Below, piece after piece: positions 1 to 64,000 of a stretch of 64,000 nt of DNA. A program made the position numbers and the translations under genes. This DNA is from Bacteroidota bacterium. GTDB taxonomy: Bacteria > Bacteroidota > Ignavibacteria > UBA10030. The stretch spans positions 1,251 to 65,250 of the forward strand of contig JBEKOB010000008.1 of assembly GCA_049522195.1 (NCBI GenBank). The letters are read 5' to 3'. The notes beneath the pieces are model-generated. The model made no database searches. It was not told where the DNA came from and worked only from the letters and a program-made list of their open reading frames with translations. The first letter of the stretch is position 1, and every line of letters starts with the position of its first letter.

Positions 1-2
1 TC

Positions 3-206
3 TATGGTATGCCTATTCTCAACGCCGATCAGGCACGAACGGTCGTCATCTGCAAGCGGAGTTTGGGAGCGGGGTTTGCGGGAGAGGACAACGAATTGTT
101 TTACGACAAGAAGACGATGATGGTCTTTGGCGACGCGAAGTCGACCCTCACTTCGCTGGTGCAGCTGATGAAGAAGCAGGAATTAGATGTGAAAAGCGCT
201 GCCTAG
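3..206 (+). CDS. pntB: NAD(P) transhydrogenase beta subunit, C-terminal end (gene starts left of the window)
   Basis: The frame is open from the window edge. The tail MPILNADQARTVVICKRSLGAGFAGEDNELFYDKKTMMVFGDAK matches, from memory, the conserved PntB C-terminus (MPVLEVWKA..VIV.KRS...GYAG..NPLF....T.MLFGDAK). Confidence 0.6.
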   Translation, partial: YGMPILNADQARTVVICKRSLGAGFAGEDNELFYDKKTMMVFGDAKSTLTSLVQLMKKQELDVKSAA

Positions 207-210
207 CAAA

Positions 211-270
211 ACTTCGAAAAACAAACCGCCCCCGAAGAGAGAACTTCGGAGGCGGTTATTCGTTCGTTTT
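211..270. terminator. Bidirectional rho-independent terminator between the convergent pntB and PAP2 genes
   Basis: 14-nt arms AACCGCCCCCGAAG (224-237) and CTTCGGAGGCGGTT (244-257) pair with one mismatch. A T-rich tail lies on the + side (cgttcgtttt) and an A-rich tract on the left gives a U-run for the - strand. Confidence 0.7.
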
Positions 271-292
271 GAATTGAGTTTTGGACTATCTG

Positions 293-1273
293 CTAGAACG
301 CCATTGCAAAGTGAACACCTCCACCCCCCTGCCCGTCGAAATGAGGAGACACCGAAATCTCGACTCCCTTTTCGTCCGGACCCTTTGCGAAGTCGGGGAT
401 TGAAGGATGTGCGGCGAGCTTACCGAAAACATACCCAAGAGCAATACCGACCGGAAGATCACTGTACCAATGCATTCCCTTCGCTACCAGACCTACTCCG
501 AGTGCGCCCGTCAATGTATATCCAAGAGGCTTGATCCATCGTTCCTGGGGATAGTTCTCTGCGAGGACGGTCAGAGTCGCCATCGCTGTTGAGATGTGTC
601 CTGAAGGAAACGCATAATAGCTTGGTGGGTGCTTGTCGTATTGTTGAGTGCGCGGGAAAAACTTCCATCGCCCTGCGCTGTGTGTTGTCGCTGCAGCAGG
701 GCTTTCCCTGCCGGTAACACGTTTCAGAAGCTGCACCGTAATGCCTGTGGCAAGAAACGCTTCAACCGTCTGGCTTGCGACACGAAGCGCCTTTGGATCG
801 TCCGAAAGCCAGCCATACCCTGCAAACACAGTTGCGATCCCAAGATGTACCCTTCCGTCCCCCAGCGCAACCGCATAATCGCTTGCGTCCTTGAATGTCG
901 TCGACGTTCTATACAGCCTCCGGGTTCCTCTCCAGGTCGAGTTGTCTGTACGCATCAGTGAAAACGTCAACACGCCGATGCTGGCAATAGTCGGAACGCT
1001 TTCGGTTCTCAGCGAGAGGCTCGCGCTGCGCGACCAGTCATTCGGCAGCTGCGTGAACATGCTATACCACCGCCCTGTTCCCTGCTGGTTAAGAATACCA
1101 AGATTGAGTGATGGCTGCACTGGGGAGCTCAGGTTCATATGCTGTAGCTCATCATCGAACAACACAGGCTCTTGCTCAACTTGCTGACTGACGCAGGTAT
1201 GCGTCAGCGCAACGACAACGAGCGCGATAAAGAAGACCCGGACGAGCGTTTGAGAAAAGGCTGCAAGTATCAT
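293..1273 (-). CDS. PAP2-superfamily phosphatase, secreted or membrane-anchored
   Basis: PAP2 signature motifs are present in order: KRVTGRESP, PSGHISTAM, HWYSDLPVG. The N-terminus is hydrophobic. Confidence 0.8.
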   Translation of the reverse strand: MILAAFSQTLVRVFFIALVVVALTHTCVSQQVEQEPVLFDDELQHMNLSSPVQPSLNLGILNQQGTGRWYSMFTQLPNDWSRSASLSLRTESVPTIASIGVLTFSLMRTDNSTWRGTRRLYRTSTTFKDASDYAVALGDGRVHLGIATVFAGYGWLSDDPKALRVASQTVEAFLATGITVQLLKRVTGRESPAAATTHSAGRWKFFPRTQQYDKHPPSYYAFPSGHISTAMATLTVLAENYPQERWIKPLGYTLTGALGVGLVAKGMHWYSDLPVGIALGYVFGKLAAHPSIPDFAKGPDEKGVEISVSPHFDGQGGGGVHFAMAF

Positions 1274-1330
1274 AGTGTTCGTGGGGATTGAGTTGATGAG
1301 AAATCCTCTCTTCGTTCCCAGCCCCGATCC

Positions 1331-2311
1331 TTAGAATACAATCGCCATTGACATTCCTACACCATTTCCATTGACCGCGGGAGCAACGCTCACATGGGGA
1401 GCATTCTCGTTCACAGAGCCGGACGCGAGAAGGCCCTCCGGATGAGCGGCAATCATGCCGAACGCATATCCAATCGCCAATCCGAGCGGATAATCGCTGT
1501 ACCAGTGTATTCCGCGGTTCACCATCCCGACACCGACAAGTCCGCTCACAACATATCCGACAGGCCGGATCCAGGTCGTCTCAGGGTAATTCTCCGCAAC
1601 GACAATCACGGTCGCCATTGCTGTGCAGATATGTCCCGAAGGAAACGCATCGTACGCCGGAACGTGCTTGAGGTAATCAATTTGATTCGGAAAAAACCGC
1701 CACGTGCCTGCAGGAGATGTCCGCGTGAACGGGCTCTCACGCCCCGTGATATGCTTCAGAAGCTGGACAACTGCGCCCGAAGAAAGGACGGCCTGCACAA
1801 TCTGACTGCCTGTCCTGAGGGCACGATCATCATCCTTCAGCAATCCGTACGCAGCAAATACACCTCCCAACGCGAATTGCGATTTTCCATCCCCGAGGCT
1901 GACAAAAAAATCGCTGACACCAGAAACCGTCTGGGAATTCTTGTACCAGCGATCGGAAACTTCGTACGTCGCTTTGTCCGTGACGAGTAGCCCCGCGGTC
2001 AGAACACTGAGACCGACAAACTCCGGGATTCTGTTTATCTGAAACTTGATCGTATAGTACTGTTTTAAATCACCAGGTATGTTGGTGATCATGCTATACC
2101 ACTTTATCTCCGGTTGCTGCAACGGACGGGCGATTGAATCTGCCTGGGAAATGCCGCTGCCGGAGCGCACGACTGCCAACAGCGTATCGGCTGACATCTC
2201 TTGTGGATCAACAGAGTGTTGTCTCGACCATGCCACGGTGTGCATGAATAGAACGAAACAACAGAGAACAGTACCTCCCACTACCCGGATGTTGCATTGA
2301 TGCGTCATCAA
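1331..2311 (-). CDS. PAP2-superfamily phosphatase, tandem paralogue of 293..1273
   Basis: It has the same motifs (KHITGRESP, PSGHICTAM, HWYSDYPLG) and the same 326-aa ORF length, and it aligns along its length with the neighbour. Confidence 0.8.
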   Translation of the reverse strand: MMTHQCNIRVVGGTVLCCFVLFMHTVAWSRQHSVDPQEMSADTLLAVVRSGSGISQADSIARPLQQPEIKWYSMITNIPGDLKQYYTIKFQINRIPEFVGLSVLTAGLLVTDKATYEVSDRWYKNSQTVSGVSDFFVSLGDGKSQFALGGVFAAYGLLKDDDRALRTGSQIVQAVLSSGAVVQLLKHITGRESPFTRTSPAGTWRFFPNQIDYLKHVPAYDAFPSGHICTAMATVIVVAENYPETTWIRPVGYVVSGLVGVGMVNRGIHWYSDYPLGLAIGYAFGMIAAHPEGLLASGSVNENAPHVSVAPAVNGNGVGMSMAIVF

Positions 2312-2674
2312 TCACTCTCGCTCGGCACATACTGAGGTACGTATGTGCCGAAGCCTCCGCACATCGCCACCTGATAAAAACAATCTGTTAAAATTACGAC
2401 AAAAAAGCCTGAAATGGAAGTTTTTTGTTGATGTCCTCCCTGGGAATTCATAGTGCTGCCCGGGAAACCGAATCATTGTGAGACATCCCCAAGCCTTGCG
2501 TGAAAGTGTCTCCGGGTTTCCCGATCAATCAGCGCTGTCAGCCAAGCCGCCGGATACCAGCGCATCTCTTAGCGAAATCCATTCTCAATGTAATTGGCGG
2601 GAGCAGGGAGGCTCCTGAGGTTAGGCCCTCGATTGATGCATTTCTGAGTAATCTGGCAATGCTCCCTCGGACCG

Positions 2675-3601
2675 TCAGATCTTCTCTTGCTTCGGCCACT
2701 TCAGGGACGCGAGCACAGACAGAAGGATGACCCCTCCCACGATGACCAGCGTCAGAACAATAGAGATTGGATACACCCCGGCAAGGAGCATCTTCAATCC
2801 TACGAACGTCAAGACGATGGCAAGTCCTATTCTAAGGTAATGGAAAAGGTTCATGAGTCCCGCGAGAGCAAAATAGAGGGACCGCAAGCCAAGGATGGCA
2901 AAAATATTCGATGTGTAGACGATGAAGGGATCTGTGGTGACCGCAAAGATTGCTGGTATTGAATCGAGCGCGAACAGAAGGTCGCTGCTCTCAACAACAA
3001 GAACAACGATGAAGAGCAGTGTCGCGAAGCGCCGGCCATCGTGCTTCAGGAAAAACCGTGACCCGTGGTAGCCGGAAGTAACGGGAACGAATCTCTTGAA
3101 CATGCGGACAAGGACATTCCGTTCCGGACGCACTTCCGCGGCCTCATCCTGAAATGCCATCTTGACGCCAGTGAACACAAGGAAAATCCCAAAGACATAC
3201 AGAATCCAGTGGAATTTCACGATCAGCGTCACGCCGAGACCGATGAGCAATCCTCTCATCACCTGCGCACCAATGATCCCCCAAAACAGGACCTTGTGTT
3301 GGTACTGCGTGGGCACCTTGAAGTACATGAAGATCAGGAGGAAGACAAAGAGGTTGTCAACGCTCAGCGAGAGCTCGATCAGGTACCCGGTGAGAAACTG
3401 AAGTGACGTTTCCCTGCCATGCCAGAAATACAGACCGACGTTGAAGAAAAGGGCCAGCGAAATCCAGACAGCGCTCCAGCCGAGCGCTTCTTTAATTTTG
3501 ATCTCACGTTCTTTCCGCTGGAACAGTCCGAGGTCGACCAGCAAGAGGGCGATGATGAAGACGGTGAAGAGGACGTAGAGAAGAGGTGTGGCCGGAACCA
3601 T
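2675..3601 (-). CDS. TerC-family integral membrane protein
   Basis: Multi-pass membrane protein carrying the TerC hallmarks LSVDNLFVFLLIF and SSDLLFALDSIPAIFAVTTDPFIVYTSNIFAILGLRSLYF. Confidence 0.8.
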   Translation of the reverse strand: MVPATPLLYVLFTVFIIALLLVDLGLFQRKEREIKIKEALGWSAVWISLALFFNVGLYFWHGRETSLQFLTGYLIELSLSVDNLFVFLLIFMYFKVPTQYQHKVLFWGIIGAQVMRGLLIGLGVTLIVKFHWILYVFGIFLVFTGVKMAFQDEAAEVRPERNVLVRMFKRFVPVTSGYHGSRFFLKHDGRRFATLLFIVVLVVESSDLLFALDSIPAIFAVTTDPFIVYTSNIFAILGLRSLYFALAGLMNLFHYLRIGLAIVLTFVGLKMLLAGVYPISIVLTLVIVGGVILLSVLASLKWPKQEKI

Positions 3602-3703
3602 GGCTTCAATTCACTCCAGTCCGATGTCGGTACAAGTCTGAAGCTTGAAACGACGAGGATTGACGTATGAACACACCACCAAGACTCAAAAGGTACCCCA
3701 CGG

Positions 3704-4258
3704 TTAATGCCCCTGCTCACTGTCGCGATATTTCAACTGGACCGTTTTCGCGAAAGCTTTCGAAGCCCTCGCAACGGCGCGGCGCGCCTCGACCACTCCG
3801 TGCCAGCCGAAGCTCTTCACGTGCTTCCCCTCGAGTTCCTTGTAACTCATAAAAAAGTGTTCGATCTCAATCAACGTATGCCGGGGGAGTTCTTTCACCG
3901 ACTTAATGGTGGCGTATGTAGGATCTCCCTTGGCAACAGATATCACTTTGTCGTCCGTCCCTTTTTCATCCTGCATCTTCAGGATCCCGATCGGACGCAC
4001 TTCGATCATGATCCCGGTCTGTAACGGCTGATCGATAACGATCAGCACATCCATCGGATCCCCGTCATCATACAACGTGCTGGGAATGAACCCGTACGCT
4101 TCGGGATAGTGCATGGAAGAATACAACACGCGGTCGAGCTGGAAGACGCCGAGTTCCATGTTGTATTCATATTTGTTTCGACTCCCCTTTGGAAGCTCAA
4201 CGACAGCGTTGACGACACGGGGAGAATCGTCACCAATCGGGAGGTACTTCAGATTCAC
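3704..4258 (-). CDS. ppa: Soluble family I inorganic pyrophosphatase
   Basis: NAVVELPKGSRNKYEY and YDDGDPMDVLV motifs. The GTG start overlaps the stop of the upstream permease (GTGA at 4255-4258). Confidence 0.9.
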   Translation of the reverse strand: MNLKYLPIGDDSPRVVNAVVELPKGSRNKYEYNMELGVFQLDRVLYSSMHYPEAYGFIPSTLYDDGDPMDVLIVIDQPLQTGIMIEVRPIGILKMQDEKGTDDKVISVAKGDPTYATIKSVKELPRHTLIEIEHFFMSYKELEGKHVKSFGWHGVVEARRAVARASKAFAKTVQLKYRDSEQGH

Positions 4259-5751
4259 TGTGTTAACCCCTGCTTTGAGCCGGAAAACATCTTCCAGATG
4301 TAATACACCGGAATTCCCAGTAGGACAATGACCAGGCCGGAGCCTGAGTATTTGTATTTGTAGATCAGGAGATCCACGGCGATTGCCGAGGCGCAGAGAA
4401 TATAGAGCCCGGGCAGAATCGGATATCCAAATGCTTTGTACGGTCTCTCCGCATCCGGCTTCTTCTTCCTCAGGATGAAGATGCCGATTACGGTCAGGAC
4501 GTAAAAAATGAGGACAGAGAATATTACGTAATCGAGAAGATCATTGTACGTACCTGACAGGCAGAGGAGGCTTGCCCAGACTCCCTGAACAACCAACGCC
4601 GTGCCGGGAACCGAACGCTCGCTCAGTGTCCCAACTTTCTTGAAGAACACTCCATCTTTCGCCATTGCGTAGTACACGCGCGCACCAGCCAGAATCAAAC
4701 CATTGCTGCATCCGAACGTTGAAACCATAATGAGAATAGCCATGATGACCGCTGCTGGCTCTCCGAAAATCACCGTCACAGCCGCCGTCCCTACCCTGTC
4801 CGAACTTGCAAATTGGATTCCCCTTCCCACAAGGTCTGTCGCATCCGGTGATCCGAGCACTGGCAGGACAAGGATATACGCGACGTTTGCAAGCAGATAG
4901 AGAACTGTCACCACTCCGGTCCCAAGCACGAGGCTCAGCGGTATGTTCCGCTTCGGATTGATCACTTCACCTGCCGTAAACGTAATGTTGTTCCAGGCAT
5001 CGCTCGAGAAGAGAGATCCCACCATCGACGTTCCGATGGCGGCGAGCAACATCAATCCCGAGAGAGATTCCACCGAGACAATCTTGCCGCTCGAGACATG
5101 TGTCCACGTTGCTGCCCAGAAGTTTGCCAGATTCGTGTCAATTGCATGGGCGTTGCGTCCCACGAGAATACCGAGAAGAATCAACCCAATGAGCGCAGCT
5201 GTCTTTGCAATCGTAAAAATATTCTGGACAATCTTCCCTTCGCGCAGACCCCGTGAATTAACGAACGTCAGGAACGCGATACAGACAATGGCGACCACCT
5301 GCGCTGCTGAAATGCGCAGGCCAAGGATCTCGAGGAGAATCCGGTTTTCGCCGAGGCCAGGGATCAAGACTGACGTGAATCGTGCGAAGGCAACGGCTAC
5401 CGCGGCAATGGTGCCGGTTTGAATAACGAGAAACGAGGTCCACCCGTACAGAAAGCCAACGAGTGGATTATATGCCTCACGCAGATAGACGTACTGCCCG
5501 CCTGCGTGAGGCATCATGCCGGCGAGCTCACCATAGCTGAGCGCGCCGGTAATGGTAATGAGACCTGTGATAAGCCAAACAAGCAGGAGAAGCCCGGGAG
5601 AGCCCACGGTCCGCGCGATATCGGCACTAACAATGAAGATTCCCGATCCGATCATCGACCCGATAACGATCATCGTCGAATCGAGCAGTCCGAGTCCGTG
5701 CTTGAATTCGCGCGACGTTGCCGTCGTGGTCTTATCATCTGCCCGAATCAT
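4255..5751 (-). CDS. APC-superfamily amino acid permease (LAT/SteT-like)
   Basis: 12-TM-type protein with N-terminal IGSMIGSGIFIV and PHAGGQYVYL motifs typical of APC permeases. An ATGA overlap links it to the upstream gene. Confidence 0.85.
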   Translation of the reverse strand: MIRADDKTTTATSREFKHGLGLLDSTMIVIGSMIGSGIFIVSADIARTVGSPGLLLLVWLITGLITITGALSYGELAGMMPHAGGQYVYLREAYNPLVGFLYGWTSFLVIQTGTIAAVAVAFARFTSVLIPGLGENRILLEILGLRISAAQVVAIVCIAFLTFVNSRGLREGKIVQNIFTIAKTAALIGLILLGILVGRNAHAIDTNLANFWAATWTHVSSGKIVSVESLSGLMLLAAIGTSMVGSLFSSDAWNNITFTAGEVINPKRNIPLSLVLGTGVVTVLYLLANVAYILVLPVLGSPDATDLVGRGIQFASSDRVGTAAVTVIFGEPAAVIMAILIMVSTFGCSNGLILAGARVYYAMAKDGVFFKKVGTLSERSVPGTALVVQGVWASLLCLSGTYNDLLDYVIFSVLIFYVLTVIGIFILRKKKPDAERPYKAFGYPILPGLYILCASAIAVDLLIYKYKYSGSGLVIVLLGIPVYYIWKMFSGSKQGLTQ

Positions 5752-7520
5752 TTCTTGCGAACCGATCCAACGATCATCAATACGACGCCAATTGCAAGGA
5801 CACCAGCAGTAACATAGAGCGTCGACTTGGCAAAGTCGAGTGTCGCAGTTTGTTCTGCAACGAGCTTGTGAGTCTCAATGTAGGAATACGCCCAGATAGC
5901 CGTGAGAGAAGAGACAATGTTCAGCGCTGCACCAAAGACAATGAGTCTGCTCCGGCTCTCAAGCCCCTTCGCAAGTTTACTATGGTATCTGCCGTACGAG
6001 AAGTAGGTCGTCAATCCGATGACAAGCCATATGATAAGTCGAAGCCATGTATCCAGTGGCAGAAACAACATGAGCGCCGATGAAACCACTATGCCCATGA
6101 TTGGGACGAACGGGACCCAAGGGGTCTTGAACGGCCGAGCGAGATCCGGTCTTCGTCTTCGAAGAAGCCACACACCCGCACAGACTATGACGAATGCCAG
6201 GAGCGTGCCGATGCTCACCAGTTCTCCGAGAACATTGATCGGCAGAAGGGCTCCGAAGAACGCCACAAATCCTCCCACGATCATCGTTGAGATCCACGGT
6301 GTCCGGAAGCGCGGATGCACTTCGCCGGCCCATTTTGGCAGCAGGCCGTCATGAGCCATTGAATAAAACACGCGGGACTGGCCAAGCATCATCACCAACA
6401 TGACGGTTCCAAGGCCAAAGATCGCTCCAAGTTTTACCAGGAATCCACCCCACTTGATTCCAGTCGCATCGATACCAACAGCCACTGGATCGGATACGTT
6501 GAGGCTGGTGTATGGAACAACAGCAGTCAGAAGACCCGCAACAACAATATAGAGAATGGTGCATATGAACAGCGATCCCATAATACCAATCGGCATGTCC
6601 TTCTGCGGATTTTTTGCTTCCTGTGCCGCCGTCGAAACAGCATCGAATCCGATATAAGCGAAGAAAATAACGCTTGCAGCCCGAGCGATGCCAGACCAAC
6701 CGAATTTTCCGAACTCGCCAAGGTTGGGGGGAATGAAGTGCTTCCAGTTCTTCGTAATCGTTTCATCAGGATGAGTGAACACAAAGTAACCAACGATGCC
6801 GATGAAGATCATCACAATGGCGAGCTTGACGATGACAATTGCGGAATTGAAGTTTGCTGATTCTTTGATGCCGATCACCAATATGGTCGTGATGCCCAGG
6901 ATCGCAAGGAATGCCACGAGGTTGAATGATGCCACCATGTGTGGAAGCTGGGCAATTTGGTCGGCGGTCAGTGACGTTTCCAGTGTAGCTTTGATGCGGT
7001 CAAAGTGCTGCCAGTTATCCTGGTACCAAACCAAGGCGGTACCCGGCGCACCCGTAAGCTGCGGCGGTATGTGAATACCGAAGTCATTCAAGAAACTGAG
7101 GAGGTAGCCACTCCAACCCGACGCAACGGTAGCAGCACCAAACGCGTACTCCAGTATGAGGTCCCAGCCGATAATCCAGGCAAAAAGCTCCCCCAGAGTT
7201 GCGTACCCATAGGTGTATGCCGATCCTGCAATCGGTATCAGCGAAGCGAATTCTGCGTAGCAGAGACCCGCGAAAACGCAGGCAATGCCTGCCAACACAA
7301 ATGAAAGAACGATTGCGGGTCCTGCGTAATTCGCGGCCGCGGAGCCTGTAAGCACAAAAATGCCAGCGCCGATGATGGCTCCGATGCCGAGCGTGATGAG
7401 GTTGACAGGGCCAAGAACTCGCTTCAGTGAGTGCTCACCACTCTCCTGTGACTCACGAAGCAGGGCGTCGAGCGGCTTCGTGACCAAGAGTCGAGACAAC
7501 GCAGAATCCTGATTACTCAT
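5748..7520 (-). CDS. APC-superfamily amino acid permease (cationic amino acid transporter-like)
   Basis: ITLGIGAIIGAGIFVLTG, LCYAEFASLIPIAGSAYTYGYATLGE and GWDLILEYA motifs; long C-terminal TM extension. Confidence 0.85.
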   Translation of the reverse strand: MSNQDSALSRLLVTKPLDALLRESQESGEHSLKRVLGPVNLITLGIGAIIGAGIFVLTGSAAANYAGPAIVLSFVLAGIACVFAGLCYAEFASLIPIAGSAYTYGYATLGELFAWIIGWDLILEYAFGAATVASGWSGYLLSFLNDFGIHIPPQLTGAPGTALVWYQDNWQHFDRIKATLETSLTADQIAQLPHMVASFNLVAFLAILGITTILVIGIKESANFNSAIVIVKLAIVMIFIGIVGYFVFTHPDETITKNWKHFIPPNLGEFGKFGWSGIARAASVIFFAYIGFDAVSTAAQEAKNPQKDMPIGIMGSLFICTILYIVVAGLLTAVVPYTSLNVSDPVAVGIDATGIKWGGFLVKLGAIFGLGTVMLVMMLGQSRVFYSMAHDGLLPKWAGEVHPRFRTPWISTMIVGGFVAFFGALLPINVLGELVSIGTLLAFVIVCAGVWLLRRRRPDLARPFKTPWVPFVPIMGIVVSSALMLFLPLDTWLRLIIWLVIGLTTYFSYGRYHSKLAKGLESRSRLIVFGAALNIVSSLTAIWAYSYIETHKLVAEQTATLDFAKSTLYVTAGVLAIGVVLMIVGSVRKK

Positions 7521-7627
7521 GCGACAAACCTCCTTTTGTTGGTGAAAAAGCGGATTCCAAGAGGGAGAACTACGACGTTTTCAATTCTAATTGTTTTTGC
7601 ACTCGGAAACAAGCGAATAGTGCCTCT

Positions 7628-7668
7628 GCAAACAGCAAAGCCGCCCCGAGTGACTCCCGGGACGGCTT
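7628..7668 (-). terminator. Rho-independent terminator after the H+-PPase gene
   Basis: On the - strand, AAGCCGTCCCG - loop - CGGGGCGGCTT (11 bp, one G.U) is followed by TTGCTGTTTG. Confidence 0.6.
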
Positions 7669-7699
7669 TCGCAATTCATATCGTCGAAAAGTTGCTGGC

Positions 7700-9865
7700 T
7701 TAGATGAACAGGGGTGCGAGAACCAGCGTGAGCGTGCTTAACAGTTTGATCAGCACGTGGAGTGATGGACCTGCTGTATCTTTGAATGGATCACCCACCG
7801 TATCGCCGACCACCGCAGCTTTGTGAGCTTCCGACCGCTTGCCACCGAACATTCCGGTTTCAATGAGCTTCTTTGCGTTGTCCCATGCACCACCACCGTT
7901 GTTCATGAACAAGGCCATCAGAATCCCCGTGATCGTGGCCACCATCAGATAGCCTCCAATCACTTCTGCGCCCGTCGCTCCGTCAACCGGGCTGCCTGTG
8001 AGCACGTAGAGCCAGCGGAATCCAATTCCAACTGCAAGTGTCATGAAGACAACCAGGAGACCGGGAAGAACCATCTCCTTCAACGCCGATTTCGTCACAA
8101 TATCAACGCACTGCCCGTAGTCAGGCTTCGACGTTCCCTGCATAATGCCAGGATTGTTCCTGAACTGCTCGCGGACATTATTGATAACTGCATATGCCGC
8201 CCGCCCTACTGCGCGGATGGCCAGCGAAGAAAAGAGCATCACGAGCATCGCTCCGAACATCGCACCGACGAACACTGCTGGTTTCGACAAGTCGATGGCG
8301 CGCAGATCAAATCCGTAATTACGTACTTCATCGAAGAATGCGCTGAACAGAAGAAAGGCTGCCAGTCCGGCTGAGCCTACGGCATATCCTTTTGTCAACG
8401 CTTTGGTCGTGTTGCCAACCGCATCAAGACGGTCTGTTTTCTTACGGACTTCCTCGGACTGCTGGCTCATTTCAACAATGCCGCCAGCGTTGTCCGTGAT
8501 CGGTCCGAACGTATCCATCGCAAGGATGTATGCGGCTGTTCCCAACATGCCCATGGTGCCAACAGCTGTCCCAAACAATCCTGCGTGCGCCAAACCCGAA
8601 AACTGCCCAAGAAAATAGGTCGAAACAATCGCAGTGCCAATAACGAGCACCGGTAATCCCGTCGATTCCATGCCAACCGCCAGTCCTGCGATGATCGTTG
8701 TTGCTGGTCCGGTCTGAGAAGCTTCCGCTATAAAGATAGCGGGACGGTGTGTATAGTCGGTGTAGTACTGGGTGATATACACGAACGCTATCGACGTCAG
8801 CACGCCGATGACGCCGCACAGGAAGAAGTTGAAGTAATATTCGCTTCCAAGCAGCCAGCGCGAGGCAAAGAAGAACCCGATCATCGCAAGTCCCGCCGCA
8901 ACGTAGTATCCGCGGTTCAGAGCTTGCATTGGATCTTCCTGTTCGTTCGTCTTAACGACGAGTATTCCGACAGCTGATGCGATAATTCCAAACGCACGAG
9001 CGACAAGCGGAAACAGGAGAACACTGATCATCGACATGCCGTGGCTCACAAAATAGCTTGTATTTGACATGTAGAGCCCGGCAGCCAGAATCATTGCGCC
9101 GATGTTTTCGGCGGCAGTCGATTCAAAAAGGTCTGCACCACGACCTGCGCAATCCCCGACATTGTCACCGACGAGGTCGGCAATGACGGCCGGGTTGCGT
9201 GGATCGTCTTCCGGAATTCCCGCCTCCACTTTGCCCACAAGGTCGGCGCCGACATCGGCTGCTTTCGTGTAGATTCCGCCACCAAGCTGGGCGAACAGAG
9301 CAACGAAGCTCGCTCCAAATCCATATCCGACAATGAGAAGCGGGATCTTCGAAAGGTCTTTCGTCACGTCATAGTAATTGACAATGGCGAAAAGCCCGGC
9401 AACACCGAGCAAACTCATCGCGACCACAAAGAACCCCGACACTGCACCGCCGCGAAGGGCTGTCTGGAGAGCACCGTTGATTCCTTTCAGAGCTTCGGAT
9501 GCAGTCCGAATATTGCTCCGAATCGATATCCACATTCCCATGTATCCGGCAGCGACAGAGCAGGTCGCCCCGAGAGCAAATGAGAGCGTCGTCCAGAATG
9601 CTAGCGCGGCAGGAGCAGCAGGATCGTGAATCGTAGGAGTTCGGACAAACGCATACAGAACGTAGATAAGAGCCGCTAGCGCGATGGCAAGAACGGCGAT
9701 TGTGCGGTTCTGTCGCCGTAGGAATGCTTCAGCGCCGGCCTTGATAGCGTCGGAGATCTCTCTCATCCGCTCGGTTCCAACATCGCGTCGCATCACATCG
9801 CGTAGCAGGTACAACGCAAAAAGAAGCCCGAGGACACTAATGCCAAGAACGAGATACAATTCCAT
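7700..9865 (-). CDS. hppA: Membrane-bound proton-translocating pyrophosphatase, K+-independent type
   Basis: GGIYTKAADVGADLVGKVEAGIPEDDPRNPAVIADLVGDNVGDCAGRGADLFES and GDTVGDPFKDTAGPSL motifs. The start is taken at MELYLVLG (ATG 9863-9865, preceded by GAGGG); the 34 codons upstream in the ORF track look like read-through. Confidence 0.9.
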   Translation of the reverse strand: MELYLVLGISVLGLLFALYLLRDVMRRDVGTERMREISDAIKAGAEAFLRRQNRTIAVLAIALAALIYVLYAFVRTPTIHDPAAPAALAFWTTLSFALGATCSVAAGYMGMWISIRSNIRTASEALKGINGALQTALRGGAVSGFFVVAMSLLGVAGLFAIVNYYDVTKDLSKIPLLIVGYGFGASFVALFAQLGGGIYTKAADVGADLVGKVEAGIPEDDPRNPAVIADLVGDNVGDCAGRGADLFESTAAENIGAMILAAGLYMSNTSYFVSHGMSMISVLLFPLVARAFGIIASAVGILVVKTNEQEDPMQALNRGYYVAAGLAMIGFFFASRWLLGSEYYFNFFLCGVIGVLTSIAFVYITQYYTDYTHRPAIFIAEASQTGPATTIIAGLAVGMESTGLPVLVIGTAIVSTYFLGQFSGLAHAGLFGTAVGTMGMLGTAAYILAMDTFGPITDNAGGIVEMSQQSEEVRKKTDRLDAVGNTTKALTKGYAVGSAGLAAFLLFSAFFDEVRNYGFDLRAIDLSKPAVFVGAMFGAMLVMLFSSLAIRAVGRAAYAVINNVREQFRNNPGIMQGTSKPDYGQCVDIVTKSALKEMVLPGLLVVFMTLAVGIGFRWLYVLTGSPVDGATGAEVIGGYLMVATITGILMALFMNNGGGAWDNAKKLIETGMFGGKRSEAHKAAVVGDTVGDPFKDTAGPSLHVLIKLLSTLTLVLAPLFI

Positions 9866-9999
9866 AAATCCCTCTGTATCCTTTCTTACTACTGGTGTTC
9901 TTAGGGAGGTTAATCGTAAAGTAGGTAGGAATAATTTACAAAATACTTTGGCAAGTCGAAATCCCAAAATTAGGAATGTTTACGTCGGATCCGCTTCCT

Positions 10000-11208
10000 C
10001 TAAGCGGCCGGTTTGAATTCCCCTTCCCATCGGGCAACAACCACAGTTGCGAGACAGTTTCCGATGACGTTGACCATCGTCCTTCCCATGTCCATCAGTT
10101 GATCCACACCGAGGAGCACCGCGACTCCCTCCAGGGGCAAGCCAAAGCTGGCCAGTGTGCCGGCAAGAACAACAAGCGCGGCCCGCGAAACACCTGCGAC
10201 ACCTTTGCTCGTCAGCATCAGCGTCAACACGATGACACATTGTTGGCCGATGGAAAGATCCATCCCGGCTGCCTGAGCAATGAACATCGCCGCGAGCGAG
10301 AGATAGAGCGACGATCCGTCAAGGTTGAAACTGTACCCGGTAGGGATGACGAACGAGACAATGCGCCGCGGAACACCAAGCGCTTCCATCGCCAGCATTG
10401 CTTTCGGAAGAGCTGCTTCGGAACTCGTTGTTGAGAAGGCGATGAGGGCCGGTTCTTTCACGGCGTTGAAGAACTTGCGTATCGGAATTCTGAACATCAG
10501 CGCAACACCGCCGAACACAAAGACAACGAAGATGATCAGCGCGATATAGAGTGACATCACCAGGAGGCCAAGGTTGATGAGAACTGAAAGTCCTTTGTTC
10601 CCGACTGTCACAGCAATCGCAGCGGCGACTCCGACCGGCGCATACTTCATGACGATGTTGGTGAACTTGAACATCGTTTCAGCCAGTGAATCACAGAACT
10701 GCAGGATGATTTCCCGTTTTTCCTTCGGAACCATGGCGAGAGCGATGCTGAATATCAGCGTGAACACCACCACCTGCAATATCTCCCCATTCGCCGCGGC
10801 CTCAAAAAAACTCTGCGGAAAGACATGAGTGAGAACATCTCCAAACGTCTGTTTCTTCGCAACGAGATCACCCAAACCTTCCGCCGCATGGAGTGTTGCT
10901 CCGACCCCCGGCTTGATAACGTTGACAACGACAAGGCCGATGATGAGAGCAAGTGTTGTCACAACTTCAAAATACACAATCGCCTTCACTCCCATCCTTC
11001 CCACCTGTTTCAGGTCACCGTGTCCTGCAATTCCAACTACCAGAGTAGAGAAAATGAGGGGAGCGACAATCGATTTGATGAGGCGGAGAAAGATGGTGCT
11101 GAACGGGCGCAGATTGACGGCAAACTCGGGAGCGAGCCAGCCGATGAGCAGGCCGGATGCCATTCCGACAAAAATCCATTGCGTCAATGATAGTTTTGGA
11201 AGCTTCAT
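10000..11208 (-). CDS. Dicarboxylate/amino acid:cation symporter (DAACS, GltP-like)
   Basis: The size (402 aa), the STTSSEAALPKAM motif and the SFNLDGSSLY region are typical of the sodium:dicarboxylate symporter family. Confidence 0.85.
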   Translation of the reverse strand: MKLPKLSLTQWIFVGMASGLLIGWLAPEFAVNLRPFSTIFLRLIKSIVAPLIFSTLVVGIAGHGDLKQVGRMGVKAIVYFEVVTTLALIIGLVVVNVIKPGVGATLHAAEGLGDLVAKKQTFGDVLTHVFPQSFFEAAANGEILQVVVFTLIFSIALAMVPKEKREIILQFCDSLAETMFKFTNIVMKYAPVGVAAAIAVTVGNKGLSVLINLGLLVMSLYIALIIFVVFVFGGVALMFRIPIRKFFNAVKEPALIAFSTTSSEAALPKAMLAMEALGVPRRIVSFVIPTGYSFNLDGSSLYLSLAAMFIAQAAGMDLSIGQQCVIVLTLMLTSKGVAGVSRAALVVLAGTLASFGLPLEGVAVLLGVDQLMDMGRTMVNVIGNCLATVVVARWEGEFKPAA

Positions 11209-11246
11209 CGTGACTCACTCATCTGAGGTGATGCACACTGCAGCAT

Positions 11247-12695
11247 TTATTGGGACGATGTTGTTTCTTCCGCGCTGTCGACTGGCTTTGAGTTGCGTGT
11301 CCAATAGTAATAGAATGGAAGAGACACGAGAAGAAGGACAATGCCGATCACGGCGTTCCTCGTATCCTCCACCAGGGTGTTGTAGATGAACCAGGTGGCA
11401 ATCGCCACAAACAGGAGCGTTGCGTACGGATAACCCCATGCTTTGTAAGGCCTGTTCGCGTTTGGCATCTTGCGCCGCAGGATGATCACGCTCACGGCCG
11501 TCAATGCATAGAAGGCCCACGATCCAAAGACAACGTAGGAAGTGATCTGGTCATAGGTTCCGCTGAAGGTGAGGAGGGATCCCCAAACGCCGAGCGAGAT
11601 GATTGCAATGTACGGGCTGTGGTATTGGGGATGGACTTTTCCAAACGATTTGGAAAACGCGCCGTCTGCTCCGGCCGCGTAGACGGAGCGCGGCCCCCCC
11701 AGCAACATTCCGTTTGTAGTGCCGAACGTTGAGCACAAAATTCCGACGACGACCAGCGAAGCACCGATTGGGCCGAGAACTGTTTGTGCGACATCCGCAG
11801 CAATGCGCGGGGATCCGGACATGGATTGAATCGGGATGACATACGCGAAGGCAAGATTCGCAGAAAGGTAGAGCACAATAACGGCCAGCGTCCCGAACAA
11901 GAGCGACATCGGCACATTGCGCTGCGGATTCTTGAACTCGCCGGCTGTAAGCGTGACGTCAATCCAGCCATCGTACGCCCAGAGGGCCGAAATCATTGCC
12001 AATCCGAATGCCGCCGTCATGTGGCTGTTCCATTGTTCGGGCCACCATGGAAGGTAGTTTGAACCGCTCCCCTTCCCCGAAAATACGACTGCCAGGATAA
12101 GTCCCACCAGGGCAACCACCTTCGCTGTTGTGAAAATATCCATCACCCAGCCGCCAAACTTCACTCCGCGCACATTTATGTAGGTCACAAGTGCTATAGT
12201 CGCAATCGCGACGATCTGGATCCATCCAAACGAGAACTCCATCGAATGGCCGAAGAGAGACCATTCCCCTTTCAGCATGGTGTTTGCAGGATTGAGGGCG
12301 GGAATGAAATAGCCAAGATACGTTGAGAAGGCGACCGCGATCGCTGCAGCCGAGCCAGCCTTGTTGATGAAATAGTCGTTCCAGCTGAAGAGGAATCCCC
12401 ACACACGCCCAAAGCTGTGCTTAAGATAGATGTACGGTCCCCCTGCTTGCGGCAGGACAGAACTCAGCTCCGCCAGCGTCAAAGCACCAAAGAGCGTCAG
12501 CATGCCTGCCACAACCCAGACGAGGATGATCGGACCCATCGCCTGAAGATGACCAGCGATTGTGGCGGGAACGATAAAGATACCCGACCCAATGATCACC
12601 CCCATATGGATTGCGATACCTTCGCGCAAGCCAAGGACTCTCAACAGCTGAGGATGACCCGATTCCCGGACTTCAGGCGTGGGGGACGCGCTCAT
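11247..12695 (-). CDS. APC-superfamily amino acid permease (LAT-like), paralogue of 4255..5751
   Basis: MGVIIGSGIFIVPATIAG and LPQAGGPYIYL align with the 4255..5751 product. An ATGA overlap links it to the upstream gene. Confidence 0.85.
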   Translation of the reverse strand: MSASPTPEVRESGHPQLLRVLGLREGIAIHMGVIIGSGIFIVPATIAGHLQAMGPIILVWVVAGMLTLFGALTLAELSSVLPQAGGPYIYLKHSFGRVWGFLFSWNDYFINKAGSAAAIAVAFSTYLGYFIPALNPANTMLKGEWSLFGHSMEFSFGWIQIVAIATIALVTYINVRGVKFGGWVMDIFTTAKVVALVGLILAVVFSGKGSGSNYLPWWPEQWNSHMTAAFGLAMISALWAYDGWIDVTLTAGEFKNPQRNVPMSLLFGTLAVIVLYLSANLAFAYVIPIQSMSGSPRIAADVAQTVLGPIGASLVVVGILCSTFGTTNGMLLGGPRSVYAAGADGAFSKSFGKVHPQYHSPYIAIISLGVWGSLLTFSGTYDQITSYVVFGSWAFYALTAVSVIILRRKMPNANRPYKAWGYPYATLLFVAIATWFIYNTLVEDTRNAVIGIVLLLVSLPFYYYWTRNSKPVDSAEETTSSQ

Positions 12696-14224
12696 TTCGA
12701 TGCCCCCTCCTTATATAACCTCATCCTGCTTTTCCAGAACCCGTAGGAGAAGTAGAGCACCATACCCACGACAAGCCAAACGCCGAAACGGATCCAGGTG
12801 ATGAGCGGGAGCCCCATCATCAGGTAGAAACACATTGCGATGCCGAGTAGCGGCACCCATGGGACCAGGGGCGTTTTGAAAACCCGCGGGCGATCCGGAT
12901 CGGTGTAGCGCAAGATGATGATCCCGGCACAGACAAGCACAAAGGCGAACAGCGTCCCAATGTTCGTGAGTTCAACAATTTCATTGATATTGGCGATGGA
13001 TGCGACGGCAGCGACAACGACGCCAGTCCAAATGGTTGTCACGTGCGGTGTCTGGTACTTCGGATGCACCTTGGCGAAATATTTCGGCAACAACCCATCA
13101 CGCGACATCGAGAAGAAGATCCGCGGCTGACCAAGCTGGAAGACGAGCAAGACAGCAGTCATCGAAATCACGGCGCCAAGCGAAACGATACCCGCCGCCC
13201 AGTCAAGACCAAGGCGAGCAAAAACTGCCGCAAGCGGATCAGCAACGCCGAGCTGATTCCACGGCTCAATGCCGGTGAGAACAGCTGCTGTCGCAATGTA
13301 GAGGACAGTACACACCACCAGCGAGCCGATGATGCCGATCGGCATGTCCCTTCCCGGATTTTTGCATTCTTCAGCGGCAGTGGAGATAGCATCGAACCCG
13401 ATGAACGCGAAGAAGATGAGGCTCGCCCCAGTCCACACACCTGCAAAACCGTTGGGCATGAAGGGGGTCCAGTTCGCCGGCTTGACGTAGAACGCTCCGA
13501 CTCCGATGAAAAACAGCAGGATGACAAGTTTCAGCGCAACCATGATGTTGTTTGCGCGGGAGGATTCCTTGATGCCGATGACAAGAATCCACGTCACGGC
13601 GGCGACGATTCCGATGGCAAGGAAATTGAAAATCACTGGAATACCTAGAATCGTGGGATGAGTCTGCCACGCTTCAAATGGGAGCGCAAGGTCGAGGGAA
13701 ATGGATCCTCCAGCCGCCACAACTGCCTCCGCCGCCTGGTGGGCCGAACGATAATCCACAGCAAGCCAGGCGGGGATATGCACGCCCAGTCCAACAAAGA
13801 GTTGATGAAAATATGCTGCCCAGGCAATCGCCACCGCCACGTTGCCAACCGCGTATTCGATAATCAGGTCCCACCCAATGATCCAGGCAATAATCTCACC
13901 GAGCGTTGCATACGAATACGTGTATGCGCTCCCGGCTATCGGAACAAGGGCAGCGAACTCCGCATAGCAGAGTGCACAAAACGCGCACGCAATGGCAGTG
14001 ATGATGAAGGAGAGCATGACACCGGGGCCGGCACCGAGGTGGCTCGGACCTCCCGCGGAAGCAGTGCCGATAATAGCAAAGATGCCGGTGCCGATGATCG
14101 CACCGATGCCAAGCGAGATGAGATCGACAGCTCCCAGAGTACGTTTGAGATGGGTTTCTGTTGAACGCTCCGCGTCTTCAGCAATGCGGTCGAGCGTTTT
14201 TCTGCGAAAGATTTGAATCGCCAT
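12692..14224 (-). CDS. APC-superfamily amino acid permease (CAT-like), paralogue of 5748..7520
   Basis: ISLGIGAIIGTGIFAIIG, LCYAEFAALVPIAGSAYTYSYATLGE and GWDLIIEYA align with the 5748..7520 product. Confidence 0.85.
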   Translation of the reverse strand: MAIQIFRRKTLDRIAEDAERSTETHLKRTLGAVDLISLGIGAIIGTGIFAIIGTASAGGPSHLGAGPGVMLSFIITAIACAFCALCYAEFAALVPIAGSAYTYSYATLGEIIAWIIGWDLIIEYAVGNVAVAIAWAAYFHQLFVGLGVHIPAWLAVDYRSAHQAAEAVVAAGGSISLDLALPFEAWQTHPTILGIPVIFNFLAIGIVAAVTWILVIGIKESSRANNIMVALKLVILLFFIGVGAFYVKPANWTPFMPNGFAGVWTGASLIFFAFIGFDAISTAAEECKNPGRDMPIGIIGSLVVCTVLYIATAAVLTGIEPWNQLGVADPLAAVFARLGLDWAAGIVSLGAVISMTAVLLVFQLGQPRIFFSMSRDGLLPKYFAKVHPKYQTPHVTTIWTGVVVAAVASIANINEIVELTNIGTLFAFVLVCAGIIILRYTDPDRPRVFKTPLVPWVPLLGIAMCFYLMMGLPLITWIRFGVWLVVGMVLYFSYGFWKSRMRLYKEGASK

Positions 14225-14439
14225 TCCGTGTCCCGCTTTGATGGTGGGGATATGACAATTTAGACAGCGATGGAACGAACGCGAATCTTTCAGCCCAAGG
14301 ACTGGGCAGCACCAGGGTCAGTTCAAGAAGTATTGTGTTGAAAGCAGAATCAAAACTTTGCAAACAATAACAATTATTGTGCGAATGTCCAAGAGGAAAT
14401 TGGTGGGCGGAGTGCGGATGGTGAGCGAACGTGCAGGAA

Positions 14440-16197
14440 TCAACCGCCGAAGATGACGAGCTGAACGTCTTCCGGCAGAAGATTGCTGAGGGCTCGCATG
14501 ACGCTTCCCTTGAGTGCGTATTCGAGCCTGCTGCGTTGTTGTGCTCCAATGATGACGCGCTCGACGCCGAACGTCGCAGCCTGCTCGGCAATTGTATAAC
14601 CGACATCGTAGCTCGGAATCTGGATCGACCGGTAGTCCACGCCGCTTTCGGTGCATATTCGCTCGATCGCCTGCTCCTGCCCGTTGGTGGGCATCTCGAG
14701 TTGGGCAGGCAGGGCGCCGACCGCAATTTCCTTGACGCGGAGGACAAAGAGGAACGCATTGCGCGCCTTCGCCTCCTCGAGTGCAAACTTGAGGAGCTTT
14801 TCGTTCAGATCCTTGACAGCGAGAAGATACCGCATGCTCGGAATGGGCCTCGTCCGTCGAGCCGGCTGGATAGCGGGCACCGGCACAACCTCGGGCAGCG
14901 GCGGCAGGACTCTGACTCGTTGTTTCGCAATTGCACGTGCTCCGAGCCCAACGACCAGGATGGTGGATGCAAAGATCGCCGCCTGATTCTTGTTGACTGC
15001 AATTGAGACTTCGATAAGGAGAAGAACCGTTGCCGAAACCATCATGAATCCGCGAACCATCGATTTCAGTTTGATACTTCTGTCAGTGGCTGTCGAACCG
15101 AGATTAATCGTCATCGCCCCAACCAGGCCGATGGCATACAGGTGGGCGAGCATTTCGACATTTCCAATCAGAAGCAAAACAACGACAGGTACCAATGTTG
15201 CGACAGCCAGCGGGACGATCGGGACACCGTGGCGGTTGAGGATTCTCAAGGAAGAAGGAAGCTCGCGGTCTACCGACATCAGGAACTGGATGGAGATCAG
15301 ATCGTTGAGCGCAGTATTGCCCGCCGAAATCAGCAGCACACCAAGCGATGCAGCAATGACCAGACCGAACCATTGGCTTACATAGTGCTCTGCCAGGAAC
15401 CGAATCATGTCTTCCAGGTGGTCACCAGGATTCAGCCCTTTGATGGCGAGCATCGCCAAGCCCAGGAACGCGTTGACAATCAGAACCTTTGCGAGAATGG
15501 CGAGGATCGCCTTCCGTGAATCACGTGTCGGGTCCTTCATCAGGCCCGTCATGTTTGAGATCGCCTCGATACCGGAGAGACTCAGGATGAAGCCGGTGAA
15601 AATCCCCCAGTTGTGGAACAGGCTGCCTTGTGGGGGATCGATCCTGGCGGATGTGACTGCAGTAGGTGCAGATGCGACGATGACGACAAAAAGTGTAACA
15701 AGTGTGAACGCTGTGATGAGAAGCGCCAACCCGCCTGAGTGCTTCGGTCCAAACCAGTTGAGCACCCCGATGGCGAGGATGACAACGATCGCCCAGAATA
15801 CAGGGTTCTCGAGCCCAAAGTAGTGGCACGCATCGAGCACCGAAAGCGCCATTGTTACGATGTAGTCCGCGCCAAGAAGAAGGGCTCCGACAACAGCCAG
15901 AAGTTTCGATCTGTGGTAGACGGAGCTATACACACCTCCGCCGTTGGGATAGAGATGGCAGATCGTGATGTAATTGATGGCCACGAGGGACGTCAGCGCC
16001 ATCATTGCGGAGAGATGCCAGAAACTGCCGTAGCCGGCCAGGGCAAATCCGATGCCCATGACGTACGCAACGCTTGTTCCCCAGTCACCATCAAGGATGG
16101 CGGCGCTGCGCATCCAGCCTAAGACACGAGGTCGGCTGGTTGCTAGTCGGGTAACACCCGAATGAGAGTGTGAGATATCAGAGGAGTCTTGAGACAA
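14440..16197 (-). CDS. APC-type permease fused to a C-terminal universal stress protein (USP) domain
   Basis: About 430 aa of TM helices are followed by a soluble tail, RYLLAVKDLNEKLLKFALEEAKARNAFLFVLRV...VIIGAQQRSRLEYALKGSVMRALSNLLPEDVQLVIFGG, which follows the USP pattern. Confidence 0.7.
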   Translation of the reverse strand: MSQDSSDISHSHSGVTRLATSRPRVLGWMRSAAILDGDWGTSVAYVMGIGFALAGYGSFWHLSAMMALTSLVAINYITICHLYPNGGGVYSSVYHRSKLLAVVGALLLGADYIVTMALSVLDACHYFGLENPVFWAIVVILAIGVLNWFGPKHSGGLALLITAFTLVTLFVVIVASAPTAVTSARIDPPQGSLFHNWGIFTGFILSLSGIEAISNMTGLMKDPTRDSRKAILAILAKVLIVNAFLGLAMLAIKGLNPGDHLEDMIRFLAEHYVSQWFGLVIAASLGVLLISAGNTALNDLISIQFLMSVDRELPSSLRILNRHGVPIVPLAVATLVPVVVLLLIGNVEMLAHLYAIGLVGAMTINLGSTATDRSIKLKSMVRGFMMVSATVLLLIEVSIAVNKNQAAIFASTILVVGLGARAIAKQRVRVLPPLPEVVPVPAIQPARRTRPIPSMRYLLAVKDLNEKLLKFALEEAKARNAFLFVLRVKEIAVGALPAQLEMPTNGQEQAIERICTESGVDYRSIQIPSYDVGYTIAEQAATFGVERVIIGAQQRSRLEYALKGSVMRALSNLLPEDVQLVIFGG

Positions 16198-16210
16198 CGT
16201 ATGTATCCGG

Positions 16211-16251
16211 ATTTAAAATAAGGAAGCCGAGGCACTTTCGGGCCCCGGCTT
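16211..16251 (-). terminator. Rho-independent terminator after the lipoprotein gene
   Basis: On the - strand, AAGCCGGGGC - loop - GCCTCGGCTT is followed by CCTTATTTTAAAT. Confidence 0.6.
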
Positions 16252-16275
16252 TCCCGATGAATCCGGCATATGGTA

Positions 16276-17280
16276 CTACTTTATGCGAAGTGACGCAACA
16301 GATTTTTCGAAGGCAGGAAGGAAATCCTTCTCCGAGGGCTTATAATAGTTGATGATGATGCGATAAATCTTATCATTTTTGACCACGAAATAAGCCCTGC
16401 TTGCAACGTCTTTCGTCGTCGAGTAGCTCAGGTAGGTAGACTTGTTGCCGTCGAGAGTCGCCTGGCCAGTCGATGTCGGTTTGTAGAACTTCGTGTTCTG
16501 CTCGATAACTTTCTCAAGCGTGAGCTTCTTTGCCGGACGCACATCGATAAGGATGTTCGAGTCATTCCGGTATCCCTGAAGCATCAGCGTGAAGGTTACT
16601 TCTCCCTTTGGCGCTGGCTGCACAGGGTTGAAATTGCTTGGGTATGCGATTTCCAGGATATCGTTCTTCAGATTCTCATAGGTTGACGAAGGAATGGATT
16701 CGTCGACCTTAACACCCTTGGCCCTCGGCAGCCGGGCGGTTGAAATGAACGTATCGATGGCAGCCTTGTACGGCTCGAAGTAATCGTTGAAGCCCCAGAA
16801 TGTCGCCTTGTAAAGAACCGAATCCTTCAGAAGGAAGACACGCGTCGCAGCGATGACTGTCTTGTCATTGTATCGCCCGCTGTAGCTGAACTTCAATGCA
16901 GGCGTGCCATCGACAGTGGCGGGCTCGCTAGGCTTCAGGTCGAAACCAGAAGCGCCCAAATCAGTTCGCTCATCCTGAACAAAGCCTTCCAGCGTCTTCA
17001 GCGTGTCTTCTTTTTCATAGCTCACAAGGATCTGAGCACCATCCGGTGCTTCCTTGGAGGTAGGATCGAAGAACTTGCCTACGGCTGCTTCGGTGGATGT
17101 GAAGGTCATCTTTCCAGATTCCCCTCCTTTGAACCATCCTTTCGGATAGTCGAACTGGACCTTGAAATACGGATCCTGATTCCTGTCCCAGTTTGTGATT
17201 GGGGGTAGAGGCTCCTTCTTATTGCAGCCCATCAGCCCCAGCACCACGATCGCGACAATGCCGAGCAATCTGTGCTTCAT
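16276..17280 (-). CDS. Lipoprotein of unknown function with two tandem similar domains
   Basis: The start is taken at MKHRLLGIVAIVVLGLMGC (lipobox LMGC; ATG 17278-17280). The two halves share a pattern (..YP..W/F.....G.vTF....ATvDG....fSYS......a.r.f..kd...Y......). The upstream 59 codons in the ORF track look non-coding. Confidence 0.6.
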   Translation of the reverse strand: MKHRLLGIVAIVVLGLMGCNKKEPLPPITNWDRNQDPYFKVQFDYPKGWFKGGESGKMTFTSTEAAVGKFFDPTSKEAPDGAQILVSYEKEDTLKTLEGFVQDERTDLGASGFDLKPSEPATVDGTPALKFSYSGRYNDKTVIAATRVFLLKDSVLYKATFWGFNDYFEPYKAAIDTFISTARLPRAKGVKVDESIPSSTYENLKNDILEIAYPSNFNPVQPAPKGEVTFTLMLQGYRNDSNILIDVRPAKKLTLEKVIEQNTKFYKPTSTGQATLDGNKSTYLSYSTTKDVASRAYFVVKNDKIYRIIINYYKPSEKDFLPAFEKSVASLRIK

Positions 17281-17486
17281 CGTATGCGTCCTTTCTTTGT
17301 GAGATGCGGTGTTAGTTTGTTCTCTCAACCGACAAGATATGAATGAACTACGTATCCTACGATGATCACCAATATTACAAGAACCAGACCCATGAAAACA
17401 TAATATCCGGTCACAGGTCCTTCTTTTTTCTGTCCAGCTTCTTGTTCTGCCATACACAAATTCCCTTCTATGAAAGTCCTTATGGA

Positions 17487-19169
17487 TTAATCTACAGGAA
17501 TACCGAGCAGCTCGAGACCTTTCTTGGCGTCTTTGTTCTTCGGGTCGAGTTTAAACGCCTTCTGGTATTCCTTGATTGCCTCCTCCTTGTTGCCCAGCAT
17601 TGCGTTAGCCTGGCCCAGCCGGAGGTGCGTATCAGCATCTGTGTCATTATATTGCAACGATTTCTTCAACGGAGCAATAGCTTGTTCATATTTCTTATCC
17701 ACAAGGAACGCGACACCGATATTCTTATGCGCTTCTGCGAGATCTTTCTTGTACTTCGCCTCTTCCGCGGGAGGAATCAGCTTCAGCCATTCTTCGTATG
17801 CGACCTTGGCCCGTTGCAGCGAATCGGGTGACTGCAGCAGCAATGCATGCGCAAGGCCTAACCAGGCCGGTGGATAGTCAGGGCGCTTACTGATAAAAGT
17901 GCGGTAAGCAATGCGCGCTGAGTCGTATTCTTTCAATGCGATCTTGCAGCCGGCATAATTCAGATATGAGCTAAGCGCAGCCGATGAGGAATCGATGCTG
18001 AACCTTCTTTGGAACAAGGCAGCCGCCTGAGCATATTTGCCGTCTGACATGAAAGCCGCTGCGGCCTTGTTGAACACGTCCTTCTTATTCGGATCAAGCT
18101 TCAGCACTTCTTCATATGCGATGACCGCGGCTTGAGTTTGCTTGAGCTCCATGTTGGCATCGCCCAATCTCATGTAATCGTCCACCTTCATCGTATCGAC
18201 TGCCTGCAGTTTCTTAAACGAGTCGACGCTTTCCTTGTACTTTTTGAGAACAAACAATGAGGTGGCCTGGTAACGGAGCGCCTTTCCGTTTTTCGGATCG
18301 GCCTTCAGGACCTGACCCGCTGCATCGAGTGCCTCGGGGAACTGGCGCAGGTTGAACAATGCCTCGGTGTACATTCCCCACGGTTCGATTTCCTTCGGGA
18401 AACGCTGTGTATACAATTTCAAGTATTTCGCAGCGTTGTCATATTGCTTCGGCCTGGATGCCATGTACATCTTGCAAAGCTCCAGCAAGATCTCTTTGTT
18501 GCTTGGATCCAGGGTCACAACACGGGCATATGCCTTCGCTGCATCGTTGTACCTGCGCTCTTTATAGTAGAGCTTGCCCAGTTTGATATAGATCTCTGCC
18601 TTCATGGAATCCAACTCGATAGATTTCTCGTACTGGGTAATAGCAAATGCGGGAACCCCCTGCTTGTTGTAAGCATCTCCGAGGTTGTCATAGATGACGG
18701 CAGAATTGGGAGAGGCTTCCTTTGCCTGCGTCAGGACAACGATAGCCCGGTCGACGGAATCTGCACGCAGCAGCAACCCTCCAAGAGCGATCAGGAGTTG
18801 TGCTTCTCCCTTCTTTTCCTGGAGACCAGTCGTCAGTGTCGTATATGCACCCTTGACGTCTTTCTGCGATTCTTCAATCTTTGAGACGATCAGATATCCA
18901 TTGTAGTTCTTCTCATCAATCGAGATCATCCGTTGACCTGCGATCTTCGCCGAATCGTTGTTCGAGACTTTCAGGTATGCCTGCGCGAGCGTTTGCCACG
19001 CGTCCATATTCCTTGGCGCGGTCTCAAGCGCCTGACGGAGAAGACCAATGGCTTCCTTCGCCTTGCCCTGTTTGAGCAGCTCTTTTGCATTGTCGATCTG
19101 CGCCTGTGCGGAGAGCCCCGACACAAACACGATACATAAGACGATGACACTAGCTACGAGCTTTTTCAT
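17487..19169 (-). CDS. Secreted tetratricopeptide (TPR) repeat protein
   Basis: The start is taken at MKKLVASVIVLCIVFVSGLSAQAQ (signal peptide; ATG 17167-19169 region, cat at 19167-19169). The whole length is made of A..Y..AL..dP-type 34-aa repeats. Confidence 0.8.
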   Translation of the reverse strand: MKKLVASVIVLCIVFVSGLSAQAQIDNAKELLKQGKAKEAIGLLRQALETAPRNMDAWQTLAQAYLKVSNNDSAKIAGQRMISIDEKNYNGYLIVSKIEESQKDVKGAYTTLTTGLQEKKGEAQLLIALGGLLLRADSVDRAIVVLTQAKEASPNSAVIYDNLGDAYNKQGVPAFAITQYEKSIELDSMKAEIYIKLGKLYYKERRYNDAAKAYARVVTLDPSNKEILLELCKMYMASRPKQYDNAAKYLKLYTQRFPKEIEPWGMYTEALFNLRQFPEALDAAGQVLKADPKNGKALRYQATSLFVLKKYKESVDSFKKLQAVDTMKVDDYMRLGDANMELKQTQAAVIAYEEVLKLDPNKKDVFNKAAAAFMSDGKYAQAAALFQRRFSIDSSSAALSSYLNYAGCKIALKEYDSARIAYRTFISKRPDYPPAWLGLAHALLLQSPDSLQRAKVAYEEWLKLIPPAEEAKYKKDLAEAHKNIGVAFLVDKKYEQAIAPLKKSLQYNDTDADTHLRLGQANAMLGNKEEAIKEYQKAFKLDPKNKDAKKGLELLGIPVD

Positions 19170-19176
19170 CCTACAC

Positions 19177-20103
19177 CTACTCCTGTGTGAGTTGAATAGT
19201 CCGATAAGGAATGGTTTTGGGAACGAGTCCAGCGTACAAAAAATCTCTTTGTCCAATATCTCCGGCAACAAATGTGCTGAACCCGTACGCCGCTCCCGGC
19301 GTCTTCTCAGATGTGTAGATATAGAGAGAATACGTCAACGGATAGACCCGATCGAAAATGCTTCTCTGCGTTGCTTTCACCGCGGTTATCACCCCGTCCA
19401 CGTCCGGCGCCAGAAGGTCGACGGTTCGGACATTCTTTTTCCAGCGTTGAGAGGCGGATTGTGTCGTGTCCTTCCAGACAGCGAATGAGACGATCCCCAG
19501 CGCTTCCGGGTTTGCGGCGACATATTGTAGAACACTATCTTGTGACGCGGCGACGGCCGCAAGCGGCACGTCTTTCTGGATCGTGAAGAAGTTGCGCGTC
19601 ACCATTTCATACAGGCCTGAATTTCTGCCTGTCAGGCACAGTTCGATAGCACCATTCAGCTTCGAACCGGGAAACTTACTCCACAAAGTGGTCTGCCCCG
19701 ACAGAATCGAGCCCAACTCTGCTGTCGAAAGCGACGTCACTTTGTTCTGAGTATGAACGAGAACAATCAGTGCATCGCGCGCAACCTCTGTTTCACCAAT
19801 GTTAATCTCGGCTTTTTGTGCAGCCTGCCGCTCTTCATCGTTCAACCGGCGATCAACCATGATGCAATGCGCATTGCCATTAACCATCTCGACGATCGCG
19901 CCCCTCGTCGACGTTCCAGAGGCTGTCACTGATACCCCAGGATAGACGCTGCGGTAATCAAACACCAATTGCTGTACGAGCGGCAGGTGTGATTCCGTCG
20001 CCAAGACATGCACTGTCCCGCTTCGAATATCTGACCCCTGCCGCTTCGTACATCCAGCAAAACTGAGAACAGCAATGACTGAGAACAGGATCGCGGATTT
20101 CAT
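19177..20103 (-). CDS. PstS-like periplasmic substrate-binding lipoprotein (PBP_like_2 type)
   Basis: Lipobox SFAGC. ARDALIVLVHTQNKVTSLSTAELGSILSGQTTLWSKF resembles the phosphate-binding-protein fold motif. Its position after tonB matches the known Bacteroidota cluster. Confidence 0.65.
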   Translation of the reverse strand: MKSAILFSVIAVLSFAGCTKRQGSDIRSGTVHVLATESHLPLVQQLVFDYRSVYPGVSVTASGTSTRGAIVEMVNGNAHCIMVDRRLNDEERQAAQKAEINIGETEVARDALIVLVHTQNKVTSLSTAELGSILSGQTTLWSKFPGSKLNGAIELCLTGRNSGLYEMVTRNFFTIQKDVPLAAVAASQDSVLQYVAANPEALGIVSFAVWKDTTQSASQRWKKNVRTVDLLAPDVDGVITAVKATQRSIFDRVYPLTYSLYIYTSEKTPGAAYGFSTFVAGDIGQRDFLYAGLVPKTIPYRTIQLTQE

Positions 20104-20312
20104 TCTTCAGGGCTTTCAGCTTGTTTTGAGCGCGTCCGTGTCATCATAAAACGATATACACTATAAAGAACGAGCACAAGCCCAAAAATAATCCGAATCT
20201 GCGTTGACACACCCTGGCTCATCAGAACGCCACTGAGGACGAAAACCCCTGCGACGCCCATGATCCCCGACATGCCATAGCCCACGATCGTTGAGACATC
20301 AGCCAATTTCAA
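20100..20312 (-). CDS. Small two-TM membrane protein
   Basis: 70 aa with two hydrophobic helices. An ATGA overlap links it to the PstS-like gene, and it sits 3 nt after the tonB stop. Confidence 0.5.
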   Translation of the reverse strand: MKLADVSTIVGYGMSGIMGVAGVFVLSGVLMSQGVSTQIRIIFGLVLVLYSVYRFMMTRTRSKQAESPEE

Positions 20313-20315
20313 CGC

Positions 20316-21029
20316 TTACTTCCCCTGCAGCTTGAACCGGAATGGAATCGAGACCCATACTGATACCGGGCCGTTCTTCATCATTGCCGGCGTGAATATC
20401 CATTGCATTGCTGCGTCTGTCGCTGGCTGGTCGAAGATCTCGGCATCGCTCTTTTGAACAATCGCCTTCCTCGGTCTTCCGCCCCGATCGACCCAGATTT
20501 TCACCCACACAGTGCCTTCCAAACCGGCTCGCATCGCAAGATCAGGATACTTCGGCTGAACCTGCTTTACGGGCTCGGGCGCTATCTCGAACGGGACAAA
20601 CGGGGGCGGAGGTTCGTTCGGATCAATTTCGATCAACCTTCCACCGCCTGACACAGGACCCTGGTCGCCTGAAACCGGCGCCGGGACTGGATCCGTCTGC
20701 CTTGGAATCGTCACTTCCGGATCCGCCTTCAAGTCAGGAACAGGAACCGGAATTCCCACGCGTGTTTTCGATTCGCCCGGACTCGCATCCGGTGTCGTTA
20801 TCAGCCCCAGAGGAGAAGGCAACTGAATCATACTGTACGAGATCTCGTGGGCCCTGATCGTAACATACTTCTCATTGCCCATCAAAGCGACCGATCCCCA
20901 GTACGCTCCGGCACCAAGGAAGTGAAGCGTCAATGCAAGAACCAGCCCGAATGTTGAGTACTTCATCTGGAGTTTTTTCAGCTCGGGCGCACCATACTCC
21001 AGTTTGCGTCGTTCATCGAGTTGTTCCAT
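20316..21029 (-). CDS. tonB: TonB family energy transducer
   Basis: N-terminal TM anchor, Pro-rich linker, and a C-terminal TonB domain (KPKYPDLAMRAGLEGTVWVKIWVDRGG...IFTPAMMKNGPVSVWVSIPFRFKL). Confidence 0.85.
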   Translation of the reverse strand: MEQLDERRKLEYGAPELKKLQMKYSTFGLVLALTLHFLGAGAYWGSVALMGNEKYVTIRAHEISYSMIQLPSPLGLITTPDASPGESKTRVGIPVPVPDLKADPEVTIPRQTDPVPAPVSGDQGPVSGGGRLIEIDPNEPPPPFVPFEIAPEPVKQVQPKYPDLAMRAGLEGTVWVKIWVDRGGRPRKAIVQKSDAEIFDQPATDAAMQWIFTPAMMKNGPVSVWVSIPFRFKLQGK

Positions 21030-21157
21030 GAGTGTGCTCCTTCCCTTTTTGTGTCGTTGATTCCTGACACATCGTCAACCAGTACATTGTCAACTCGGGA
21101 AACGCGATCTCACCAACGGCCAAATCGATGCAAGCGCCATCCAGCGCTCTTCTTCTG

Positions 21158-21883
21158 TTACTTCCCCTGCAGCTTGAACCGGAATGGAATCGAGACCCAT
21201 ACCGAAACCGGGCCGTTCTTCATCATTGCCGGCGTAAAGATCCACTGCATGGCTGCTGACGTTGCAGGCTCGTTGAAGATTTCAGCATCACTCTTCTGTA
21301 CAACCGCCTTCTTCGGCTTTCCTTCCTTATCGACCCAAATCTTCACCCACACGGTGCCTTCCAGACCGGCACGCGTGGCAAGATCAGGATACTTCGGCTG
21401 AATCTGCTTCACGGCTTCCGGGGCTTTCTCGTATGGGACGTAGTCTGCCGGAGGAGCTTCATCTTCTTCAATCTTGATTTCCTTCTCTCCTGCTCCACCG
21501 CCGGGACCCTGATCAAGCGGGGCCGTCTGAGTAGCCATTTCCTGCTGTGTCGCGATCGTCTGCTCTGGGCTCACTTCTGCATCAGGAACAGGAACCGGGA
21601 TACCAACACTCGGCTTCACTCCGGCGGTCGCCGCAGTAACAGATGCGGCCATAGCGTCCGTCATGGACGGTGGTGGACCCAGATCGCTGTACTTGACAAT
21701 CAGCTTTACAGTGCCTTTCGGCTCGTTCTCCTGCGAAAGATACATCGCTCCCCAGTATGCACTGACTCCCAGGAAATGGAAAGCCAGTCCGATGACGAGC
21801 GCGATCGTCAGGTACTTCTGGTAGATCTTCTTGAGCTCAACGGCACCGTAGTCGGTTTTGTATTTTATGTCGAATTGTTCCAT
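21158..21883 (-). CDS. tonB: TonB family energy transducer, tandem paralogue
   Basis: Same architecture as its neighbour. The start is taken at MEQFDIKYK by analogy with the neighbour's MEQLDERRK. The last 27 residues are identical to 20316..21029. Confidence 0.85.
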   Translation of the reverse strand: MEQFDIKYKTDYGAVELKKIYQKYLTIALVIGLAFHFLGVSAYWGAMYLSQENEPKGTVKLIVKYSDLGPPPSMTDAMAASVTAATAGVKPSVGIPVPVPDAEVSPEQTIATQQEMATQTAPLDQGPGGGAGEKEIKIEEDEAPPADYVPYEKAPEAVKQIQPKYPDLATRAGLEGTVWVKIWVDKEGKPKKAVVQKSDAEIFNEPATSAAMQWIFTPAMMKNGPVSVWVSIPFRFKLQGK

Positions 21884-21899
21884 AGGCATGCTCCTTCCC

Positions 21900-22403
21900 T
21901 TACGATGCCCTTGCTTTTTGGATCTGGCGCTTGTCATACTCATTCATCGGCGCCAGACTAAATCGTGTTACTTTTGCGATGGCAATTTCGTCCATCAGCT
22001 TAATCATCATGCTATATTTGCCGTCACGATCGACCTTCAGAAGCGTGATCAGTTTCGGATTTTCCTTGTTCTTGTCCTCCAGAAACTTTCTCAGTTCTTT
22101 CATTTCGACGCGATGGGCAGGCTCCGTTCCGATGTTCCAGAAAATGGCACCATCAGAGGCGACTCGCAGCGTCATGAGGTTCGATTCGGCAACCTCGATC
22201 GGCGACTGGTCCTTCGGGAGGTTCAGCTCCATCGTCTGGGGTTTGCTGAAGTATGTCGTGAGCATGAAGAACGTCAGCAACAGAAAAGCCACGTCCACCA
22301 TCGGCGTCATATCGATTCGAATGCTCAGGCGGCGTTTTTTCTTGTGCTTCTTTCCTCCGCGAGCATGACTTTTCGATTCACCACCACTGTCTAGTGCTGC
22401 CAT
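21900..22403 (-). CDS. exbD: ExbD/TolR biopolymer transport protein
   Basis: IDMTPMVDVAFLLLTFFMLTT motif, a single TM helix and a periplasmic domain. Confidence 0.85.
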   Translation of the reverse strand: MAALDSGGESKSHARGGKKHKKKRRLSIRIDMTPMVDVAFLLLTFFMLTTYFSKPQTMELNLPKDQSPIEVAESNLMTLRVASDGAIFWNIGTEPAHRVEMKELRKFLEDKNKENPKLITLLKVDRDGKYSMMIKLMDEIAIAKVTRFSLAPMNEYDKRQIQKARAS

Positions 22404-22419
22404 AAACAGACTCCATTAA

Positions 22420-22884
22420 TTAGGATTTATCCATTTCAGTGACAAGGTTAAACCTCGTTATGTTTACTTGACGCAGGATATCGAGGATATCCTCAACTGG
22501 ACCAAATGGCGCATCTTTGTCCCCCTTGACAAGCGTTCGCAGCTTCGGATTCGAAATTCGGGCTTGAATCAGAAGGTCGTGCAGCTGTTTTCGATCTACC
22601 TCAACAGCAGGCTTCAGCTTGTTGCCTTCGCCAAACAGCTGGGCGCGGAGGCGCTGGGAATCTACTCCAAGGAACGTGCGCCCTTCCCTGTTCACCGTCA
22701 CGATCATGACATCCGTTTCCGGCATCTTGAACGGAGCGTGGGAAGCCGGGAGCTCGATCGCTGTTGCCTCATCCGGGCGAAACTGCGTTGTCATCATGAA
22801 GAACGTGAGCAGCAGCATGGCCACGTCCACCATCGGCGTCATATCAATCTTAAACCCGAGGCGTTTTTTCTTGATTTTTGGCAT
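22420..22884 (-). CDS. exbD: ExbD/TolR biopolymer transport protein
   Basis: IDMTPMVDVAMLLLTFFMMTT motif; second copy in tandem. Confidence 0.85.
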   Translation of the reverse strand: MPKIKKKRLGFKIDMTPMVDVAMLLLTFFMMTTQFRPDEATAIELPASHAPFKMPETDVMIVTVNREGRTFLGVDSQRLRAQLFGEGNKLKPAVEVDRKQLHDLLIQARISNPKLRTLVKGDKDAPFGPVEDILDILRQVNITRFNLVTEMDKS

Positions 22885-22898
22885 GGCGTGCCCTCACA

Positions 22899-23636
22899 TT
22901 ACTTGGATTTACCAGCAGGGACTTTCTCTGCCAGTGACTGAACGATCGAATAGCTGGCTTCATCAATCATATAGGTGAAGTTATCGACCTTTGTCGTGAA
23001 GAAGTTGTATGCGAGAATACCACAAATGGCTGCGATCAAACCACCGGCGGTATTGATCAGCGCCTCAGAAATACCTAAAGCAAGCTGAATGGGGTCCGGT
23101 GTGCCTTTGGCCATAGCACGGAATGCGCGAATCATACCGATCACCGTACCGAGAAGGCCCCACATCGTGGCAATGGAAGCAATCGTCGACAGTGCTACAA
23201 GATTCTTCTCAAGCAGAGGTACTTCAAGCAGCATGGCTTCTTCGATAGCACGTTGAACTTCTGTCATCATTTCCTTCTGACCCTTGACATCTCCATCATG
23301 AACGAGCTGTTTGTACTTGTCCAGGCCCGTTCGAATGATGTTGGCGCAGGATCCCCGCTGCCTGTCGCATGCAGCAATGGCGCCTTCGATGTTACCCTTG
23401 TTGATTTCCTGTGTTACGTTCTTCAAGAACACTGCGAGCGAACCGCGTCCCTGTGCTTTGCGGAGAGAAAAAATACGCTCGAAGATGAATGTGACGACCA
23501 TGATCGTCATCGCGATCAAACCAATGACGAGTGGGCCACCCGCTTGGATGTAGTCCGGCATTCCGTATGCAAAGATGAAATACGACGCTACCAGCGCGAG
23601 CACCAAAACGACCGTGATGAATACACCTTGTTTCAT
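22899..23636 (-). CDS. exbB: MotA/TolQ/ExbB proton channel protein
   Basis: Three TM helices and the conserved tail MWGLLGTVIGMIRAF....ALGISEALINTAGGLIAAI. Confidence 0.85.
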   Translation of the reverse strand: MKQGVFITVVLVLALVASYFIFAYGMPDYIQAGGPLVIGLIAMTIMVVTFIFERIFSLRKAQGRGSLAVFLKNVTQEINKGNIEGAIAACDRQRGSCANIIRTGLDKYKQLVHDGDVKGQKEMMTEVQRAIEEAMLLEVPLLEKNLVALSTIASIATMWGLLGTVIGMIRAFRAMAKGTPDPIQLALGISEALINTAGGLIAAICGILAYNFFTTKVDNFTYMIDEASYSIVQSLAEKVPAGKSK

Positions 23637-23685
23637 ATTTACTCCTTTGATTATGTTGTGAGTGAACTACTACCAACAAATGTAG

Positions 23686-24027
23686 CTAGAACTTTTTGAC
23701 TGCCGCGTCGCGGGTCTCCTCGAGATCGAAGACGCTCGCCAGACGCGTGATGACAAAAACATTCTGAACACCTTTACCCATTTCACACAGCTTGATCTTG
23801 CCGCCTGCCTTCGTATACATCGTGTGAATCCCAACCAAGGCGCCGATTCCCGAGCTGTTGATATACGATACACCACCCAAATCCAACACCAACTTTCGAT
23901 TCCCCTGCTCAAGCAGATCGCGGGCTTTGGCTTTGAGTTCGTCCGTCTCCTCACCGCCTATGAGCGATCCACGCGGTTCAATGACGGCAATTTCCAGATT
24001 ATTCATTGTGGTAACTTTGACTGCCAT
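23686..24027 (-). CDS. STAS-domain protein (anti-sigma-factor antagonist, SpoIIAA-like)
   Basis: LVLDLGGVSYINSSGIGALVG (the conserved Ser is in the DLGGVSYINSSG context). The start is taken at the ATG at 24025-24027, which is preceded by GGGAGG at 4-nt spacing. Confidence 0.75.
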   Translation of the reverse strand: MAVKVTTMNNLEIAVIEPRGSLIGGEETDELKAKARDLLEQGNRKLVLDLGGVSYINSSGIGALVGIHTMYTKAGGKIKLCEMGKGVQNVFVITRLASVFDLEETRDAAVKKF

Positions 24028-24105
24028 ACCGCCTCCCACATTATGCGTTAGGGGTGAACGCCCAGTTCTTTGCCGGGCTCTGGTTGATTATTCATCAGAG
24101 GCATG

Positions 24106-24121
24106 GGCAATCATTATGCCA
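24106..24121 (-). promoter_or_regulatory. Sigma-54 (-24/-12) promoter upstream of the STAS-exbB operon
   Basis: The - strand reads TGGCAT-AATGA-TTGCC, matching the TGGCAC-N5-TTGCW consensus with correct spacing. It lies about 80 nt upstream of the STAS start codon and directly downstream of an NtrC-type activator gene. Confidence 0.6.
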
Positions 24122-24296
24122 CACAAATGGGTAAAAACAGGCTGGAATAGGGACTTCCTGACACCCTACGGCTCGCTGAGAGGCCTTGAAACTGAATTTT
24201 GCACTATCATTCCTAAAAAACGGTGTCTTTTCTCTGCAAGCCGTTACCACTAAAAGGCTTGCGGCGTATTGCAAAACGCACGATTGTGCTCTGAAG

Positions 24297-25625
24297 TTAA
24301 AGCCCGAATTTCTTCCTCTTTCGCCAAAGGGTTGCTGGATCTATGCCGAGAATTCTCGCAGCATCATCGTAATCCTTTGCATGCTGCAGGACCCTCTTGA
24401 TGTGCAGTTTCTCCATCTCTTCGAGTGAACGCGTATCGCCCGGCTGCTCCGACGCCACCCGTACTTCCTCCGGCAAATGCGAGAGCTCGATCATCCCGTT
24501 TTGCGCTAGCAGAACGGATCGCTCAATGACATGTTCGAGTTCGCGGACATTGCCGCTCCAGCGATAGGCACGAAGTGCCTTCATCGCCTCCGGCGCCAGG
24601 TCGACAGACGAGCCTTTCGCATACTTCTGAAGAAAATGCTGGATGAGCATCGGAAGATCTTCAGGACGCTCACGAAGCGGTACGAGCTTCAACCGAACGG
24701 CGTTGAGGCGATAAAAGAGGTCTTCTCGGAACGCTCCTTCTTTCATCGCCTCTTCAAGATTTCTGTTTGTTGCCGCCAGAACGCGTACATCGACTTTCTG
24801 CGACACACTCTCGCCGAGACGCTCGAACTCTTTGCTCTGCAACACTCGAAGAAGTTTCCCCTGAATGCCCGGTGTAAGATCTGCGATCTCGTCGAGGAAA
24901 ATCGTTCCACCGTTCGCCAGCTCGAACCTCCCCTGCCGGTCTTTCACTGCTCCAGTGAACGCGCCACGAACGTGACCGAAAAGCTCACTTTCAAGGAGCT
25001 GCTCAGGAATTGCGGCACAGTTTACCTTCACAAACGCCATCGGCGCACGCGAGCTCTTCTCATGGATAAAGTGTGCGAACAGCTCCTTGCCCGTACCGCT
25101 CTCTCCTTCAATCAGCACCGACATTGTGCTGTCAGCGACACGAGCCGCCAGATCGATCTGTGCAAGCATCTCCCGATTGCGGGTAACCAAATCACCCGTT
25201 TCCCGCTCCAGATTGAGCTGATTGCGAAGCTCTTTCACCTCTCGCGTCAGCCTGTGATATTCCCAGGCCTTCTGTGCAAAAAGCTGGAGTTCATTGAAAT
25301 CGAACGGTTTCTGCAAATAGTGATACGCACCCCGCTTCACTGCTTCAATGGCGCTGTCGATGGAGCCGTGTGCTGTTATGATGATCACCGTTGTATCAGG
25401 CGAGAACTTCTTGATCTCCGCGAGCACCTCCATGCCGTCAATTGGCGCCATCTTGAGATCAACAAACGCAAGGTCGAAGCTTTCCTTGTGTAAGACCGCC
25501 AGTGCCTCCTGCGGCTTTGAGAACAGCTGCGTCTGGTAACCAATCGCGGTGAAACAAACCCCTATGGTTTTCAGGATGTTCGGCTCATCATCGACGACAA
25601 GGACTTTTGGAATTGGCTGCGTCAT
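24297..25625 (-). CDS. Sigma-54-dependent response regulator (NtrC/AtoC family)
   Basis: Receiver domain (VLVVDDE...DLKMAP...KP), AAA+ sigma-54 interaction domain (GESGTGKE, ESELFGHVRGAFTGA) and a C-terminal Fis-type HTH. Confidence 0.9.
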   Translation of the reverse strand: MTQPIPKVLVVDDEPNILKTIGVCFTAIGYQTQLFSKPQEALAVLHKESFDLAFVDLKMAPIDGMEVLAEIKKFSPDTTVIIITAHGSIDSAIEAVKRGAYHYLQKPFDFNELQLFAQKAWEYHRLTREVKELRNQLNLERETGDLVTRNREMLAQIDLAARVADSTMSVLIEGESGTGKELFAHFIHEKSSRAPMAFVKVNCAAIPEQLLESELFGHVRGAFTGAVKDRQGRFELANGGTIFLDEIADLTPGIQGKLLRVLQSKEFERLGESVSQKVDVRVLAATNRNLEEAMKEGAFREDLFYRLNAVRLKLVPLRERPEDLPMLIQHFLQKYAKGSSVDLAPEAMKALRAYRWSGNVRELEHVIERSVLLAQNGMIELSHLPEEVRVASEQPGDTRSLEEMEKLHIKRVLQHAKDYDDAARILGIDPATLWRKRKKFGL

Positions 25626-27529
25626 GCGGAACTTCTCTCCGATCGCGGAATTGTAAAGAAGAACGTACTCCCCTGCCCCACACTGCTCTCGACCCAGATT
25701 CTGCCTCCGTGCGCTTCCACCACTTCCTTCGCAATTGCCAACCCCAGTCCAACACTGCCCGGCATGGCATCCGTCGATTGCTTGATCTGGACAAACTTAT
25801 CGAAGATCACTTCCACCGCGTCCGCAGGGATGCCCCGGCCTGAATCCTTCACGGAGACGCGTATGGAATCATCAAGAAGATCCGAGTGAATGGTAACGGT
25901 TCCATCAGCCGGCGTATAGCGCAGTGCGTTACTAACGAGGTTCGCCACAACCCAGGAGAGTTGTTGCTGATCGCCCGGAACTTCGGGCGTGCTGGGCGGA
26001 ATCTCCGTTTCGAGATGAATGCCTTTTTCCCGGAACTGCAGGCGCAAGGGCTTCAACGCTTCTTCGACGACGGACCGAAGGTTTATTTTCTCACTCCTCA
26101 GTTCGTACTTTCCGGATTCGAGACGCGACATGTCCAGCAGCTCTTTGACAAGCTTCGTGAGCCGCTCGCAGTCGTCTTTTGCAGTCACAAGCATATCCCG
26201 TTGAGGCTCATTCACCGATCCGAGGACTTCCCGTGACAGGATATCGACTGCCATGTTGATGGAGGTCAGCGGCGTGCGAAGCTCATGCGATACCGTCGCA
26301 ATGAACTCAGACTTCATGCGATCAAGGTTCTTGAACCGCGTTACATCCTGGAGAAGAATCACCACGCCGAGGATGTTTCTTGATTCATCAACAATAGTGG
26401 TTTGGCGGGGGCGAAAATAAAGAGCCTGTTGTCCCGGCCGCTGAATGGAAAGCAGTGTGTCTTGCTGTGCCGTTTCGTCTGCGCGTGCTCCTCTACCGCT
26501 CAAGAGGGTCAGCCAGCGATCATTGTCAACGATCTCACCAAGGGGCTTCCCCTGCCAATCCGTGCCATGCACCTGCAACAATCTTCTCGCTGCCTGATTC
26601 ATCAGCAGGACTTTGTTTCCTTCATCCACCATGATGACCGGATCCGGGATGCTGGCGACGATTGCTTCGGATTTCTTTTTCTCGACGATGAGCTGAGAGA
26701 TGTTCAACTCTTCATAGGTCCTCAGCCGCTCCGTCATCTTGTTAAACTCCATGCCAAGTTCACCAATCTCGTCGTTCGTTGTAATATCAATTTTTTGATT
26801 TAGCTGCCCCTTGCCGATTCTGCGCGCAGCCTCCGTCAGCTTCTCCGCCGGCCTGATGATGGTCCGGGAAATCTGAACGCTGGCGAACAGGATCAGGACA
26901 ATCGCAAAGATCGAAGTGAAGAGCACGGCAAACGCTGCGCTGTTTGAGGCTTCTCTGGCCCTTTTGTCTGCGGAGACGATCGCCTCTTGATTGAACTGAA
27001 GGAAGCGAGAGCACTCTCCTTTCAGCGTTTGCACGACCGGCCTCAGAGTCCTTTCATGAAAGGTTCGCGCGGCCCCCCGCCTGCTCCGTGCTTCAAGTAT
27101 CTTGAAGAGTGAATCGGAGTTCCCAAGATATGTCGTGTAGGCTACGAAAATGCTATCGAGGACCGGTGGCTTCGGAGCGACCAGAACGCTTTCAGTCGCC
27201 GTGCGATAGGAAAGGATAAAATCATCGCGGTTTTTTACAAAGACACCGCGTGCCGAGGTCAACTCATCCTTCCAGCTTGTCTGCACAGGCTCCCCACCGA
27301 TCGGAAGTAGTACGCTGACATAGATTAGGGCTTCCTGAGCCTGCTGTTGCTGGTCCAGTGCTTTGGACATCTGCTGCGCAGCGAGAACACCCTGGTAGTT
27401 TTCGCGCATCATCTGGCCAACAGAGCCCTGGAACTCCAGGAAATTATAGAGGGCCACGACGCTCGAGGCGAGGGTTACGCAAACCAGAAGGAAGTAGCTA
27501 AAACCGATTTTGTAACGCAGGCTGCTCAT
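25622..27529 (-). CDS. Sensor histidine kinase (TM-HAMP-PAS-HisKA-HATPase)
   Basis: HAMP region (IIRPAEKLTEAARRIGKGQLN...), H-box SHELRTPLTSI and G-box GSVGLGLAIAKEVVEAHGGRIWVES. A 4-nt overlap links it to the regulator gene. Confidence 0.9.
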   Translation of the reverse strand: MSSLRYKIGFSYFLLVCVTLASSVVALYNFLEFQGSVGQMMRENYQGVLAAQQMSKALDQQQQAQEALIYVSVLLPIGGEPVQTSWKDELTSARGVFVKNRDDFILSYRTATESVLVAPKPPVLDSIFVAYTTYLGNSDSLFKILEARSRRGAARTFHERTLRPVVQTLKGECSRFLQFNQEAIVSADKRAREASNSAAFAVLFTSIFAIVLILFASVQISRTIIRPAEKLTEAARRIGKGQLNQKIDITTNDEIGELGMEFNKMTERLRTYEELNISQLIVEKKKSEAIVASIPDPVIMVDEGNKVLLMNQAARRLLQVHGTDWQGKPLGEIVDNDRWLTLLSGRGARADETAQQDTLLSIQRPGQQALYFRPRQTTIVDESRNILGVVILLQDVTRFKNLDRMKSEFIATVSHELRTPLTSINMAVDILSREVLGSVNEPQRDMLVTAKDDCERLTKLVKELLDMSRLESGKYELRSEKINLRSVVEEALKPLRLQFREKGIHLETEIPPSTPEVPGDQQQLSWVVANLVSNALRYTPADGTVTIHSDLLDDSIRVSVKDSGRGIPADAVEVIFDKFVQIKQSTDAMPGSVGLGLAIAKEVVEAHGGRIWVESSVGQGSTFFFTIPRSERSSA

Positions 27530-27671
27530 TTGAGCAAATAGTATTCATTTTTCGCCCGAAAGGCAAAAGCTCAGAAAACCTTAATTTCCAATGACTTCCG
27601 GCGTGCGAACGGGGAGCAGCCGGAGTCCCAACCCTGTTAATGATTGCTCGAAGATCGGTTGAGAAAAAAAG

Positions 27672-27700
27672 TTGAAGGGGATAGAACTTTTTTCTAAACT
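27672..27700 (+). promoter_or_regulatory. Possible sigma-70-like promoter of the TetR/efflux operon
   Basis: TTGAAG (27672-27677), a 17-nt spacer, then TAAACT (27695-27700), just upstream of the palindrome. This is motif-level evidence only. Confidence 0.35.
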
Positions 27701-27711
27701 CATACGTATAA

Positions 27712-27728
27712 AATGACCATTAGTCATT
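27712..27728. promoter_or_regulatory. Palindromic candidate TetR operator
   Basis: AATGAC-cattA-GTCATT has perfect 6-bp inverted arms. It lies 11 nt upstream of the TetR ORF, in the divergent region shared with the kinase gene. Confidence 0.5.
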
Positions 27729-27738
27729 AACTACACGA

Positions 27739-28422
27739 GTGTCAAAAATGGGAATTCTAGAGCGCAAAGAAAGGGAGAGGGGGCACCGCAGGGAAGAGAT
27801 CATTGACGCAGCCCAGCACGTGTTCTTTGAGAAGGGATTGTATGTTGCGACAATGGACGAGATCGCCGAGAAAGCCGAGCTGAGCAAAGGGACCCTCTAC
27901 CTCTACTATAAGAGCAAGGAAGACTTGTATCTGGCGGTTATGATGCGGGGTATGGAAATCCTGAGCGACATGTTCACCAAGGTGACGAAGAGCGGAGAAT
28001 CTGCGGCAAAGATGTTGGTCGGCCTCAGTGATGCGTATGTTTCCTACTTCACCAATCACAGAGAGTATTTCCGGATGATCCATTTCCTGCAGACGCCCCA
28101 ATTTCACAAACAGGCCTCCGACGAAATGAAACAGAGCTGCGGCACACTCAACCGGCATGTGTGGGGCCTAGCCAACGAAATACTTCAGCGTTGCATCGAT
28201 GAAGGCATCCTCCGCAAAGATCTCAATCCGGTCGAAGTGGGAATAATTCTTTGGTCGAGTACCACCGCCCTCTTGCTTCGCATCGACAGCGAGTACCCAA
28301 TGTGGAAACAGAGTTTTCACATTGATCTTACTCAGACGCTGAAGCTCTCCAACAGATTGTTGTTTGATGCAATGTGTACGGAGAATGGAAGGAAAACGAT
28401 CACAGCCCTTGCGAACAACTGA
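27739..28422 (+). CDS. TetR/AcrR family transcriptional regulator
   Basis: N-terminal HTH EEIIDAAQHVFFEKGLYVATMDEIAEKAELSKGTLYLYYKSKEDLY. The start is either GTG 27739 or ATG 27748. Confidence 0.85.
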   Translation: MSKMGILERKERERGHRREEIIDAAQHVFFEKGLYVATMDEIAEKAELSKGTLYLYYKSKEDLYLAVMMRGMEILSDMFTKVTKSGESAAKMLVGLSDAYVSYFTNHREYFRMIHFLQTPQFHKQASDEMKQSCGTLNRHVWGLANEILQRCIDEGILRKDLNPVEVGIILWSSTTALLLRIDSEYPMWKQSFHIDLTQTLKLSNRLLFDAMCTENGRKTITALANN

Positions 28423-28441
28423 ACATCCTATCGAGGAATAC

Positions 28442-29860
28442 ATGAATCTGCACCGTCGATTACCATTGATTGCATATTGCCTCACCCTCGCAGTGGTTTT
28501 CCTCGCGGCGACGGCAGAATCACAACAAAGCCTCCCACAACGCCTCTCGCTCCAGGATGCGGTGCGTCTGGCCATGAAACGAAACCCGGACCTTACCTCT
28601 GCCCGGCTTGAAGTAAAGCGCTCCGATGCGCGTGTTCTCGAAGCCTGGGGAAACGCCCTGCCGGCTGTCGATCTCTCCGGACAGTACGTCCATATGATCG
28701 ATAAACCGGTCACGTTTTTTCCAGACATCTTTCTGTACAGCTTCATGAAGGCGATTGACTCCACAACGCCCAAACCGACCGGACAGTTCGTGCCCGTTTC
28801 CTTCTCCCCAGGCTTCATGGCAAGTGCAACGCTGAATGTGAGACAGATTCTCTTTAACGGGGCTGTCTTTATTGGTGTCGGCGCAGCAAACATCTATTCG
28901 CATCTCGCACGCGACTTGTACCAGGCGAAACAGGTTGAGACCGTGACCAAGGTGCAAAAGGCATACTATGGAGCCCTTCTTGCCCATGAGGCATTCGACC
29001 TGATGCACTCCAGTCTCCAGAACGCCGAAGACAATCTTAAGAATGTCCGCGTGATGCTCAAACAAGGAATCGTTTCGGACTACGACGAACTGCGTGCCTC
29101 GGTGGGAGTTGAAAACGTCCGCCCGATGGTCATCCAGAGCGAGACGAATTTCAATCTCGCCCTCGATAATCTTCGCAACACGATTGGTGTAACGAACAAA
29201 GAGGAGTTTATTTTGACCGACAGCCTGTCATTCCAAGCGATCGATGAGGAGATCCTCAAACGCGCGGAAACGCTTGTCCTTGAGCTGAACCCCGGCCTCA
29301 GCGCTGTCAAACGGCAGATTGAGCTTAACGGTGCGGTGGTCAATGCCGAGCGATCGAACTATCTCCCTACGATCGCTGCCTTTGGACAGTACCAGTACCA
29401 AGCTGCAAAAGACGAATTCAATTTCTCGACGAACGACTTCTATAAAGGTTCAAATATCGGCTTGTCACTCTCACTGAGCCTCTTCCAGGGATTCCAGACC
29501 TATGCACGCGTCGAACAAGCGCAACTCGAGCAGCGCAAGAGCGAAGAACAGCAGGTCAATCTCGAGAGAACGCTACAGACTGGACTCCACTCCATTCTGG
29601 GGAACCTGCAACAGGCCCGCAAGAGAATCGAAGCACAGGGCAAGACTGTTGAGATGGCCGAGCGGGGGTATAAGATTGTCACGACACGCTTCCTGAGCAA
29701 CGCTGCGACACAGCTCGAAGTGAACGACGCCCAGCTTGCGCTGACACAGGCCAAAGTCAACCGCGTGCAGGCCATCTATGATTATCTGATAGCTTCCGCT
29801 GATCTGGACCAGCTGATCGGACGTCTACCAGGCTATCTCCTCGAAACTGAAGAAAAGTAA
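28442..29860 (+). CDS. TolC-family outer membrane efflux protein
   Basis: The start is taken at MNLHRRLPLIAYCLTLAVVFLAA (signal peptide). Two repeated coiled-coil/beta halves with OEP-type motifs (LSLQDAVRLAMKRNPDL, YLPTIAAFGQYQY). Confidence 0.85.
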   Translation: MNLHRRLPLIAYCLTLAVVFLAATAESQQSLPQRLSLQDAVRLAMKRNPDLTSARLEVKRSDARVLEAWGNALPAVDLSGQYVHMIDKPVTFFPDIFLYSFMKAIDSTTPKPTGQFVPVSFSPGFMASATLNVRQILFNGAVFIGVGAANIYSHLARDLYQAKQVETVTKVQKAYYGALLAHEAFDLMHSSLQNAEDNLKNVRVMLKQGIVSDYDELRASVGVENVRPMVIQSETNFNLALDNLRNTIGVTNKEEFILTDSLSFQAIDEEILKRAETLVLELNPGLSAVKRQIELNGAVVNAERSNYLPTIAAFGQYQYQAAKDEFNFSTNDFYKGSNIGLSLSLSLFQGFQTYARVEQAQLEQRKSEEQQVNLERTLQTGLHSILGNLQQARKRIEAQGKTVEMAERGYKIVTTRFLSNAATQLEVNDAQLALTQAKVNRVQAIYDYLIASADLDQLIGRLPGYLLETEEK

Positions 29861-29880
29861 ACTACTGAAGGAATATTTCC

Positions 29881-30924
29881 ATGAATAGCATAACGCGAGT
29901 TCTTCTAGCATTGCTGATGTTGAGCGCTCTGCTTCTCTCCTCTTGCGGCAAGCAGGGGACAACCAGCAACGGCGACAAAGTCCAGCCGGTCAACGTGCGG
30001 GTTGAAATCTTAAAGCCATCACGATTGGTCGACGGCATACAGGTCGCCGGCACGGTCAAAGCCTCAGAAGATGCGAGTCTGAGCCCTGAAGAAGGGGGCG
30101 TCGTCAAGGAATGGAAGGCCAGGAAAGGCCAGAGCGTGAAGAAAGGCGATCTGGTGATTGTCCTCAGGGATGAGGTACTGAAAGCCGGTTTGGACGCAGC
30201 AGAGGCACAGTACAAGATGGCTGAGCTCAACCTCGAGAAACAACGAAAAGTATTCGACGAGCAGGGTATCAGCGAACTTCAGCTGAAGAATATGGAATAC
30301 ACGCGGGACGCTGCAAAGGCAAATGCAGACCTCATGAAGGCGCGCTGGGAGCGGACGCAGATCCGGGCTCCCTTTGACGGCATCGTGGACAATATCATCC
30401 CCAACGAAGGCGATTTCGCACCTCCGGGTGTGCCGGTTGCCCGCATCGTCAACACCGCCACGATCAAGATACAGGCGGACATCCCTGAGATGTATTCCGG
30501 CTCTATTACTCTCGGCTCCGCGGCCATCATCACGATTGATGCGCTGCCTGGCGATACGCTCCGGGGCAAGGTAAATTTCGTCGGATCTACTGTGTCGTCT
30601 GCCAATCGCGCGTTGCAGGTGGAAATTGTGGTTTCCAATCCGTACCGAAAAATAAAATCGGAGATGGTGGCAAAAGTAAAGATATTGCGCGGAATAAAGC
30701 CGAACGCGTTGCTGGTCAGCGAGAACCTCATCCAGCTTGTCGACCGGGATCGCACGATCGTATACGTCGAGAATGGTGGCAAAGCCGAGGAGCGACGTCT
30801 GAAACTTGGCGGACACCAGGGAATCATGGTCGAAGTGCTCGAGGGATTGAAACCGGGAGATCGTGTCATTGTGTCCGGGTATCAGAAAGTCGTCAACGGT
30901 TCACCAGTTATCGTTTCGCAATAG
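29881..30924 (+). CDS. RND efflux periplasmic adaptor (membrane fusion protein, HlyD family)
   Basis: Lipobox LSSCG; a coiled-coil hairpin flanked by barrel-sandwich segments (IRAPFDGIVD), typical of MFPs. Confidence 0.85.
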   Translation: MNSITRVLLALLMLSALLLSSCGKQGTTSNGDKVQPVNVRVEILKPSRLVDGIQVAGTVKASEDASLSPEEGGVVKEWKARKGQSVKKGDLVIVLRDEVLKAGLDAAEAQYKMAELNLEKQRKVFDEQGISELQLKNMEYTRDAAKANADLMKARWERTQIRAPFDGIVDNIIPNEGDFAPPGVPVARIVNTATIKIQADIPEMYSGSITLGSAAIITIDALPGDTLRGKVNFVGSTVSSANRALQVEIVVSNPYRKIKSEMVAKVKILRGIKPNALLVSENLIQLVDRDRTIVYVENGGKAEERRLKLGGHQGIMVEVLEGLKPGDRVIVSGYQKVVNGSPVIVSQ

Positions 30925-30937
30925 CGGAGACCTGACC

Positions 30938-33900
30938 ATGAAAATCTGGAGTATTGCAGTTGACAACAAGACCGCAGTATATATCCTGATGGTCTTGATC
31001 GTGATGTTCGGCTGGAGTTCGTACACCGATCTTCCGCGCGAAGCCGCTCCCGACGTGAAGATTCCGTTGATCATCGTGGCGACACCGTACATTGGTGTGT
31101 CTCCTGTCGATATCGAGGGATTGATCACACAACCGCTTGAGAAGGAACTCAAGGGGCTCAAGGATATCAAACACATTACCTCCGTTTCCAAAGAGGGACT
31201 TTCTACTATTCAGGTGGAGTTCAATACCGGCATCGATATTGACGAAGGACTACGGCGTGTTCGGGACAAGGTCAATTCGGCACGATCGCAGCTTCCCAGC
31301 GACATTCTTGATCCCGTGATCAACGAGATCAATATCAGCGAGTTCCCCATCATGTATGTCAACGTGAGCGGGCAGGTCGGACTGGCACGACTGAAGAAAA
31401 TTGCAGATGATTTGCGCGACGATATCGAGGCGATTCCCGGCGTTATCGCATCAGACATTACGGGCGGACTCGAGCCAGAAGTACAGGTTAACGTCGACGT
31501 CTACCGGATGAACGCTTACCAGATCAGCTTTGACGATATCGCGAACGCCATACGGGCGGAAAACCTCTCGATCCCTGGCGGGTCCATCGATACCAAAGAC
31601 AAGAACCTGACGATTCGCATTCCGGGGGAGTTCAAAGAAGTGCGTCCCCTGGAAGATATCGTGCTGAAGATGCAGAACGGCAAACCCATCTATCTTCGTG
31701 ACGTGGCAAAGGTCGATTACTCCTTTGAAGACCGTCAAACCTATGCACGCTTAAATTCGAAAGAGGTGGTATCGGTTCACGTGCGGAAACGCGCTGGCGA
31801 GAACCTCCTGCGTATAACAGATGAAGTGAAACAAATAGTCGCCGAGAAGCGAACCTCACTCCCGCAGGGCATTTCTATCGATATCTCGAATGACCAGTCA
31901 AAGTTTGTGACGAGAATGGTCAAAGAGCTTGAAAACAGCGTCTTGACCGGCATGTTCCTGGTTGTCATGTCTCTGTTCATGTTCTTCGGGTTCAAGAACT
32001 CACTCTTGATCTCGACGGCGATCCCGCTCTCAATGTTTGTGGGATTCGTTGTCCTTTCTGCTCTTGGGATCACGTTAAACATGGTCGTGTTATTCTCCAT
32101 GGTGTTGGTACTCGGCATTCTGGTTGATGATGCCATTGTCGTCATTGAAAACACGTACCGGCATCAGCAGGAATATGGGGAAAGCCCGGAAGTAGCTGCG
32201 AAGAAGGCAGCCGGTGAGGTCTTCGTGCCCGTCCTGACGTCGACCGTAACGACCCTATCGGCATTCCTCCCGCTGGCGTTCTGGCCGGGGATTGTCGGTG
32301 ACTTCATGAAGTACTTCCCTTACACGCTGATCATTACGCTGACAGCATCTCTATTCGTGGCGTATGTCATCAGCCCCGTGCAGGCCGCGCGGTGGATCAA
32401 CTACAAGCGCGATATACGGAAGGCAAAGGAAAATCTTGAACACCCACATTGGTACAAGAAATACAACCCATTTACGATCCTATATCACGAGGTCGACAGC
32501 ATTGTCTTTCCGCGGCTTCAATCAGAATACGTGAAAACCCTGAAATGGACGCTCGATCACAAGGGACTAACGATGGGGGGAGCCTTTGGCTTGCTCGTCC
32601 TGATCATGGTGTTGTTTGGACTGTTCAACAAGGGGGTCGATTTCTTCCCGAATACTCAGCCATCGCAGGTCACAATGAATATCGAGATGCCGGCAGGGAC
32701 TTCACTCGATGTGACCAATAACCTCGCCCAGCTCATGGAGGAACGTCTCGATCAGATCCCTGGACGAAAAGATGCCGAGTTCGTCGCGACGAGCGTCGGG
32801 ACGTCCGACAATGCGTTTGATTTCGGTGGCCAAGGAACGCCGAATAAGTCCCAGATCGCGATTATTTTCTATGAGAAGAAGTTGCGCGCACAGAACACGT
32901 TCCAGACGCTCGAAGAAGTTCGTAAGACGACCGCGGGGATCGCGGGTGCAGATCTCCGCGTCGCAAAGCAGCAGATGGGTCCTCCCGTTGGAGCACCTGT
33001 GAGCGTAGAGATTTCAGGTCAGGATTATGATCAGCTCGAGTCACTCAGTCTCGTCGTGCGGGAAAAGATCAAAGACATCCCGGGCCTTGTCGATCTCAAG
33101 GACGACTACAACACCGGCCGTCCCGAGGTTGAAATAAGGATCGATCGCGAGAAAGCGGGTATGTACTACACGAGCACCGGTCAGATCGCCTCGACCGTGC
33201 GAGCCGCGATTGCCGGCGTTGATGCATCGAAGTACCGCGTTGGCGAGGACCAGTACAACATCCGCGTCCGATTACAGGAAGACCAGCGGATGTCACCGAG
33301 TGATCTCGAGAACCTGCGGATCACCTTCATGAACCGCCGCGGACAATTGCTTTCCATCCCTCTGACATCGGTCGCGGATCTTAAGCGAACGACGGCGGTG
33401 TCAGATATCAAGCGAAAAGATCAAAAGCGTGTCATCACAGTTTCCGCTGACGTTGAGGGACGCGTTCAATCCGACGTCATCAGTGACGTCAAGGCGCGTA
33501 TCTCGGGCTTGTCGCTTCCGGTCGAGTACGGTATCAAGCTGACGGGATCACAGGAAGAGCAACAGAAAGCCACGGATTTTCTTGGCAAGGCATTCATCAT
33601 CACGTTGCTCCTTGTCTTCCTGATTATGGTGGCGGAGTTCAATTCACTGAAAGTCCCTTTCGTGATCCTCATTTCCGTCCTTCTCTCGCTGATCGGGGTC
33701 ATGCTTGGGCTGGTGGTCACGCGAACACCCGCGAGCGTCGTGATGACGGGTGTCGGCGTTGTTGCTCTTGCCGGAATCGTCGTGCGCAACGGCATCGTCC
33801 TTCTGGACTTCGTGAAGCACAAACACGATGAAGGGGGACTCTCACTGGAAGATGCACTTCTCGAAGCGGGAAGGATTCGTCTACGCCCGGTGGTCCTGAC

Positions 33901-34156
33901 GGCAGCTGCAACTGTACTCGGTGTGTTGCCTATGGCGACGGGGATCGACTTTGACTGGCGTGAATTCCACTTCATTTTCGGCGCAGAGAGCGCAGAGTTC
34001 TGGCGACCGCTGGCAGTAACCATCATTTTCGGTCTGACGATTTCCACCTTCTTGACGCTTGTAATCGTCCCCACCGTGTATTCGCTGCTTGAAGAGTGGA
34101 CGAACAGAGTCTCAAGTTTCTTCAGGCGATTCAGAGGAAGAGAACAGGAAAACTAA
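30938..34156 (+). CDS. RND-family efflux transporter permease (AcrB/AcrD/AcrF type)
   Basis: About 1070 aa with 12 TM helices and two large periplasmic loops; VLGILVDDAIVVIEN motif. The start is taken at MKIWSIAVDN (ATG 30938). Confidence 0.9.
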   Translation: MKIWSIAVDNKTAVYILMVLIVMFGWSSYTDLPREAAPDVKIPLIIVATPYIGVSPVDIEGLITQPLEKELKGLKDIKHITSVSKEGLSTIQVEFNTGIDIDEGLRRVRDKVNSARSQLPSDILDPVINEINISEFPIMYVNVSGQVGLARLKKIADDLRDDIEAIPGVIASDITGGLEPEVQVNVDVYRMNAYQISFDDIANAIRAENLSIPGGSIDTKDKNLTIRIPGEFKEVRPLEDIVLKMQNGKPIYLRDVAKVDYSFEDRQTYARLNSKEVVSVHVRKRAGENLLRITDEVKQIVAEKRTSLPQGISIDISNDQSKFVTRMVKELENSVLTGMFLVVMSLFMFFGFKNSLLISTAIPLSMFVGFVVLSALGITLNMVVLFSMVLVLGILVDDAIVVIENTYRHQQEYGESPEVAAKKAAGEVFVPVLTSTVTTLSAFLPLAFWPGIVGDFMKYFPYTLIITLTASLFVAYVISPVQAARWINYKRDIRKAKENLEHPHWYKKYNPFTILYHEVDSIVFPRLQSEYVKTLKWTLDHKGLTMGGAFGLLVLIMVLFGLFNKGVDFFPNTQPSQVTMNIEMPAGTSLDVTNNLAQLMEERLDQIPGRKDAEFVATSVGTSDNAFDFGGQGTPNKSQIAIIFYEKKLRAQNTFQTLEEVRKTTAGIAGADLRVAKQQMGPPVGAPVSVEISGQDYDQLESLSLVVREKIKDIPGLVDLKDDYNTGRPEVEIRIDREKAGMYYTSTGQIASTVRAAIAGVDASKYRVGEDQYNIRVRLQEDQRMSPSDLENLRITFMNRRGQLLSIPLTSVADLKRTTAVSDIKRKDQKRVITVSADVEGRVQSDVISDVKARISGLSLPVEYGIKLTGSQEEQQKATDFLGKAFIITLLLVFLIMVAEFNSLKVPFVILISVLLSLIGVMLGLVVTRTPASVVMTGVGVVALAGIVVRNGIVLLDFVKHKHDEGGLSLEDALLEAGRIRLRPVVLTAAATVLGVLPMATGIDFDWREFHFIFGAESAEFWRPLAVTIIFGLTISTFLTLVIVPTVYSLLEEWTNRVSSFFRRFRGREQEN

Positions 34157-34417
34157 ACCGGATTCGCGAAAGCGCTGTTGGCATGTGAATCTCAGAACAT
34201 TTCTCACTCTCAGGAATGGGAGCCCGAAGCTCGCATAGCTGGTTTTGGTGCTCCCTTTCCTGTTTTTCCCCTTTCCGCCAGCCAAATTCCCTTTCAATAC
34301 CGCCACGTGCGAGACAAATCCCGGTTTCATTCGTTCTATACTATCATAGAAGAACTTGGTATCTTGATCATCAACCAGTATGCGCTACTGTTGTTGCATC
34401 GTATAAGGAAACCGTTC

Positions 34418-35269
34418 ATGACCATGCCCATTTTGACCGCATCTCATCGTCTCAGGAACAATTACGGAATGAACTTCGCTCTCTCAAGTCTCGTCGTGTC
34501 ATTTGTTGTTACTTCTGCACTCATTACATTCACGGGTTGCAGCAGTACACTCGAGCTCACCAGCCGTTGGACAAATCATGAATTGAGGATTGACGGCACA
34601 GGGAAAGAATGGAAAGATGGCACAACGCTGCTTCCCGGACCCCAGGTCCTCGTTGGAATCAAGAACGACAAGGACAATCTTTACGTTTGCCTGATCACGG
34701 CAAATCGAATGACGCAGGCACAGATGCTTGCTCTGGGAACAACCGTTTGGTTTGATACGGAGGGACAGAAGAACAAGAGGTTCGGCATACAGTTCCCGGT
34801 AGCCGGCCTTCTTCAGGGGCGCCGATTCCCGACACAGCAAAATCCTGAGGATTTGAAACGTCTCATCGAAGCAGCACAGCGACAGTTTGAGGTTGTCGGT
34901 CCGGGTCAAGATGAACGTCACCGTATAGCAGACAGGCAGGACAAGGGTATTGATGTGCACCTCGGCTATGCCGATGGCACGCTTACGTACGAACTGAAGA
35001 TTCCGCTTCACAAATCTTCCGATCGCCCCTACGCGATCGGTGCCGACCCTCTCAAGCGTTTGACGATCGGCCTGGAAACAGGAGAGTACTCCGACGCGAT
35101 GCGGGCTCAGATGAGCGGGCCCAGCCGATCAGCCGGCAGTTCAGGAGGGGGCGGAGGAGGCAGGGGTGGGAGGGGCGGTGGTGGCGCACAGAGCTCAAGC
35201 GCTCTTGGTGGAGACGCTCCGGAACCTCTCAAACACTGGCTCGTTGTACATCTTGTGGCGCCGAATTGA
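34418..35269 (+). CDS. Lipoprotein of unknown function with a Gly/Arg-rich tail
   Basis: Lipobox ITFTGC. The C-terminal stretch is SAGSSGGGGGGRGGRGGGGAQSS. The start is ATG 34418 (AAGGAA 9 nt upstream) or ATG 34469; the 80 codons upstream in the ORF track are unlikely to be coding. Confidence 0.55.
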   Translation: MTMPILTASHRLRNNYGMNFALSSLVVSFVVTSALITFTGCSSTLELTSRWTNHELRIDGTGKEWKDGTTLLPGPQVLVGIKNDKDNLYVCLITANRMTQAQMLALGTTVWFDTEGQKNKRFGIQFPVAGLLQGRRFPTQQNPEDLKRLIEAAQRQFEVVGPGQDERHRIADRQDKGIDVHLGYADGTLTYELKIPLHKSSDRPYAIGADPLKRLTIGLETGEYSDAMRAQMSGPSRSAGSSGGGGGGRGGRGGGGAQSSSALGGDAPEPLKHWLVVHLVAPN

Positions 35270-35370
35270 GGATGAGCGCCCTCGACAATGAACACTGATA
35301 TGCAGGATTTTCTCTAGAGTTCACACATTTAATTCACTCATTCCACAAACAACCAACACGGAGCACATTT

Positions 35371-35757
35371 ATGAAATCATTCGCACACCGCCTCCTCGTC
35401 CTCACGGCGATGGTATTTGTTGCCGGCTTGCTGCAGGTCGCTTTCGCCCAACCACAAGGACAAGGTATGAGGATTTCTCCAAAACAGCGCGCCGATACAC
35501 TTGGTAAACAACTCGGACTTGATACCGCCACTGTCGCCAAAGTCGCCGCCATCATGGAAAAGTATCAGAAACAGATGATGGATAAGAGAAATGAACTTCA
35601 GGGAGATATGGACAGCATGCGCGCCGCGATGATGGAAATTCGCGAGAATCAGACCAAGGATATCAAGGCACTGCTGACAAAAGCGCAAGCAGCGAAGTAC
35701 GACGAGATACTGAAACAACAACAGCAACGGATGCAAAACCGTCCGCCGCGCAACTGA
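35371..35757 (+). CDS. Spy/CpxP-like periplasmic protein (LTXXQ motif)
   Basis: Signal peptide ending VAFAQ; an all-helical K/Q/M-rich sequence with LTKAQ (LTXXQ); 128 aa. Confidence 0.55.
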   Translation: MKSFAHRLLVLTAMVFVAGLLQVAFAQPQGQGMRISPKQRADTLGKQLGLDTATVAKVAAIMEKYQKQMMDKRNELQGDMDSMRAAMMEIRENQTKDIKALLTKAQAAKYDEILKQQQQRMQNRPPRN

Positions 35758-35779
35758 CGTCGCAGGAACATGTTCAAAG

Positions 35780-35840
35780 AGGGGCGATTCACAGTCCTGG
35801 CAAAACTCAGGATCGAATCGCCCCTTGCTGTTTCTGTCTT
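35780..35840 (+). terminator. Rho-independent terminator after the Spy-like gene
   Basis: Perfect 11-bp stem AGGGGCGATTC (35780-35790) / GAATCGCCCCT (35815-35825), followed by TGCTGTTTCTGTCTT. Confidence 0.55.
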
Positions 35841-35968
35841 CCTCCAGTATATTCACACCAGCAGCACCAAAGAGGTGGAACACATTCCACCTTCCCTCAC
35901 ACCGTGTTCCCTTCATCAGAACCAATCATTGATGGATTTCTTCCATCGTCGAGGAAAGCATATCGTTC

Positions 35969-36775
35969 ATGAAGGACAAAGTCATTCTCATTACCGGCTC
36001 GACAGATGGCATCGGCAGGCAGGCGGCGCTCGAGCTCGCCGCCATGGGCGCCACCGTACTGGTTCACGGGCGTAATGAAAGCCGTGGCAAGAATGTCGTG
36101 GAAGAGATTCGCAAATCGACTGGAAATCAGAAAGTCGATTTGCTCATAGCGGACTTTTCTTCGATGGAGCAGGTTCGCCGGCTGGCCGCCGACGTGAAGC
36201 AACGCTGCGCCGCTCTTCATGTACTTATCAACAATGCGGGCGTTTTTATGAACGAGAGACGACTCACTGTTGACGGGTTCGAAACGACTTTCGCCGTCAA
36301 CCACCTTGCGCCGTTCCTCCTGACCAACCTTCTTCTGGATCTTCTGAAGGAGAGTGCTCCCGCGCGTGTCATCACTGTCAGCTCAGTGGCTCACACAAGG
36401 GGAAAACTGGACTTTGAGAACCTTCAGGCAGAAAGACGCTTTGGCGGCTACAGCGCGTATGCACTTTCAAAACTCGCAAACATGCTGTTTACGTACGAGC
36501 TTGGCGATATGCTTGCGGGAACAGGTATCACATCAAACTGTCTGCACCCGGGCCTCATCGGAACGAAGCTCCTTCGCACGGGCTTCAACATCACCGGATC
36601 GAGTACGGCGGACGGAGCAGAGACACTTATCTATCTTGCCACATCACCTGAGGTCGACGCTGTGACCGGAAAATACTTTCAGGAGAAGCAGGAAACCCCT
36701 TCATCACCAATCACCCATGACGCCGCCCTCCGCAAAAGAATGTGGGAGGTCAGTGCGCAACTCACCGGTCTCTAA
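35969..36775 (+). CDS. Short-chain dehydrogenase/reductase (SDR) family oxidoreductase
   Basis: ITGSTDGIGRQAA (TGxxxGIG), NNAG and the YSAYALSKLAN (YxxxK) catalytic motif. Confidence 0.85.
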   Translation: MKDKVILITGSTDGIGRQAALELAAMGATVLVHGRNESRGKNVVEEIRKSTGNQKVDLLIADFSSMEQVRRLAADVKQRCAALHVLINNAGVFMNERRLTVDGFETTFAVNHLAPFLLTNLLLDLLKESAPARVITVSSVAHTRGKLDFENLQAERRFGGYSAYALSKLANMLFTYELGDMLAGTGITSNCLHPGLIGTKLLRTGFNITGSSTADGAETLIYLATSPEVDAVTGKYFQEKQETPSSPITHDAALRKRMWEVSAQLTGL

Positions 36776-36929
36776 GAAGGTGCCACGCACCACACGCCAT
36801 TTCATTATTCTAGATTCGACGTTCGTTATTGGATACTCAGGTAAATCTCGAATATCGAACAATCGAACTCCCAACGCAGAAGTGAGGGTAGGTGGACTGC
36901 AATTCGGTCGACGCAAGAATCCGCGTCGT

Positions 36930-39164
36930 TTAGTTGGGTAGGATGCCTTCTGCAGAAACTCGCTTCGTTGAACTCCATACCTGCTTTCCGCGAACCCGCA
37001 GGTACGTCCCATCGACAAGACTATAGCGGACAGTCTGATTCCCTTCGTGATGCATCACTAACACCAATGCATCTGTCTCAATCTCACCTTCCCTGGTCGA
37101 CTCGGATGGGACATACAGATCATCCGATCCCTCCGGCGATTGTAGTCGGAAGTGTGTCCCCGAGATTGCGGAGTATTTGACGGAAGTGATTTCGTGGCGG
37201 TAGGGAAAGAGAAGAACATTGTACTTCATCGTGCTGGCGGCTTTTGAAATCTGGTCGAAAGCGATCCAGTTGATCTGCTCTGTCTTCCCCGGCGTAAGGT
37301 CACTTGTGCTGGAGGCCATCGAGGTGCCGGTCCGCGGGCTCCCGCCGCCGGCGAGTGGATAGATAAGCATGCCCGGCTGACCTGTGCTGTAATACTCGTG
37401 CCCATCACGCACAAGCGAAGTCGGAGTGTGGAAATACCATGAAAGTGTATCTCCCCCCTTCTCACACTTCAGATCGTCGAGGATGACCCAATAGCGGTGG
37501 TTGACAAAGAGAATCTGACGGCGATGTCGCACTCCTGATCGTTGATAGCCGCGGTGTTCTCCCGAGAAATACTCGAGCAGAGAATTTGAACTCCACTTGA
37601 TATTCTCCCCTTCTACGGACTCGCGCTCCATGTTCCGGCCATTGACCGTCACCATATTATGCGCCTGGGAAGACTTATACCATGGAATGTAAAGGGGGTC
37701 GTCATAGGTCAGACCGATCCCGGCGTCAACAGCGAAGGCCTTGCCGTATGCATACACCTCGAAGTCGAGCATATCACTGTGCGTATGCGGCCCATTCCAT
37801 TTTCCGTAGTTGACATTCAGATAGAGCGCGCTGGGAGTCCAGTCGCTTCTCATCACTGTGAAGCCTGAAGCGGGCATATGGCGGGAAACAAATGGGGGGA
37901 GCGTCAGGCTTGCGGCATTCGTGGAAATACCGAACAGGTTATTCAGGACGCCGTAGACGTATGGCTTCTTGTAGAACTCCGCTCCATCCTGAAGGATGAA
38001 TGCAGGAAACAGTCCGCGGTGGCTATCATTGATGGACGGAATCTCCCCCGTCGGCGCAAGCATGGCGATCCACCAATCGATCGTGTTGCCCATTCGCTGA
38101 CGGATCTCCTGCTCAAGGTCCTCCCGAACGTGGTACACCGAGAGCAAGTAGTAGAGGTTCCGATAGGAAAGATATGTTGCCTGCGTGTAATTTCTTGGGG
38201 CCCGTTCGGAGTGCCCCCCGTCCTCAAAGAAGTCCTGCTGCAAATGCTCTTCGAGGCGTTGCAGCGCCAGCTTCAACCATTCTTTTGAATCCTTGAACTC
38301 GGGGAACACCATGGCAAGCTGCGCCAGCATGTAGCTGCCATGGATCTGCCAGTTTCCGGACCGATACCCCTCCCACTGCTCAAGCTGGTATAACCATCGG
38401 CCAGCGGCAAGGATGGTTTTCAGCATTCGCTCATGGGTCAGCAGCGATCGCTGCGCATATGGCAGAAAATAGTACTCGATGAACATTCTGTTCCTGACAC
38501 CCAATCCAAGTTCATAGTAAACCACATCCAGCTCGGGGAATCCACGAGTGATGGAGTTTCGTTGCTCATACCATTGATGAAAGAGCTCATCGAATTTCGC
38601 AAGGTATCGTTGATCACCGCTGTTCACATACGCGAGGATGAGCGCCTTCGACCACCCCCAGTAGTGAAATCCGTACTTGCCCGATTGGCCGACTTCACGA
38701 TTGAAGTCCACCTTCTGTCCAAAATCGACAACAACATCCCCCCAGGGACGGAAAATATTCTTCAGGATGAGCGACGCCCTGGCCATAACAGTGTCGTTTT
38801 CCTCCTTGGAGTGGGATGCATATGCCCGGACATCCTCGTACCCCATCAGCATTTCTGTATCGGTCAGAAGGTGGTAGGTCTGCGTTGCATATTTCGGTTG
38901 CTGTTTGGAATCCCAGTACGACCCCCATGCGCGATAGGCCTGAGCGTAGTCCTCTCGCCGAGCGGCGGCTTCCGTACTTCCCAACGCTGGTTGATCCAGT
39001 TGCAGGGCGCCGAAGAGATCGGCATCACTGATGGCTTTGATCTGGTGTTCTACGTAGTCAGCGTTGCTGAGCAGCGAATGATCAGAGAACTTGAGCTGAC
39101 CAATGAGAGCGTTTGACGCGAGAAAGAGGATAGAAAGAAACAGAACTGAGCGATGGTTTCTCAT
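36930..39164 (-). CDS. Heparinase II/III-family polysaccharide lyase, secreted
   Basis: Signal peptide. An N-terminal alpha/alpha-toroid-like region (DGGHSERAPRNYTQ) is followed by GPHTHSDMLDFEVYAYG, which resembles the H.H.D.LSF motif of the heparinase II/III-like C-terminal domain. Confidence 0.65.
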   Translation of the reverse strand: MRNHRSVLFLSILFLASNALIGQLKFSDHSLLSNADYVEHQIKAISDADLFGALQLDQPALGSTEAAARREDYAQAYRAWGSYWDSKQQPKYATQTYHLLTDTEMLMGYEDVRAYASHSKEENDTVMARASLILKNIFRPWGDVVVDFGQKVDFNREVGQSGKYGFHYWGWSKALILAYVNSGDQRYLAKFDELFHQWYEQRNSITRGFPELDVVYYELGLGVRNRMFIEYYFLPYAQRSLLTHERMLKTILAAGRWLYQLEQWEGYRSGNWQIHGSYMLAQLAMVFPEFKDSKEWLKLALQRLEEHLQQDFFEDGGHSERAPRNYTQATYLSYRNLYYLLSVYHVREDLEQEIRQRMGNTIDWWIAMLAPTGEIPSINDSHRGLFPAFILQDGAEFYKKPYVYGVLNNLFGISTNAASLTLPPFVSRHMPASGFTVMRSDWTPSALYLNVNYGKWNGPHTHSDMLDFEVYAYGKAFAVDAGIGLTYDDPLYIPWYKSSQAHNMVTVNGRNMERESVEGENIKWSSNSLLEYFSGEHRGYQRSGVRHRRQILFVNHRYWVILDDLKCEKGGDTLSWYFHTPTSLVRDGHEYYSTGQPGMLIYPLAGGGSPRTGTSMASSTSDLTPGKTEQINWIAFDQISKAASTMKYNVLLFPYRHEITSVKYSAISGTHFRLQSPEGSDDLYVPSESTREGEIETDALVLVMHHEGNQTVRYSLVDGTYLRVRGKQVWSSTKRVSAEGILPN

Positions 39165-39239
39165 GAGGATGGGATATCCAGACTATGAAGGAGGAACTTC
39201 TGAGGTTTGATGATGCCGGAAGGAGGGGACCAGAGGGTT

Positions 39240-40130
39240 TTACGGGAGTGTGAGCTCCATACCTTCCCGCGCGCCGATGCATTCGGTCTTGCCGTCAATG
39301 AGCTTTGTAAGATGATTCGCTTCCTTCACCATCCCGTCCACAAAACTATCATCGTGATGCGGGTCGTGATGAAAGAGGGCCCATTTTTTCACATTGGCTT
39401 GAACCGCGAAACGCACAACAGACTCCACCGGGGAATGTCCCCACCCTCGCTTGTCTTTGTTGTACTCCTCTGTTGTGTATTGCGCCTCACCGATCAGAAG
39501 ATCCGCCTGCGAGAGAAACTCTACAAACTTCTCGTCGAGGTAAGTCGGAAAATCCAGGGCAGTCGCGGGATTCTGGGAGTGCTTGAACAGCGTTCCTTGA
39601 TACGGCTCGTTGTCGGTTGCGTACACAACGCTTGATTTTCCATCCGATACACGGTACGCGAGGCAAAGCGCAGGATGATTCAGGTAGAAGTGCCGCACGG
39701 AGAGTTCATTGATCGTAATATCTTCCCGCATTTCGTGGACGTGAAGATCAGCACTCATCGCCCCCAGCTCAACGGGGAAGTAATCCGAGTCCATCTGGAT
39801 CGTGAGGATCTTATCGAGCGATTTGTCGCGCCCCGGGGGACCGTAGAGGTGGATGGTGTTTTTCTTTTCGTATGCTGGAAGGAAAAAAGGAAAACCCTGG
39901 ATGTGATCCCAGTGGGTGTGACTGATGAAGACGTGGATCGTCAGAGGCTGGGTAGGAAATTCTTTGAGCAGTTGATCGCCGAGCTCACGGATGCCGGTGC
40001 CGGCGTCGAATATGACAATGTGGGAGCCTGTGCGTAACTCGACGCACGAAGTATTCCCCCCATAGCGCGTCGTCGAAGAACCCGGTGTGGCAATGGAACC
40101 GCGTGTGCCCCAGAAGCGGACCTTCATCAT
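39240..40130 (-). CDS. MBL-fold metallo-hydrolase
   Basis: ISHTHWDHIQG (HxHxDH) motif and the typical N-terminus MKVRFWGTRGSIATPG....YGGNTSCVEL. A 1-nt overlap (TAATG) links it to the receiver gene. Confidence 0.8.
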   Translation of the reverse strand: MMKVRFWGTRGSIATPGSSTTRYGGNTSCVELRTGSHIVIFDAGTGIRELGDQLLKEFPTQPLTIHVFISHTHWDHIQGFPFFLPAYEKKNTIHLYGPPGRDKSLDKILTIQMDSDYFPVELGAMSADLHVHEMREDITINELSVRHFYLNHPALCLAYRVSDGKSSVVYATDNEPYQGTLFKHSQNPATALDFPTYLDEKFVEFLSQADLLIGEAQYTTEEYNKDKRGWGHSPVESVVRFAVQANVKKWALFHHDPHHDDSFVDGMVKEANHLTKLIDGKTECIGAREGMELTLP

Positions 40131-40609
40131 TACGAGTTCTTGCGTTTGTGCATGTGGTCGCTGGCAGTCTTCATCAGGTCACCGAACTCGAATGGCTTCA
40201 CGACGTACGCATCCGCTCCCAATTCCGCAGCCTTGTCCATGTCGGGCTTGTAGGATTTTGCAGACATGATGATGATCGCCGTTTTCGAGAACCGGCTATC
40301 TTTGCGGAGCAGCTGGCACACCTCGAATCCAAGGAGCTTTGGCATGACGAGATCGAGGAGGATAAGATCGGGCAATTCAGTTTGAGCGATCCTCACCGCA
40401 TCCTCACCGTTGTCGGCCTGGAATACGGTGAATCCATTTCGCTCAAAGCCCAACACGATCATCTTCCGGAAAAAATCCTCATCGTCGACGATGAGCACTT
40501 TCGGTTTCACTGGGTGATCCGCTCCCGAAACTGGAAAATACCTGATTGAGTTCTCGTGGAAGGTACAGGACTGGCAAGACATCTGCCTTGCTGACCGGAA
40601 ACTTATCAA
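40130..40609 (-). CDS. Single-domain response regulator (CheY-like receiver)
   Basis: KVLIVDDEDF...DLILLDLVMP...IIIMSAK...VVKP. The true start may be GTG 40510 or ATG 40582 rather than 40609. Confidence 0.75.
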   Translation of the reverse strand: MISFRSARQMSCQSCTFHENSIRYFPVSGADHPVKPKVLIVDDEDFFRKMIVLGFERNGFTVFQADNGEDAVRIAQTELPDLILLDLVMPKLLGFEVCQLLRKDSRFSKTAIIIMSAKSYKPDMDKAAELGADAYVVKPFEFGDLMKTASDHMHKRKNS

Positions 40610-41677
40610 TTACTTTGGCGAAAGGCAATACGCCATAGTGATTTATGTCATTGCCAACAGTGGGAACAAGGGGATTGAACCAATAGGAACGGGACGGGAA
40701 GTCCCCGGCTTTCGCCCAATACGGACTAGCTACGGAGGGCAGTGCTCTCTTTCTGCATCCTTCTGAGGGAGGTGGAATAGTCACGAAATCCGACTCACTT
40801 CAAGTTCGTGACAACTTCTCCAGACGACGGACAAAGGTGTCGATAGGCCACTTGCTTCACACCCATTTTCCCTTTGGGTAATGAACGACGAGCTGGATGA
40901 TAACCACTCGAAGAACCCGGTCTTCGAAACAGCCTGCAGTCGGTTTGAACATGATCGAGCTGTCACAAAGGGATGCCTTGAAGAAACCGTTATTCTCTTG
41001 TTGATGAATGATGGGGTGGCACATCAACGCGAAATCTCCGACCGACAAATGCACTGGGTGAAGGAGCAACGCTGCTGTGAGCGTGGAGTACTCCTGATAT
41101 CCTCTATATAAAGAGCGCGGTGGTTTCTTATGACCTCTGATCTTCAACGCGACCATGTCAAGTAATTCAACAGTCGCGGACTTCCCGTATACAAAGGAGA
41201 GTGAACCGCTGTAATAAGGTAAAGCAGTCGCCCTGCGAGACGTTTGTTATTAGCAAAGACCCAATTTGTTGATCGCGTAGGCTTGCGAGGGCTCTTTGCC
41301 CCGCATCACGAAAATGCGAACTCGCAGCTTTCGGTACACATTTGTTTTGTTTCTCTACAGGGAACTGTGTATCATTGATTTGTTGTTACATTTGCAATGC
41401 AACGTTATCCTTCCAAACACTTGCGGATCTCAGGGGGAGCATTTTGTAGAGCCAGCATGAGATGCGCAATTGACCCAGCGAATCGATTTAACTCTATATA
41501 GTAGATGTTGATGTGCAGCATTGTGGAATCGTATTATCCGGACGAATTGTTGCGATATGGCAACGATAGTACGATGAGCACTTCCTCGGCTTAGCCCATC
41601 GGGCGAGTACGGCGGAGGAAGCGCGCCCTCCTAGATTGAAATTTCGATTGACAAACTCTTCAGAAAGGCGTTTACCT

Positions 41678-44600
41678 ATGCGTACAACGTTGGTACGTGT
41701 TACTATTTTTTGTGCACTCTGCGCCACTCTTCTTCCGCCGGAAATTTCTCTCGGTCAAATCACAGGCGCAATCACATCGGACACGACTTGGGCAACGGGG
41801 ACGGTGATCGCAGATTCCGTCTATGTGATCGCCGGAAAAACGTTGACCATCCAGCCAGGGACGATCGTCAAGTTCAACAAGGCTCTGGTCATCGCCGGCA
41901 TCCTTAATGCGAACGGGACTTTGGCCAACCCAATCACGTTCACGGCAAACTCTGGTTCGCCCGCGCCTGGAGCATGGTACGGCATCGAATTCCAGAATAC
42001 TGCCAACGTCGGTTCTGTGTTCAACTATTGCGTCGTGAGCTACGCCGGCGGCGGGCCAAATGCAGCCGCTATCTTTTACAAGACTGGCGCCTACGCTATC
42101 AGCATATCCAACTGCGTAGTTAACTTCAGCTCCACGAACGGCATCAACGTCCGCGCATCCTCTCCCCATATCTGGCGATCGACATTCGACCAGAACGCCG
42201 GCTACGGAGTCTTCAGCGACTTTCTTACGACGTTCGTGGTCGACACCTCGTGCGTCATCACGCACAATACCGCGGGGGGCATTCGAATTGCCGTAAACGC
42301 GACTCCTGTGATCATGAACAGTCGGATCGATTCCAATGGGGTTGGAATCTTCATGGACAATGGCGCTCGCCCGACTATCACGAACAACTACATCCGCGGG
42401 AATTCCATCGGTCTGCAATTCACGGCGATCGGATCCGGCCAGCCCGTTATCACAGCGGATACAATTGTGGGAAACATTCAATGGGGATTCTACAACTCCA
42501 GCACAACGCAAACGGTTCTGGCAGAACGGAACTACTGGGGAAGCGATACCGGACCGTATAGTCCGACAAATAATCCGACAGGGCAGGGGGATCGCGTCAG
42601 CCCCCTTGTCGACTTCCAGCCCTGGAGCATCCAGGCATCAGCGCTGACCGTAACAAATGAGACTGCCACCATCGGCGGTAACACAACCTGGGCAAGTGGT
42701 GTGCACTGGGTGAAGAATAGCATCACCGTGAATGGTGGTATAACTCTGACGATCAATCCCGGTGTCATCGTGAAATTCGCTCCGGGGGCGCGTCTTCTGA
42801 TCAATGGCGCATTGATCGCGAACGGGCAAGCGAACAACATGATCATCTTCACTTCTGAAAAGGATGATAGTTACGGTGGCGATTCAAACGGAGATGGAAC
42901 AGCGACCGGGCCAAATCCAGGTGACTGGGATTGTGTGTACATGAATGGCGGCGGTGCCAGCTCGTTCTCGTATTGTATTTTCAAATTTGGTGGCTCCGGA
43001 GGTACGGCAAACTTGTACTTCGTGAATATCAGCCCCAACCCTGTTACGAACATCTTCTCAACGAATTCATCCAACTACGGTCTCTACCTGAATAGTTCTA
43101 ATCCAACAATCAGCAATTCCATCTTCGGTGGCAACGGATCGCATGGCATCCTGGCACAGGGGAATTCACGTTTGCAGATACACAAGTGCGTTTTCACAGG
43201 AAACGGCAGTTGGGGGATTGATGCCGACGGTGGCACCGCCAATGCCACGGTGGTTTCCATGGACAGCTCCAATGTCTCCCGCAATGGTGGTGGTGGTGTT
43301 TATAGTTGGTATTCCACGGGAGTTCAAACATTTTCCTACAATCGAGTCGATTCCAACGCAGCGACGGGTATCTGGACGTTCAATGTCGGAGGCCCGGATA
43401 CTGTCAAATATCTGAACAACGTCATCATAGGAAATGGGCAAGAAGGAATCGTTACGTCCCGGTCGTCCATTGTCAGCAATACAATTCAAAACAACCGCTA
43501 TCCGATCGCATTGTTGGGCAGAGTGAATTCAACGTACAGCGGGAATACGATCACCGGCAATGCCTACAATAATACTATCGCCCTCCGGCTAAACAGGTAC
43601 GAAGAGAGCTACTCCGACACATTGAAGGCAGTCTTCCCATCAAGCATGAGTTCTCCTGTCTACACGTTCATTGAAAACGCACCCGGATGGGGAGTGGTCG
43701 GGGGCAACACGCTGGTCATTCAACCCGGCGTCATTATCAAGATGGCTGCCGGCCTGTATTGGCGAGTGGAAGGCTCGCTGAAGGCAGACGCAAGTGCCGG
43801 GAGCCCGATTGTTTTTACCTCCTACCGAGACTCAACCTACGGGGGGAAGACAAATCTCCCGACCGATTACTCTTTGCCGGCGAGGGGGGACTGGGACTAC
43901 TTCCGCATCCGCACGTCTTCATCCGTCGGCACCGTCCTCAAAAATGTAATATTCAAATTCGGCGGCTACTCCTCCGGTGAGGGAACCCTTTGGATCGAAG
44001 CTCAGGCATCGCTCACGACACCGGTTACAAACGTCATCGTCCGAAAATCCTATTCGATGGGAATACGTACCGGCGACTCGCAGATTTCCTTCACGGGTAT
44101 TACCCTTGACAGCTGCGGTGCTGAAGGTATGTACATCGAAGGAAGCAGTACAAACGGCAGCGGCGTTTCGACGGGATCGGATATCACGATACAGAATTCA
44201 ACGATTACTGATAATGGTGCCACCGGCCTGCGTGCGACGAGCGGCTCCGCGTACAGGCAAATTTCCAACTGTATCATCCGACGCAATGGCAGTTGGGGGA
44301 TAGGCGTCGACAATGGTGCCATCCAGCAGTCCATCTCGGGGAATACGGTGACGAACAACGGCGGGGGCGGCATCTATGATTACAGTCCCTCGATGTCTAC
44401 TGCGAATATACAGTTTGTCGGCAATCTCGTTACGGATCACGGGGATGAAGGAATTCTCTCCACCGAAGCAAGATTTGTCGATAACACGATTCAACGCAAC
44501 AGGTACCCGATCGGTGTGTGGGGGCGGACGGGCAACAGCTACGTCGACAACAACGGAGTTGATGGCAATATCATTAGCGGGAACACGTACAACAATGCAA

Positions 44601-47299
44601 TTTCGCTGCGCGGCAACAGCGCTGAACCGCTCTACGACACGCTGAAGAATACATTCCCATCCGCAATCACTTCGAAGACCTACGTCGCAATCGAAGATTT
44701 CCAGGTCAACAACGGCACGATGCTGGTGATACAACCAGGTGTCAATCTCAAGTTCCAGAGATTTGGAGGGAGGGGCCCCATCTTTAACGCTTATGGAACG
44801 GTGCTTGCACAAGGGACTCAGGCAAATCCGATTGTCTTCACATCCTGGCACGACAGCATCGCAGGCGGAAAAACAACGACACCTACCGACTGGGGAATTC
44901 CCTTGCCCGGGGATATTTATTATGTCGGGTTCCGGAACGGGAGCGGTAGTTCAATTATCCGATACTGCCAGTTCAAGTTTGGCGGAGGCGATGGCCAACA
45001 AACCGTCTATTTCGACGCGAACCTTGGTGCAATGGTTTTCAGCAACAACCTCATCAGAAAATCGTCCACCTCTGGAATATATGTCAACAATACTCCCATA
45101 ACGATCGACAGCACAACAGTTGACAGTTGCTCGACCTACGGTATTTACCTCAGTGGCAACAATGCGTCCTCTGTGACATTGAGAAATAGCCGGGTTGCGT
45201 ACAATGGAAGCTATGGCATATGGGCGCGGACTTCATCATCATTTACCGAGATGACAAACTGCACCATTATCGGCAACGGGGCCACGGGTGCATATATCGA
45301 AAACAATGGTAACCCCGGCGTTGCGCTGCGCGTCACAAACTCCAATGCGAGCAACAACAACGGTCATGGTTTCTACATCTCGGCACTCAACAATACCATC
45401 GACACACTGTTACTCTTTAAGAATTGCACCGTGTCCAACAATGTTCTCGCGGGTATCTTTTCGTCTCGTGCTTATTTGATGAGCGACTCGATCTTCGGAA
45501 ATCGCTACGCAGTCGGCGTCCTTGGTCAGCTCACAAAGGATAGCACAGGAAACGTCTTCGGCAACGTGTATCGGACGAACACGGTTTTCAACAACACGTT
45601 TAAGAAGACGCTCGTGACGGAGGGAACAATCTATGGAACGCTTGGCGGTTCATATCTTGAGGGAGATTCAGCAAAGGTCGTAGCCGTGCGCGGCGACGCG
45701 TTCGTCGCGGGCGGATCGACTCTCACGATAACTCCTGGCACCATCATCAAATTCCCGCGTGAGTATGGTAACGGGCGGCTCGAAGTGCAGGGTGTGCTGA
45801 AGTCTGAAGGTACATCCACAAACAAGATCGTGTTCACTTCCTGGAAGGACGATACGTACGGAGGTGATTCCAATGCGGACAGTATTGCGACTGTTCCGGC
45901 ACCCGGCAATTGGGACATGATCTGGCTGAACGGAGCTAGCAACAACACATCCCACATTTTCAACACTATTGTGCGTTACGGGAGCTCTTCAAACAACGGA
46001 AACATTCGCATCGACAATAGCAGTGCACCCGTCGACTCGAGCTATGTCTCGTTCAGCAGCTGGGCTGGCATCTATCTCTACAATTCCTCTCCTGCCATCA
46101 CAGCGACCGAGATTCATCACAACGTGAACTATGCAGTCTACGGTGATGGCTCTTCGAGCCCGGTACTTCACTTGAACAACATTCACGACAATACTGGGGG
46201 AGGTGTGTTCAACAATACGACCAATACTTGGAATGCCACCAGCAATTTCTGGGGAGCTGTAAGCGGACCGTACAAGAACCAGGGCAGTCCACAGAACCTG
46301 ACCGGCACAGGAAACCGGATTTACCTCAACAACTCGGGTGACGTGAACTATACGCCATTCCTGACGACGCGCACCGGCGTTCTTATGGGTGATGTCAGCC
46401 TGAACGGCACGATCACATCCTATGACGCTGCCCTCATTCTGAAGCACCTTGTGGCTCCATTTCTTACGGGGTCACAGCTCTCGGCGGCAGATGTTTCAGG
46501 TGACGGCTCGGTGAGTGCACTCGACGCATCTTATATATTGCGATATGTTGTCGGTTTGATCACAGGATTCCCCGGTTTGGGCAAGACAAGCTCGAGCCCA
46601 TCCCTTGCTTCAGCTTACGATCTCCGGACTGTTCGCGGATCGACAGCGGATGAGATTCAGATCGTTCTGCACCTGAATGGAACCATCCCGCTCTACGCGA
46701 CAGAACTTCAACTTGCGTACGATTCGACGCTGGTCACTCCGGTGGACGTGAGGAAAACGCAGGTCACCGATGCGATGATGATCGACTTCCGGATGAATCC
46801 CGACACTACCAAGATCGCCATGGCCGGCACGATGCCCATTACGCAGGATGGGGATGTCGTTGTGGTCGTCTTCCACCTGAAGGACAAGGCAAAAGGACTT
46901 TCGACGGTAGACTTCAAGGTCGTCCGTCTCATCCTGAACGAAACCAACGTGACTCCCGACGTCAAGCAGGTCGTGGTCAGTGCCGGCTTGGAGCCTGCGC
47001 TTCCTACGACGTTTGAAGTGGGTCAGAACTACCCCAATCCATTTAATCCCACAACAACGATTCAGTATCAGCTTCCTGCAACCAGTGTCGTGACAATTAC
47101 AGTGTACGACCTGCTGGGACATGAGATACGATCGTTGGTCAGTGGTGAGCAAGCTCCGGGGTACTACAGGGTAGTCTGGGATGGAAGAGACAGCCACGGC
47201 CTCCAGGTCGCAAGCAGTGTCTACTTCTACAGGATCCATGCTGTCTCGAACGACAGTCGGACGTTTACCACCGTTCGAAAAATGATGCTTCTGAAATAG
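41678..47299 (+). CDS. Giant secreted parallel beta-helix repeat protein with dockerin-like, cohesin-like and T9SS sorting domains
   Basis: The start is taken at MRTTLVRVTIFCALCATLL (signal peptide). It contains long runs of about 22-aa beta-helix turns (N.I..N...GI....). Five roughly 1-kb modules each end in an IVFTS..DD.YGGD.N.......P.PGDW junction. Confidence 0.85.
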   Translation: MRTTLVRVTIFCALCATLLPPEISLGQITGAITSDTTWATGTVIADSVYVIAGKTLTIQPGTIVKFNKALVIAGILNANGTLANPITFTANSGSPAPGAWYGIEFQNTANVGSVFNYCVVSYAGGGPNAAAIFYKTGAYAISISNCVVNFSSTNGINVRASSPHIWRSTFDQNAGYGVFSDFLTTFVVDTSCVITHNTAGGIRIAVNATPVIMNSRIDSNGVGIFMDNGARPTITNNYIRGNSIGLQFTAIGSGQPVITADTIVGNIQWGFYNSSTTQTVLAERNYWGSDTGPYSPTNNPTGQGDRVSPLVDFQPWSIQASALTVTNETATIGGNTTWASGVHWVKNSITVNGGITLTINPGVIVKFAPGARLLINGALIANGQANNMIIFTSEKDDSYGGDSNGDGTATGPNPGDWDCVYMNGGGASSFSYCIFKFGGSGGTANLYFVNISPNPVTNIFSTNSSNYGLYLNSSNPTISNSIFGGNGSHGILAQGNSRLQIHKCVFTGNGSWGIDADGGTANATVVSMDSSNVSRNGGGGVYSWYSTGVQTFSYNRVDSNAATGIWTFNVGGPDTVKYLNNVIIGNGQEGIVTSRSSIVSNTIQNNRYPIALLGRVNSTYSGNTITGNAYNNTIALRLNRYEESYSDTLKAVFPSSMSSPVYTFIENAPGWGVVGGNTLVIQPGVIIKMAAGLYWRVEGSLKADASAGSPIVFTSYRDSTYGGKTNLPTDYSLPARGDWDYFRIRTSSSVGTVLKNVIFKFGGYSSGEGTLWIEAQASLTTPVTNVIVRKSYSMGIRTGDSQISFTGITLDSCGAEGMYIEGSSTNGSGVSTGSDITIQNSTITDNGATGLRATSGSAYRQISNCIIRRNGSWGIGVDNGAIQQSISGNTVTNNGGGGIYDYSPSMSTANIQFVGNLVTDHGDEGILSTEARFVDNTIQRNRYPIGVWGRTGNSYVDNNGVDGNIISGNTYNNAISLRGNSAEPLYDTLKNTFPSAITSKTYVAIEDFQVNNGTMLVIQPGVNLKFQRFGGRGPIFNAYGTVLAQGTQANPIVFTSWHDSIAGGKTTTPTDWGIPLPGDIYYVGFRNGSGSSIIRYCQFKFGGGDGQQTVYFDANLGAMVFSNNLIRKSSTSGIYVNNTPITIDSTTVDSCSTYGIYLSGNNASSVTLRNSRVAYNGSYGIWARTSSSFTEMTNCTIIGNGATGAYIENNGNPGVALRVTNSNASNNNGHGFYISALNNTIDTLLLFKNCTVSNNVLAGIFSSRAYLMSDSIFGNRYAVGVLGQLTKDSTGNVFGNVYRTNTVFNNTFKKTLVTEGTIYGTLGGSYLEGDSAKVVAVRGDAFVAGGSTLTITPGTIIKFPREYGNGRLEVQGVLKSEGTSTNKIVFTSWKDDTYGGDSNADSIATVPAPGNWDMIWLNGASNNTSHIFNTIVRYGSSSNNGNIRIDNSSAPVDSSYVSFSSWAGIYLYNSSPAITATEIHHNVNYAVYGDGSSSPVLHLNNIHDNTGGGVFNNTTNTWNATSNFWGAVSGPYKNQGSPQNLTGTGNRIYLNNSGDVNYTPFLTTRTGVLMGDVSLNGTITSYDAALILKHLVAPFLTGSQLSAADVSGDGSVSALDASYILRYVVGLITGFPGLGKTSSSPSLASAYDLRTVRGSTADEIQIVLHLNGTIPLYATELQLAYDSTLVTPVDVRKTQVTDAMMIDFRMNPDTTKIAMAGTMPITQDGDVVVVVFHLKDKAKGLSTVDFKVVRLILNETNVTPDVKQVVVSAGLEPALPTTFEVGQNYPNPFNPTTTIQYQLPATSVVTITVYDLLGHEIRSLVSGEQAPGYYRVVWDGRDSHGLQVASSVYFYRIHAVSNDSRTFTTVRKMMLLK
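46388..46555 (+). other. Dockerin-like module (two Ca-loop/helix segments)
   Basis: GDVSLNGTITSYDAALILKHLV ... ADVSGDGSVSALDASYILRYVVG. The second segment fits the D.S.DG.V...D + helix dockerin pattern; the first is slightly degenerate. Confidence 0.6.
46655..46982 (+). other. Cohesin-like module
   Basis: IQIVLHLNGTIPLYATELQLAYDSTLVTPVDV....GDVVVVVFHLKDKAKGLSTVDFKVVRLILNE follows the cohesin pattern (v.V.l......a..f.l.YD...l........G.l..i.Fk......G...i........n). Confidence 0.5.
47012..47296 (+). other. T9SS (Por) C-terminal sorting domain
   Basis: FEVGQNYPNPFNPTTTIQYQLP.....ITVYDLLGHEIRSLV...QAPGYYRVVWDGRD..G..VASSVYFYRI. Confidence 0.8.
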
Positions 47300-47357
47300 A
47301 CGTGAATGTCAGAGGGGAAATGATCAATCACCGTCATTCACGAACTCTTGAAGGGCA

Positions 47358-50300
47358 TTGATGTCTCACACACTTAGGTCGACACTACTCAGCATCGCGT
47401 TGGTGGTTTGTCTGGTCGCGGCAGCAGAACCCGCTGCCGCCCAGGCCAAACTCCTCACGGTGCCCGATACGACGGCGAAGAAAGGTGATACGCTGCTGGT
47501 CCCGCTGCGCATTTCGAGCCTCGCGACGCTCGACAGCGTGTACTCCGGGCAGTTCACCCTCTCCTACAATTCCGGGGTGATGTATATCTACGACATCTCC
47601 ACTGCCGGCACACTCCTCGCGGGAACGGGAAATGTTTCCTTTAATCCCACCACGCGTCAGCTTGCGTTCGCTTCCGGAACGATCATCACCGGCTCAGGGC
47701 CCCTTATCTACCTGAAAGTCGCCACTTCTGCCAGTCCGTCGTCTTTGACGGATGTCATAAGCGTTACCTCTGCGGCTTTCAATGAGGGAACTCCTGCCAT
47801 TACGATCCACAATGGGAACTTCCGGTTCCGGACGATCACCATTTCGCCGAAGACTCCTCCGGGAAATCTTGTCGTTGGTGATTCTCTTCAGTTCTCGGTC
47901 TCCGGCGACCAGATCCCACCACTCACGTGGACGTCGTCGAATCCCTCCTTTGCGACTATCGACGCAAACGGGAAACTGCATGGCGTGGGAGTCGGGCAGC
48001 TGACTGTGTACGTCCAGGATTCGCAGGGCCTAAGGGACTCAACGAACCTGTTCCCAATCAACTCGCCTCTGCTCAACAGTCTCACGCTGTCGCTGCATGA
48101 TACAAGTTACACGCAGACGCTGACTTTCAATCTGCCAGTCTATATATCAGACGTGACGAGTCTTGGCATCATTTCTTCGCAATTCACGCTGACGTTCAAC
48201 TCATCGATTCTTCAGGCATTGGACGTGATCAAGGCGGGATCAATGAGTTCAACCTGGACGGCCCCTGCTTACAATATTTCGGGGGGACGCATCGACGTTG
48301 CTCTTGCTGGAAGTCAGCCACTGTCCGGCTCAGGGGTTTTGGTGTACGTGCGTTTCAAAGTACTCCCTGCTGCATCAGGCTCCACCACGATTGCGTTGTC
48401 AAATGTCCTGTTTAATGAGACGATCCATGCTTCGCTCGTCAACGGCAACTTCGGGACGATTGCAGCCCCCATTCTGATTATAGCGCCGGCGACGGGGATC
48501 TTGACCAAAGGAGACACGACAACCTTCCGTGTTACAAGCGGTGGACATCCCCCCTACTCCTGGACGAGCACCAGTCCTTCTGTCGCGACGATCAACAACA
48601 CGACCGGGCTTCTGACTGCTATTGCCCGTGGAACAACCACTGTCGCCGTCGTTGATTCTCTCAGCTTTACCGCGACGTCCGGCTCAATTGCCGTCAACGA
48701 CCTGCGGGTTTCGTTGCCGGACACGTCCGTGAACATTGCCGACTCCGTTGATGTCCCGATTACCACAGATCTCCTCACAGGACTCGGCATCTACTCGTAC
48801 GATTTCAGGCTTGTGTACGACTCGACTGTCGTGAAAATTGCCCAAGTATTGACCGCGGGAACACTGAGCAGCGGCATGACGATCGCAGTGCGCGATACGG
48901 TTGACACACTCCGTGTCGGCGCAGCTGGACCGGCCCCTCTGAGCGGTTCCGGTACACTGCTGAAAATTCGTTTCAAGGCCGCCCCGGGAGTTAGCCTCAG
49001 TCAATTGAGCAGCACACGCTTCGCGTTCTTCAATTTCAACGAGCCTGGTTCAGGGACTGCGACTGCTACGCCTCGCAACGGATCGATAACAATTGGCAAC
49101 GTGCTCCCTTCGGCTCCTGCTGCACCAACGCTCCTTTCCCCAACGACAGGGGCTACAGGTGTGGCCGTGGCGCCTGCACTGAGCTGGAATGCATCGACAG
49201 GAGCCACAAGTTACACGTTGCAGGTCTCCACAGTGGCCAATTTTGCGTCAACGGTTGTCAACCAAAGTGGAATTGCGGCTACGTCATTCAGCGCTTCTGG
49301 ACTGGCTAATAATACCCTTTATTACTGGCGCGTCAGCGCGACCAATGCAGGAGGGACGAGCGCGTACTCCACCGGGTTCTCGTTCACAACGATCATTGCT
49401 GCTCCGCCTCCTCCGTCTCTTGTCTCACCGGCCAGTGCGTCGACCGGTGTTTCCCTTACACCAACACTCAGCTGGAATGCCGCCTCCACGGCGACGAGTT
49501 ACACCGTGCAGGTGTCGACAGATCCGGCGTTCGGCTCGTTTGTGATCAATCAGGCCGGAGTAGCTTCGACATCGTATGTTGCGGGAGGGCTTTCGGGTAA
49601 CACGACGTACTATTGGAGGGTGAGTGGAACAAATGTGGGCGGCGCAGGTAACTACTCAAGTGTTTTCAACTTTGCAACGGGGTCGGGGGCTCCTGCTGCG
49701 CCGGTGCTCTCTTCGCCGCACGATACAGCAACAGCCATCGCTCTGAGCCCGACACTGAGTTGGAACGCCGTGACCGGAGCAACAAGCTACACGTTGCAGG
49801 TTTCGACAGCTGCTGATTTTTCAGCACTTGTCGTAAATCAAAGTGGCATCGCGGGGGTCTCGTCTTCGGTAGGTCCTTTGACCGCGACTACTCTTTATTA
49901 CTGGCGCGCCAGTGCGACAAACGCTGGAGGCACGAGCGCTTTTTCCTCCGCATTCAGATTTACAACGGCCATAGCTCCACCTGCAGCTCCAACGCTCGTC
50001 TCGCCGCACGACACAGCGACGGGCATCGCGGTGAATCCGACATTGACATGGAACTCTTCCGCCACGGCGACATCGTACACCGTACAAATCTCAACGAGTC
50101 CAACCTTTTCCTCGTTTGTTGTCAATCAAAACGGCATTGCGACGAACTCGTACAACGCGACTGGATTGGGGGGAGTCACCCTTTACTTCTGGCGTGTGAG
50201 CGCGACGAATGCAGGAGGATCGAGCGCTTTTTCCAGCACATTATCTTTTACCACAACCTTGAGCCCTCCAGCAGCTCCCACTCTCTCGACACCGCAGAAT

Positions 50301-52616
50301 GGAGCAGTCTTAGTTTCTGTGAGTCCGACGCTAAGCTGGAATGCGTCTGTGGGGGCCACAAGTTACACTCTCCAGGTATCAACGGCCGCAGATTTCTCGG
50401 CACTGATCGTCAACCAGAGCGGCATTACAGGAACCTCGGCGCCCGTCTCCGGATTGTCTAACAGCACGGTGTATTATTGGAGGGTGAGTGCGAGCAATGT
50501 AGGCGGATCGAGTTCATATTCGTCCGCATTTACTTTCACGACTATAATAGCTCCGCCGGCCGCGCCCTCACTCCTTTCGCCCCACGATACGGCAACAGGT
50601 GTCGCGATAAGTCCATCGTTCACATGGAATACTTCTCCGACAGCGACGTCGTACACAATTCAAGTCTCAACGAGCCCGAGTTTCGCGTCCTTTGTCGTCA
50701 ACGTAAGCGGTATCACACCGACTTCGTACAACGCGTTTGGACTGGGCGGCAACGGCACGTTCTATTGGCGCGTGAGTGCAACAAATGCCGGCGGGACGAG
50801 TTCCTTCTCCGCTCCATTTTCGTTTTCAACACTATTGACGGCGCCGTCGGCGCCGACGCTGGTTTCGCCGGCGAACATCGCTACAGGTATTTCGACTAAT
50901 CCGACTCTCAGCTGGAATGCCTCGCCAGCGGCGACGAGCTACTTTTTAGAGGTATCGACCGCTGCCGATTTCTCGGTCCTGATCGTATTCCAACCTAGCA
51001 TTGCGGCCACGTCCTACAATGCGAGCGGGTTGCTCCCGAATACACAATATTATTGGCGCGTAAGCGCCGCGAATACGGCAGGGGGAGGGTCATTCTCGAG
51101 TGCATTTTCATTTACAACAGGAATTGCGCTCGCGGCTCCGACGCTCATCTCGCCTGCGAATGGTGCGACAGGTGTTTTACGGTTTAGTGCGATCTTGATC
51201 TGGCATCCCTCTGCTGGCGCGACGTCGTATAAAGTGCAAGTTTCCCTAACTTCGGACATGTCACTCTTGGTAGTAGATCAGTCAAACATTACCGACACTT
51301 CGTTTACTCTTGGACAATTGGCTCCTGGTACACAATACTACTGGGCAGTGAAGCCAGTAAATGCCGGTGGAGAGGGTGTATCCTCGGCAGTTTATTCGTT
51401 TACAACGATCGTGTCCCTTCCACAGGCTCCAGCGCTCATCTCGCCTTCGAATGGTGCGACTAGCGTTTCGCCGACCAATCCAACGTTAATCTGGCATTCT
51501 TCTGCTGGTGCCACGTCGTATACACTTCTAGTTTCCACAACGGCAAATATGTCAGCCTTGATCGTAAACCAATCCAACATCACTGACACTTCATTCACTC
51601 TGGGAGTATTGAGCCTCGGTGCACAGTTCTACTGGGCCGTAAGGCCAGCGAATGCAAGCGGACAGGGTCCAATCTCCGCTGTCTATTCGTTTACAGTAAT
51701 CACGCCTCCCCAGGCCCCGACGCTGATCTCGCCCGCGAATGGTGCGACCAGTGTTTCGCCGAATAATCCAACGTGGGTCTGGCATTCTGCCGCTGGTGCG
51801 ACGTCGTATACGCTTGCGGTATCCACAAACGCAAACATGACAGACTTGATATTGATCCATCCAAATATCTCCGACACTTCGTTTACTCTCGCAGGATCAT
51901 TGAATTATGGTACACAATACTATTGGGGCGTAAGGCCGGCGAATGCAAGCGGAGAGGGCGTATTCTCTGCTGTCTTTTCGTTTACAACGATCGTTATCCG
52001 TCCACAGGCCCCTCCGACCCTCATCTCGCCTGCGAATGGTGCGATTAGTGTCTCACCTAATAATCCAACATTGGTCTGGCATTCTGTAGCAGGTGCGACG
52101 TCATATACACTTTTGGTTTCCACAACTGCAGACATGTCGGCGTTGATACTAAACCGCCCAAATATCACAGACACTTCGTCTACTCTTGGAGTCTTGAACT
52201 CAGGCACACATTACTACTGGGCTGTGAGGCCGGCGAATGCTGGCGGAGAGGGTGTATTCTCTACGGTGTTTTCCTTCACGACGGCGGGCGCGGCGACACT
52301 GGTCGAGTACATGAAAAGCTCAATTGCCGACAAATACCTGCTGGATCAGAACTATCCGAACCCGTTCAACCCATCCACGATGATACCCTATTCATTACCG
52401 CACAGGAGCGTAGTTCGCGTGTCAGTCTACTCTCTCCTTGGAACCGAGGTTGCGGTGCTTGTCAACGGTGAGCGGTCGGCGGGATCGTACGAAGTGCGGC
52501 TCGATGCAGCCGCATTTCCTTCAGGAGTCTATCTTATAAAAATGCAGGCTTCGCCGCTCGAAGGAGGTACCGGGCAACCGTTTGTTGCCACCAGAAAGGT
52601 TGTCCTGCTCAAGTAG
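47358..52616 (+). CDS. Giant secreted protein: 3 cohesin-like and 2 Big_2-like modules, 11 FN3-like repeats, T9SS sorting domain
   Basis: Signal peptide ending AAAQA, and one uninterrupted 1752-codon ORF. The start lies 58 nt after the previous gene. Confidence 0.85.
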   Translation: MMSHTLRSTLLSIALVVCLVAAAEPAAAQAKLLTVPDTTAKKGDTLLVPLRISSLATLDSVYSGQFTLSYNSGVMYIYDISTAGTLLAGTGNVSFNPTTRQLAFASGTIITGSGPLIYLKVATSASPSSLTDVISVTSAAFNEGTPAITIHNGNFRFRTITISPKTPPGNLVVGDSLQFSVSGDQIPPLTWTSSNPSFATIDANGKLHGVGVGQLTVYVQDSQGLRDSTNLFPINSPLLNSLTLSLHDTSYTQTLTFNLPVYISDVTSLGIISSQFTLTFNSSILQALDVIKAGSMSSTWTAPAYNISGGRIDVALAGSQPLSGSGVLVYVRFKVLPAASGSTTIALSNVLFNETIHASLVNGNFGTIAAPILIIAPATGILTKGDTTTFRVTSGGHPPYSWTSTSPSVATINNTTGLLTAIARGTTTVAVVDSLSFTATSGSIAVNDLRVSLPDTSVNIADSVDVPITTDLLTGLGIYSYDFRLVYDSTVVKIAQVLTAGTLSSGMTIAVRDTVDTLRVGAAGPAPLSGSGTLLKIRFKAAPGVSLSQLSSTRFAFFNFNEPGSGTATATPRNGSITIGNVLPSAPAAPTLLSPTTGATGVAVAPALSWNASTGATSYTLQVSTVANFASTVVNQSGIAATSFSASGLANNTLYYWRVSATNAGGTSAYSTGFSFTTIIAAPPPPSLVSPASASTGVSLTPTLSWNAASTATSYTVQVSTDPAFGSFVINQAGVASTSYVAGGLSGNTTYYWRVSGTNVGGAGNYSSVFNFATGSGAPAAPVLSSPHDTATAIALSPTLSWNAVTGATSYTLQVSTAADFSALVVNQSGIAGVSSSVGPLTATTLYYWRASATNAGGTSAFSSAFRFTTAIAPPAAPTLVSPHDTATGIAVNPTLTWNSSATATSYTVQISTSPTFSSFVVNQNGIATNSYNATGLGGVTLYFWRVSATNAGGSSAFSSTLSFTTTLSPPAAPTLSTPQNGAVLVSVSPTLSWNASVGATSYTLQVSTAADFSALIVNQSGITGTSAPVSGLSNSTVYYWRVSASNVGGSSSYSSAFTFTTIIAPPAAPSLLSPHDTATGVAISPSFTWNTSPTATSYTIQVSTSPSFASFVVNVSGITPTSYNAFGLGGNGTFYWRVSATNAGGTSSFSAPFSFSTLLTAPSAPTLVSPANIATGISTNPTLSWNASPAATSYFLEVSTAADFSVLIVFQPSIAATSYNASGLLPNTQYYWRVSAANTAGGGSFSSAFSFTTGIALAAPTLISPANGATGVLRFSAILIWHPSAGATSYKVQVSLTSDMSLLVVDQSNITDTSFTLGQLAPGTQYYWAVKPVNAGGEGVSSAVYSFTTIVSLPQAPALISPSNGATSVSPTNPTLIWHSSAGATSYTLLVSTTANMSALIVNQSNITDTSFTLGVLSLGAQFYWAVRPANASGQGPISAVYSFTVITPPQAPTLISPANGATSVSPNNPTWVWHSAAGATSYTLAVSTNANMTDLILIHPNISDTSFTLAGSLNYGTQYYWGVRPANASGEGVFSAVFSFTTIVIRPQAPPTLISPANGAISVSPNNPTLVWHSVAGATSYTLLVSTTADMSALILNRPNITDTSSTLGVLNSGTHYYWAVRPANAGGEGVFSTVFSFTTAGAATLVEYMKSSIADKYLLDQNYPNPFNPSTMIPYSLPHRSVVRVSVYSLLGTEVAVLVNGERSAGSYEVRLDAAAFPSGVYLIKMQASPLEGGTGQPFVATRKVVLLK
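47445..49096 (+). other. Three cohesin-like modules (about 47445-47830, 48078-48458, 48701-49096) interleaved with two Big_2-like modules
   Basis: Each cohesin-like unit has G(D)tl.VP(l/i)......l..(i/v)yS.qFtL.Y(n/d)S.v.........G.......... G.l.y(l/v).Fk...... and ends in NGNF/NGSI. The Big_2-like units show G.(s/t)..F.V......(Y/L).WTS(S/T).PSvATI...G.l.a...G...V.V.D. Confidence 0.5.
49107..52284 (+). repeat. Eleven in-frame tandem repeats of about 288 nt (about 96 aa, FN3-like)
   Basis: The repeat unit is P.AP.L.SP..(G/T)AT(G/S)V...P.L.W....GATSYTLQVST...(F/M)S.L(V/I)(V/I)NQS.I..TS....L...T.YYW(R/A)V...NA.G.......F.FTT. Units 1-7 form an SWN/WRVSATNAGG type and units 8-11 an IWHS/WAVRPANA.GEG type. 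Confidence 0.85.
52335..52613 (+). other. T9SS (Por) C-terminal sorting domain
   Basis: YLLDQNYPNPFNPSTMIPYSLP.....VSVYSLLGTEVAVLVNGERSAGSYEVRLDA..FPSGVYLIKM. Confidence 0.8.
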
Positions 52617-52643
52617 ACAAAAGAGGTGATTCACAAAACGCAG

Positions 52644-52679
52644 AAGGCCAGTCCGATTCGGGCTGGCCTTTTGTTGTTT
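52644..52679 (+). terminator. Rho-independent terminator after the giant-protein operon
   Basis: AAGGCCAGTCC-gattc-GGGCTGGCCTT (one G.U) followed by TTGTTGTTT. Confidence 0.7.
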
Positions 52680-52746
52680 GGGGGAAATTTAGAAAGATGT
52701 GCGGTGTCCCTTATTCACGTGTGCCAGTCCTAAAACGGAGAGGCAA

Positions 52747-52812
52747 GGTGAATATCCAATGTCGAATTTCGAATAATGAATGATGAAGTTGATTGTTGAT
52801 TCGTCGGGATGA
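52747..52812. repeat. Direct repeat copy A, ending in a decayed tRNA-Pro 3' fragment
   Basis: This 66-nt segment is about 85% identical by eye to 52987-53052, exactly 240 nt away. It ends in tcgtcgggatga, and further on it carries cgaccccctg, as the real tRNA does. Confidence 0.7.
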
Positions 52813-52986
52813 TCCCGCCTTTGGCGGGACGACCCCCTGTTCGAAATTGTCCGGCGAGCGCTTCTTGCGAGCCGATGACAATTTCAGAATCCCGTTCGCT
52901 TTCTGAACGGGACGCCTACCCTTGCAGCCAAGACCAAGGAAATATCACGACTTGGATTTTCGCCTAGCTTCAAGAACGGAATCACC

Positions 52987-53052
52987 GGTGAATATCCAAT
53001 GTCGAACGCCCAATAACGAATGATGAAGTGAGTTGTTTGTTCGTCGGGATGA
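52987..53052. repeat. Direct repeat copy B (3' flank plus the last 9 nt of tRNA-Pro)
   Basis: See copy A. It starts ggtgaatatccaatgtcgaa and ends tcgtcgggatga, which overlaps the tRNA acceptor 3' strand. Confidence 0.7.
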
Positions 53053-53118
53053 CAGGATTCGAACCTGCGACCCCCTGCGCCCAAGGCAGGTGCTCTAACC
53101 GGGCTGAGCTACATCCCG
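53044..53118 (-). tRNA. tRNA-Pro: tRNA-Pro (anticodon TGG)
   Basis: The - strand reads CGGGATG TA GCTC AGCCCGGTTA GAGC A CCTGC CTTGGGC GCAGG GGGTC GCAGG TTCGAAT CCTGT CATCCCG A. This is a full cloverleaf with a TTCGAAT T-loop and anticodon loop C-T-TGG-G-C. No CCA is encoded. Confidence 0.9.
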
Positions 53119-54036
53119 AAGAAAATCAAAGGTTTTTCCATCTCGCCGCTCGCAAAAAGCATCAAACTAGGGTAGTCTGTTAGCAGTTTGTTAGCAGCTC
53201 TTCCCTCTTGAACCCACTGCATTCGCTCCCCAAATGGTCATTCTTTACCACCGCTCGTTAGCAACACGTTGGGGAATAGCCTTTGGATCCGTCAGTCGAG
53301 CGTATTGAATGATTTCAGTTGCGCACACAATGTACGGAAGGTTGATCACGGACGCAAGGCGTTCGTAGCGGCCCAAACATTCTGCAGACACGTCGTTCTG
53401 TAGAGGCGGTTCTTCCCGTGTCTCCTCCACCGGCACGTTTCTCTGGACTCAGACTGCAAAATGAATTTCTGCAAGAATCGATTTCCGAGCCCGAAAAGTC
53501 CGAGGGTAGAAAAGGACCGCTTAGAATCAGCTTTTTTCCATCGTTGGTCTGGAACAGCTGTTAGCGAATTGCCCCACTACTAATGGGCGAATTTAGAATC
53601 AACGTACTGATGTCTGTGTTTTCCCCAAGAATTGAACAAACTGAAGACCGAAGTCATTTAGCAAGAATACTAGATCCATGATCTAGTACACAAAAACAAA
53701 AGACCCCTGTAGACAGAGAGGTTTTGAGTTACCAGCGATCCAGATGTCACCAAAAAGTTACAATTCCGCGAAAGCCTCTCTCTCGTTGAAGGTGTGGTCT
53801 TGACAAGCGAGAAAATCTCCTCCTCAATGGCTCGATTACGAGTGTTGTTCCGGGGGTCTCCTGCCTACGTATCCATTAGCCTAGCGCAAATACCCAACGA
53901 GCGGCTCGCAGTAAGTCGGTTCTGATTCGATGCTAAAATCGGTGCTAACTCAAGGAACCGGTGTCCGATACAACGAGAGGTAAGCATCCTTCTGGCGCAA
54001 CCACTCACTCAAGACCGATCAAAGAGTCACCTCACA

Positions 54037-54070
54037 ATCCCCGCACCTGCACCTGCAACCGTGTGGGGAT
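54037..54070 (+). repeat. GC hairpin repeat, copy 1 (upstream of the LuxR-type gene)
   Basis: ATCCCCGCAC-ctgcacctgcaacc-GTGTGGGGAT followed by ttctgtttca. It uses the same stem as copy 2, and its loop carries an extra CCTGCA hexamer. Confidence 0.6.
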
Positions 54071-54110
54071 TTCTGTTTCATGCGGAAGTAACAAATGAGG
54101 AACGAACAAC

Positions 54111-54335
54111 TTGAGACTCAAGACCAAGAAACGATTCTTAGGGAGACCCCCTGCACCGAAAGAGCTTGAGACATGGAGGTTGTTGGCTCAAGGACTCACG
54201 AGTAAGGAAATCGCGAGAAAGCGACGGGTGTCGGTCGGAACTATAGAGACAGTTCGATCAATACTCTTGAGCAAGCTCGGTGCGCGCAACACTCCGACAC
54301 TGATCGCTATGTGGTACAGGCAGGAGAAGAAATGA
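54111..54335 (+). CDS. Stand-alone LuxR/GerE-type HTH protein (74 aa)
   Basis: LETWRLLAQGLTSKEIARKRRVSVGTIETVRSILLSKLGARNTPTLI fits the LuxR C-terminal HTH pattern. TTG start with AGGAA 8 nt upstream; there is an in-frame stop 12 nt upstream of the start. Confidence 0.65.
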   Translation: MRLKTKKRFLGRPPAPKELETWRLLAQGLTSKEIARKRRVSVGTIETVRSILLSKLGARNTPTLIAMWYRQEKK

Positions 54336-54363
54336 GATGCACAAAACCTGATCAGAAATCAAA

Positions 54364-54391
54364 ATCCCCGCACCTGCAACTGTGTGGGGAT
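54364..54391 (+). repeat. GC hairpin repeat, copy 2 (probable terminator of the LuxR-type gene)
   Basis: ATCCCCGCAC-ctgcaact-GTGTGGGGAT followed by tgccgtttca, 29 nt after the stop codon. Confidence 0.6.
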
Positions 54392-54527
54392 TGCCGTTTC
54401 AGGGGGAATGTGAGGCGGGGACGGTGGTGGTGAAGACGGTGGTGAGGAGGGATATCATATCATTCGAGCTTCAGCGGAGGCAGTTTGTACCACTCGAATG
54501 CGATCATAGCGATCCGGGTCGCTCAAA

Positions 54528-55010
54528 TCATTTCCGCTTTGACTTACCACTGCTCGTTTGCCCCCGCTCCCATCTGTCCTTCGCCTTCGCATCCACCTTG
54601 GTCTGCCACTGCATGTTGGAGGGGTTATCCCTACCACCGTTGGCCAATGGAATGATATGATCGATAACATATCCAGGCCGTCCGTGCGGATAGCCAGTCT
54701 GCTTCATGAATTGACGTTTCGCCGCCTCACTCCGTTTGATCTTGCCATGTGAATCTCGCTGGACTCCCGTTACGTAGGATTTGCGGTGGGTAGTTGATGA
54801 ACGTATGCTTGGGGCTGACTTCTTCTGGCGTGACGGAGATGACCGGTAGTGACTTGATGAGGATCGTGAATGAGATTGGTAGGTTCGGCTATGAGTTACA
54901 AATGACCGTTTGCCCCCTTTGGATCTTTGTGCGTCGATTGTGGCTGGGGCGAGCAGTAGGCATGCCAGCGCTACGACAAAGGCAGATACTAATCTACGGT
55001 TCATTGCCAT
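54528..55010 (-). CDS. Signal-peptide HNH (His-Me finger) nuclease domain protein
   Basis: MAMNRRLVSAFVVALACLLLAPATIDAQ signal peptide, a Ser/Arg/His-rich linker, then GYVIDHIIPLANGGRDNPSNMQWQTKVDAKAKD (HNH pattern DH.iPl..GG.d...N.Q). The ORF track start at 55040 would overlap the receiver gene. Confidence 0.65.
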   Translation of the reverse strand: MAMNRRLVSAFVVALACLLLAPATIDAQRSKGGKRSFVTHSRTYQSHSRSSSSHYRSSPSRQKKSAPSIRSSTTHRKSYVTGVQRDSHGKIKRSEAAKRQFMKQTGYPHGRPGYVIDHIIPLANGGRDNPSNMQWQTKVDAKAKDRWERGQTSSGKSKRK

Positions 55011-55026
55011 GCCACCCTGGTCACAT

Positions 55027-55407
55027 TCACGGGATACCACCTATTGCGTTTCGCACCGAAGCCAGAATCTCACTTAAACCAGAAGGTTTGAGAATGAAGT
55101 AGAAGGCACCCAAGCGCTTTGCCTCAAGAACCGTTTCCCTGTTCGCATTGCCGGACCAAAAAATAACAGGAGTATCCGCTATGTCTGGATCCGCTTTAAG
55201 TGCCTTAAGGAACTGGAGTCCATCCATGAAGGGTGAGTTGATGTCAGTGATATTCACATCCGCATGGTGTTCTCTGAGCCATGATATTCCAATACTCTTG
55301 GACTCCAATCCGTAGACCTTAAAGCCCGCCTTTTCCAGCTCTTTAATCAGAAGAAGCACAAGATTTTTCTCGTCATCCAGAACCAAAATTACCTTGGGGT
55401 TCATCAC
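55027..55407 (-). CDS. Orphan single-domain response regulator (receiver only)
   Basis: KVILVLDDEKN...DVNITDINSPFMDG...VIFWSG...FILKP: the receiver landmarks DD, D, S/T and K are all present. Confidence 0.75.
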   Translation of the reverse strand: MMNPKVILVLDDEKNLVLLLIKELEKAGFKVYGLESKSIGISWLREHHADVNITDINSPFMDGLQFLKALKADPDIADTPVIFWSGNANRETVLEAKRLGAFYFILKPSGLSEILASVRNAIGGIP

Positions 55408-55458
55408 AGAACGTACTCTCTAATTGCTTGTTTGATGTCTTTTTCAATACCAATTGAT

Positions 55459-55749
55459 CTACGCCGCCCTGGTAATGTTGATCGAACACCACTGCCCCAC
55501 GGTCATCTCACTTCCGGTGATCTTTGTACCAGCCTGCCTCAAGCATACATGTCGATTCAACGGATCACCCAGCCATTCAAGAACCATCCTGCCATTGATC
55601 TCCGCGTCCGAATGCGTCTTGAATAGGAACGCTTCATCGACATTCGCTGACCAGTTGATGGAGTTGAGATCCCAGAACTCAAAATGGCTCAGGTATTCCT
55701 TGCTGTCGGTGCGGCGCAGGATGGTGTATGTGGTTGGGAGGTGATTCAT
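55459..55749 (-). CDS. Small protein of unknown function (96 aa), paralogue of the 55-codon ORF at 57269..57436
   Basis: AAGGAAGGA lies directly upstream of the ATG. The first about 50 residues align with the other small ORF, and many of the differences are synonymous third-position changes (see findings). Confidence 0.65.
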   Translation of the reverse strand: MNHLPTTYTILRRTDSKEYLSHFEFWDLNSINWSANVDEAFLFKTHSDAEINGRMVLEWLGDPLNRHVCLRQAGTKITGSEMTVGQWCSINITRAA

Positions 55750-55835
55750 TCCTTCCTTGACTCATTTAATACGTTGGAGCATTCCAGAACGCTGATTCTG
55801 CGAGCGCCGGTTTGCCATTTGTCAGCCGGCGTGCC

Positions 55836-57272
55836 TCACTTGACAACGACCACACCATCACCATTCCTTATTACTGCGACCGGAGTCCCGCGCACGACAG
55901 CTAGCGTGCACGTGTTGAAATCAATAGATGACTTGTCCGCAGCGTTCGGAATATGGTAGCGATGACTATCTAAGCTGCCCCACACGCTCCATCCGTTTTT
56001 ACGGAGATCGTCGATTTGTTGATTGAAACCAAGCTGAGCTTCAGCCTGAGCTTTCACACCGATATCATCCCAAATGTCGATCCAATCGCGAACACTATCC
56101 AAAAACGAAGCTACTAGCTCAATTTCCGTTTCATTTTTCAACTCTTCATTGAAGATGAGACTAGCTTCGGCGCCGCCAATGATTTTCGCCAGTTGTGATC
56201 CAGAGCCAATGAGCGACAGCCGAGCTGCTTTTAGTGAATGAGATACAGTCTCTAGGATATCAGGTCGGATAACTTTGATTAGCTTCCTGGCGACGACATG
56301 AATTCCATCTTGCCACTTGGCAGCAATTCGATCTGCCAACGGAGGTGAGAAGGCTCTAACCTGTTCGACGTCTACGTTGTGCCAAACTGGAAGTATTAGT
56401 TTCTGACCGTTCGCCTCGCGTTGGGCCAGCCCATCAAGTTCCCGAGTTGGATAGTGCTTACCGAAAAAATGTGGTGAGAGTAATACAATACCAAATTTGC
56501 TGTTGGCAAGTCCTTCGTCGATTTTCTGTCGCAAACTGTCACCTACATTCAGCTCTGTCTGGTCAAACCAAACAGAGATACCCATTCCGCGGAGAAGAAT
56601 AGCCAGTGGAGCGGCTATTACCTCCCGGTCCTCAGATGCATACGAGATGAACGCATCCCACCGAGAGGGTCTGAAAGTTGAATCGAGGACATTGCGAGAT
56701 TCGACCTGCTGAGACTGAGGCTGTTCAAATACCGGTTCGGACCGTGGCTCTAGTTTCTTCTTGATGAAATTCTCCAAGCCATCGTATTGATAGAAGAAAT
56801 CAAATCCAGGCTCTCCTCCAAGGTTGATTTCATATACAAGGTTCTGTTCTTGATCCTTTCCCACCAACACGTGCCAGGTTGGACTCACAAAATCGCGGAC
56901 CAGCTCAAGGATCCGATATTTTTCCTGATCTCCCATGACGTTTTGCGTAGGGAAAGCCGACAATGAGATCTTGTCAACATTGGGGTGCTTCCGCACATAG
57001 TTCTGAATTGCCCTCAAGAGATCGTCCAGAAACTGAATATTGTCATCATCGGGATTGACGTGTGCTAATCCGAGAATAGTGAGGTTTCTTCCCCCTGGAG
57101 CTAGCCTCCAGTCGATTTTGCCCGGATCGAAATCAACAGGGATTTTACCTAACAATTCGGCTTTCAATTCACGCACGGTTCTGGTCTCTTGCTTCCTGAA
57201 TATCTCGTAAAGGGCTTGAAGCCATATTCTCTGTGCGGCATCAATTTTCAGTTGGGGGAGCCTGTACTTCAT
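55836..57272 (-). CDS. TIR-domain protein (478 aa) with unassigned N- and C-terminal domains
   Basis: The central region WDAFISYASEDREVIAAPLAILLRGMGISVWFDQTELNVGDSLRQKIDEGLANSKFGIVLLSPHFFGKHYPTRELDGL (about nt 56283-56657) fits the bacterial TIR_2 pattern, including the conserved Glu. Confidence 0.8.
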   Translation of the reverse strand: MKYRLPQLKIDAAQRIWLQALYEIFRKQETRTVRELKAELLGKIPVDFDPGKIDWRLAPGGRNLTILGLAHVNPDDDNIQFLDDLLRAIQNYVRKHPNVDKISLSAFPTQNVMGDQEKYRILELVRDFVSPTWHVLVGKDQEQNLVYEINLGGEPGFDFFYQYDGLENFIKKKLEPRSEPVFEQPQSQQVESRNVLDSTFRPSRWDAFISYASEDREVIAAPLAILLRGMGISVWFDQTELNVGDSLRQKIDEGLANSKFGIVLLSPHFFGKHYPTRELDGLAQREANGQKLILPVWHNVDVEQVRAFSPPLADRIAAKWQDGIHVVARKLIKVIRPDILETVSHSLKAARLSLIGSGSQLAKIIGGAEASLIFNEELKNETEIELVASFLDSVRDWIDIWDDIGVKAQAEAQLGFNQQIDDLRKNGWSVWGSLDSHRYHIPNAADKSSIDFNTCTLAVVRGTPVAVIRNGDGVVVVK

Positions 57273-57436
57273 TGCAGACCTTTCTTCGTTTTGGACCCAG
57301 CATCAAAGACAATTGCCATGTGATTCACGTGCGCAGACCATTGCAGTGAATTCCGATTCCAGAATTCGAAATGAGTCAGATATTCGTTGGTGTCGGTGCG
57401 GTGGAGGATGATGAATGTCAACTGGAACTCATTCAT
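57269..57436 (-). CDS. Small ORF (55 codons, not in the ORF track), translationally coupled to the TIR gene
   Basis: My translation is MNEFQLTFIILHRTDTNEYLTHFEFWNRNSLQWSAHVNHMAIVFDAGSKTKKGLQ*. Its TGA overlaps the TIR ATG (ATGA at 57269-57272). It is a paralogue of 55459..55749. Confidence 0.6.
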   Translation of the reverse strand: MNEFQLTFIILHRTDTNEYLTHFEFWNRNSLQWSAHVNHMAIVFDAGSKTKKGLQ

Positions 57437-57486
57437 GCTTATTCCGGTGTTTCGCTGGATTCTGCTGGCTCGACCTTTTTGGACGC

Positions 57487-57774
57487 TTATAGCAATTTCG
57501 CACGAACAAGACGAGCGACAATTCTGGCAAACTCATCCGCCACTTGTTCCTTCGGAGCGGGATCGTCGGCGACCTTCATCACGATTTCCCACTCAAGGGC
57601 ACGCTTGCCCTTTCCCCAAACTGTTTTGAATCGACCGAGTTCTTTGCCAGCGTTTGGTGATTGGGTTCGCATTGAAGAATTGTCGTCCGCAGCAGATGGG
57701 GCCGCATACTCGGCAACGAGATCTAGCTCATTTCTACCATCGACAAAGGGAAAATCCGCGTTGAGCACGCGCAC
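57487..57774 (-). CDS. Hypothetical protein (95 aa)
   Basis: It is co-directional, lying 43 nt after the HEPN gene and 50 nt before the small ORF. I recognise no motif in it. The antisense + strand ORF 57371..57778 is judged spurious. Confidence 0.4.
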   Translation of the reverse strand: MRVLNADFPFVDGRNELDLVAEYAAPSAADDNSSMRTQSPNAGKELGRFKTVWGKGKRALEWEIVMKVADDPAPKEQVADEFARIVARLVRAKLL

Positions 57775-57817
57775 ATAACAATCCTCTCTTCAATACGCAT
57801 CGTTTGCGTAACGTGAG

Positions 57818-59470
57818 TTAGTAGTATTTCAATTCATCTGGAATATTTCGAGCGAAAAGAGGAATTACTTTCTCCTCACCCAAGATTCTTTCCTTCTTAG
57901 TTTCCTCAATCCAAACGAGATTGACCAAGTAAATTATAGCAGAACGCACGGCTTGAAAGAGATTCAAAGTTACTTCTAACAGTTTATCTTCTGTTATGGC
58001 AAGCTCATGGATATTCGTTTCCTCGTCCTCATCTGAAAACGGAGATGAGATCGGACCCAAGGGAACCACCTGAAGGTATTTGTGTTCCAAATGATTTCGT
58101 ATAATTGAAAGATGGCTGAGATTGCCTTGTTTAGAGTAATCTTGAGCTATATCATACAGGGCTACTAAACCAACATTGGCTTGAATTTCATTCAGTTTGT
58201 TGTTTATGCCTTTTTTGAACTCCAGATCGGCATACCAAATATTTGCGAAATAGATTTTCCCCTTTTGATTCAATTCAAGATATTCATTCAAGAATACCGC
58301 GATCTTATCAAGCGAACTAAACGCCAAACGGTACGAAAATTTCAGCAATTCCTGATAAACATTCATCGAAGCATAATCAAGCGTGTTGATAATCGCAACC
58401 TTGCCGTCTACAAATCTGAGCTTAGGATCTTTGAACTGAGATTGAGTCAACAAGAATCTCGCAGTAGCAAACTCCTGTTTGACTTGGTTAAGATATCGAC
58501 AAAGGCTCAGATATTTGTCTTTCCCCTTTGAGGGCACTAACATCTTTTGAATGACAATCGGATCGCCAACGGAGGCATAGCAGTTGCAATAAAAGCTGTG
58601 GGGATTTAAGTAAAGCCTGTGGTTAAGGCAGAAGTTCACATAGAATGTTTTGAACCGAGACCGATATCTCCTGTGCCATACTCTGACGTGCTCAGTTTTC
58701 TTCCTCAGATTCATCTTGCCCGTCAATGATTTCTTAATCGGCTTCAAATAACTATCCTCAAAGAATCTCCTTGGTGCTTCTTCGATCATTTTAGATTTAC
58801 ACGCGCTCTTTAGCATCCAGTAGGCTTCATAATACAGCTTGGAATAGTACTCTTTTTCTGGTGTGACGTGAGTCAGAAAGCAAAAGACCCTTGCCTTATT
58901 TGCTAAAGCCATCGGATGTTTTGGAGAATGGTAAAGAGCTTTATCATAAAATTCGATTGATTCGAGATTTCTTCCTAGATCGTTGAAACAGTTTCCAAGA
59001 TTTACGTATAGGCGGGCCATCCGCTCGTTGTCAATTTGTGGTCCTTTCTCAGTTAGCAAAGTAGTCGCATGATAGAAACAGTTCTTGGCTTGTTGGATCT
59101 GATTGATTGATACAATTGAGTATTTAAAATCAGGTTCCTGTTTTTCGATTTTGTGCAGGGCAGCAAAACCATTCCCGAGGTCGTACCAATAGGTGAACTC
59201 AAGTTCTTTGCCCTGCGTGAAGATTCTTTCCTTGTTGCTTTCGAGAAACCCGATTCCTTTCCTAACGATAGCCGGATCATTCAATCCGTCGCCAATATCA
59301 ATCAAAAAACCTGCTACGTTTATGAGCACACCTATCTGATGAAGGTCGTACTTTTGATTTATTACCGACAATCCTTCGAACGCTTCTCGATACTTGCCTT
59401 CGCCAATCAGCCGGCTCACTGACCTAAATTCATCAGGATAAAGGAATTGACTCATTTCTTCGGTTACCAT
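57818..59470 (-). CDS. TPR-like N-terminal region fused to a C-terminal HEPN-like domain (Rx4H)
   Basis: TPR-like segments (ARLYVNLGNCFNDLGRNLESIEFYDKALYHSPKHPMALANKA). An RNHLEH motif lies at nt 58082-58099, 87 residues from the C-terminus, in a helical context (LSHLSIIRNHLEHKY). Confidence 0.6.
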   Translation of the reverse strand: MVTEEMSQFLYPDEFRSVSRLIGEGKYREAFEGLSVINQKYDLHQIGVLINVAGFLIDIGDGLNDPAIVRKGIGFLESNKERIFTQGKELEFTYWYDLGNGFAALHKIEKQEPDFKYSIVSINQIQQAKNCFYHATTLLTEKGPQIDNERMARLYVNLGNCFNDLGRNLESIEFYDKALYHSPKHPMALANKARVFCFLTHVTPEKEYYSKLYYEAYWMLKSACKSKMIEEAPRRFFEDSYLKPIKKSLTGKMNLRKKTEHVRVWHRRYRSRFKTFYVNFCLNHRLYLNPHSFYCNCYASVGDPIVIQKMLVPSKGKDKYLSLCRYLNQVKQEFATARFLLTQSQFKDPKLRFVDGKVAIINTLDYASMNVYQELLKFSYRLAFSSLDKIAVFLNEYLELNQKGKIYFANIWYADLEFKKGINNKLNEIQANVGLVALYDIAQDYSKQGNLSHLSIIRNHLEHKYLQVVPLGPISSPFSDEDEETNIHELAITEDKLLEVTLNLFQAVRSAIIYLVNLVWIEETKKERILGEEKVIPLFARNIPDELKYY

Positions 59471-59751
59471 TTCAGCATTTTGGGGCTTTTGCTTTTGACA
59501 ATTCGAACCTCATCCTCAGCAAGTCCGTATAGTTTGTAAACAAGTCTATCAATCTCCCCTATCCATTGCCTTGATCTGGTGCTCCAACAGTTCTTTCTTG
59601 CCATCTGTGGTTGATTCTGTTTACGGTGAGGGTCCGACATTCTCTCGACAAGCTGCGCCATCCGTGGTGCATTGCTTTGTCGTCTGGTGGATTGCAAAAG
59701 GCGATAGTAATTTAGATTTCTGTCTGGTCTTTGTAAGCAGTTTGCATTTGA
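59464..59751 (-). pseudogene. Remnant of the C-terminal tail of an Eco57I/type IIG-like methyltransferase
   Basis: The stop-to-stop frame ends ...MAQLVERM....IGEIDRLVYKLYGLAEDEVRIVKSK, parallel to the tail of the 1015-aa enzyme (HLVGLVEQIM....LDRQIDEAVYELYGLTEEEIKIVEG). No upstream methyltransferase body is present. Confidence 0.55.
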
Positions 59752-59758
59752 TCATACT

Positions 59759-60601
59759 TCACTCTTTCCAAATCATTTCCCCTCTAGCATTCCAGAAAAT
59801 CTCGCCAGGACCCATCCAAGGGAAAAGACCACACTCTTCTAGCTTCAGTAGCACAAATTTGATTGCATCCCCTGGACTTTGCGATAAGGTGCATAAGAAC
59901 CTAGCTCCAGGAAAGTTAGTTGCACAGGCAAAGAACTCAGGCCCGACAATATTCTCATCACCTTTTTTGAAATACAGGGGTGTCAATGCTATGCCAGCAT
60001 CCCCCGTCCGCATCATACCATAAGGGCGGTAATCATTCTTTTGGGGAGCTCTGACATATCTTCTAATCTCAGAATACAAATTAGAGCTGTGATGAGACTT
60101 GGTCTTCTCGATATCATTATTTGTGTCTTTCAACATCTGCCATATTGAGCATTCAAAAGCGATTTTGTGCAAAGCTCGACTTACCTGTGTATGGTTCACA
60201 TTCTTTAGACTTGCGTGCTGTATAGATAGTGTACCATCATTTTTCAATACTACTCGCCCTTCACCTTTGTCGATGCTTAGTAATTTATTCCTCCGAGAAG
60301 TCAACCTTACTGTTTCGTTTTCATAGACAGAAATTGACGAATTATAACTGGGAATGCTTTTCAATGTTTTCCACATCCGTAAAACCGGATGATTAACAAG
60401 ATGAGTATCCAAATGTGAGCCGAAATAGCGGTTGCAACTCCTGCAAATAATTCCTTTGGGGAGGGTATAGGGTGATATAATACGCAGCCTTGGGTCATCG
60501 CTCGTATTCCCAAGCGAAAAAGGGATGATATTATATTCATCGTCAGACTTGCGATCGACCTTCCCTGAACAATACAGGCAGGTGTCTGTTATTAAGTTCA
60601 T
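59759..60601 (-). CDS. HNH_5-like zinc-ribbon endonuclease-fold protein (catalytic His replaced by Tyr)
   Basis: CLYCSGKVDRKSDDEYNIIPFSLGN....ICRSCNRYFGSHLDTHL follows C..C....EH.iP..LGG....vC..CN..f....D, but with EY for EH and GN for GG. About 200 further residues are unassigned. Confidence 0.5.
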   Translation of the reverse strand: MNLITDTCLYCSGKVDRKSDDEYNIIPFSLGNTSDDPRLRIISPYTLPKGIICRSCNRYFGSHLDTHLVNHPVLRMWKTLKSIPSYNSSISVYENETVRLTSRRNKLLSIDKGEGRVVLKNDGTLSIQHASLKNVNHTQVSRALHKIAFECSIWQMLKDTNNDIEKTKSHHSSNLYSEIRRYVRAPQKNDYRPYGMMRTGDAGIALTPLYFKKGDENIVGPEFFACATNFPGARFLCTLSQSPGDAIKFVLLKLEECGLFPWMGPGEIFWNARGEMIWKE

Positions 60602-60723
60602 TCACTTTTCTTTCTCGCTGTCGGCCTTTGTTTGTATGAACTTCAACCGTTGAGCCCGATTGCGCCACATCAGAGATTCTTGACCTTTTGTTTTGTACGA
60701 TCTCCAAGCGTCGTTTTTCGATT

Positions 60724-63700
60724 TCACGTCCTTGAGTCGCCCTCCACAATCTTTATCTCTTCTTCTGTCAACCCATATAACTCATATACAGCTTCATCGA
60801 TCTGACGGTCCAGGCTTTCACACTGCAGTTCGAGCCGATTCTTTTCGGCATCGGTCTTCGCGGTTGAGAGTGTTTCTTCGGAATACATTATCTGCTCGAC
60901 AAGGCCCACTAAGTGATCGTGTTTCGATCTTTGTGATGAATCATCAAAATCAATCATATGTATGGGCAGTTGCTCTGTGTACTTCGTCCAGAAACGAACA
61001 TATCCTCCCCTCAACGCCGTACTGACACGCTTGAGGCACCAGAATAACAACTTGCTGTTTAGCAGGGCAAGAAGGTATTTCGGACTATGCCTGTCATCCT
61101 TTGGAAGTAAGCCATAACCTGTCTTGAAGAAATGTCCATTTGCATCGATCGTGAACGACGCTGTATTGTTATAGTCGGGGACCACGATCTTGGGCCTGGA
61201 AAAGAGAGTCATACTCTTCGGGTAACCAAAGGCATACCAGTTTGGCCCTTTGAATCGCCCACCTTCTCGTTTCATTAGCTTTGTCTTGTTCAACTCCAAA
61301 TACGAATGTGCTTTTGGAAAATCCCTCTTCAGATCAGTTTCTTGAATAAGATTGAACTCAGTATCGCCGATTTGGTAAGGGCAGATCATGACGGAAGAGG
61401 AGTGCAGGGGTCGATATCGACGGATATCCTTTCCCTTCAGGAATCTCTTTACGATCTCTGATTCTACATTCATACGCTGGGTGAGTGATGCCGAATCCCC
61501 TTTCACTATCGATTTACCAAACTCGCAGTTTTCCAAAACGAAGACGTCATCTGCACTCGTTTGGGTTCCTACGAAAATATGGAACACTTCAGACGCGTTT
61601 CGGTTCGTTGATTCGAGTCTGCGAAACAACCTCTCGTCGCCGGCGTCTCCAAATATCCACTGTGTTCCCGAAATTGATTTTTCTTCTATGACAATCTCAT
61701 CCGCCTTCAAGTCCTTCTCCCACGTTTCAATATCCCCAACCTTAGCAAACCTGAATTCCGTATTGTTTCTCTTACTTAGGAAAAGAAGGCAAGTATACGT
61801 TGTCGCACCAACAAACACTTGATTCTCTCCGAAATGAACCACTTTGTCCAAGAACCTCCCGTCTGCGACGATGCGACGAAGTCCTTCACCATATTGAGCA
61901 CTGAAAAATTTGTGCGGCAAAATGAATCCTAAGCTCCCCTCCCAACGCAAAAGGCTGATCCCTCGCTCGACGAAGACAACATATATGTCATAGTTCCCTG
62001 ATGCAGCAGATGCAAAGTGATCTTTGAGATATTTCACAGATTCAGGACTGGACTCATTCATCGTTTGAATTCTTATGTACGGTGGATTCCCCACAATACC
62101 ATCAAAGCCACCCCTCTTGATCACCTTCGGAAACACTTCTCCTGTGTTCATTGGTTTGAGCTTGGAATCATCTACATTCGGGAACAAAGATCCATCGAGA
62201 ATATCCCGCCCGACTAGAGAATTTCCACACACAATATTGTTTTTCAGGTCAGGCAGAATTGTTTCCTTGAACAATCCGAACTGATGGGCATCACTCATCG
62301 TTGCGTCTTCGAGGAGCTTCAGATACAGTGAGAGCTGTGTGACTTCGGTTGCTTGGAAATCGATATCCACACCGTAGATGTTATTGAGTAGGATTTCTTT
62401 CTTCTTTTTCAGCGAAAGATGTAGTTGCCCATCACGCTCAAACAGATCGTCCGTCTTCGCCTTCTCTCGGTTTGCCAGGTAATATCTGACGTGATAATCG
62501 AGCAGTTGAGCGTACACTTCGATCAGGAATGAACCCGATCCGCACGCAATATCTGCAAAAGCCAAATGTGCGATCTCGGCGGGAGTCTTGCCTTCGATCT
62601 GCCTCCCGACTGTTTCCTTTACGATGTAGCGGACGATGTATTCGGGAGTATAGTAGACACCACCTGACTTTCGAACCTCCGGTTTTTCTTCAACCTTCAC
62701 ACGCTTGTCAGTAGCGTGCACCACCTTGCCTAGGAACCTCTCGTAGATGCTGCCAAGAATCGATATCGGAATTTGGTTGAAATCGTATGGGGAACCCGGA
62801 TCGGCCAGCTCCGAACATATCTCTGCGAACATTTTGTCTTCAGTAGTAGCAAATGTGATCTCATCCAGTATGCGATGCGGCTTGAAGACCAACCCGTTGT
62901 ACTTGGGCTCACATCTTTTGCAGAGATTGACAAATCCCTTCCAAGCCGACTTCTGTCCTTTGAGATTGATGATCGCCTTCTCTTCAATACCTTTGTCTTC
63001 GAGGAACCGGATAAACACAAGTCGGTCAATTGTTCGTTGGACGGCCTCGGTGAGTTCTTCTCCTTCCAGCTTTTCATTAGCCTTCTTGAATGCTTTGGCA
63101 AGCGTGATGCGATATTCATCCAGCTCTTCCAGAAATGCTTCATCGACCGCTTGATATCCTCCTTTGAGCAATCCTTTCTGGCCACCCTTGCCACGCGGCT
63201 TTGGCAACTCAGCCGCCCGCTTCTCAATTGAACCACCCGCAACGGCCTCCCGTGAGAACAGATAGTAGACATGGGCGAATTTGTCTTCGACGGCATAGTC
63301 GGAATAATGGAATGACTCCACTTTGCGATTCATCGCTTCGTCGATATCTGGTTTGAACCGGCAGTCCAGAATATGAAATTCTTCGAAGTCTGTTAGTACC
63401 GCAAGCGGAGTTTTTGCATTCCAACCGTAACGGATCGTTTGGTAGTAATCTTCTGCATTTGCAAGGTTCTTCGACGGCTTTTTTGCCTCCACAAAGAATT
63501 TCGGATCTCGGAAATTCGGACTGAGGAAGAATGCGTAGTCAGCTCGCCGCTGGGAAGACCCTGCCATCTTTACCTTGTTCTCAATGTGGACCTCTTGCTC
63601 GTAAGGATTCCTTTGCTGCACGTGTGTGACATCCCATCCCAAAGCAGCGAAGAATTTGTCAATGAAATCCTGACGAACTTGTGACTCTTGATAGCCGGGT

Positions 63701-63771
63701 GAAAGGTAGGCTGCCTCCTGTGCCTTAAAATCAGTCACAAGTTGTTTAATAGTTTCAAAGGACTGCTTCAT
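60724..63771 (-). CDS. Type IIG restriction-modification enzyme (fused PD-(D/E)xK nuclease, gamma-class N6-adenine methyltransferase and target recognition region)
   Basis: The N-terminus has RRADYAFF...KFFVEAKKP (D...ExK). SAM motif I FADIACGSGSFL lies at nt 62527-62553 and motif IV GNPPYI at nt 62077-62088. The long C-terminal region ends in IDEAVYELYGLTEEEIKIVE. Confidence 0.8.
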   Translation of the reverse strand: MKQSFETIKQLVTDFKAQEAAYLSPGYQESQVRQDFIDKFFAALGWDVTHVQQRNPYEQEVHIENKVKMAGSSQRRADYAFFLSPNFRDPKFFVEAKKPSKNLANAEDYYQTIRYGWNAKTPLAVLTDFEEFHILDCRFKPDIDEAMNRKVESFHYSDYAVEDKFAHVYYLFSREAVAGGSIEKRAAELPKPRGKGGQKGLLKGGYQAVDEAFLEELDEYRITLAKAFKKANEKLEGEELTEAVQRTIDRLVFIRFLEDKGIEEKAIINLKGQKSAWKGFVNLCKRCEPKYNGLVFKPHRILDEITFATTEDKMFAEICSELADPGSPYDFNQIPISILGSIYERFLGKVVHATDKRVKVEEKPEVRKSGGVYYTPEYIVRYIVKETVGRQIEGKTPAEIAHLAFADIACGSGSFLIEVYAQLLDYHVRYYLANREKAKTDDLFERDGQLHLSLKKKKEILLNNIYGVDIDFQATEVTQLSLYLKLLEDATMSDAHQFGLFKETILPDLKNNIVCGNSLVGRDILDGSLFPNVDDSKLKPMNTGEVFPKVIKRGGFDGIVGNPPYIRIQTMNESSPESVKYLKDHFASAASGNYDIYVVFVERGISLLRWEGSLGFILPHKFFSAQYGEGLRRIVADGRFLDKVVHFGENQVFVGATTYTCLLFLSKRNNTEFRFAKVGDIETWEKDLKADEIVIEEKSISGTQWIFGDAGDERLFRRLESTNRNASEVFHIFVGTQTSADDVFVLENCEFGKSIVKGDSASLTQRMNVESEIVKRFLKGKDIRRYRPLHSSSVMICPYQIGDTEFNLIQETDLKRDFPKAHSYLELNKTKLMKREGGRFKGPNWYAFGYPKSMTLFSRPKIVVPDYNNTASFTIDANGHFFKTGYGLLPKDDRHSPKYLLALLNSKLLFWCLKRVSTALRGGYVRFWTKYTEQLPIHMIDFDDSSQRSKHDHLVGLVEQIMYSEETLSTAKTDAEKNRLELQCESLDRQIDEAVYELYGLTEEEIKIVEGDSRT

Positions 63772-63892
63772 CTCATCTGCCTGCGTTTAGGACTGGAGTT
63801 CGATGCATACAACAGATTTTCGATGAGGTCACTGCTAATCTACACGAATAACGAGCTGTATTCAACTCATGCGAGCACCCGTTCACCGTTTG

Positions 63893-64000
63893 TTAGTGGT
63901 CGCTTTTCTGCTCAGAGATAATTGGTTCAACTAAATCGTAGAATTCCTTGGTGATTGGTTTCATCTTGACATGTTGATCCATGCCTTCGCGTAACCAATC
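63893..64000 (-). CDS. C-terminal end of an unidentified gene that continues right of the window
   Basis: Open frame to the window edge: ...WLREGMDQHVKMKPITKEFYDLVEPIISEQKSDH*. It is too short to assign. Confidence 0.3.
   Translation of the reverse strand, partial: DWLREGMDQHVKMKPITKEFYDLVEPIISEQKSDH

What the first reader, a model, noticed from the sequence alone, without database searches (positions are those of the whole stretch)
55836..57272. TIR domain embedded between two unrecognisable domains
The TIR fold (with the conserved Glu in YPTRELDG) occupies only residues about 206-330 of 478. The about 200-aa N-terminal and about 150-aa C-terminal regions show no motif I can place. They contain no STAND/NACHT ATPase, SIR2, SLOG, Macro, STING, TPR or TM segments. 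Known bacterial TIR systems (Thoeris ThsB with ThsA, TIR-STING CBASS, TIR-APAZ/pAgo, TIR-NLR-like Avs) each need a recognisable partner, and none of these partners is present in this window.
Basis: partly seen in the sequence, partly recalled or inferred. Interest (0 to 1): 0.65.

Follow-up and report, generated by a model that had tools for sequence, protein, structure and literature searches.

The report
Lone three-domain TIR defence protein
This gene encodes an apparently intact NAD-cleaving TIR enzyme, of the kind bacteria use to shut down phage-infected cells. It sits between two conserved but undescribed domains and has no partner gene, so it is most likely a new variant of the known single-protein TIR defences.

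Summary
Window 55836-57272 (-) encodes a 478-aa protein whose residues 204-335 form a TcpB/AbTir-class TIR domain. The catalytic Glu (E278), the BB loop and the aromatic cyclisation residue (Y274) are all in place.

Both flanking regions are absent from Pfam, NCBIfam, PHROGs and PADLOC. Both fold confidently (pLDDT about 92) into shapes with no match among solved structures. But each belongs to a conserved family.

- **C-terminal domain:** TIR plus this domain forms a stand-alone protein of about 280 aa, seen in over 100 clusters from several phyla, with no conserved neighbour gene.
- **N-terminal domain:** it recurs in 272 representative clusters. It always sits just before enzymes such as TIR, TIR-like and deoxyribosyltransferase-like domains, KAP NTPases and cyclases.
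- **This protein:** it is a one-off fusion of the two families, found in one organism only. It lies in a low-GC defence island with a Type IIG RM enzyme and a TPR-HEPN protein.

Best reading (inferred, not shown): a self-contained abortive-infection NADase, switched on when its accessory domains cluster the TIR domains. Of the flanking small ORFs, one is a scar and the other a backbone gene.

The parts
55836..57272 (-). Whole gene: 478-aa protein made of N-terminal domain, linker, TIR and C-terminal domain (stop codon 55836-55838)
   Evidence: ORF list. The identical protein sits on 21 contigs, all with the same gene context. There is one 90% cluster with 3 members.
56739..57272 (-). N-terminal domain, residues 1-~178: a helical half carrying the invariant W17 and G68, then a winged-helix-like half
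   Evidence: An exhaustive phmmer search gave 272 representatives at E<=1e-3 and 54 at E<=1e-10. AF2 pLDDT is 91.9. The best Foldseek PDB hit has E 0.07 and TM<=0.28, and the recognisable weak hits are mostly winged-helix proteins. No library family covers it.
56664..56738 (-). Linker, residues 179-203 (EPRSEPVFEQPQSQQ...), predicted flexible
   Evidence: pLDDT falls to 56-69 after residue 180. The linker motif is shared with the closest N-domain relatives, up to the point where their own effector domain starts.
56268..56663 (-). TIR domain, residues 204-335, TcpB/AbTir class
   Evidence: Pfam TIR_2 4e-19. PDB matches 4lzp 3e-39, 8g83 3e-36 and 3h16 1.5e-33. PADLOC PDC-S66 9.8e-51, covering the TIR part only.
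56439..56441 (-). Codon of the catalytic Glu E278 (GAA), equivalent to AbTir E208. Y274 is the equivalent of W204 and G244-R248 of the BB loop.
   Evidence: Residue-by-residue alignment, numbering and sequence. The role of these residues in AbTir is described in 10.1101/2022.05.07.491051.
55839..56267 (-). C-terminal domain, residues 336-478: three short strands alternating with two short helices, a long helical hairpin with the acidic-aromatic motif DWIDIWDD, then a four-stranded antiparallel sheet
   Evidence: It aligns at 43-56% identity, together with the TIR, to over 100 clusters of ~280-aa proteins. AF2 pLDDT is 91.8. No fold match in PDB or BFVD. No profile match in PDB. It was found only next to TIR.
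57327..57436 (-). Upstream copy of a 110-nt imperfect direct repeat. It forms the first 38 codons of the 55-aa ORF 57269-57436, whose stop overlaps the TIR ATG by 4 nt.
   Evidence: Repeat family D1, 72% identity, spacing 1687 nt. The protein-level match is 58% over 38 aa. The remaining 17 codons match nothing.
55459..55749 (-). 96-aa conserved small gene downstream of the TIR gene. Its first 110 nt (55640-55749) are the second repeat copy.
   Evidence: Seven metagenome loci carry full-length homologues at 65-81% identity. These sit beside different upstream genes.
57818..63771 (-). Rest of the defence island upstream: TPR-HEPN_LA2681 (57818-59470), HNH_5-like protein (59759-60601) and Type IIG restriction-modification enzyme (60724-63771)
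   Evidence: Pfam HEPN_LA2681 4e-47 and Eco57I 4e-40. PADLOC REase_MTase_IIG 2e-246. GC is 42-47% here against 50-55% elsewhere.

Best explanation
This is a self-contained, single-polypeptide anti-phage (abortive-infection) NADase.

**Effector.** The TIR domain (residues 204-335) is of the TcpB/AbTir class and has every residue known to be needed for NAD+ cleavage. Such TIR domains are active only when two or more pack head to tail, because the active site forms between neighbouring domains.

**Resting state (inferred).** In uninfected cells the protein is held in a non-productive state.

**Trigger (inferred).** An infection cue, either a multimeric phage protein or a nucleic acid, is bound by the N-terminal helical and winged-helix module. 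That module is joined to the TIR by a flexible linker. Binding clusters the TIR domains. NAD+ is then hydrolysed to nicotinamide plus ADPR or a cyclic ADPR isomer (the aromatic Y274 is compatible with cyclisation). The cell is depleted of NAD+ and phage replication stops.

**C-terminal domain (inferred).** It always accompanies this TIR subclade and has no catalytic-looking signature. It most likely sets the resting oligomeric state (dimerisation or auto-inhibition) or acts as a second recognition surface.

**Shown here:** the domain anatomy, conservation of the catalytic residues, the modularity of both accessory domains, the absence of a conserved partner, and the island context.

**Inferred only:** NADase activity, the nature of the trigger, clustering, and the role of each accessory domain.
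For: **TIR class and residues.** The TIR matches solved TcpB, AbTir and PdTIR domains at E 1e-33 to 1e-39. E278, Y274, the GDSLR BB loop, K272 and S210 align with AbTir E208, W204, G174-R178, K202 and S143 (residue roles).

**No partner.**
- In 13 loci of TIR+CTD homologues plus the window, an all-against-all comparison of neighbours shares only the TIR-CTD gene itself. The exceptions are antisense shadow ORFs and one ORF pair shared by two loci (contexts).
- No second copy of the N-domain lies in the 64-kb window or near other N-domain genes.
- Rfam finds no RNA partner.

**Sensor-swap pattern.**
- Relatives of the TIR+CTD core carry unrelated N-terminal domains at the same position: AbiJ_NTD4 and DUF2513.
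- The window's N-domain is found just before Nuc_deoxyrib_tr-like domains (22 of 116), TIR_2 (11), KAP NTPases (11), CAP12/PycTIR (3), class III cyclases (3), DUF4062 (2), GGDEF and a kinase.
- From general knowledge, these are mostly enzymes that need dimerisation or oligomerisation to work.
- The N-domain plus linker aligns up to the exact residue where relatives begin their NDT-like domain and this protein begins its TIR.

**Defence context.**
- The gene lies in a low-GC island with a Type IIG RM enzyme, an HNH-like protein and a TPR-HEPN protein, about 2.3 kb beyond a tRNA-Pro gene from the island's last gene.
- One homologue directly follows Gabija, and another locus holds a Type III RM system.

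**Precedents.**
- SpbK has an N-terminal domain, a linker and a TIR, and is activated when the phage portal clusters it.
- E. coli has single-protein TIR systems.
- Swarozyc is a portal-activated TIR-like NADase.
Against: - There are no functional data of any kind for this protein, for either accessory family, or for any close relative. No RNA run was available to show expression.
- Several TIR+CTD homologues sit among ordinary metabolic genes rather than in defence islands. The defence association is therefore only moderate.
- The closest solved TIRs (TcpB, and the TIR proteins of Acinetobacter and Paracoccus) are best known as host-directed or uncharacterised proteins, not as proven phage defences.
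- The N-domain's partners are strongly biased towards N-glycosidase-type domains. That could mean a shared small-molecule or substrate link rather than phage sensing.
- Some N-domain proteins have a further domain upstream, including one weak PUA-like hit. The N-domain may therefore be a transducer rather than the primary sensor.
Confidence: 0.55

Rival explanations
1. It is a Thoeris-like signal generator. The TIR makes a cyclic ADPR isomer or another ADPR-derived messenger, and that messenger activates an effector encoded elsewhere in the genome.
For: An aromatic residue (Y274) sits at the position needed for cyclisation in AbTir-type TIRs. PADLOC ThsB models match the TIR part at 1e-27. The SpbK authors leave the same possibility open for N1-cADPR.
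Against: No ThsA, SIR2, Macro, SLOG, SLATT or caspase-like gene is in the window. No gene is conserved next to TIR+CTD homologues in 13 loci. In all described Thoeris types the TIR gene and its effector share an operon.
Confidence: 0.13
2. The N-terminal domain is a homotypic adaptor, like the effector-associated domains of NTPase-centred conflict systems. It would dock the TIR protein onto a KAP or STAND NTPase that carries the same domain and is encoded elsewhere. The NTPase would be the true sensor.
For: The same domain occurs both in short effector proteins and inside 600-1200-aa KAP-NTPase or NPHP3_N/TPR proteins. That is the distribution expected of an adaptor.
Against: An HMM of the domain finds no second copy in the 64-kb window or within 5 kb of five other N-domain genes. 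Their neighbourhoods share nothing. In the NTPase proteins the domain is fused in cis, directly before the NTPase. That fits an input or transducer module equally well.
Confidence: 0.12
3. It is not a defence gene. It would be a TcpB/BtpA-like effector aimed at eukaryotic hosts or competitors, or a housekeeping NAD or NAD-capped-RNA processing enzyme, with the winged-helix part binding nucleic acid.
For: The closest solved relatives include Brucella TcpB/BtpA. AbTir-class TIRs can decap NAD-RNA (PMC10937652, abstract listed). Some TIR+CTD homologues have metabolic neighbours such as HIT, NUDIX and flavodoxin-like genes.
Against: The protein is found only in environmental metagenome assemblies. 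It has no signal peptide or TM segment. It lies in a low-GC RM/HEPN island. The mix-and-match of sensor-like and toxic domains is typical of conflict systems.
Confidence: 0.1
4. It is a toxin-antitoxin-like module in which the overlapping 55-aa ORF and/or the 96-aa ORF neutralises the TIR protein.
For: The 55-aa ORF ends 4 nt inside the TIR gene (ATGA overlap), an arrangement typical of coupled genes. The two small ORFs are paralogous.
Against: The 55-aa ORF is only the first 38 codons of a 96-aa-type gene plus 17 unrelated codons, and it occurs only in this organism. The 96-aa gene sits next to unrelated upstream genes in 7 other contigs. None of the TIR+CTD or N-domain loci examined encodes a similar peptide.
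Confidence: 0.05

Closest known systems
SpbK of Bacillus subtilis ICEBs1 (single-gene TIR NADase activated by the SPbeta portal YonE; PMC12847820)
   Same: One protein, with no partner gene. A non-TIR recognition domain is joined to a catalytic TIR by a flexible linker. The proposed logic is the same: the accessory domain clusters the TIR domains so that the BE-interface active site forms, and NAD+ is depleted.
   Different: SpbK's accessory domain is a 94-residue four-helix bundle and it has no C-terminal domain. Here there is a ~178-residue helical and winged-helix domain plus a 143-residue C-terminal domain. No SpbK chain appeared among PDB sequence matches at E<=1, so the TIRs are not close relatives. 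The trigger here is unknown.
AbTir / TcpB (BtpA) / PdTIR class of bacterial TIR proteins (PDB 8g83, 7uwg, 4lzp, 4c7m, 3h16)
   Same: The TIR domains match at E 1e-33 to 1e-39. The BB loop GDSLR is identical, the catalytic Glu is the same, and an aromatic residue sits four positions before it. AbTir makes 2'cADPR and is active only as a two-stranded assembly.
   Different: From general knowledge, those proteins have a coiled-coil N-terminal region and end with the TIR. Here the TIR is internal, the N-terminal domain is unrelated to theirs, and there is an extra C-terminal domain. Position 207 (Y in AbTir) is R here, as in TcpB.
The ~280-aa TIR+CTD proteins (unnamed; e.g. P0002-P0111; in Longimicrobium terrae, Hymenobacter, Geobacter hydrogenophilus, Latescibacterota, Anaerolineaceae)
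   Same: They are true homologues over residues 205-478 (43-56% identity). All are solitary genes.
   Different: They lack the N-terminal domain. A few carry AbiJ_NTD4 or DUF2513 instead. None has been studied, so the family gives no functional information.
E. coli single-protein TIR defence systems TIR-II, V, VI and IX (Wang et al. 2024, PMC11350192) and PADLOC candidate PDC-S66
   Same: These are TIR proteins that protect against phages without a partner and need the catalytic TIR residue. PDC-S66 is the best PADLOC match (9.8e-51).
   Different: The PDC-S66 match covers only profile positions 136-263 of 282, which is the TIR. TIR-V, VI and IX are described as short TIR-only proteins.
N-domain fusions to NDT-like, PycTIR-like and DUF4062 domains (e.g. 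P0121-P0125; compare Swarozyc DUF4062 NADases, bioRxiv 10.64898/2026.05.01.722283)
   Same: They share the same N-terminal domain and linker (31-47% identity), followed by an N-glycosidase-type effector of the broad TIR-like kind.
   Different: Their effector is not a canonical TIR, and none has the C-terminal domain. The link to Swarozyc rests only on 2 of 116 N-domain proteins having DUF4062.

Membership tests
TIR-domain NADase (AbTir/TcpB class) | TIR fold detected by sequence | tested here: met
   PF13676 4e-19 (69.7 bits against a cut-off of 28). PDB TIR chains at 1e-33 to 1e-39 over residues 193-335.
TIR-domain NADase (AbTir/TcpB class) | Catalytic glutamate in the alpha-C region (AbTir E208) | tested here: met
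   E278 aligns with AbTir E208 and the TcpB Glu. E208A is inactive in AbTir.
TIR-domain NADase (AbTir/TcpB class) | Intact BB loop (AbTir G174 and S176 are essential) and an aromatic residue at the W204 position | tested here: met
   G244-D-S-L-R248 is identical to AbTir. Y274 sits at the W204 position; Y is seen in 2 of 12 cyclising TIRs.
TIR-domain NADase (AbTir/TcpB class) | NAD+ cleavage that depends on self-association | not testable with these tools
   Needs an enzyme assay.
Thoeris (ThsB TIR plus ThsA effector) | An effector gene (SIR2-SLOG, Macro-TM or caspase-like) in the same operon | tested here: not met
   None in the island or in the rest of the window. None is conserved beside homologues.
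Thoeris (ThsB TIR plus ThsA effector) | ThsB-type TIR protein | tested here: inconclusive
   PADLOC ThsB1 models match at 1e-27 and 6.5e-18, but only over the TIR part. NCBIfam Thoeris type III ThcB4 scores 17.7 bits against a cut-off of 220.
PADLOC candidate PDC-S66 | Match over the whole 282-position profile | tested here: not met
   Only profile positions 136-263 match, corresponding to residues 192-319.
Retron / RT-TIR (type XII) | Reverse-transcriptase domain and ncRNA | tested here: not met
   NCBIfam Retron_TIR scores 79 bits against a cut-off of 600, TIR part only. No RT domain. No RNA family other than the tRNA-Pro gene.
CBASS/Pycsar TIR effectors (TIR-SAVED, TIR-STING, PycTIR) | A nucleotide-sensing SAVED or STING domain, or a cyclase gene | tested here: not met
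   SAVED_TIR models match only residues 206-301. There is no cyclase or CD-NTase in the window.
SPARTA (TIR-APAZ plus short pAgo) and Avs / TIR-NLR | An APAZ domain with a pAgo gene, or a STAND NTPase with repeats in the same protein | tested here: not met
   No such Pfam or PADLOC hit in the protein or the window. The neighbouring TPR-HEPN gene has no NTPase.
SpbK-type single-protein TIR defence | Single gene, with an accessory domain, linker and TIR, and no partner | tested here: met
   Architecture. Solitary gene.
SpbK-type single-protein TIR defence | Homology to SpbK itself, and activation by a phage portal | tested here: inconclusive
   No SpbK chain appeared among PDB matches at E<=1, but I did not verify that the entry is in the copy searched. 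Activation cannot be tested here.
TIR+CTD ~280-aa family (unnamed) | A contiguous TIR and C-terminal domain alignable end to end | tested here: met
   43-56% identity over residues 205-478 to more than 100 clusters.

The most novel reading that the evidence does not exclude
The N-terminal domain is a previously undescribed, widespread proximity switch. It would bind an infection cue and multimerise, turning on whichever oligomerisation-dependent enzyme follows it (TIR, NDT-like, PycTIR, DUF4062, cyclase or KAP NTPase). The C-terminal domain would be a new fold that gates TcpB-class TIRs. The window protein, which carries both, would then be a two-input TIR NADase.
Probability: 0.3. Interest if true: 0.65.

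Novelty: new variant of a known kind. Interest (0 to 1): 0.45.

Why it matters
**Single-protein TIR defences.** Single-protein TIR NADases are emerging as a common form of bacterial immunity, but how each recognises infection is known for only a few. This locus points to two conserved accessory domains that have no description and no solved structural relative.

**The N-terminal domain.** It is shared among many different effector classes, so it could be a reusable input module. Working it out would explain activation for a whole set of uncharacterised TIR, TIR-like and deoxyribosyltransferase-like proteins.

**The TIR+CTD family.** It offers a compact two-domain system for asking how TcpB/AbTir-class TIRs are kept silent. 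That question is also relevant to the pathogen proteins of this class.

**The hotspot.** The variable site next to the 96-aa gene could be mined for further defence genes.

Tried and rejected
- **Word-indexed homology search with the N-terminal 203 aa:** nothing. The exhaustive search was needed.
- **One combined alignment of full-length protein, TIR+CTD homologues and N-domain fragments:** MAFFT misplaced the fragments onto the TIR. I modelled the two flanking domains separately, so there is no model of how the domains are arranged.
- **Fold searches:** N-domain against PDB, and C-terminal domain against PDB and BFVD. No hit better than E 0.07 or TM 0.33.
- **Profile searches against PDB sequences:** nothing significant.
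- **hhalign of the N-domain against the DUF2513 and AbiJ_NTD4 N-termini of relatives:** no relation.
- **tblastn of either flanking domain against GenBank phages and PLSDB plasmids:** no match.
- **IMG/VR scans:** none.
- **C-terminal-domain profile search for non-TIR contexts:** only 10 proteins, all with TIR. Sensitivity was clearly limited.
- **Conserved partner search:** neighbour clustering, a second N-domain copy, a small-ORF homologue beside relatives, and Rfam. All negative.
- **Which repeat copy is the resident one:** identities to seven homologues do not discriminate.
- **RNA-seq runs for expression:** none available.
- **Sigma-70 promoter and terminator scan:** uninformative.
- **Rejected:** membership of Thoeris, CBASS/Pycsar, SPARTA, Avs, retron-TIR and PDC-S66 (see the membership table). 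A toxin-antitoxin reading of the small ORFs is judged unlikely rather than excluded (rival 4, confidence 0.05).
Full report
**1. The observation**

Window 55836-57272 (minus strand) is an ATG-initiated ORF of 478 aa. Pfam places a TIR domain at residues 208-302 (TIR_2, 4e-19). Solved bacterial TIR domains align over residues 193-335:
- Brucella TcpB/BtpA: 4lzp 3e-39, 4c7m, 4lqc
- Acinetobacter AbTir: 8g83 3e-36, 7uwg
- Paracoccus PdTIR: 3h16 1.5e-33

In the residue-level alignment the Glu of YPTRELDG is E278 and pairs with AbTir E208. Y274 pairs with W204. G244-D-S-L-R248 is identical to the AbTir BB loop G174-R178. K272 and S210 pair with K202 and S143. In AbTir, E208A, G174A and S176A abolish or nearly abolish activity, and the W204 position must be aromatic for cyclisation (10.1101/2022.05.07.491051). 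The catalytic Glu is therefore neither absent nor misaligned.

Residues 1-203 and 336-478 give no hit at E<=0.1 in Pfam, PADLOC, NCBIfam or PHROGs, apart from two sub-threshold chance-level hits. There is no TM segment. The best PADLOC hit, candidate PDC-S66 (9.8e-51), covers only the TIR part of its profile.

**2. The C-terminal domain belongs to a family**

A search of 5.8 billion protein clusters returned over 100 clusters of ~280-aa proteins. They align to residues 205-478, which is TIR plus C-terminal domain, at 43-56% identity. TIR+CTD is therefore a conserved two-domain core.

A scan of one genome per species found it in Latescibacterota, Anaerolineaceae, Geobacter hydrogenophilus, Hymenobacter aranciens, Longimicrobiales and Palauibacter. 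One search adds Longimicrobium terrae.

An AF2 model of residues 332-478 is confident (pLDDT 91.8). It shows three short strands alternating with two short helices, a long helical hairpin carrying the conserved acidic-aromatic motif DWxDIWxD, and a four-stranded antiparallel sheet. Foldseek finds nothing comparable in the PDB or BFVD (best E 0.07, TM at most 0.33). A profile search of PDB sequences also finds nothing significant. A profile search with the domain alone recovered only TIR-bearing proteins.

A few family members carry an extra N-terminal domain, either AbiJ_NTD4 or DUF2513. Neither is related to the window's N-terminal domain.

**3. The N-terminal domain also belongs to a family**

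The word-indexed search found nothing. An exhaustive phmmer search of 1.84 billion representatives found 272 proteins at E<=1e-3 and 54 at E<=1e-10.

The AF2 model is confident (pLDDT 91.9). It has a helical half with the invariant W17 and G68, then a winged-helix-like half. pLDDT falls after residue 180, marking a flexible linker. The best Foldseek PDB hit has E 0.07 and TM<=0.28. The recognisable weak hits are mostly winged-helix proteins (MarR, PadR, TFE and the N-terminal domains of O-methyltransferases).

Of 149 listed hits, 113 have the domain at the N-terminus and 36 have it internally. Pfam on 116 of them shows what follows it:
- Nuc_deoxyrib_tr-like: 22
- TIR_2: 11
- KAP NTPase: 11
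- CAP12/PycTIR: 3
- Class III cyclase: 3
- DUF4062: 2
- NPHP3_N/TPR: 2
- GGDEF, protein kinase, Hypoth_Ymh, Schlafen AlbA_2 and SieB: 1 each

The closest relatives (P0121-P0125, 31-47% identity) align through the linker motif FEPxxxPxFExPQ. They diverge exactly where they begin an NDT-like domain (PNTAFILM...) and the window protein begins its TIR (WDAFISYASED). This is a clean effector swap.

No N-domain protein other than the window's has the C-terminal domain. The full three-domain protein exists in a single 90% cluster. All 21 contigs that carry it show the same gene context. The gene is thus a one-off fusion of two families.

**4. Partners and context**

The gene lies in a stretch of 42-47% GC, against 50-55% elsewhere in the window. 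Upstream on the same strand are a Type IIG restriction-modification enzyme (PADLOC 2e-246), an HNH_5-like protein and a TPR-HEPN_LA2681 protein. A tRNA-Pro gene lies at 53043-53118.

The other 28 large ORFs of the window are housekeeping genes: permeases, H+-pyrophosphatase, AcrB, a sigma-54 activator and others. None resembles ThsA, SIR2, Macro, SLOG, STING, SAVED, pAgo or a STAND NTPase. Rfam finds only the tRNA.

Across 13 loci of TIR+CTD homologues plus the window, an all-against-all comparison of neighbouring ORFs shares only the TIR+CTD gene itself. The exceptions are antisense shadow ORFs and one ORF pair shared by two loci. One homologue directly follows Gabija and another locus has a Type III RM system. 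Several others sit among ordinary genes.

Neighbourhoods of five N-domain genes share nothing. An HMM of the N-domain finds no second copy in the window or in those loci. Neither flanking domain occurs in GenBank phages, PLSDB plasmids or IMG/VR contigs at the sensitivity used.

**5. The small flanking ORFs**

A 110-nt imperfect direct repeat (72% identity; 55640-55749 and 57327-57436; spacing 1687 nt) brackets the TIR gene. Each copy starts at the ATG of a small ORF.

The downstream 96-aa ORF is a real gene. Seven other metagenome contigs encode full-length homologues at 65-81% identity. In those contigs it is followed by the same HNH-like 170-aa gene as in the window. It is preceded by different genes: Type ISP RM plus an AAA ATPase, a ThsB_TIR plus SLATT pair, and a 374-aa protein with an RxxxxH motif.

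The upstream 55-aa ORF has only the first 38 codons of such a gene, then 17 unrelated codons that run 4 nt into the TIR start. I read it as a recombination scar at a variable hotspot, not as a partner. Which copy is the resident one could not be decided.

**6. Mechanism**

- **Established knowledge.** TIR NADases form their active site between two TIR domains packed head to tail, and they are silent until accessory domains raise their local concentration.
- **Shown here.** The catalytic machinery is intact. Two confidently folded accessory domains are present, and the N-terminal one is joined to the TIR by a flexible linker. Both accessory positions are evolutionarily swappable. The N-domain's partner domains are mostly enzymes that, from general knowledge, need dimerisation or oligomerisation (TIR, NDT-like, GGDEF, class III cyclases, kinases). 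No partner gene was found.
- **Inferred.** The N-domain binds an infection cue (a multimeric phage protein or nucleic acid) and clusters the protein. The C-terminal domain sets the resting dimer or auto-inhibited state, or adds a second recognition surface. Activation depletes NAD+, possibly producing a cADPR isomer. The result is abortive infection.

I give this reading 0.55. The rivals are:
- a signal generator with an unlinked effector (0.13)
- the N-domain as a homotypic adaptor to a KAP or STAND NTPase encoded elsewhere (0.12)
- a non-defence role (0.10)
- a toxin-antitoxin pair with the small ORFs (0.05)

**7. Comparison with known systems**

It works most like SpbK (PMC12847820) and the single-protein E. 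coli TIR systems (PMC11350192). Its TIR belongs to the AbTir/TcpB class. It fails the defining features of Thoeris, CBASS/Pycsar TIR effectors, SPARTA, Avs/TIR-NLR, retron-TIR and PDC-S66 (see the membership table).

The statement that the flanks match no described architecture stands.

**8. Verdict**

The feature is real and correctly described. It is a new variant of a known kind: a single-protein TIR defence that combines two undescribed, structurally orphan accessory domains in a unique fusion. Interest is moderate (0.45). TIR proteins with unknown sensor domains are common, but the N-domain's wide reuse before oligomerisation-dependent enzymes is a testable lead. Nothing here is experimentally supported.

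Noticed in passing
window 55640-55749 and 57327-57436: A 110-nt imperfect direct repeat (72% identity, spacing 1687 nt) brackets the TIR gene. Each copy is the first 38 codons of a small ORF, so the TIR gene looks like a ~1.7-kb cassette inserted at a recombination hotspot.
   Followed up: partly
window 55459-55749 (-); L028-L034: The 96-aa ORF is a conserved small gene of unknown function (65-81% identity in 7 other contigs). It is always followed by the HNH-like 170-aa gene and preceded by different, mostly defence-type genes: Type ISP RM plus AAA (L029), ThsB_TIR plus SLATT (L034), and a 374-aa RxxxxH-motif protein (L032). This looks like a variable defence hotspot.
   Followed up: partly
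window 55027-55407 (-): A stand-alone response-regulator receiver gene lies between the 96-aa gene and the HNH-like 170-aa gene in the window. It is absent from that position in L028, L030, L032 and L033, where the two genes abut.
   Followed up: no
window 57818-59470 (-): A 550-aa protein with one TPR repeat and a C-terminal LA2681-like HEPN domain (4e-47). It has no PADLOC hit. It is probably a separate single-gene RNase-type defence candidate.
   Followed up: no
window 59759-63771 (-): A Type IIG restriction-modification enzyme (1015 aa, PADLOC 2e-246) is followed by a 280-aa protein with a weak N-terminal HNH_5 match. GC drops to 42-47% across 56-64 kb.
   Followed up: no
window 57487-57774 (-): A 95-aa ORF between the HEPN gene and the 55-aa ORF. 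It was called as a gene on many contigs of the same organism, but has no family hit and no homologue in the loci fetched.
   Followed up: no
window 54032-54087 and 54359-54408: Two ~50-nt direct repeats (86-92% identity, about 325 nt apart) lie on either side of a small LuxR/GerE-type HTH gene (54111-54335).
   Followed up: no
window 41636-52616 (+): Two very large secreted proteins (1887 and 1752 aa). They carry beta-helix, cohesin or Ig-like domains and many fn3-like repeats. The second has a Por_Secre_tail (type IX secretion) sorting domain, which points to an FCB-group-like organism.
   Followed up: no
L010 5438-5719: In Longimicrobium terrae a 93-aa TIR fragment gene lies directly upstream of the TIR+CTD gene. 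It may be the remnant of a tandem duplication.
   Followed up: no
P0143, P0166, P0213, P0216; P0145 and 10 other KAP-NTPase proteins: Some N-domain proteins have a further region before the N-domain. One group has a weak PUA_3-like hit (E 0.003). Eleven KAP-NTPase proteins share an unknown 330-470-aa region. The N-domain may therefore act as a transducer between an upstream reader and the downstream enzyme.
   Followed up: partly
L013 1975-5990; L014 1466-9824: The closest N-domain relative, P0121, directly follows a 1007-aa TrwB/DUF87-type ATPase gene (3-nt gap). P0122 sits inside a run of five same-strand genes with no family hits, including a 1265-aa protein.
   Followed up: no
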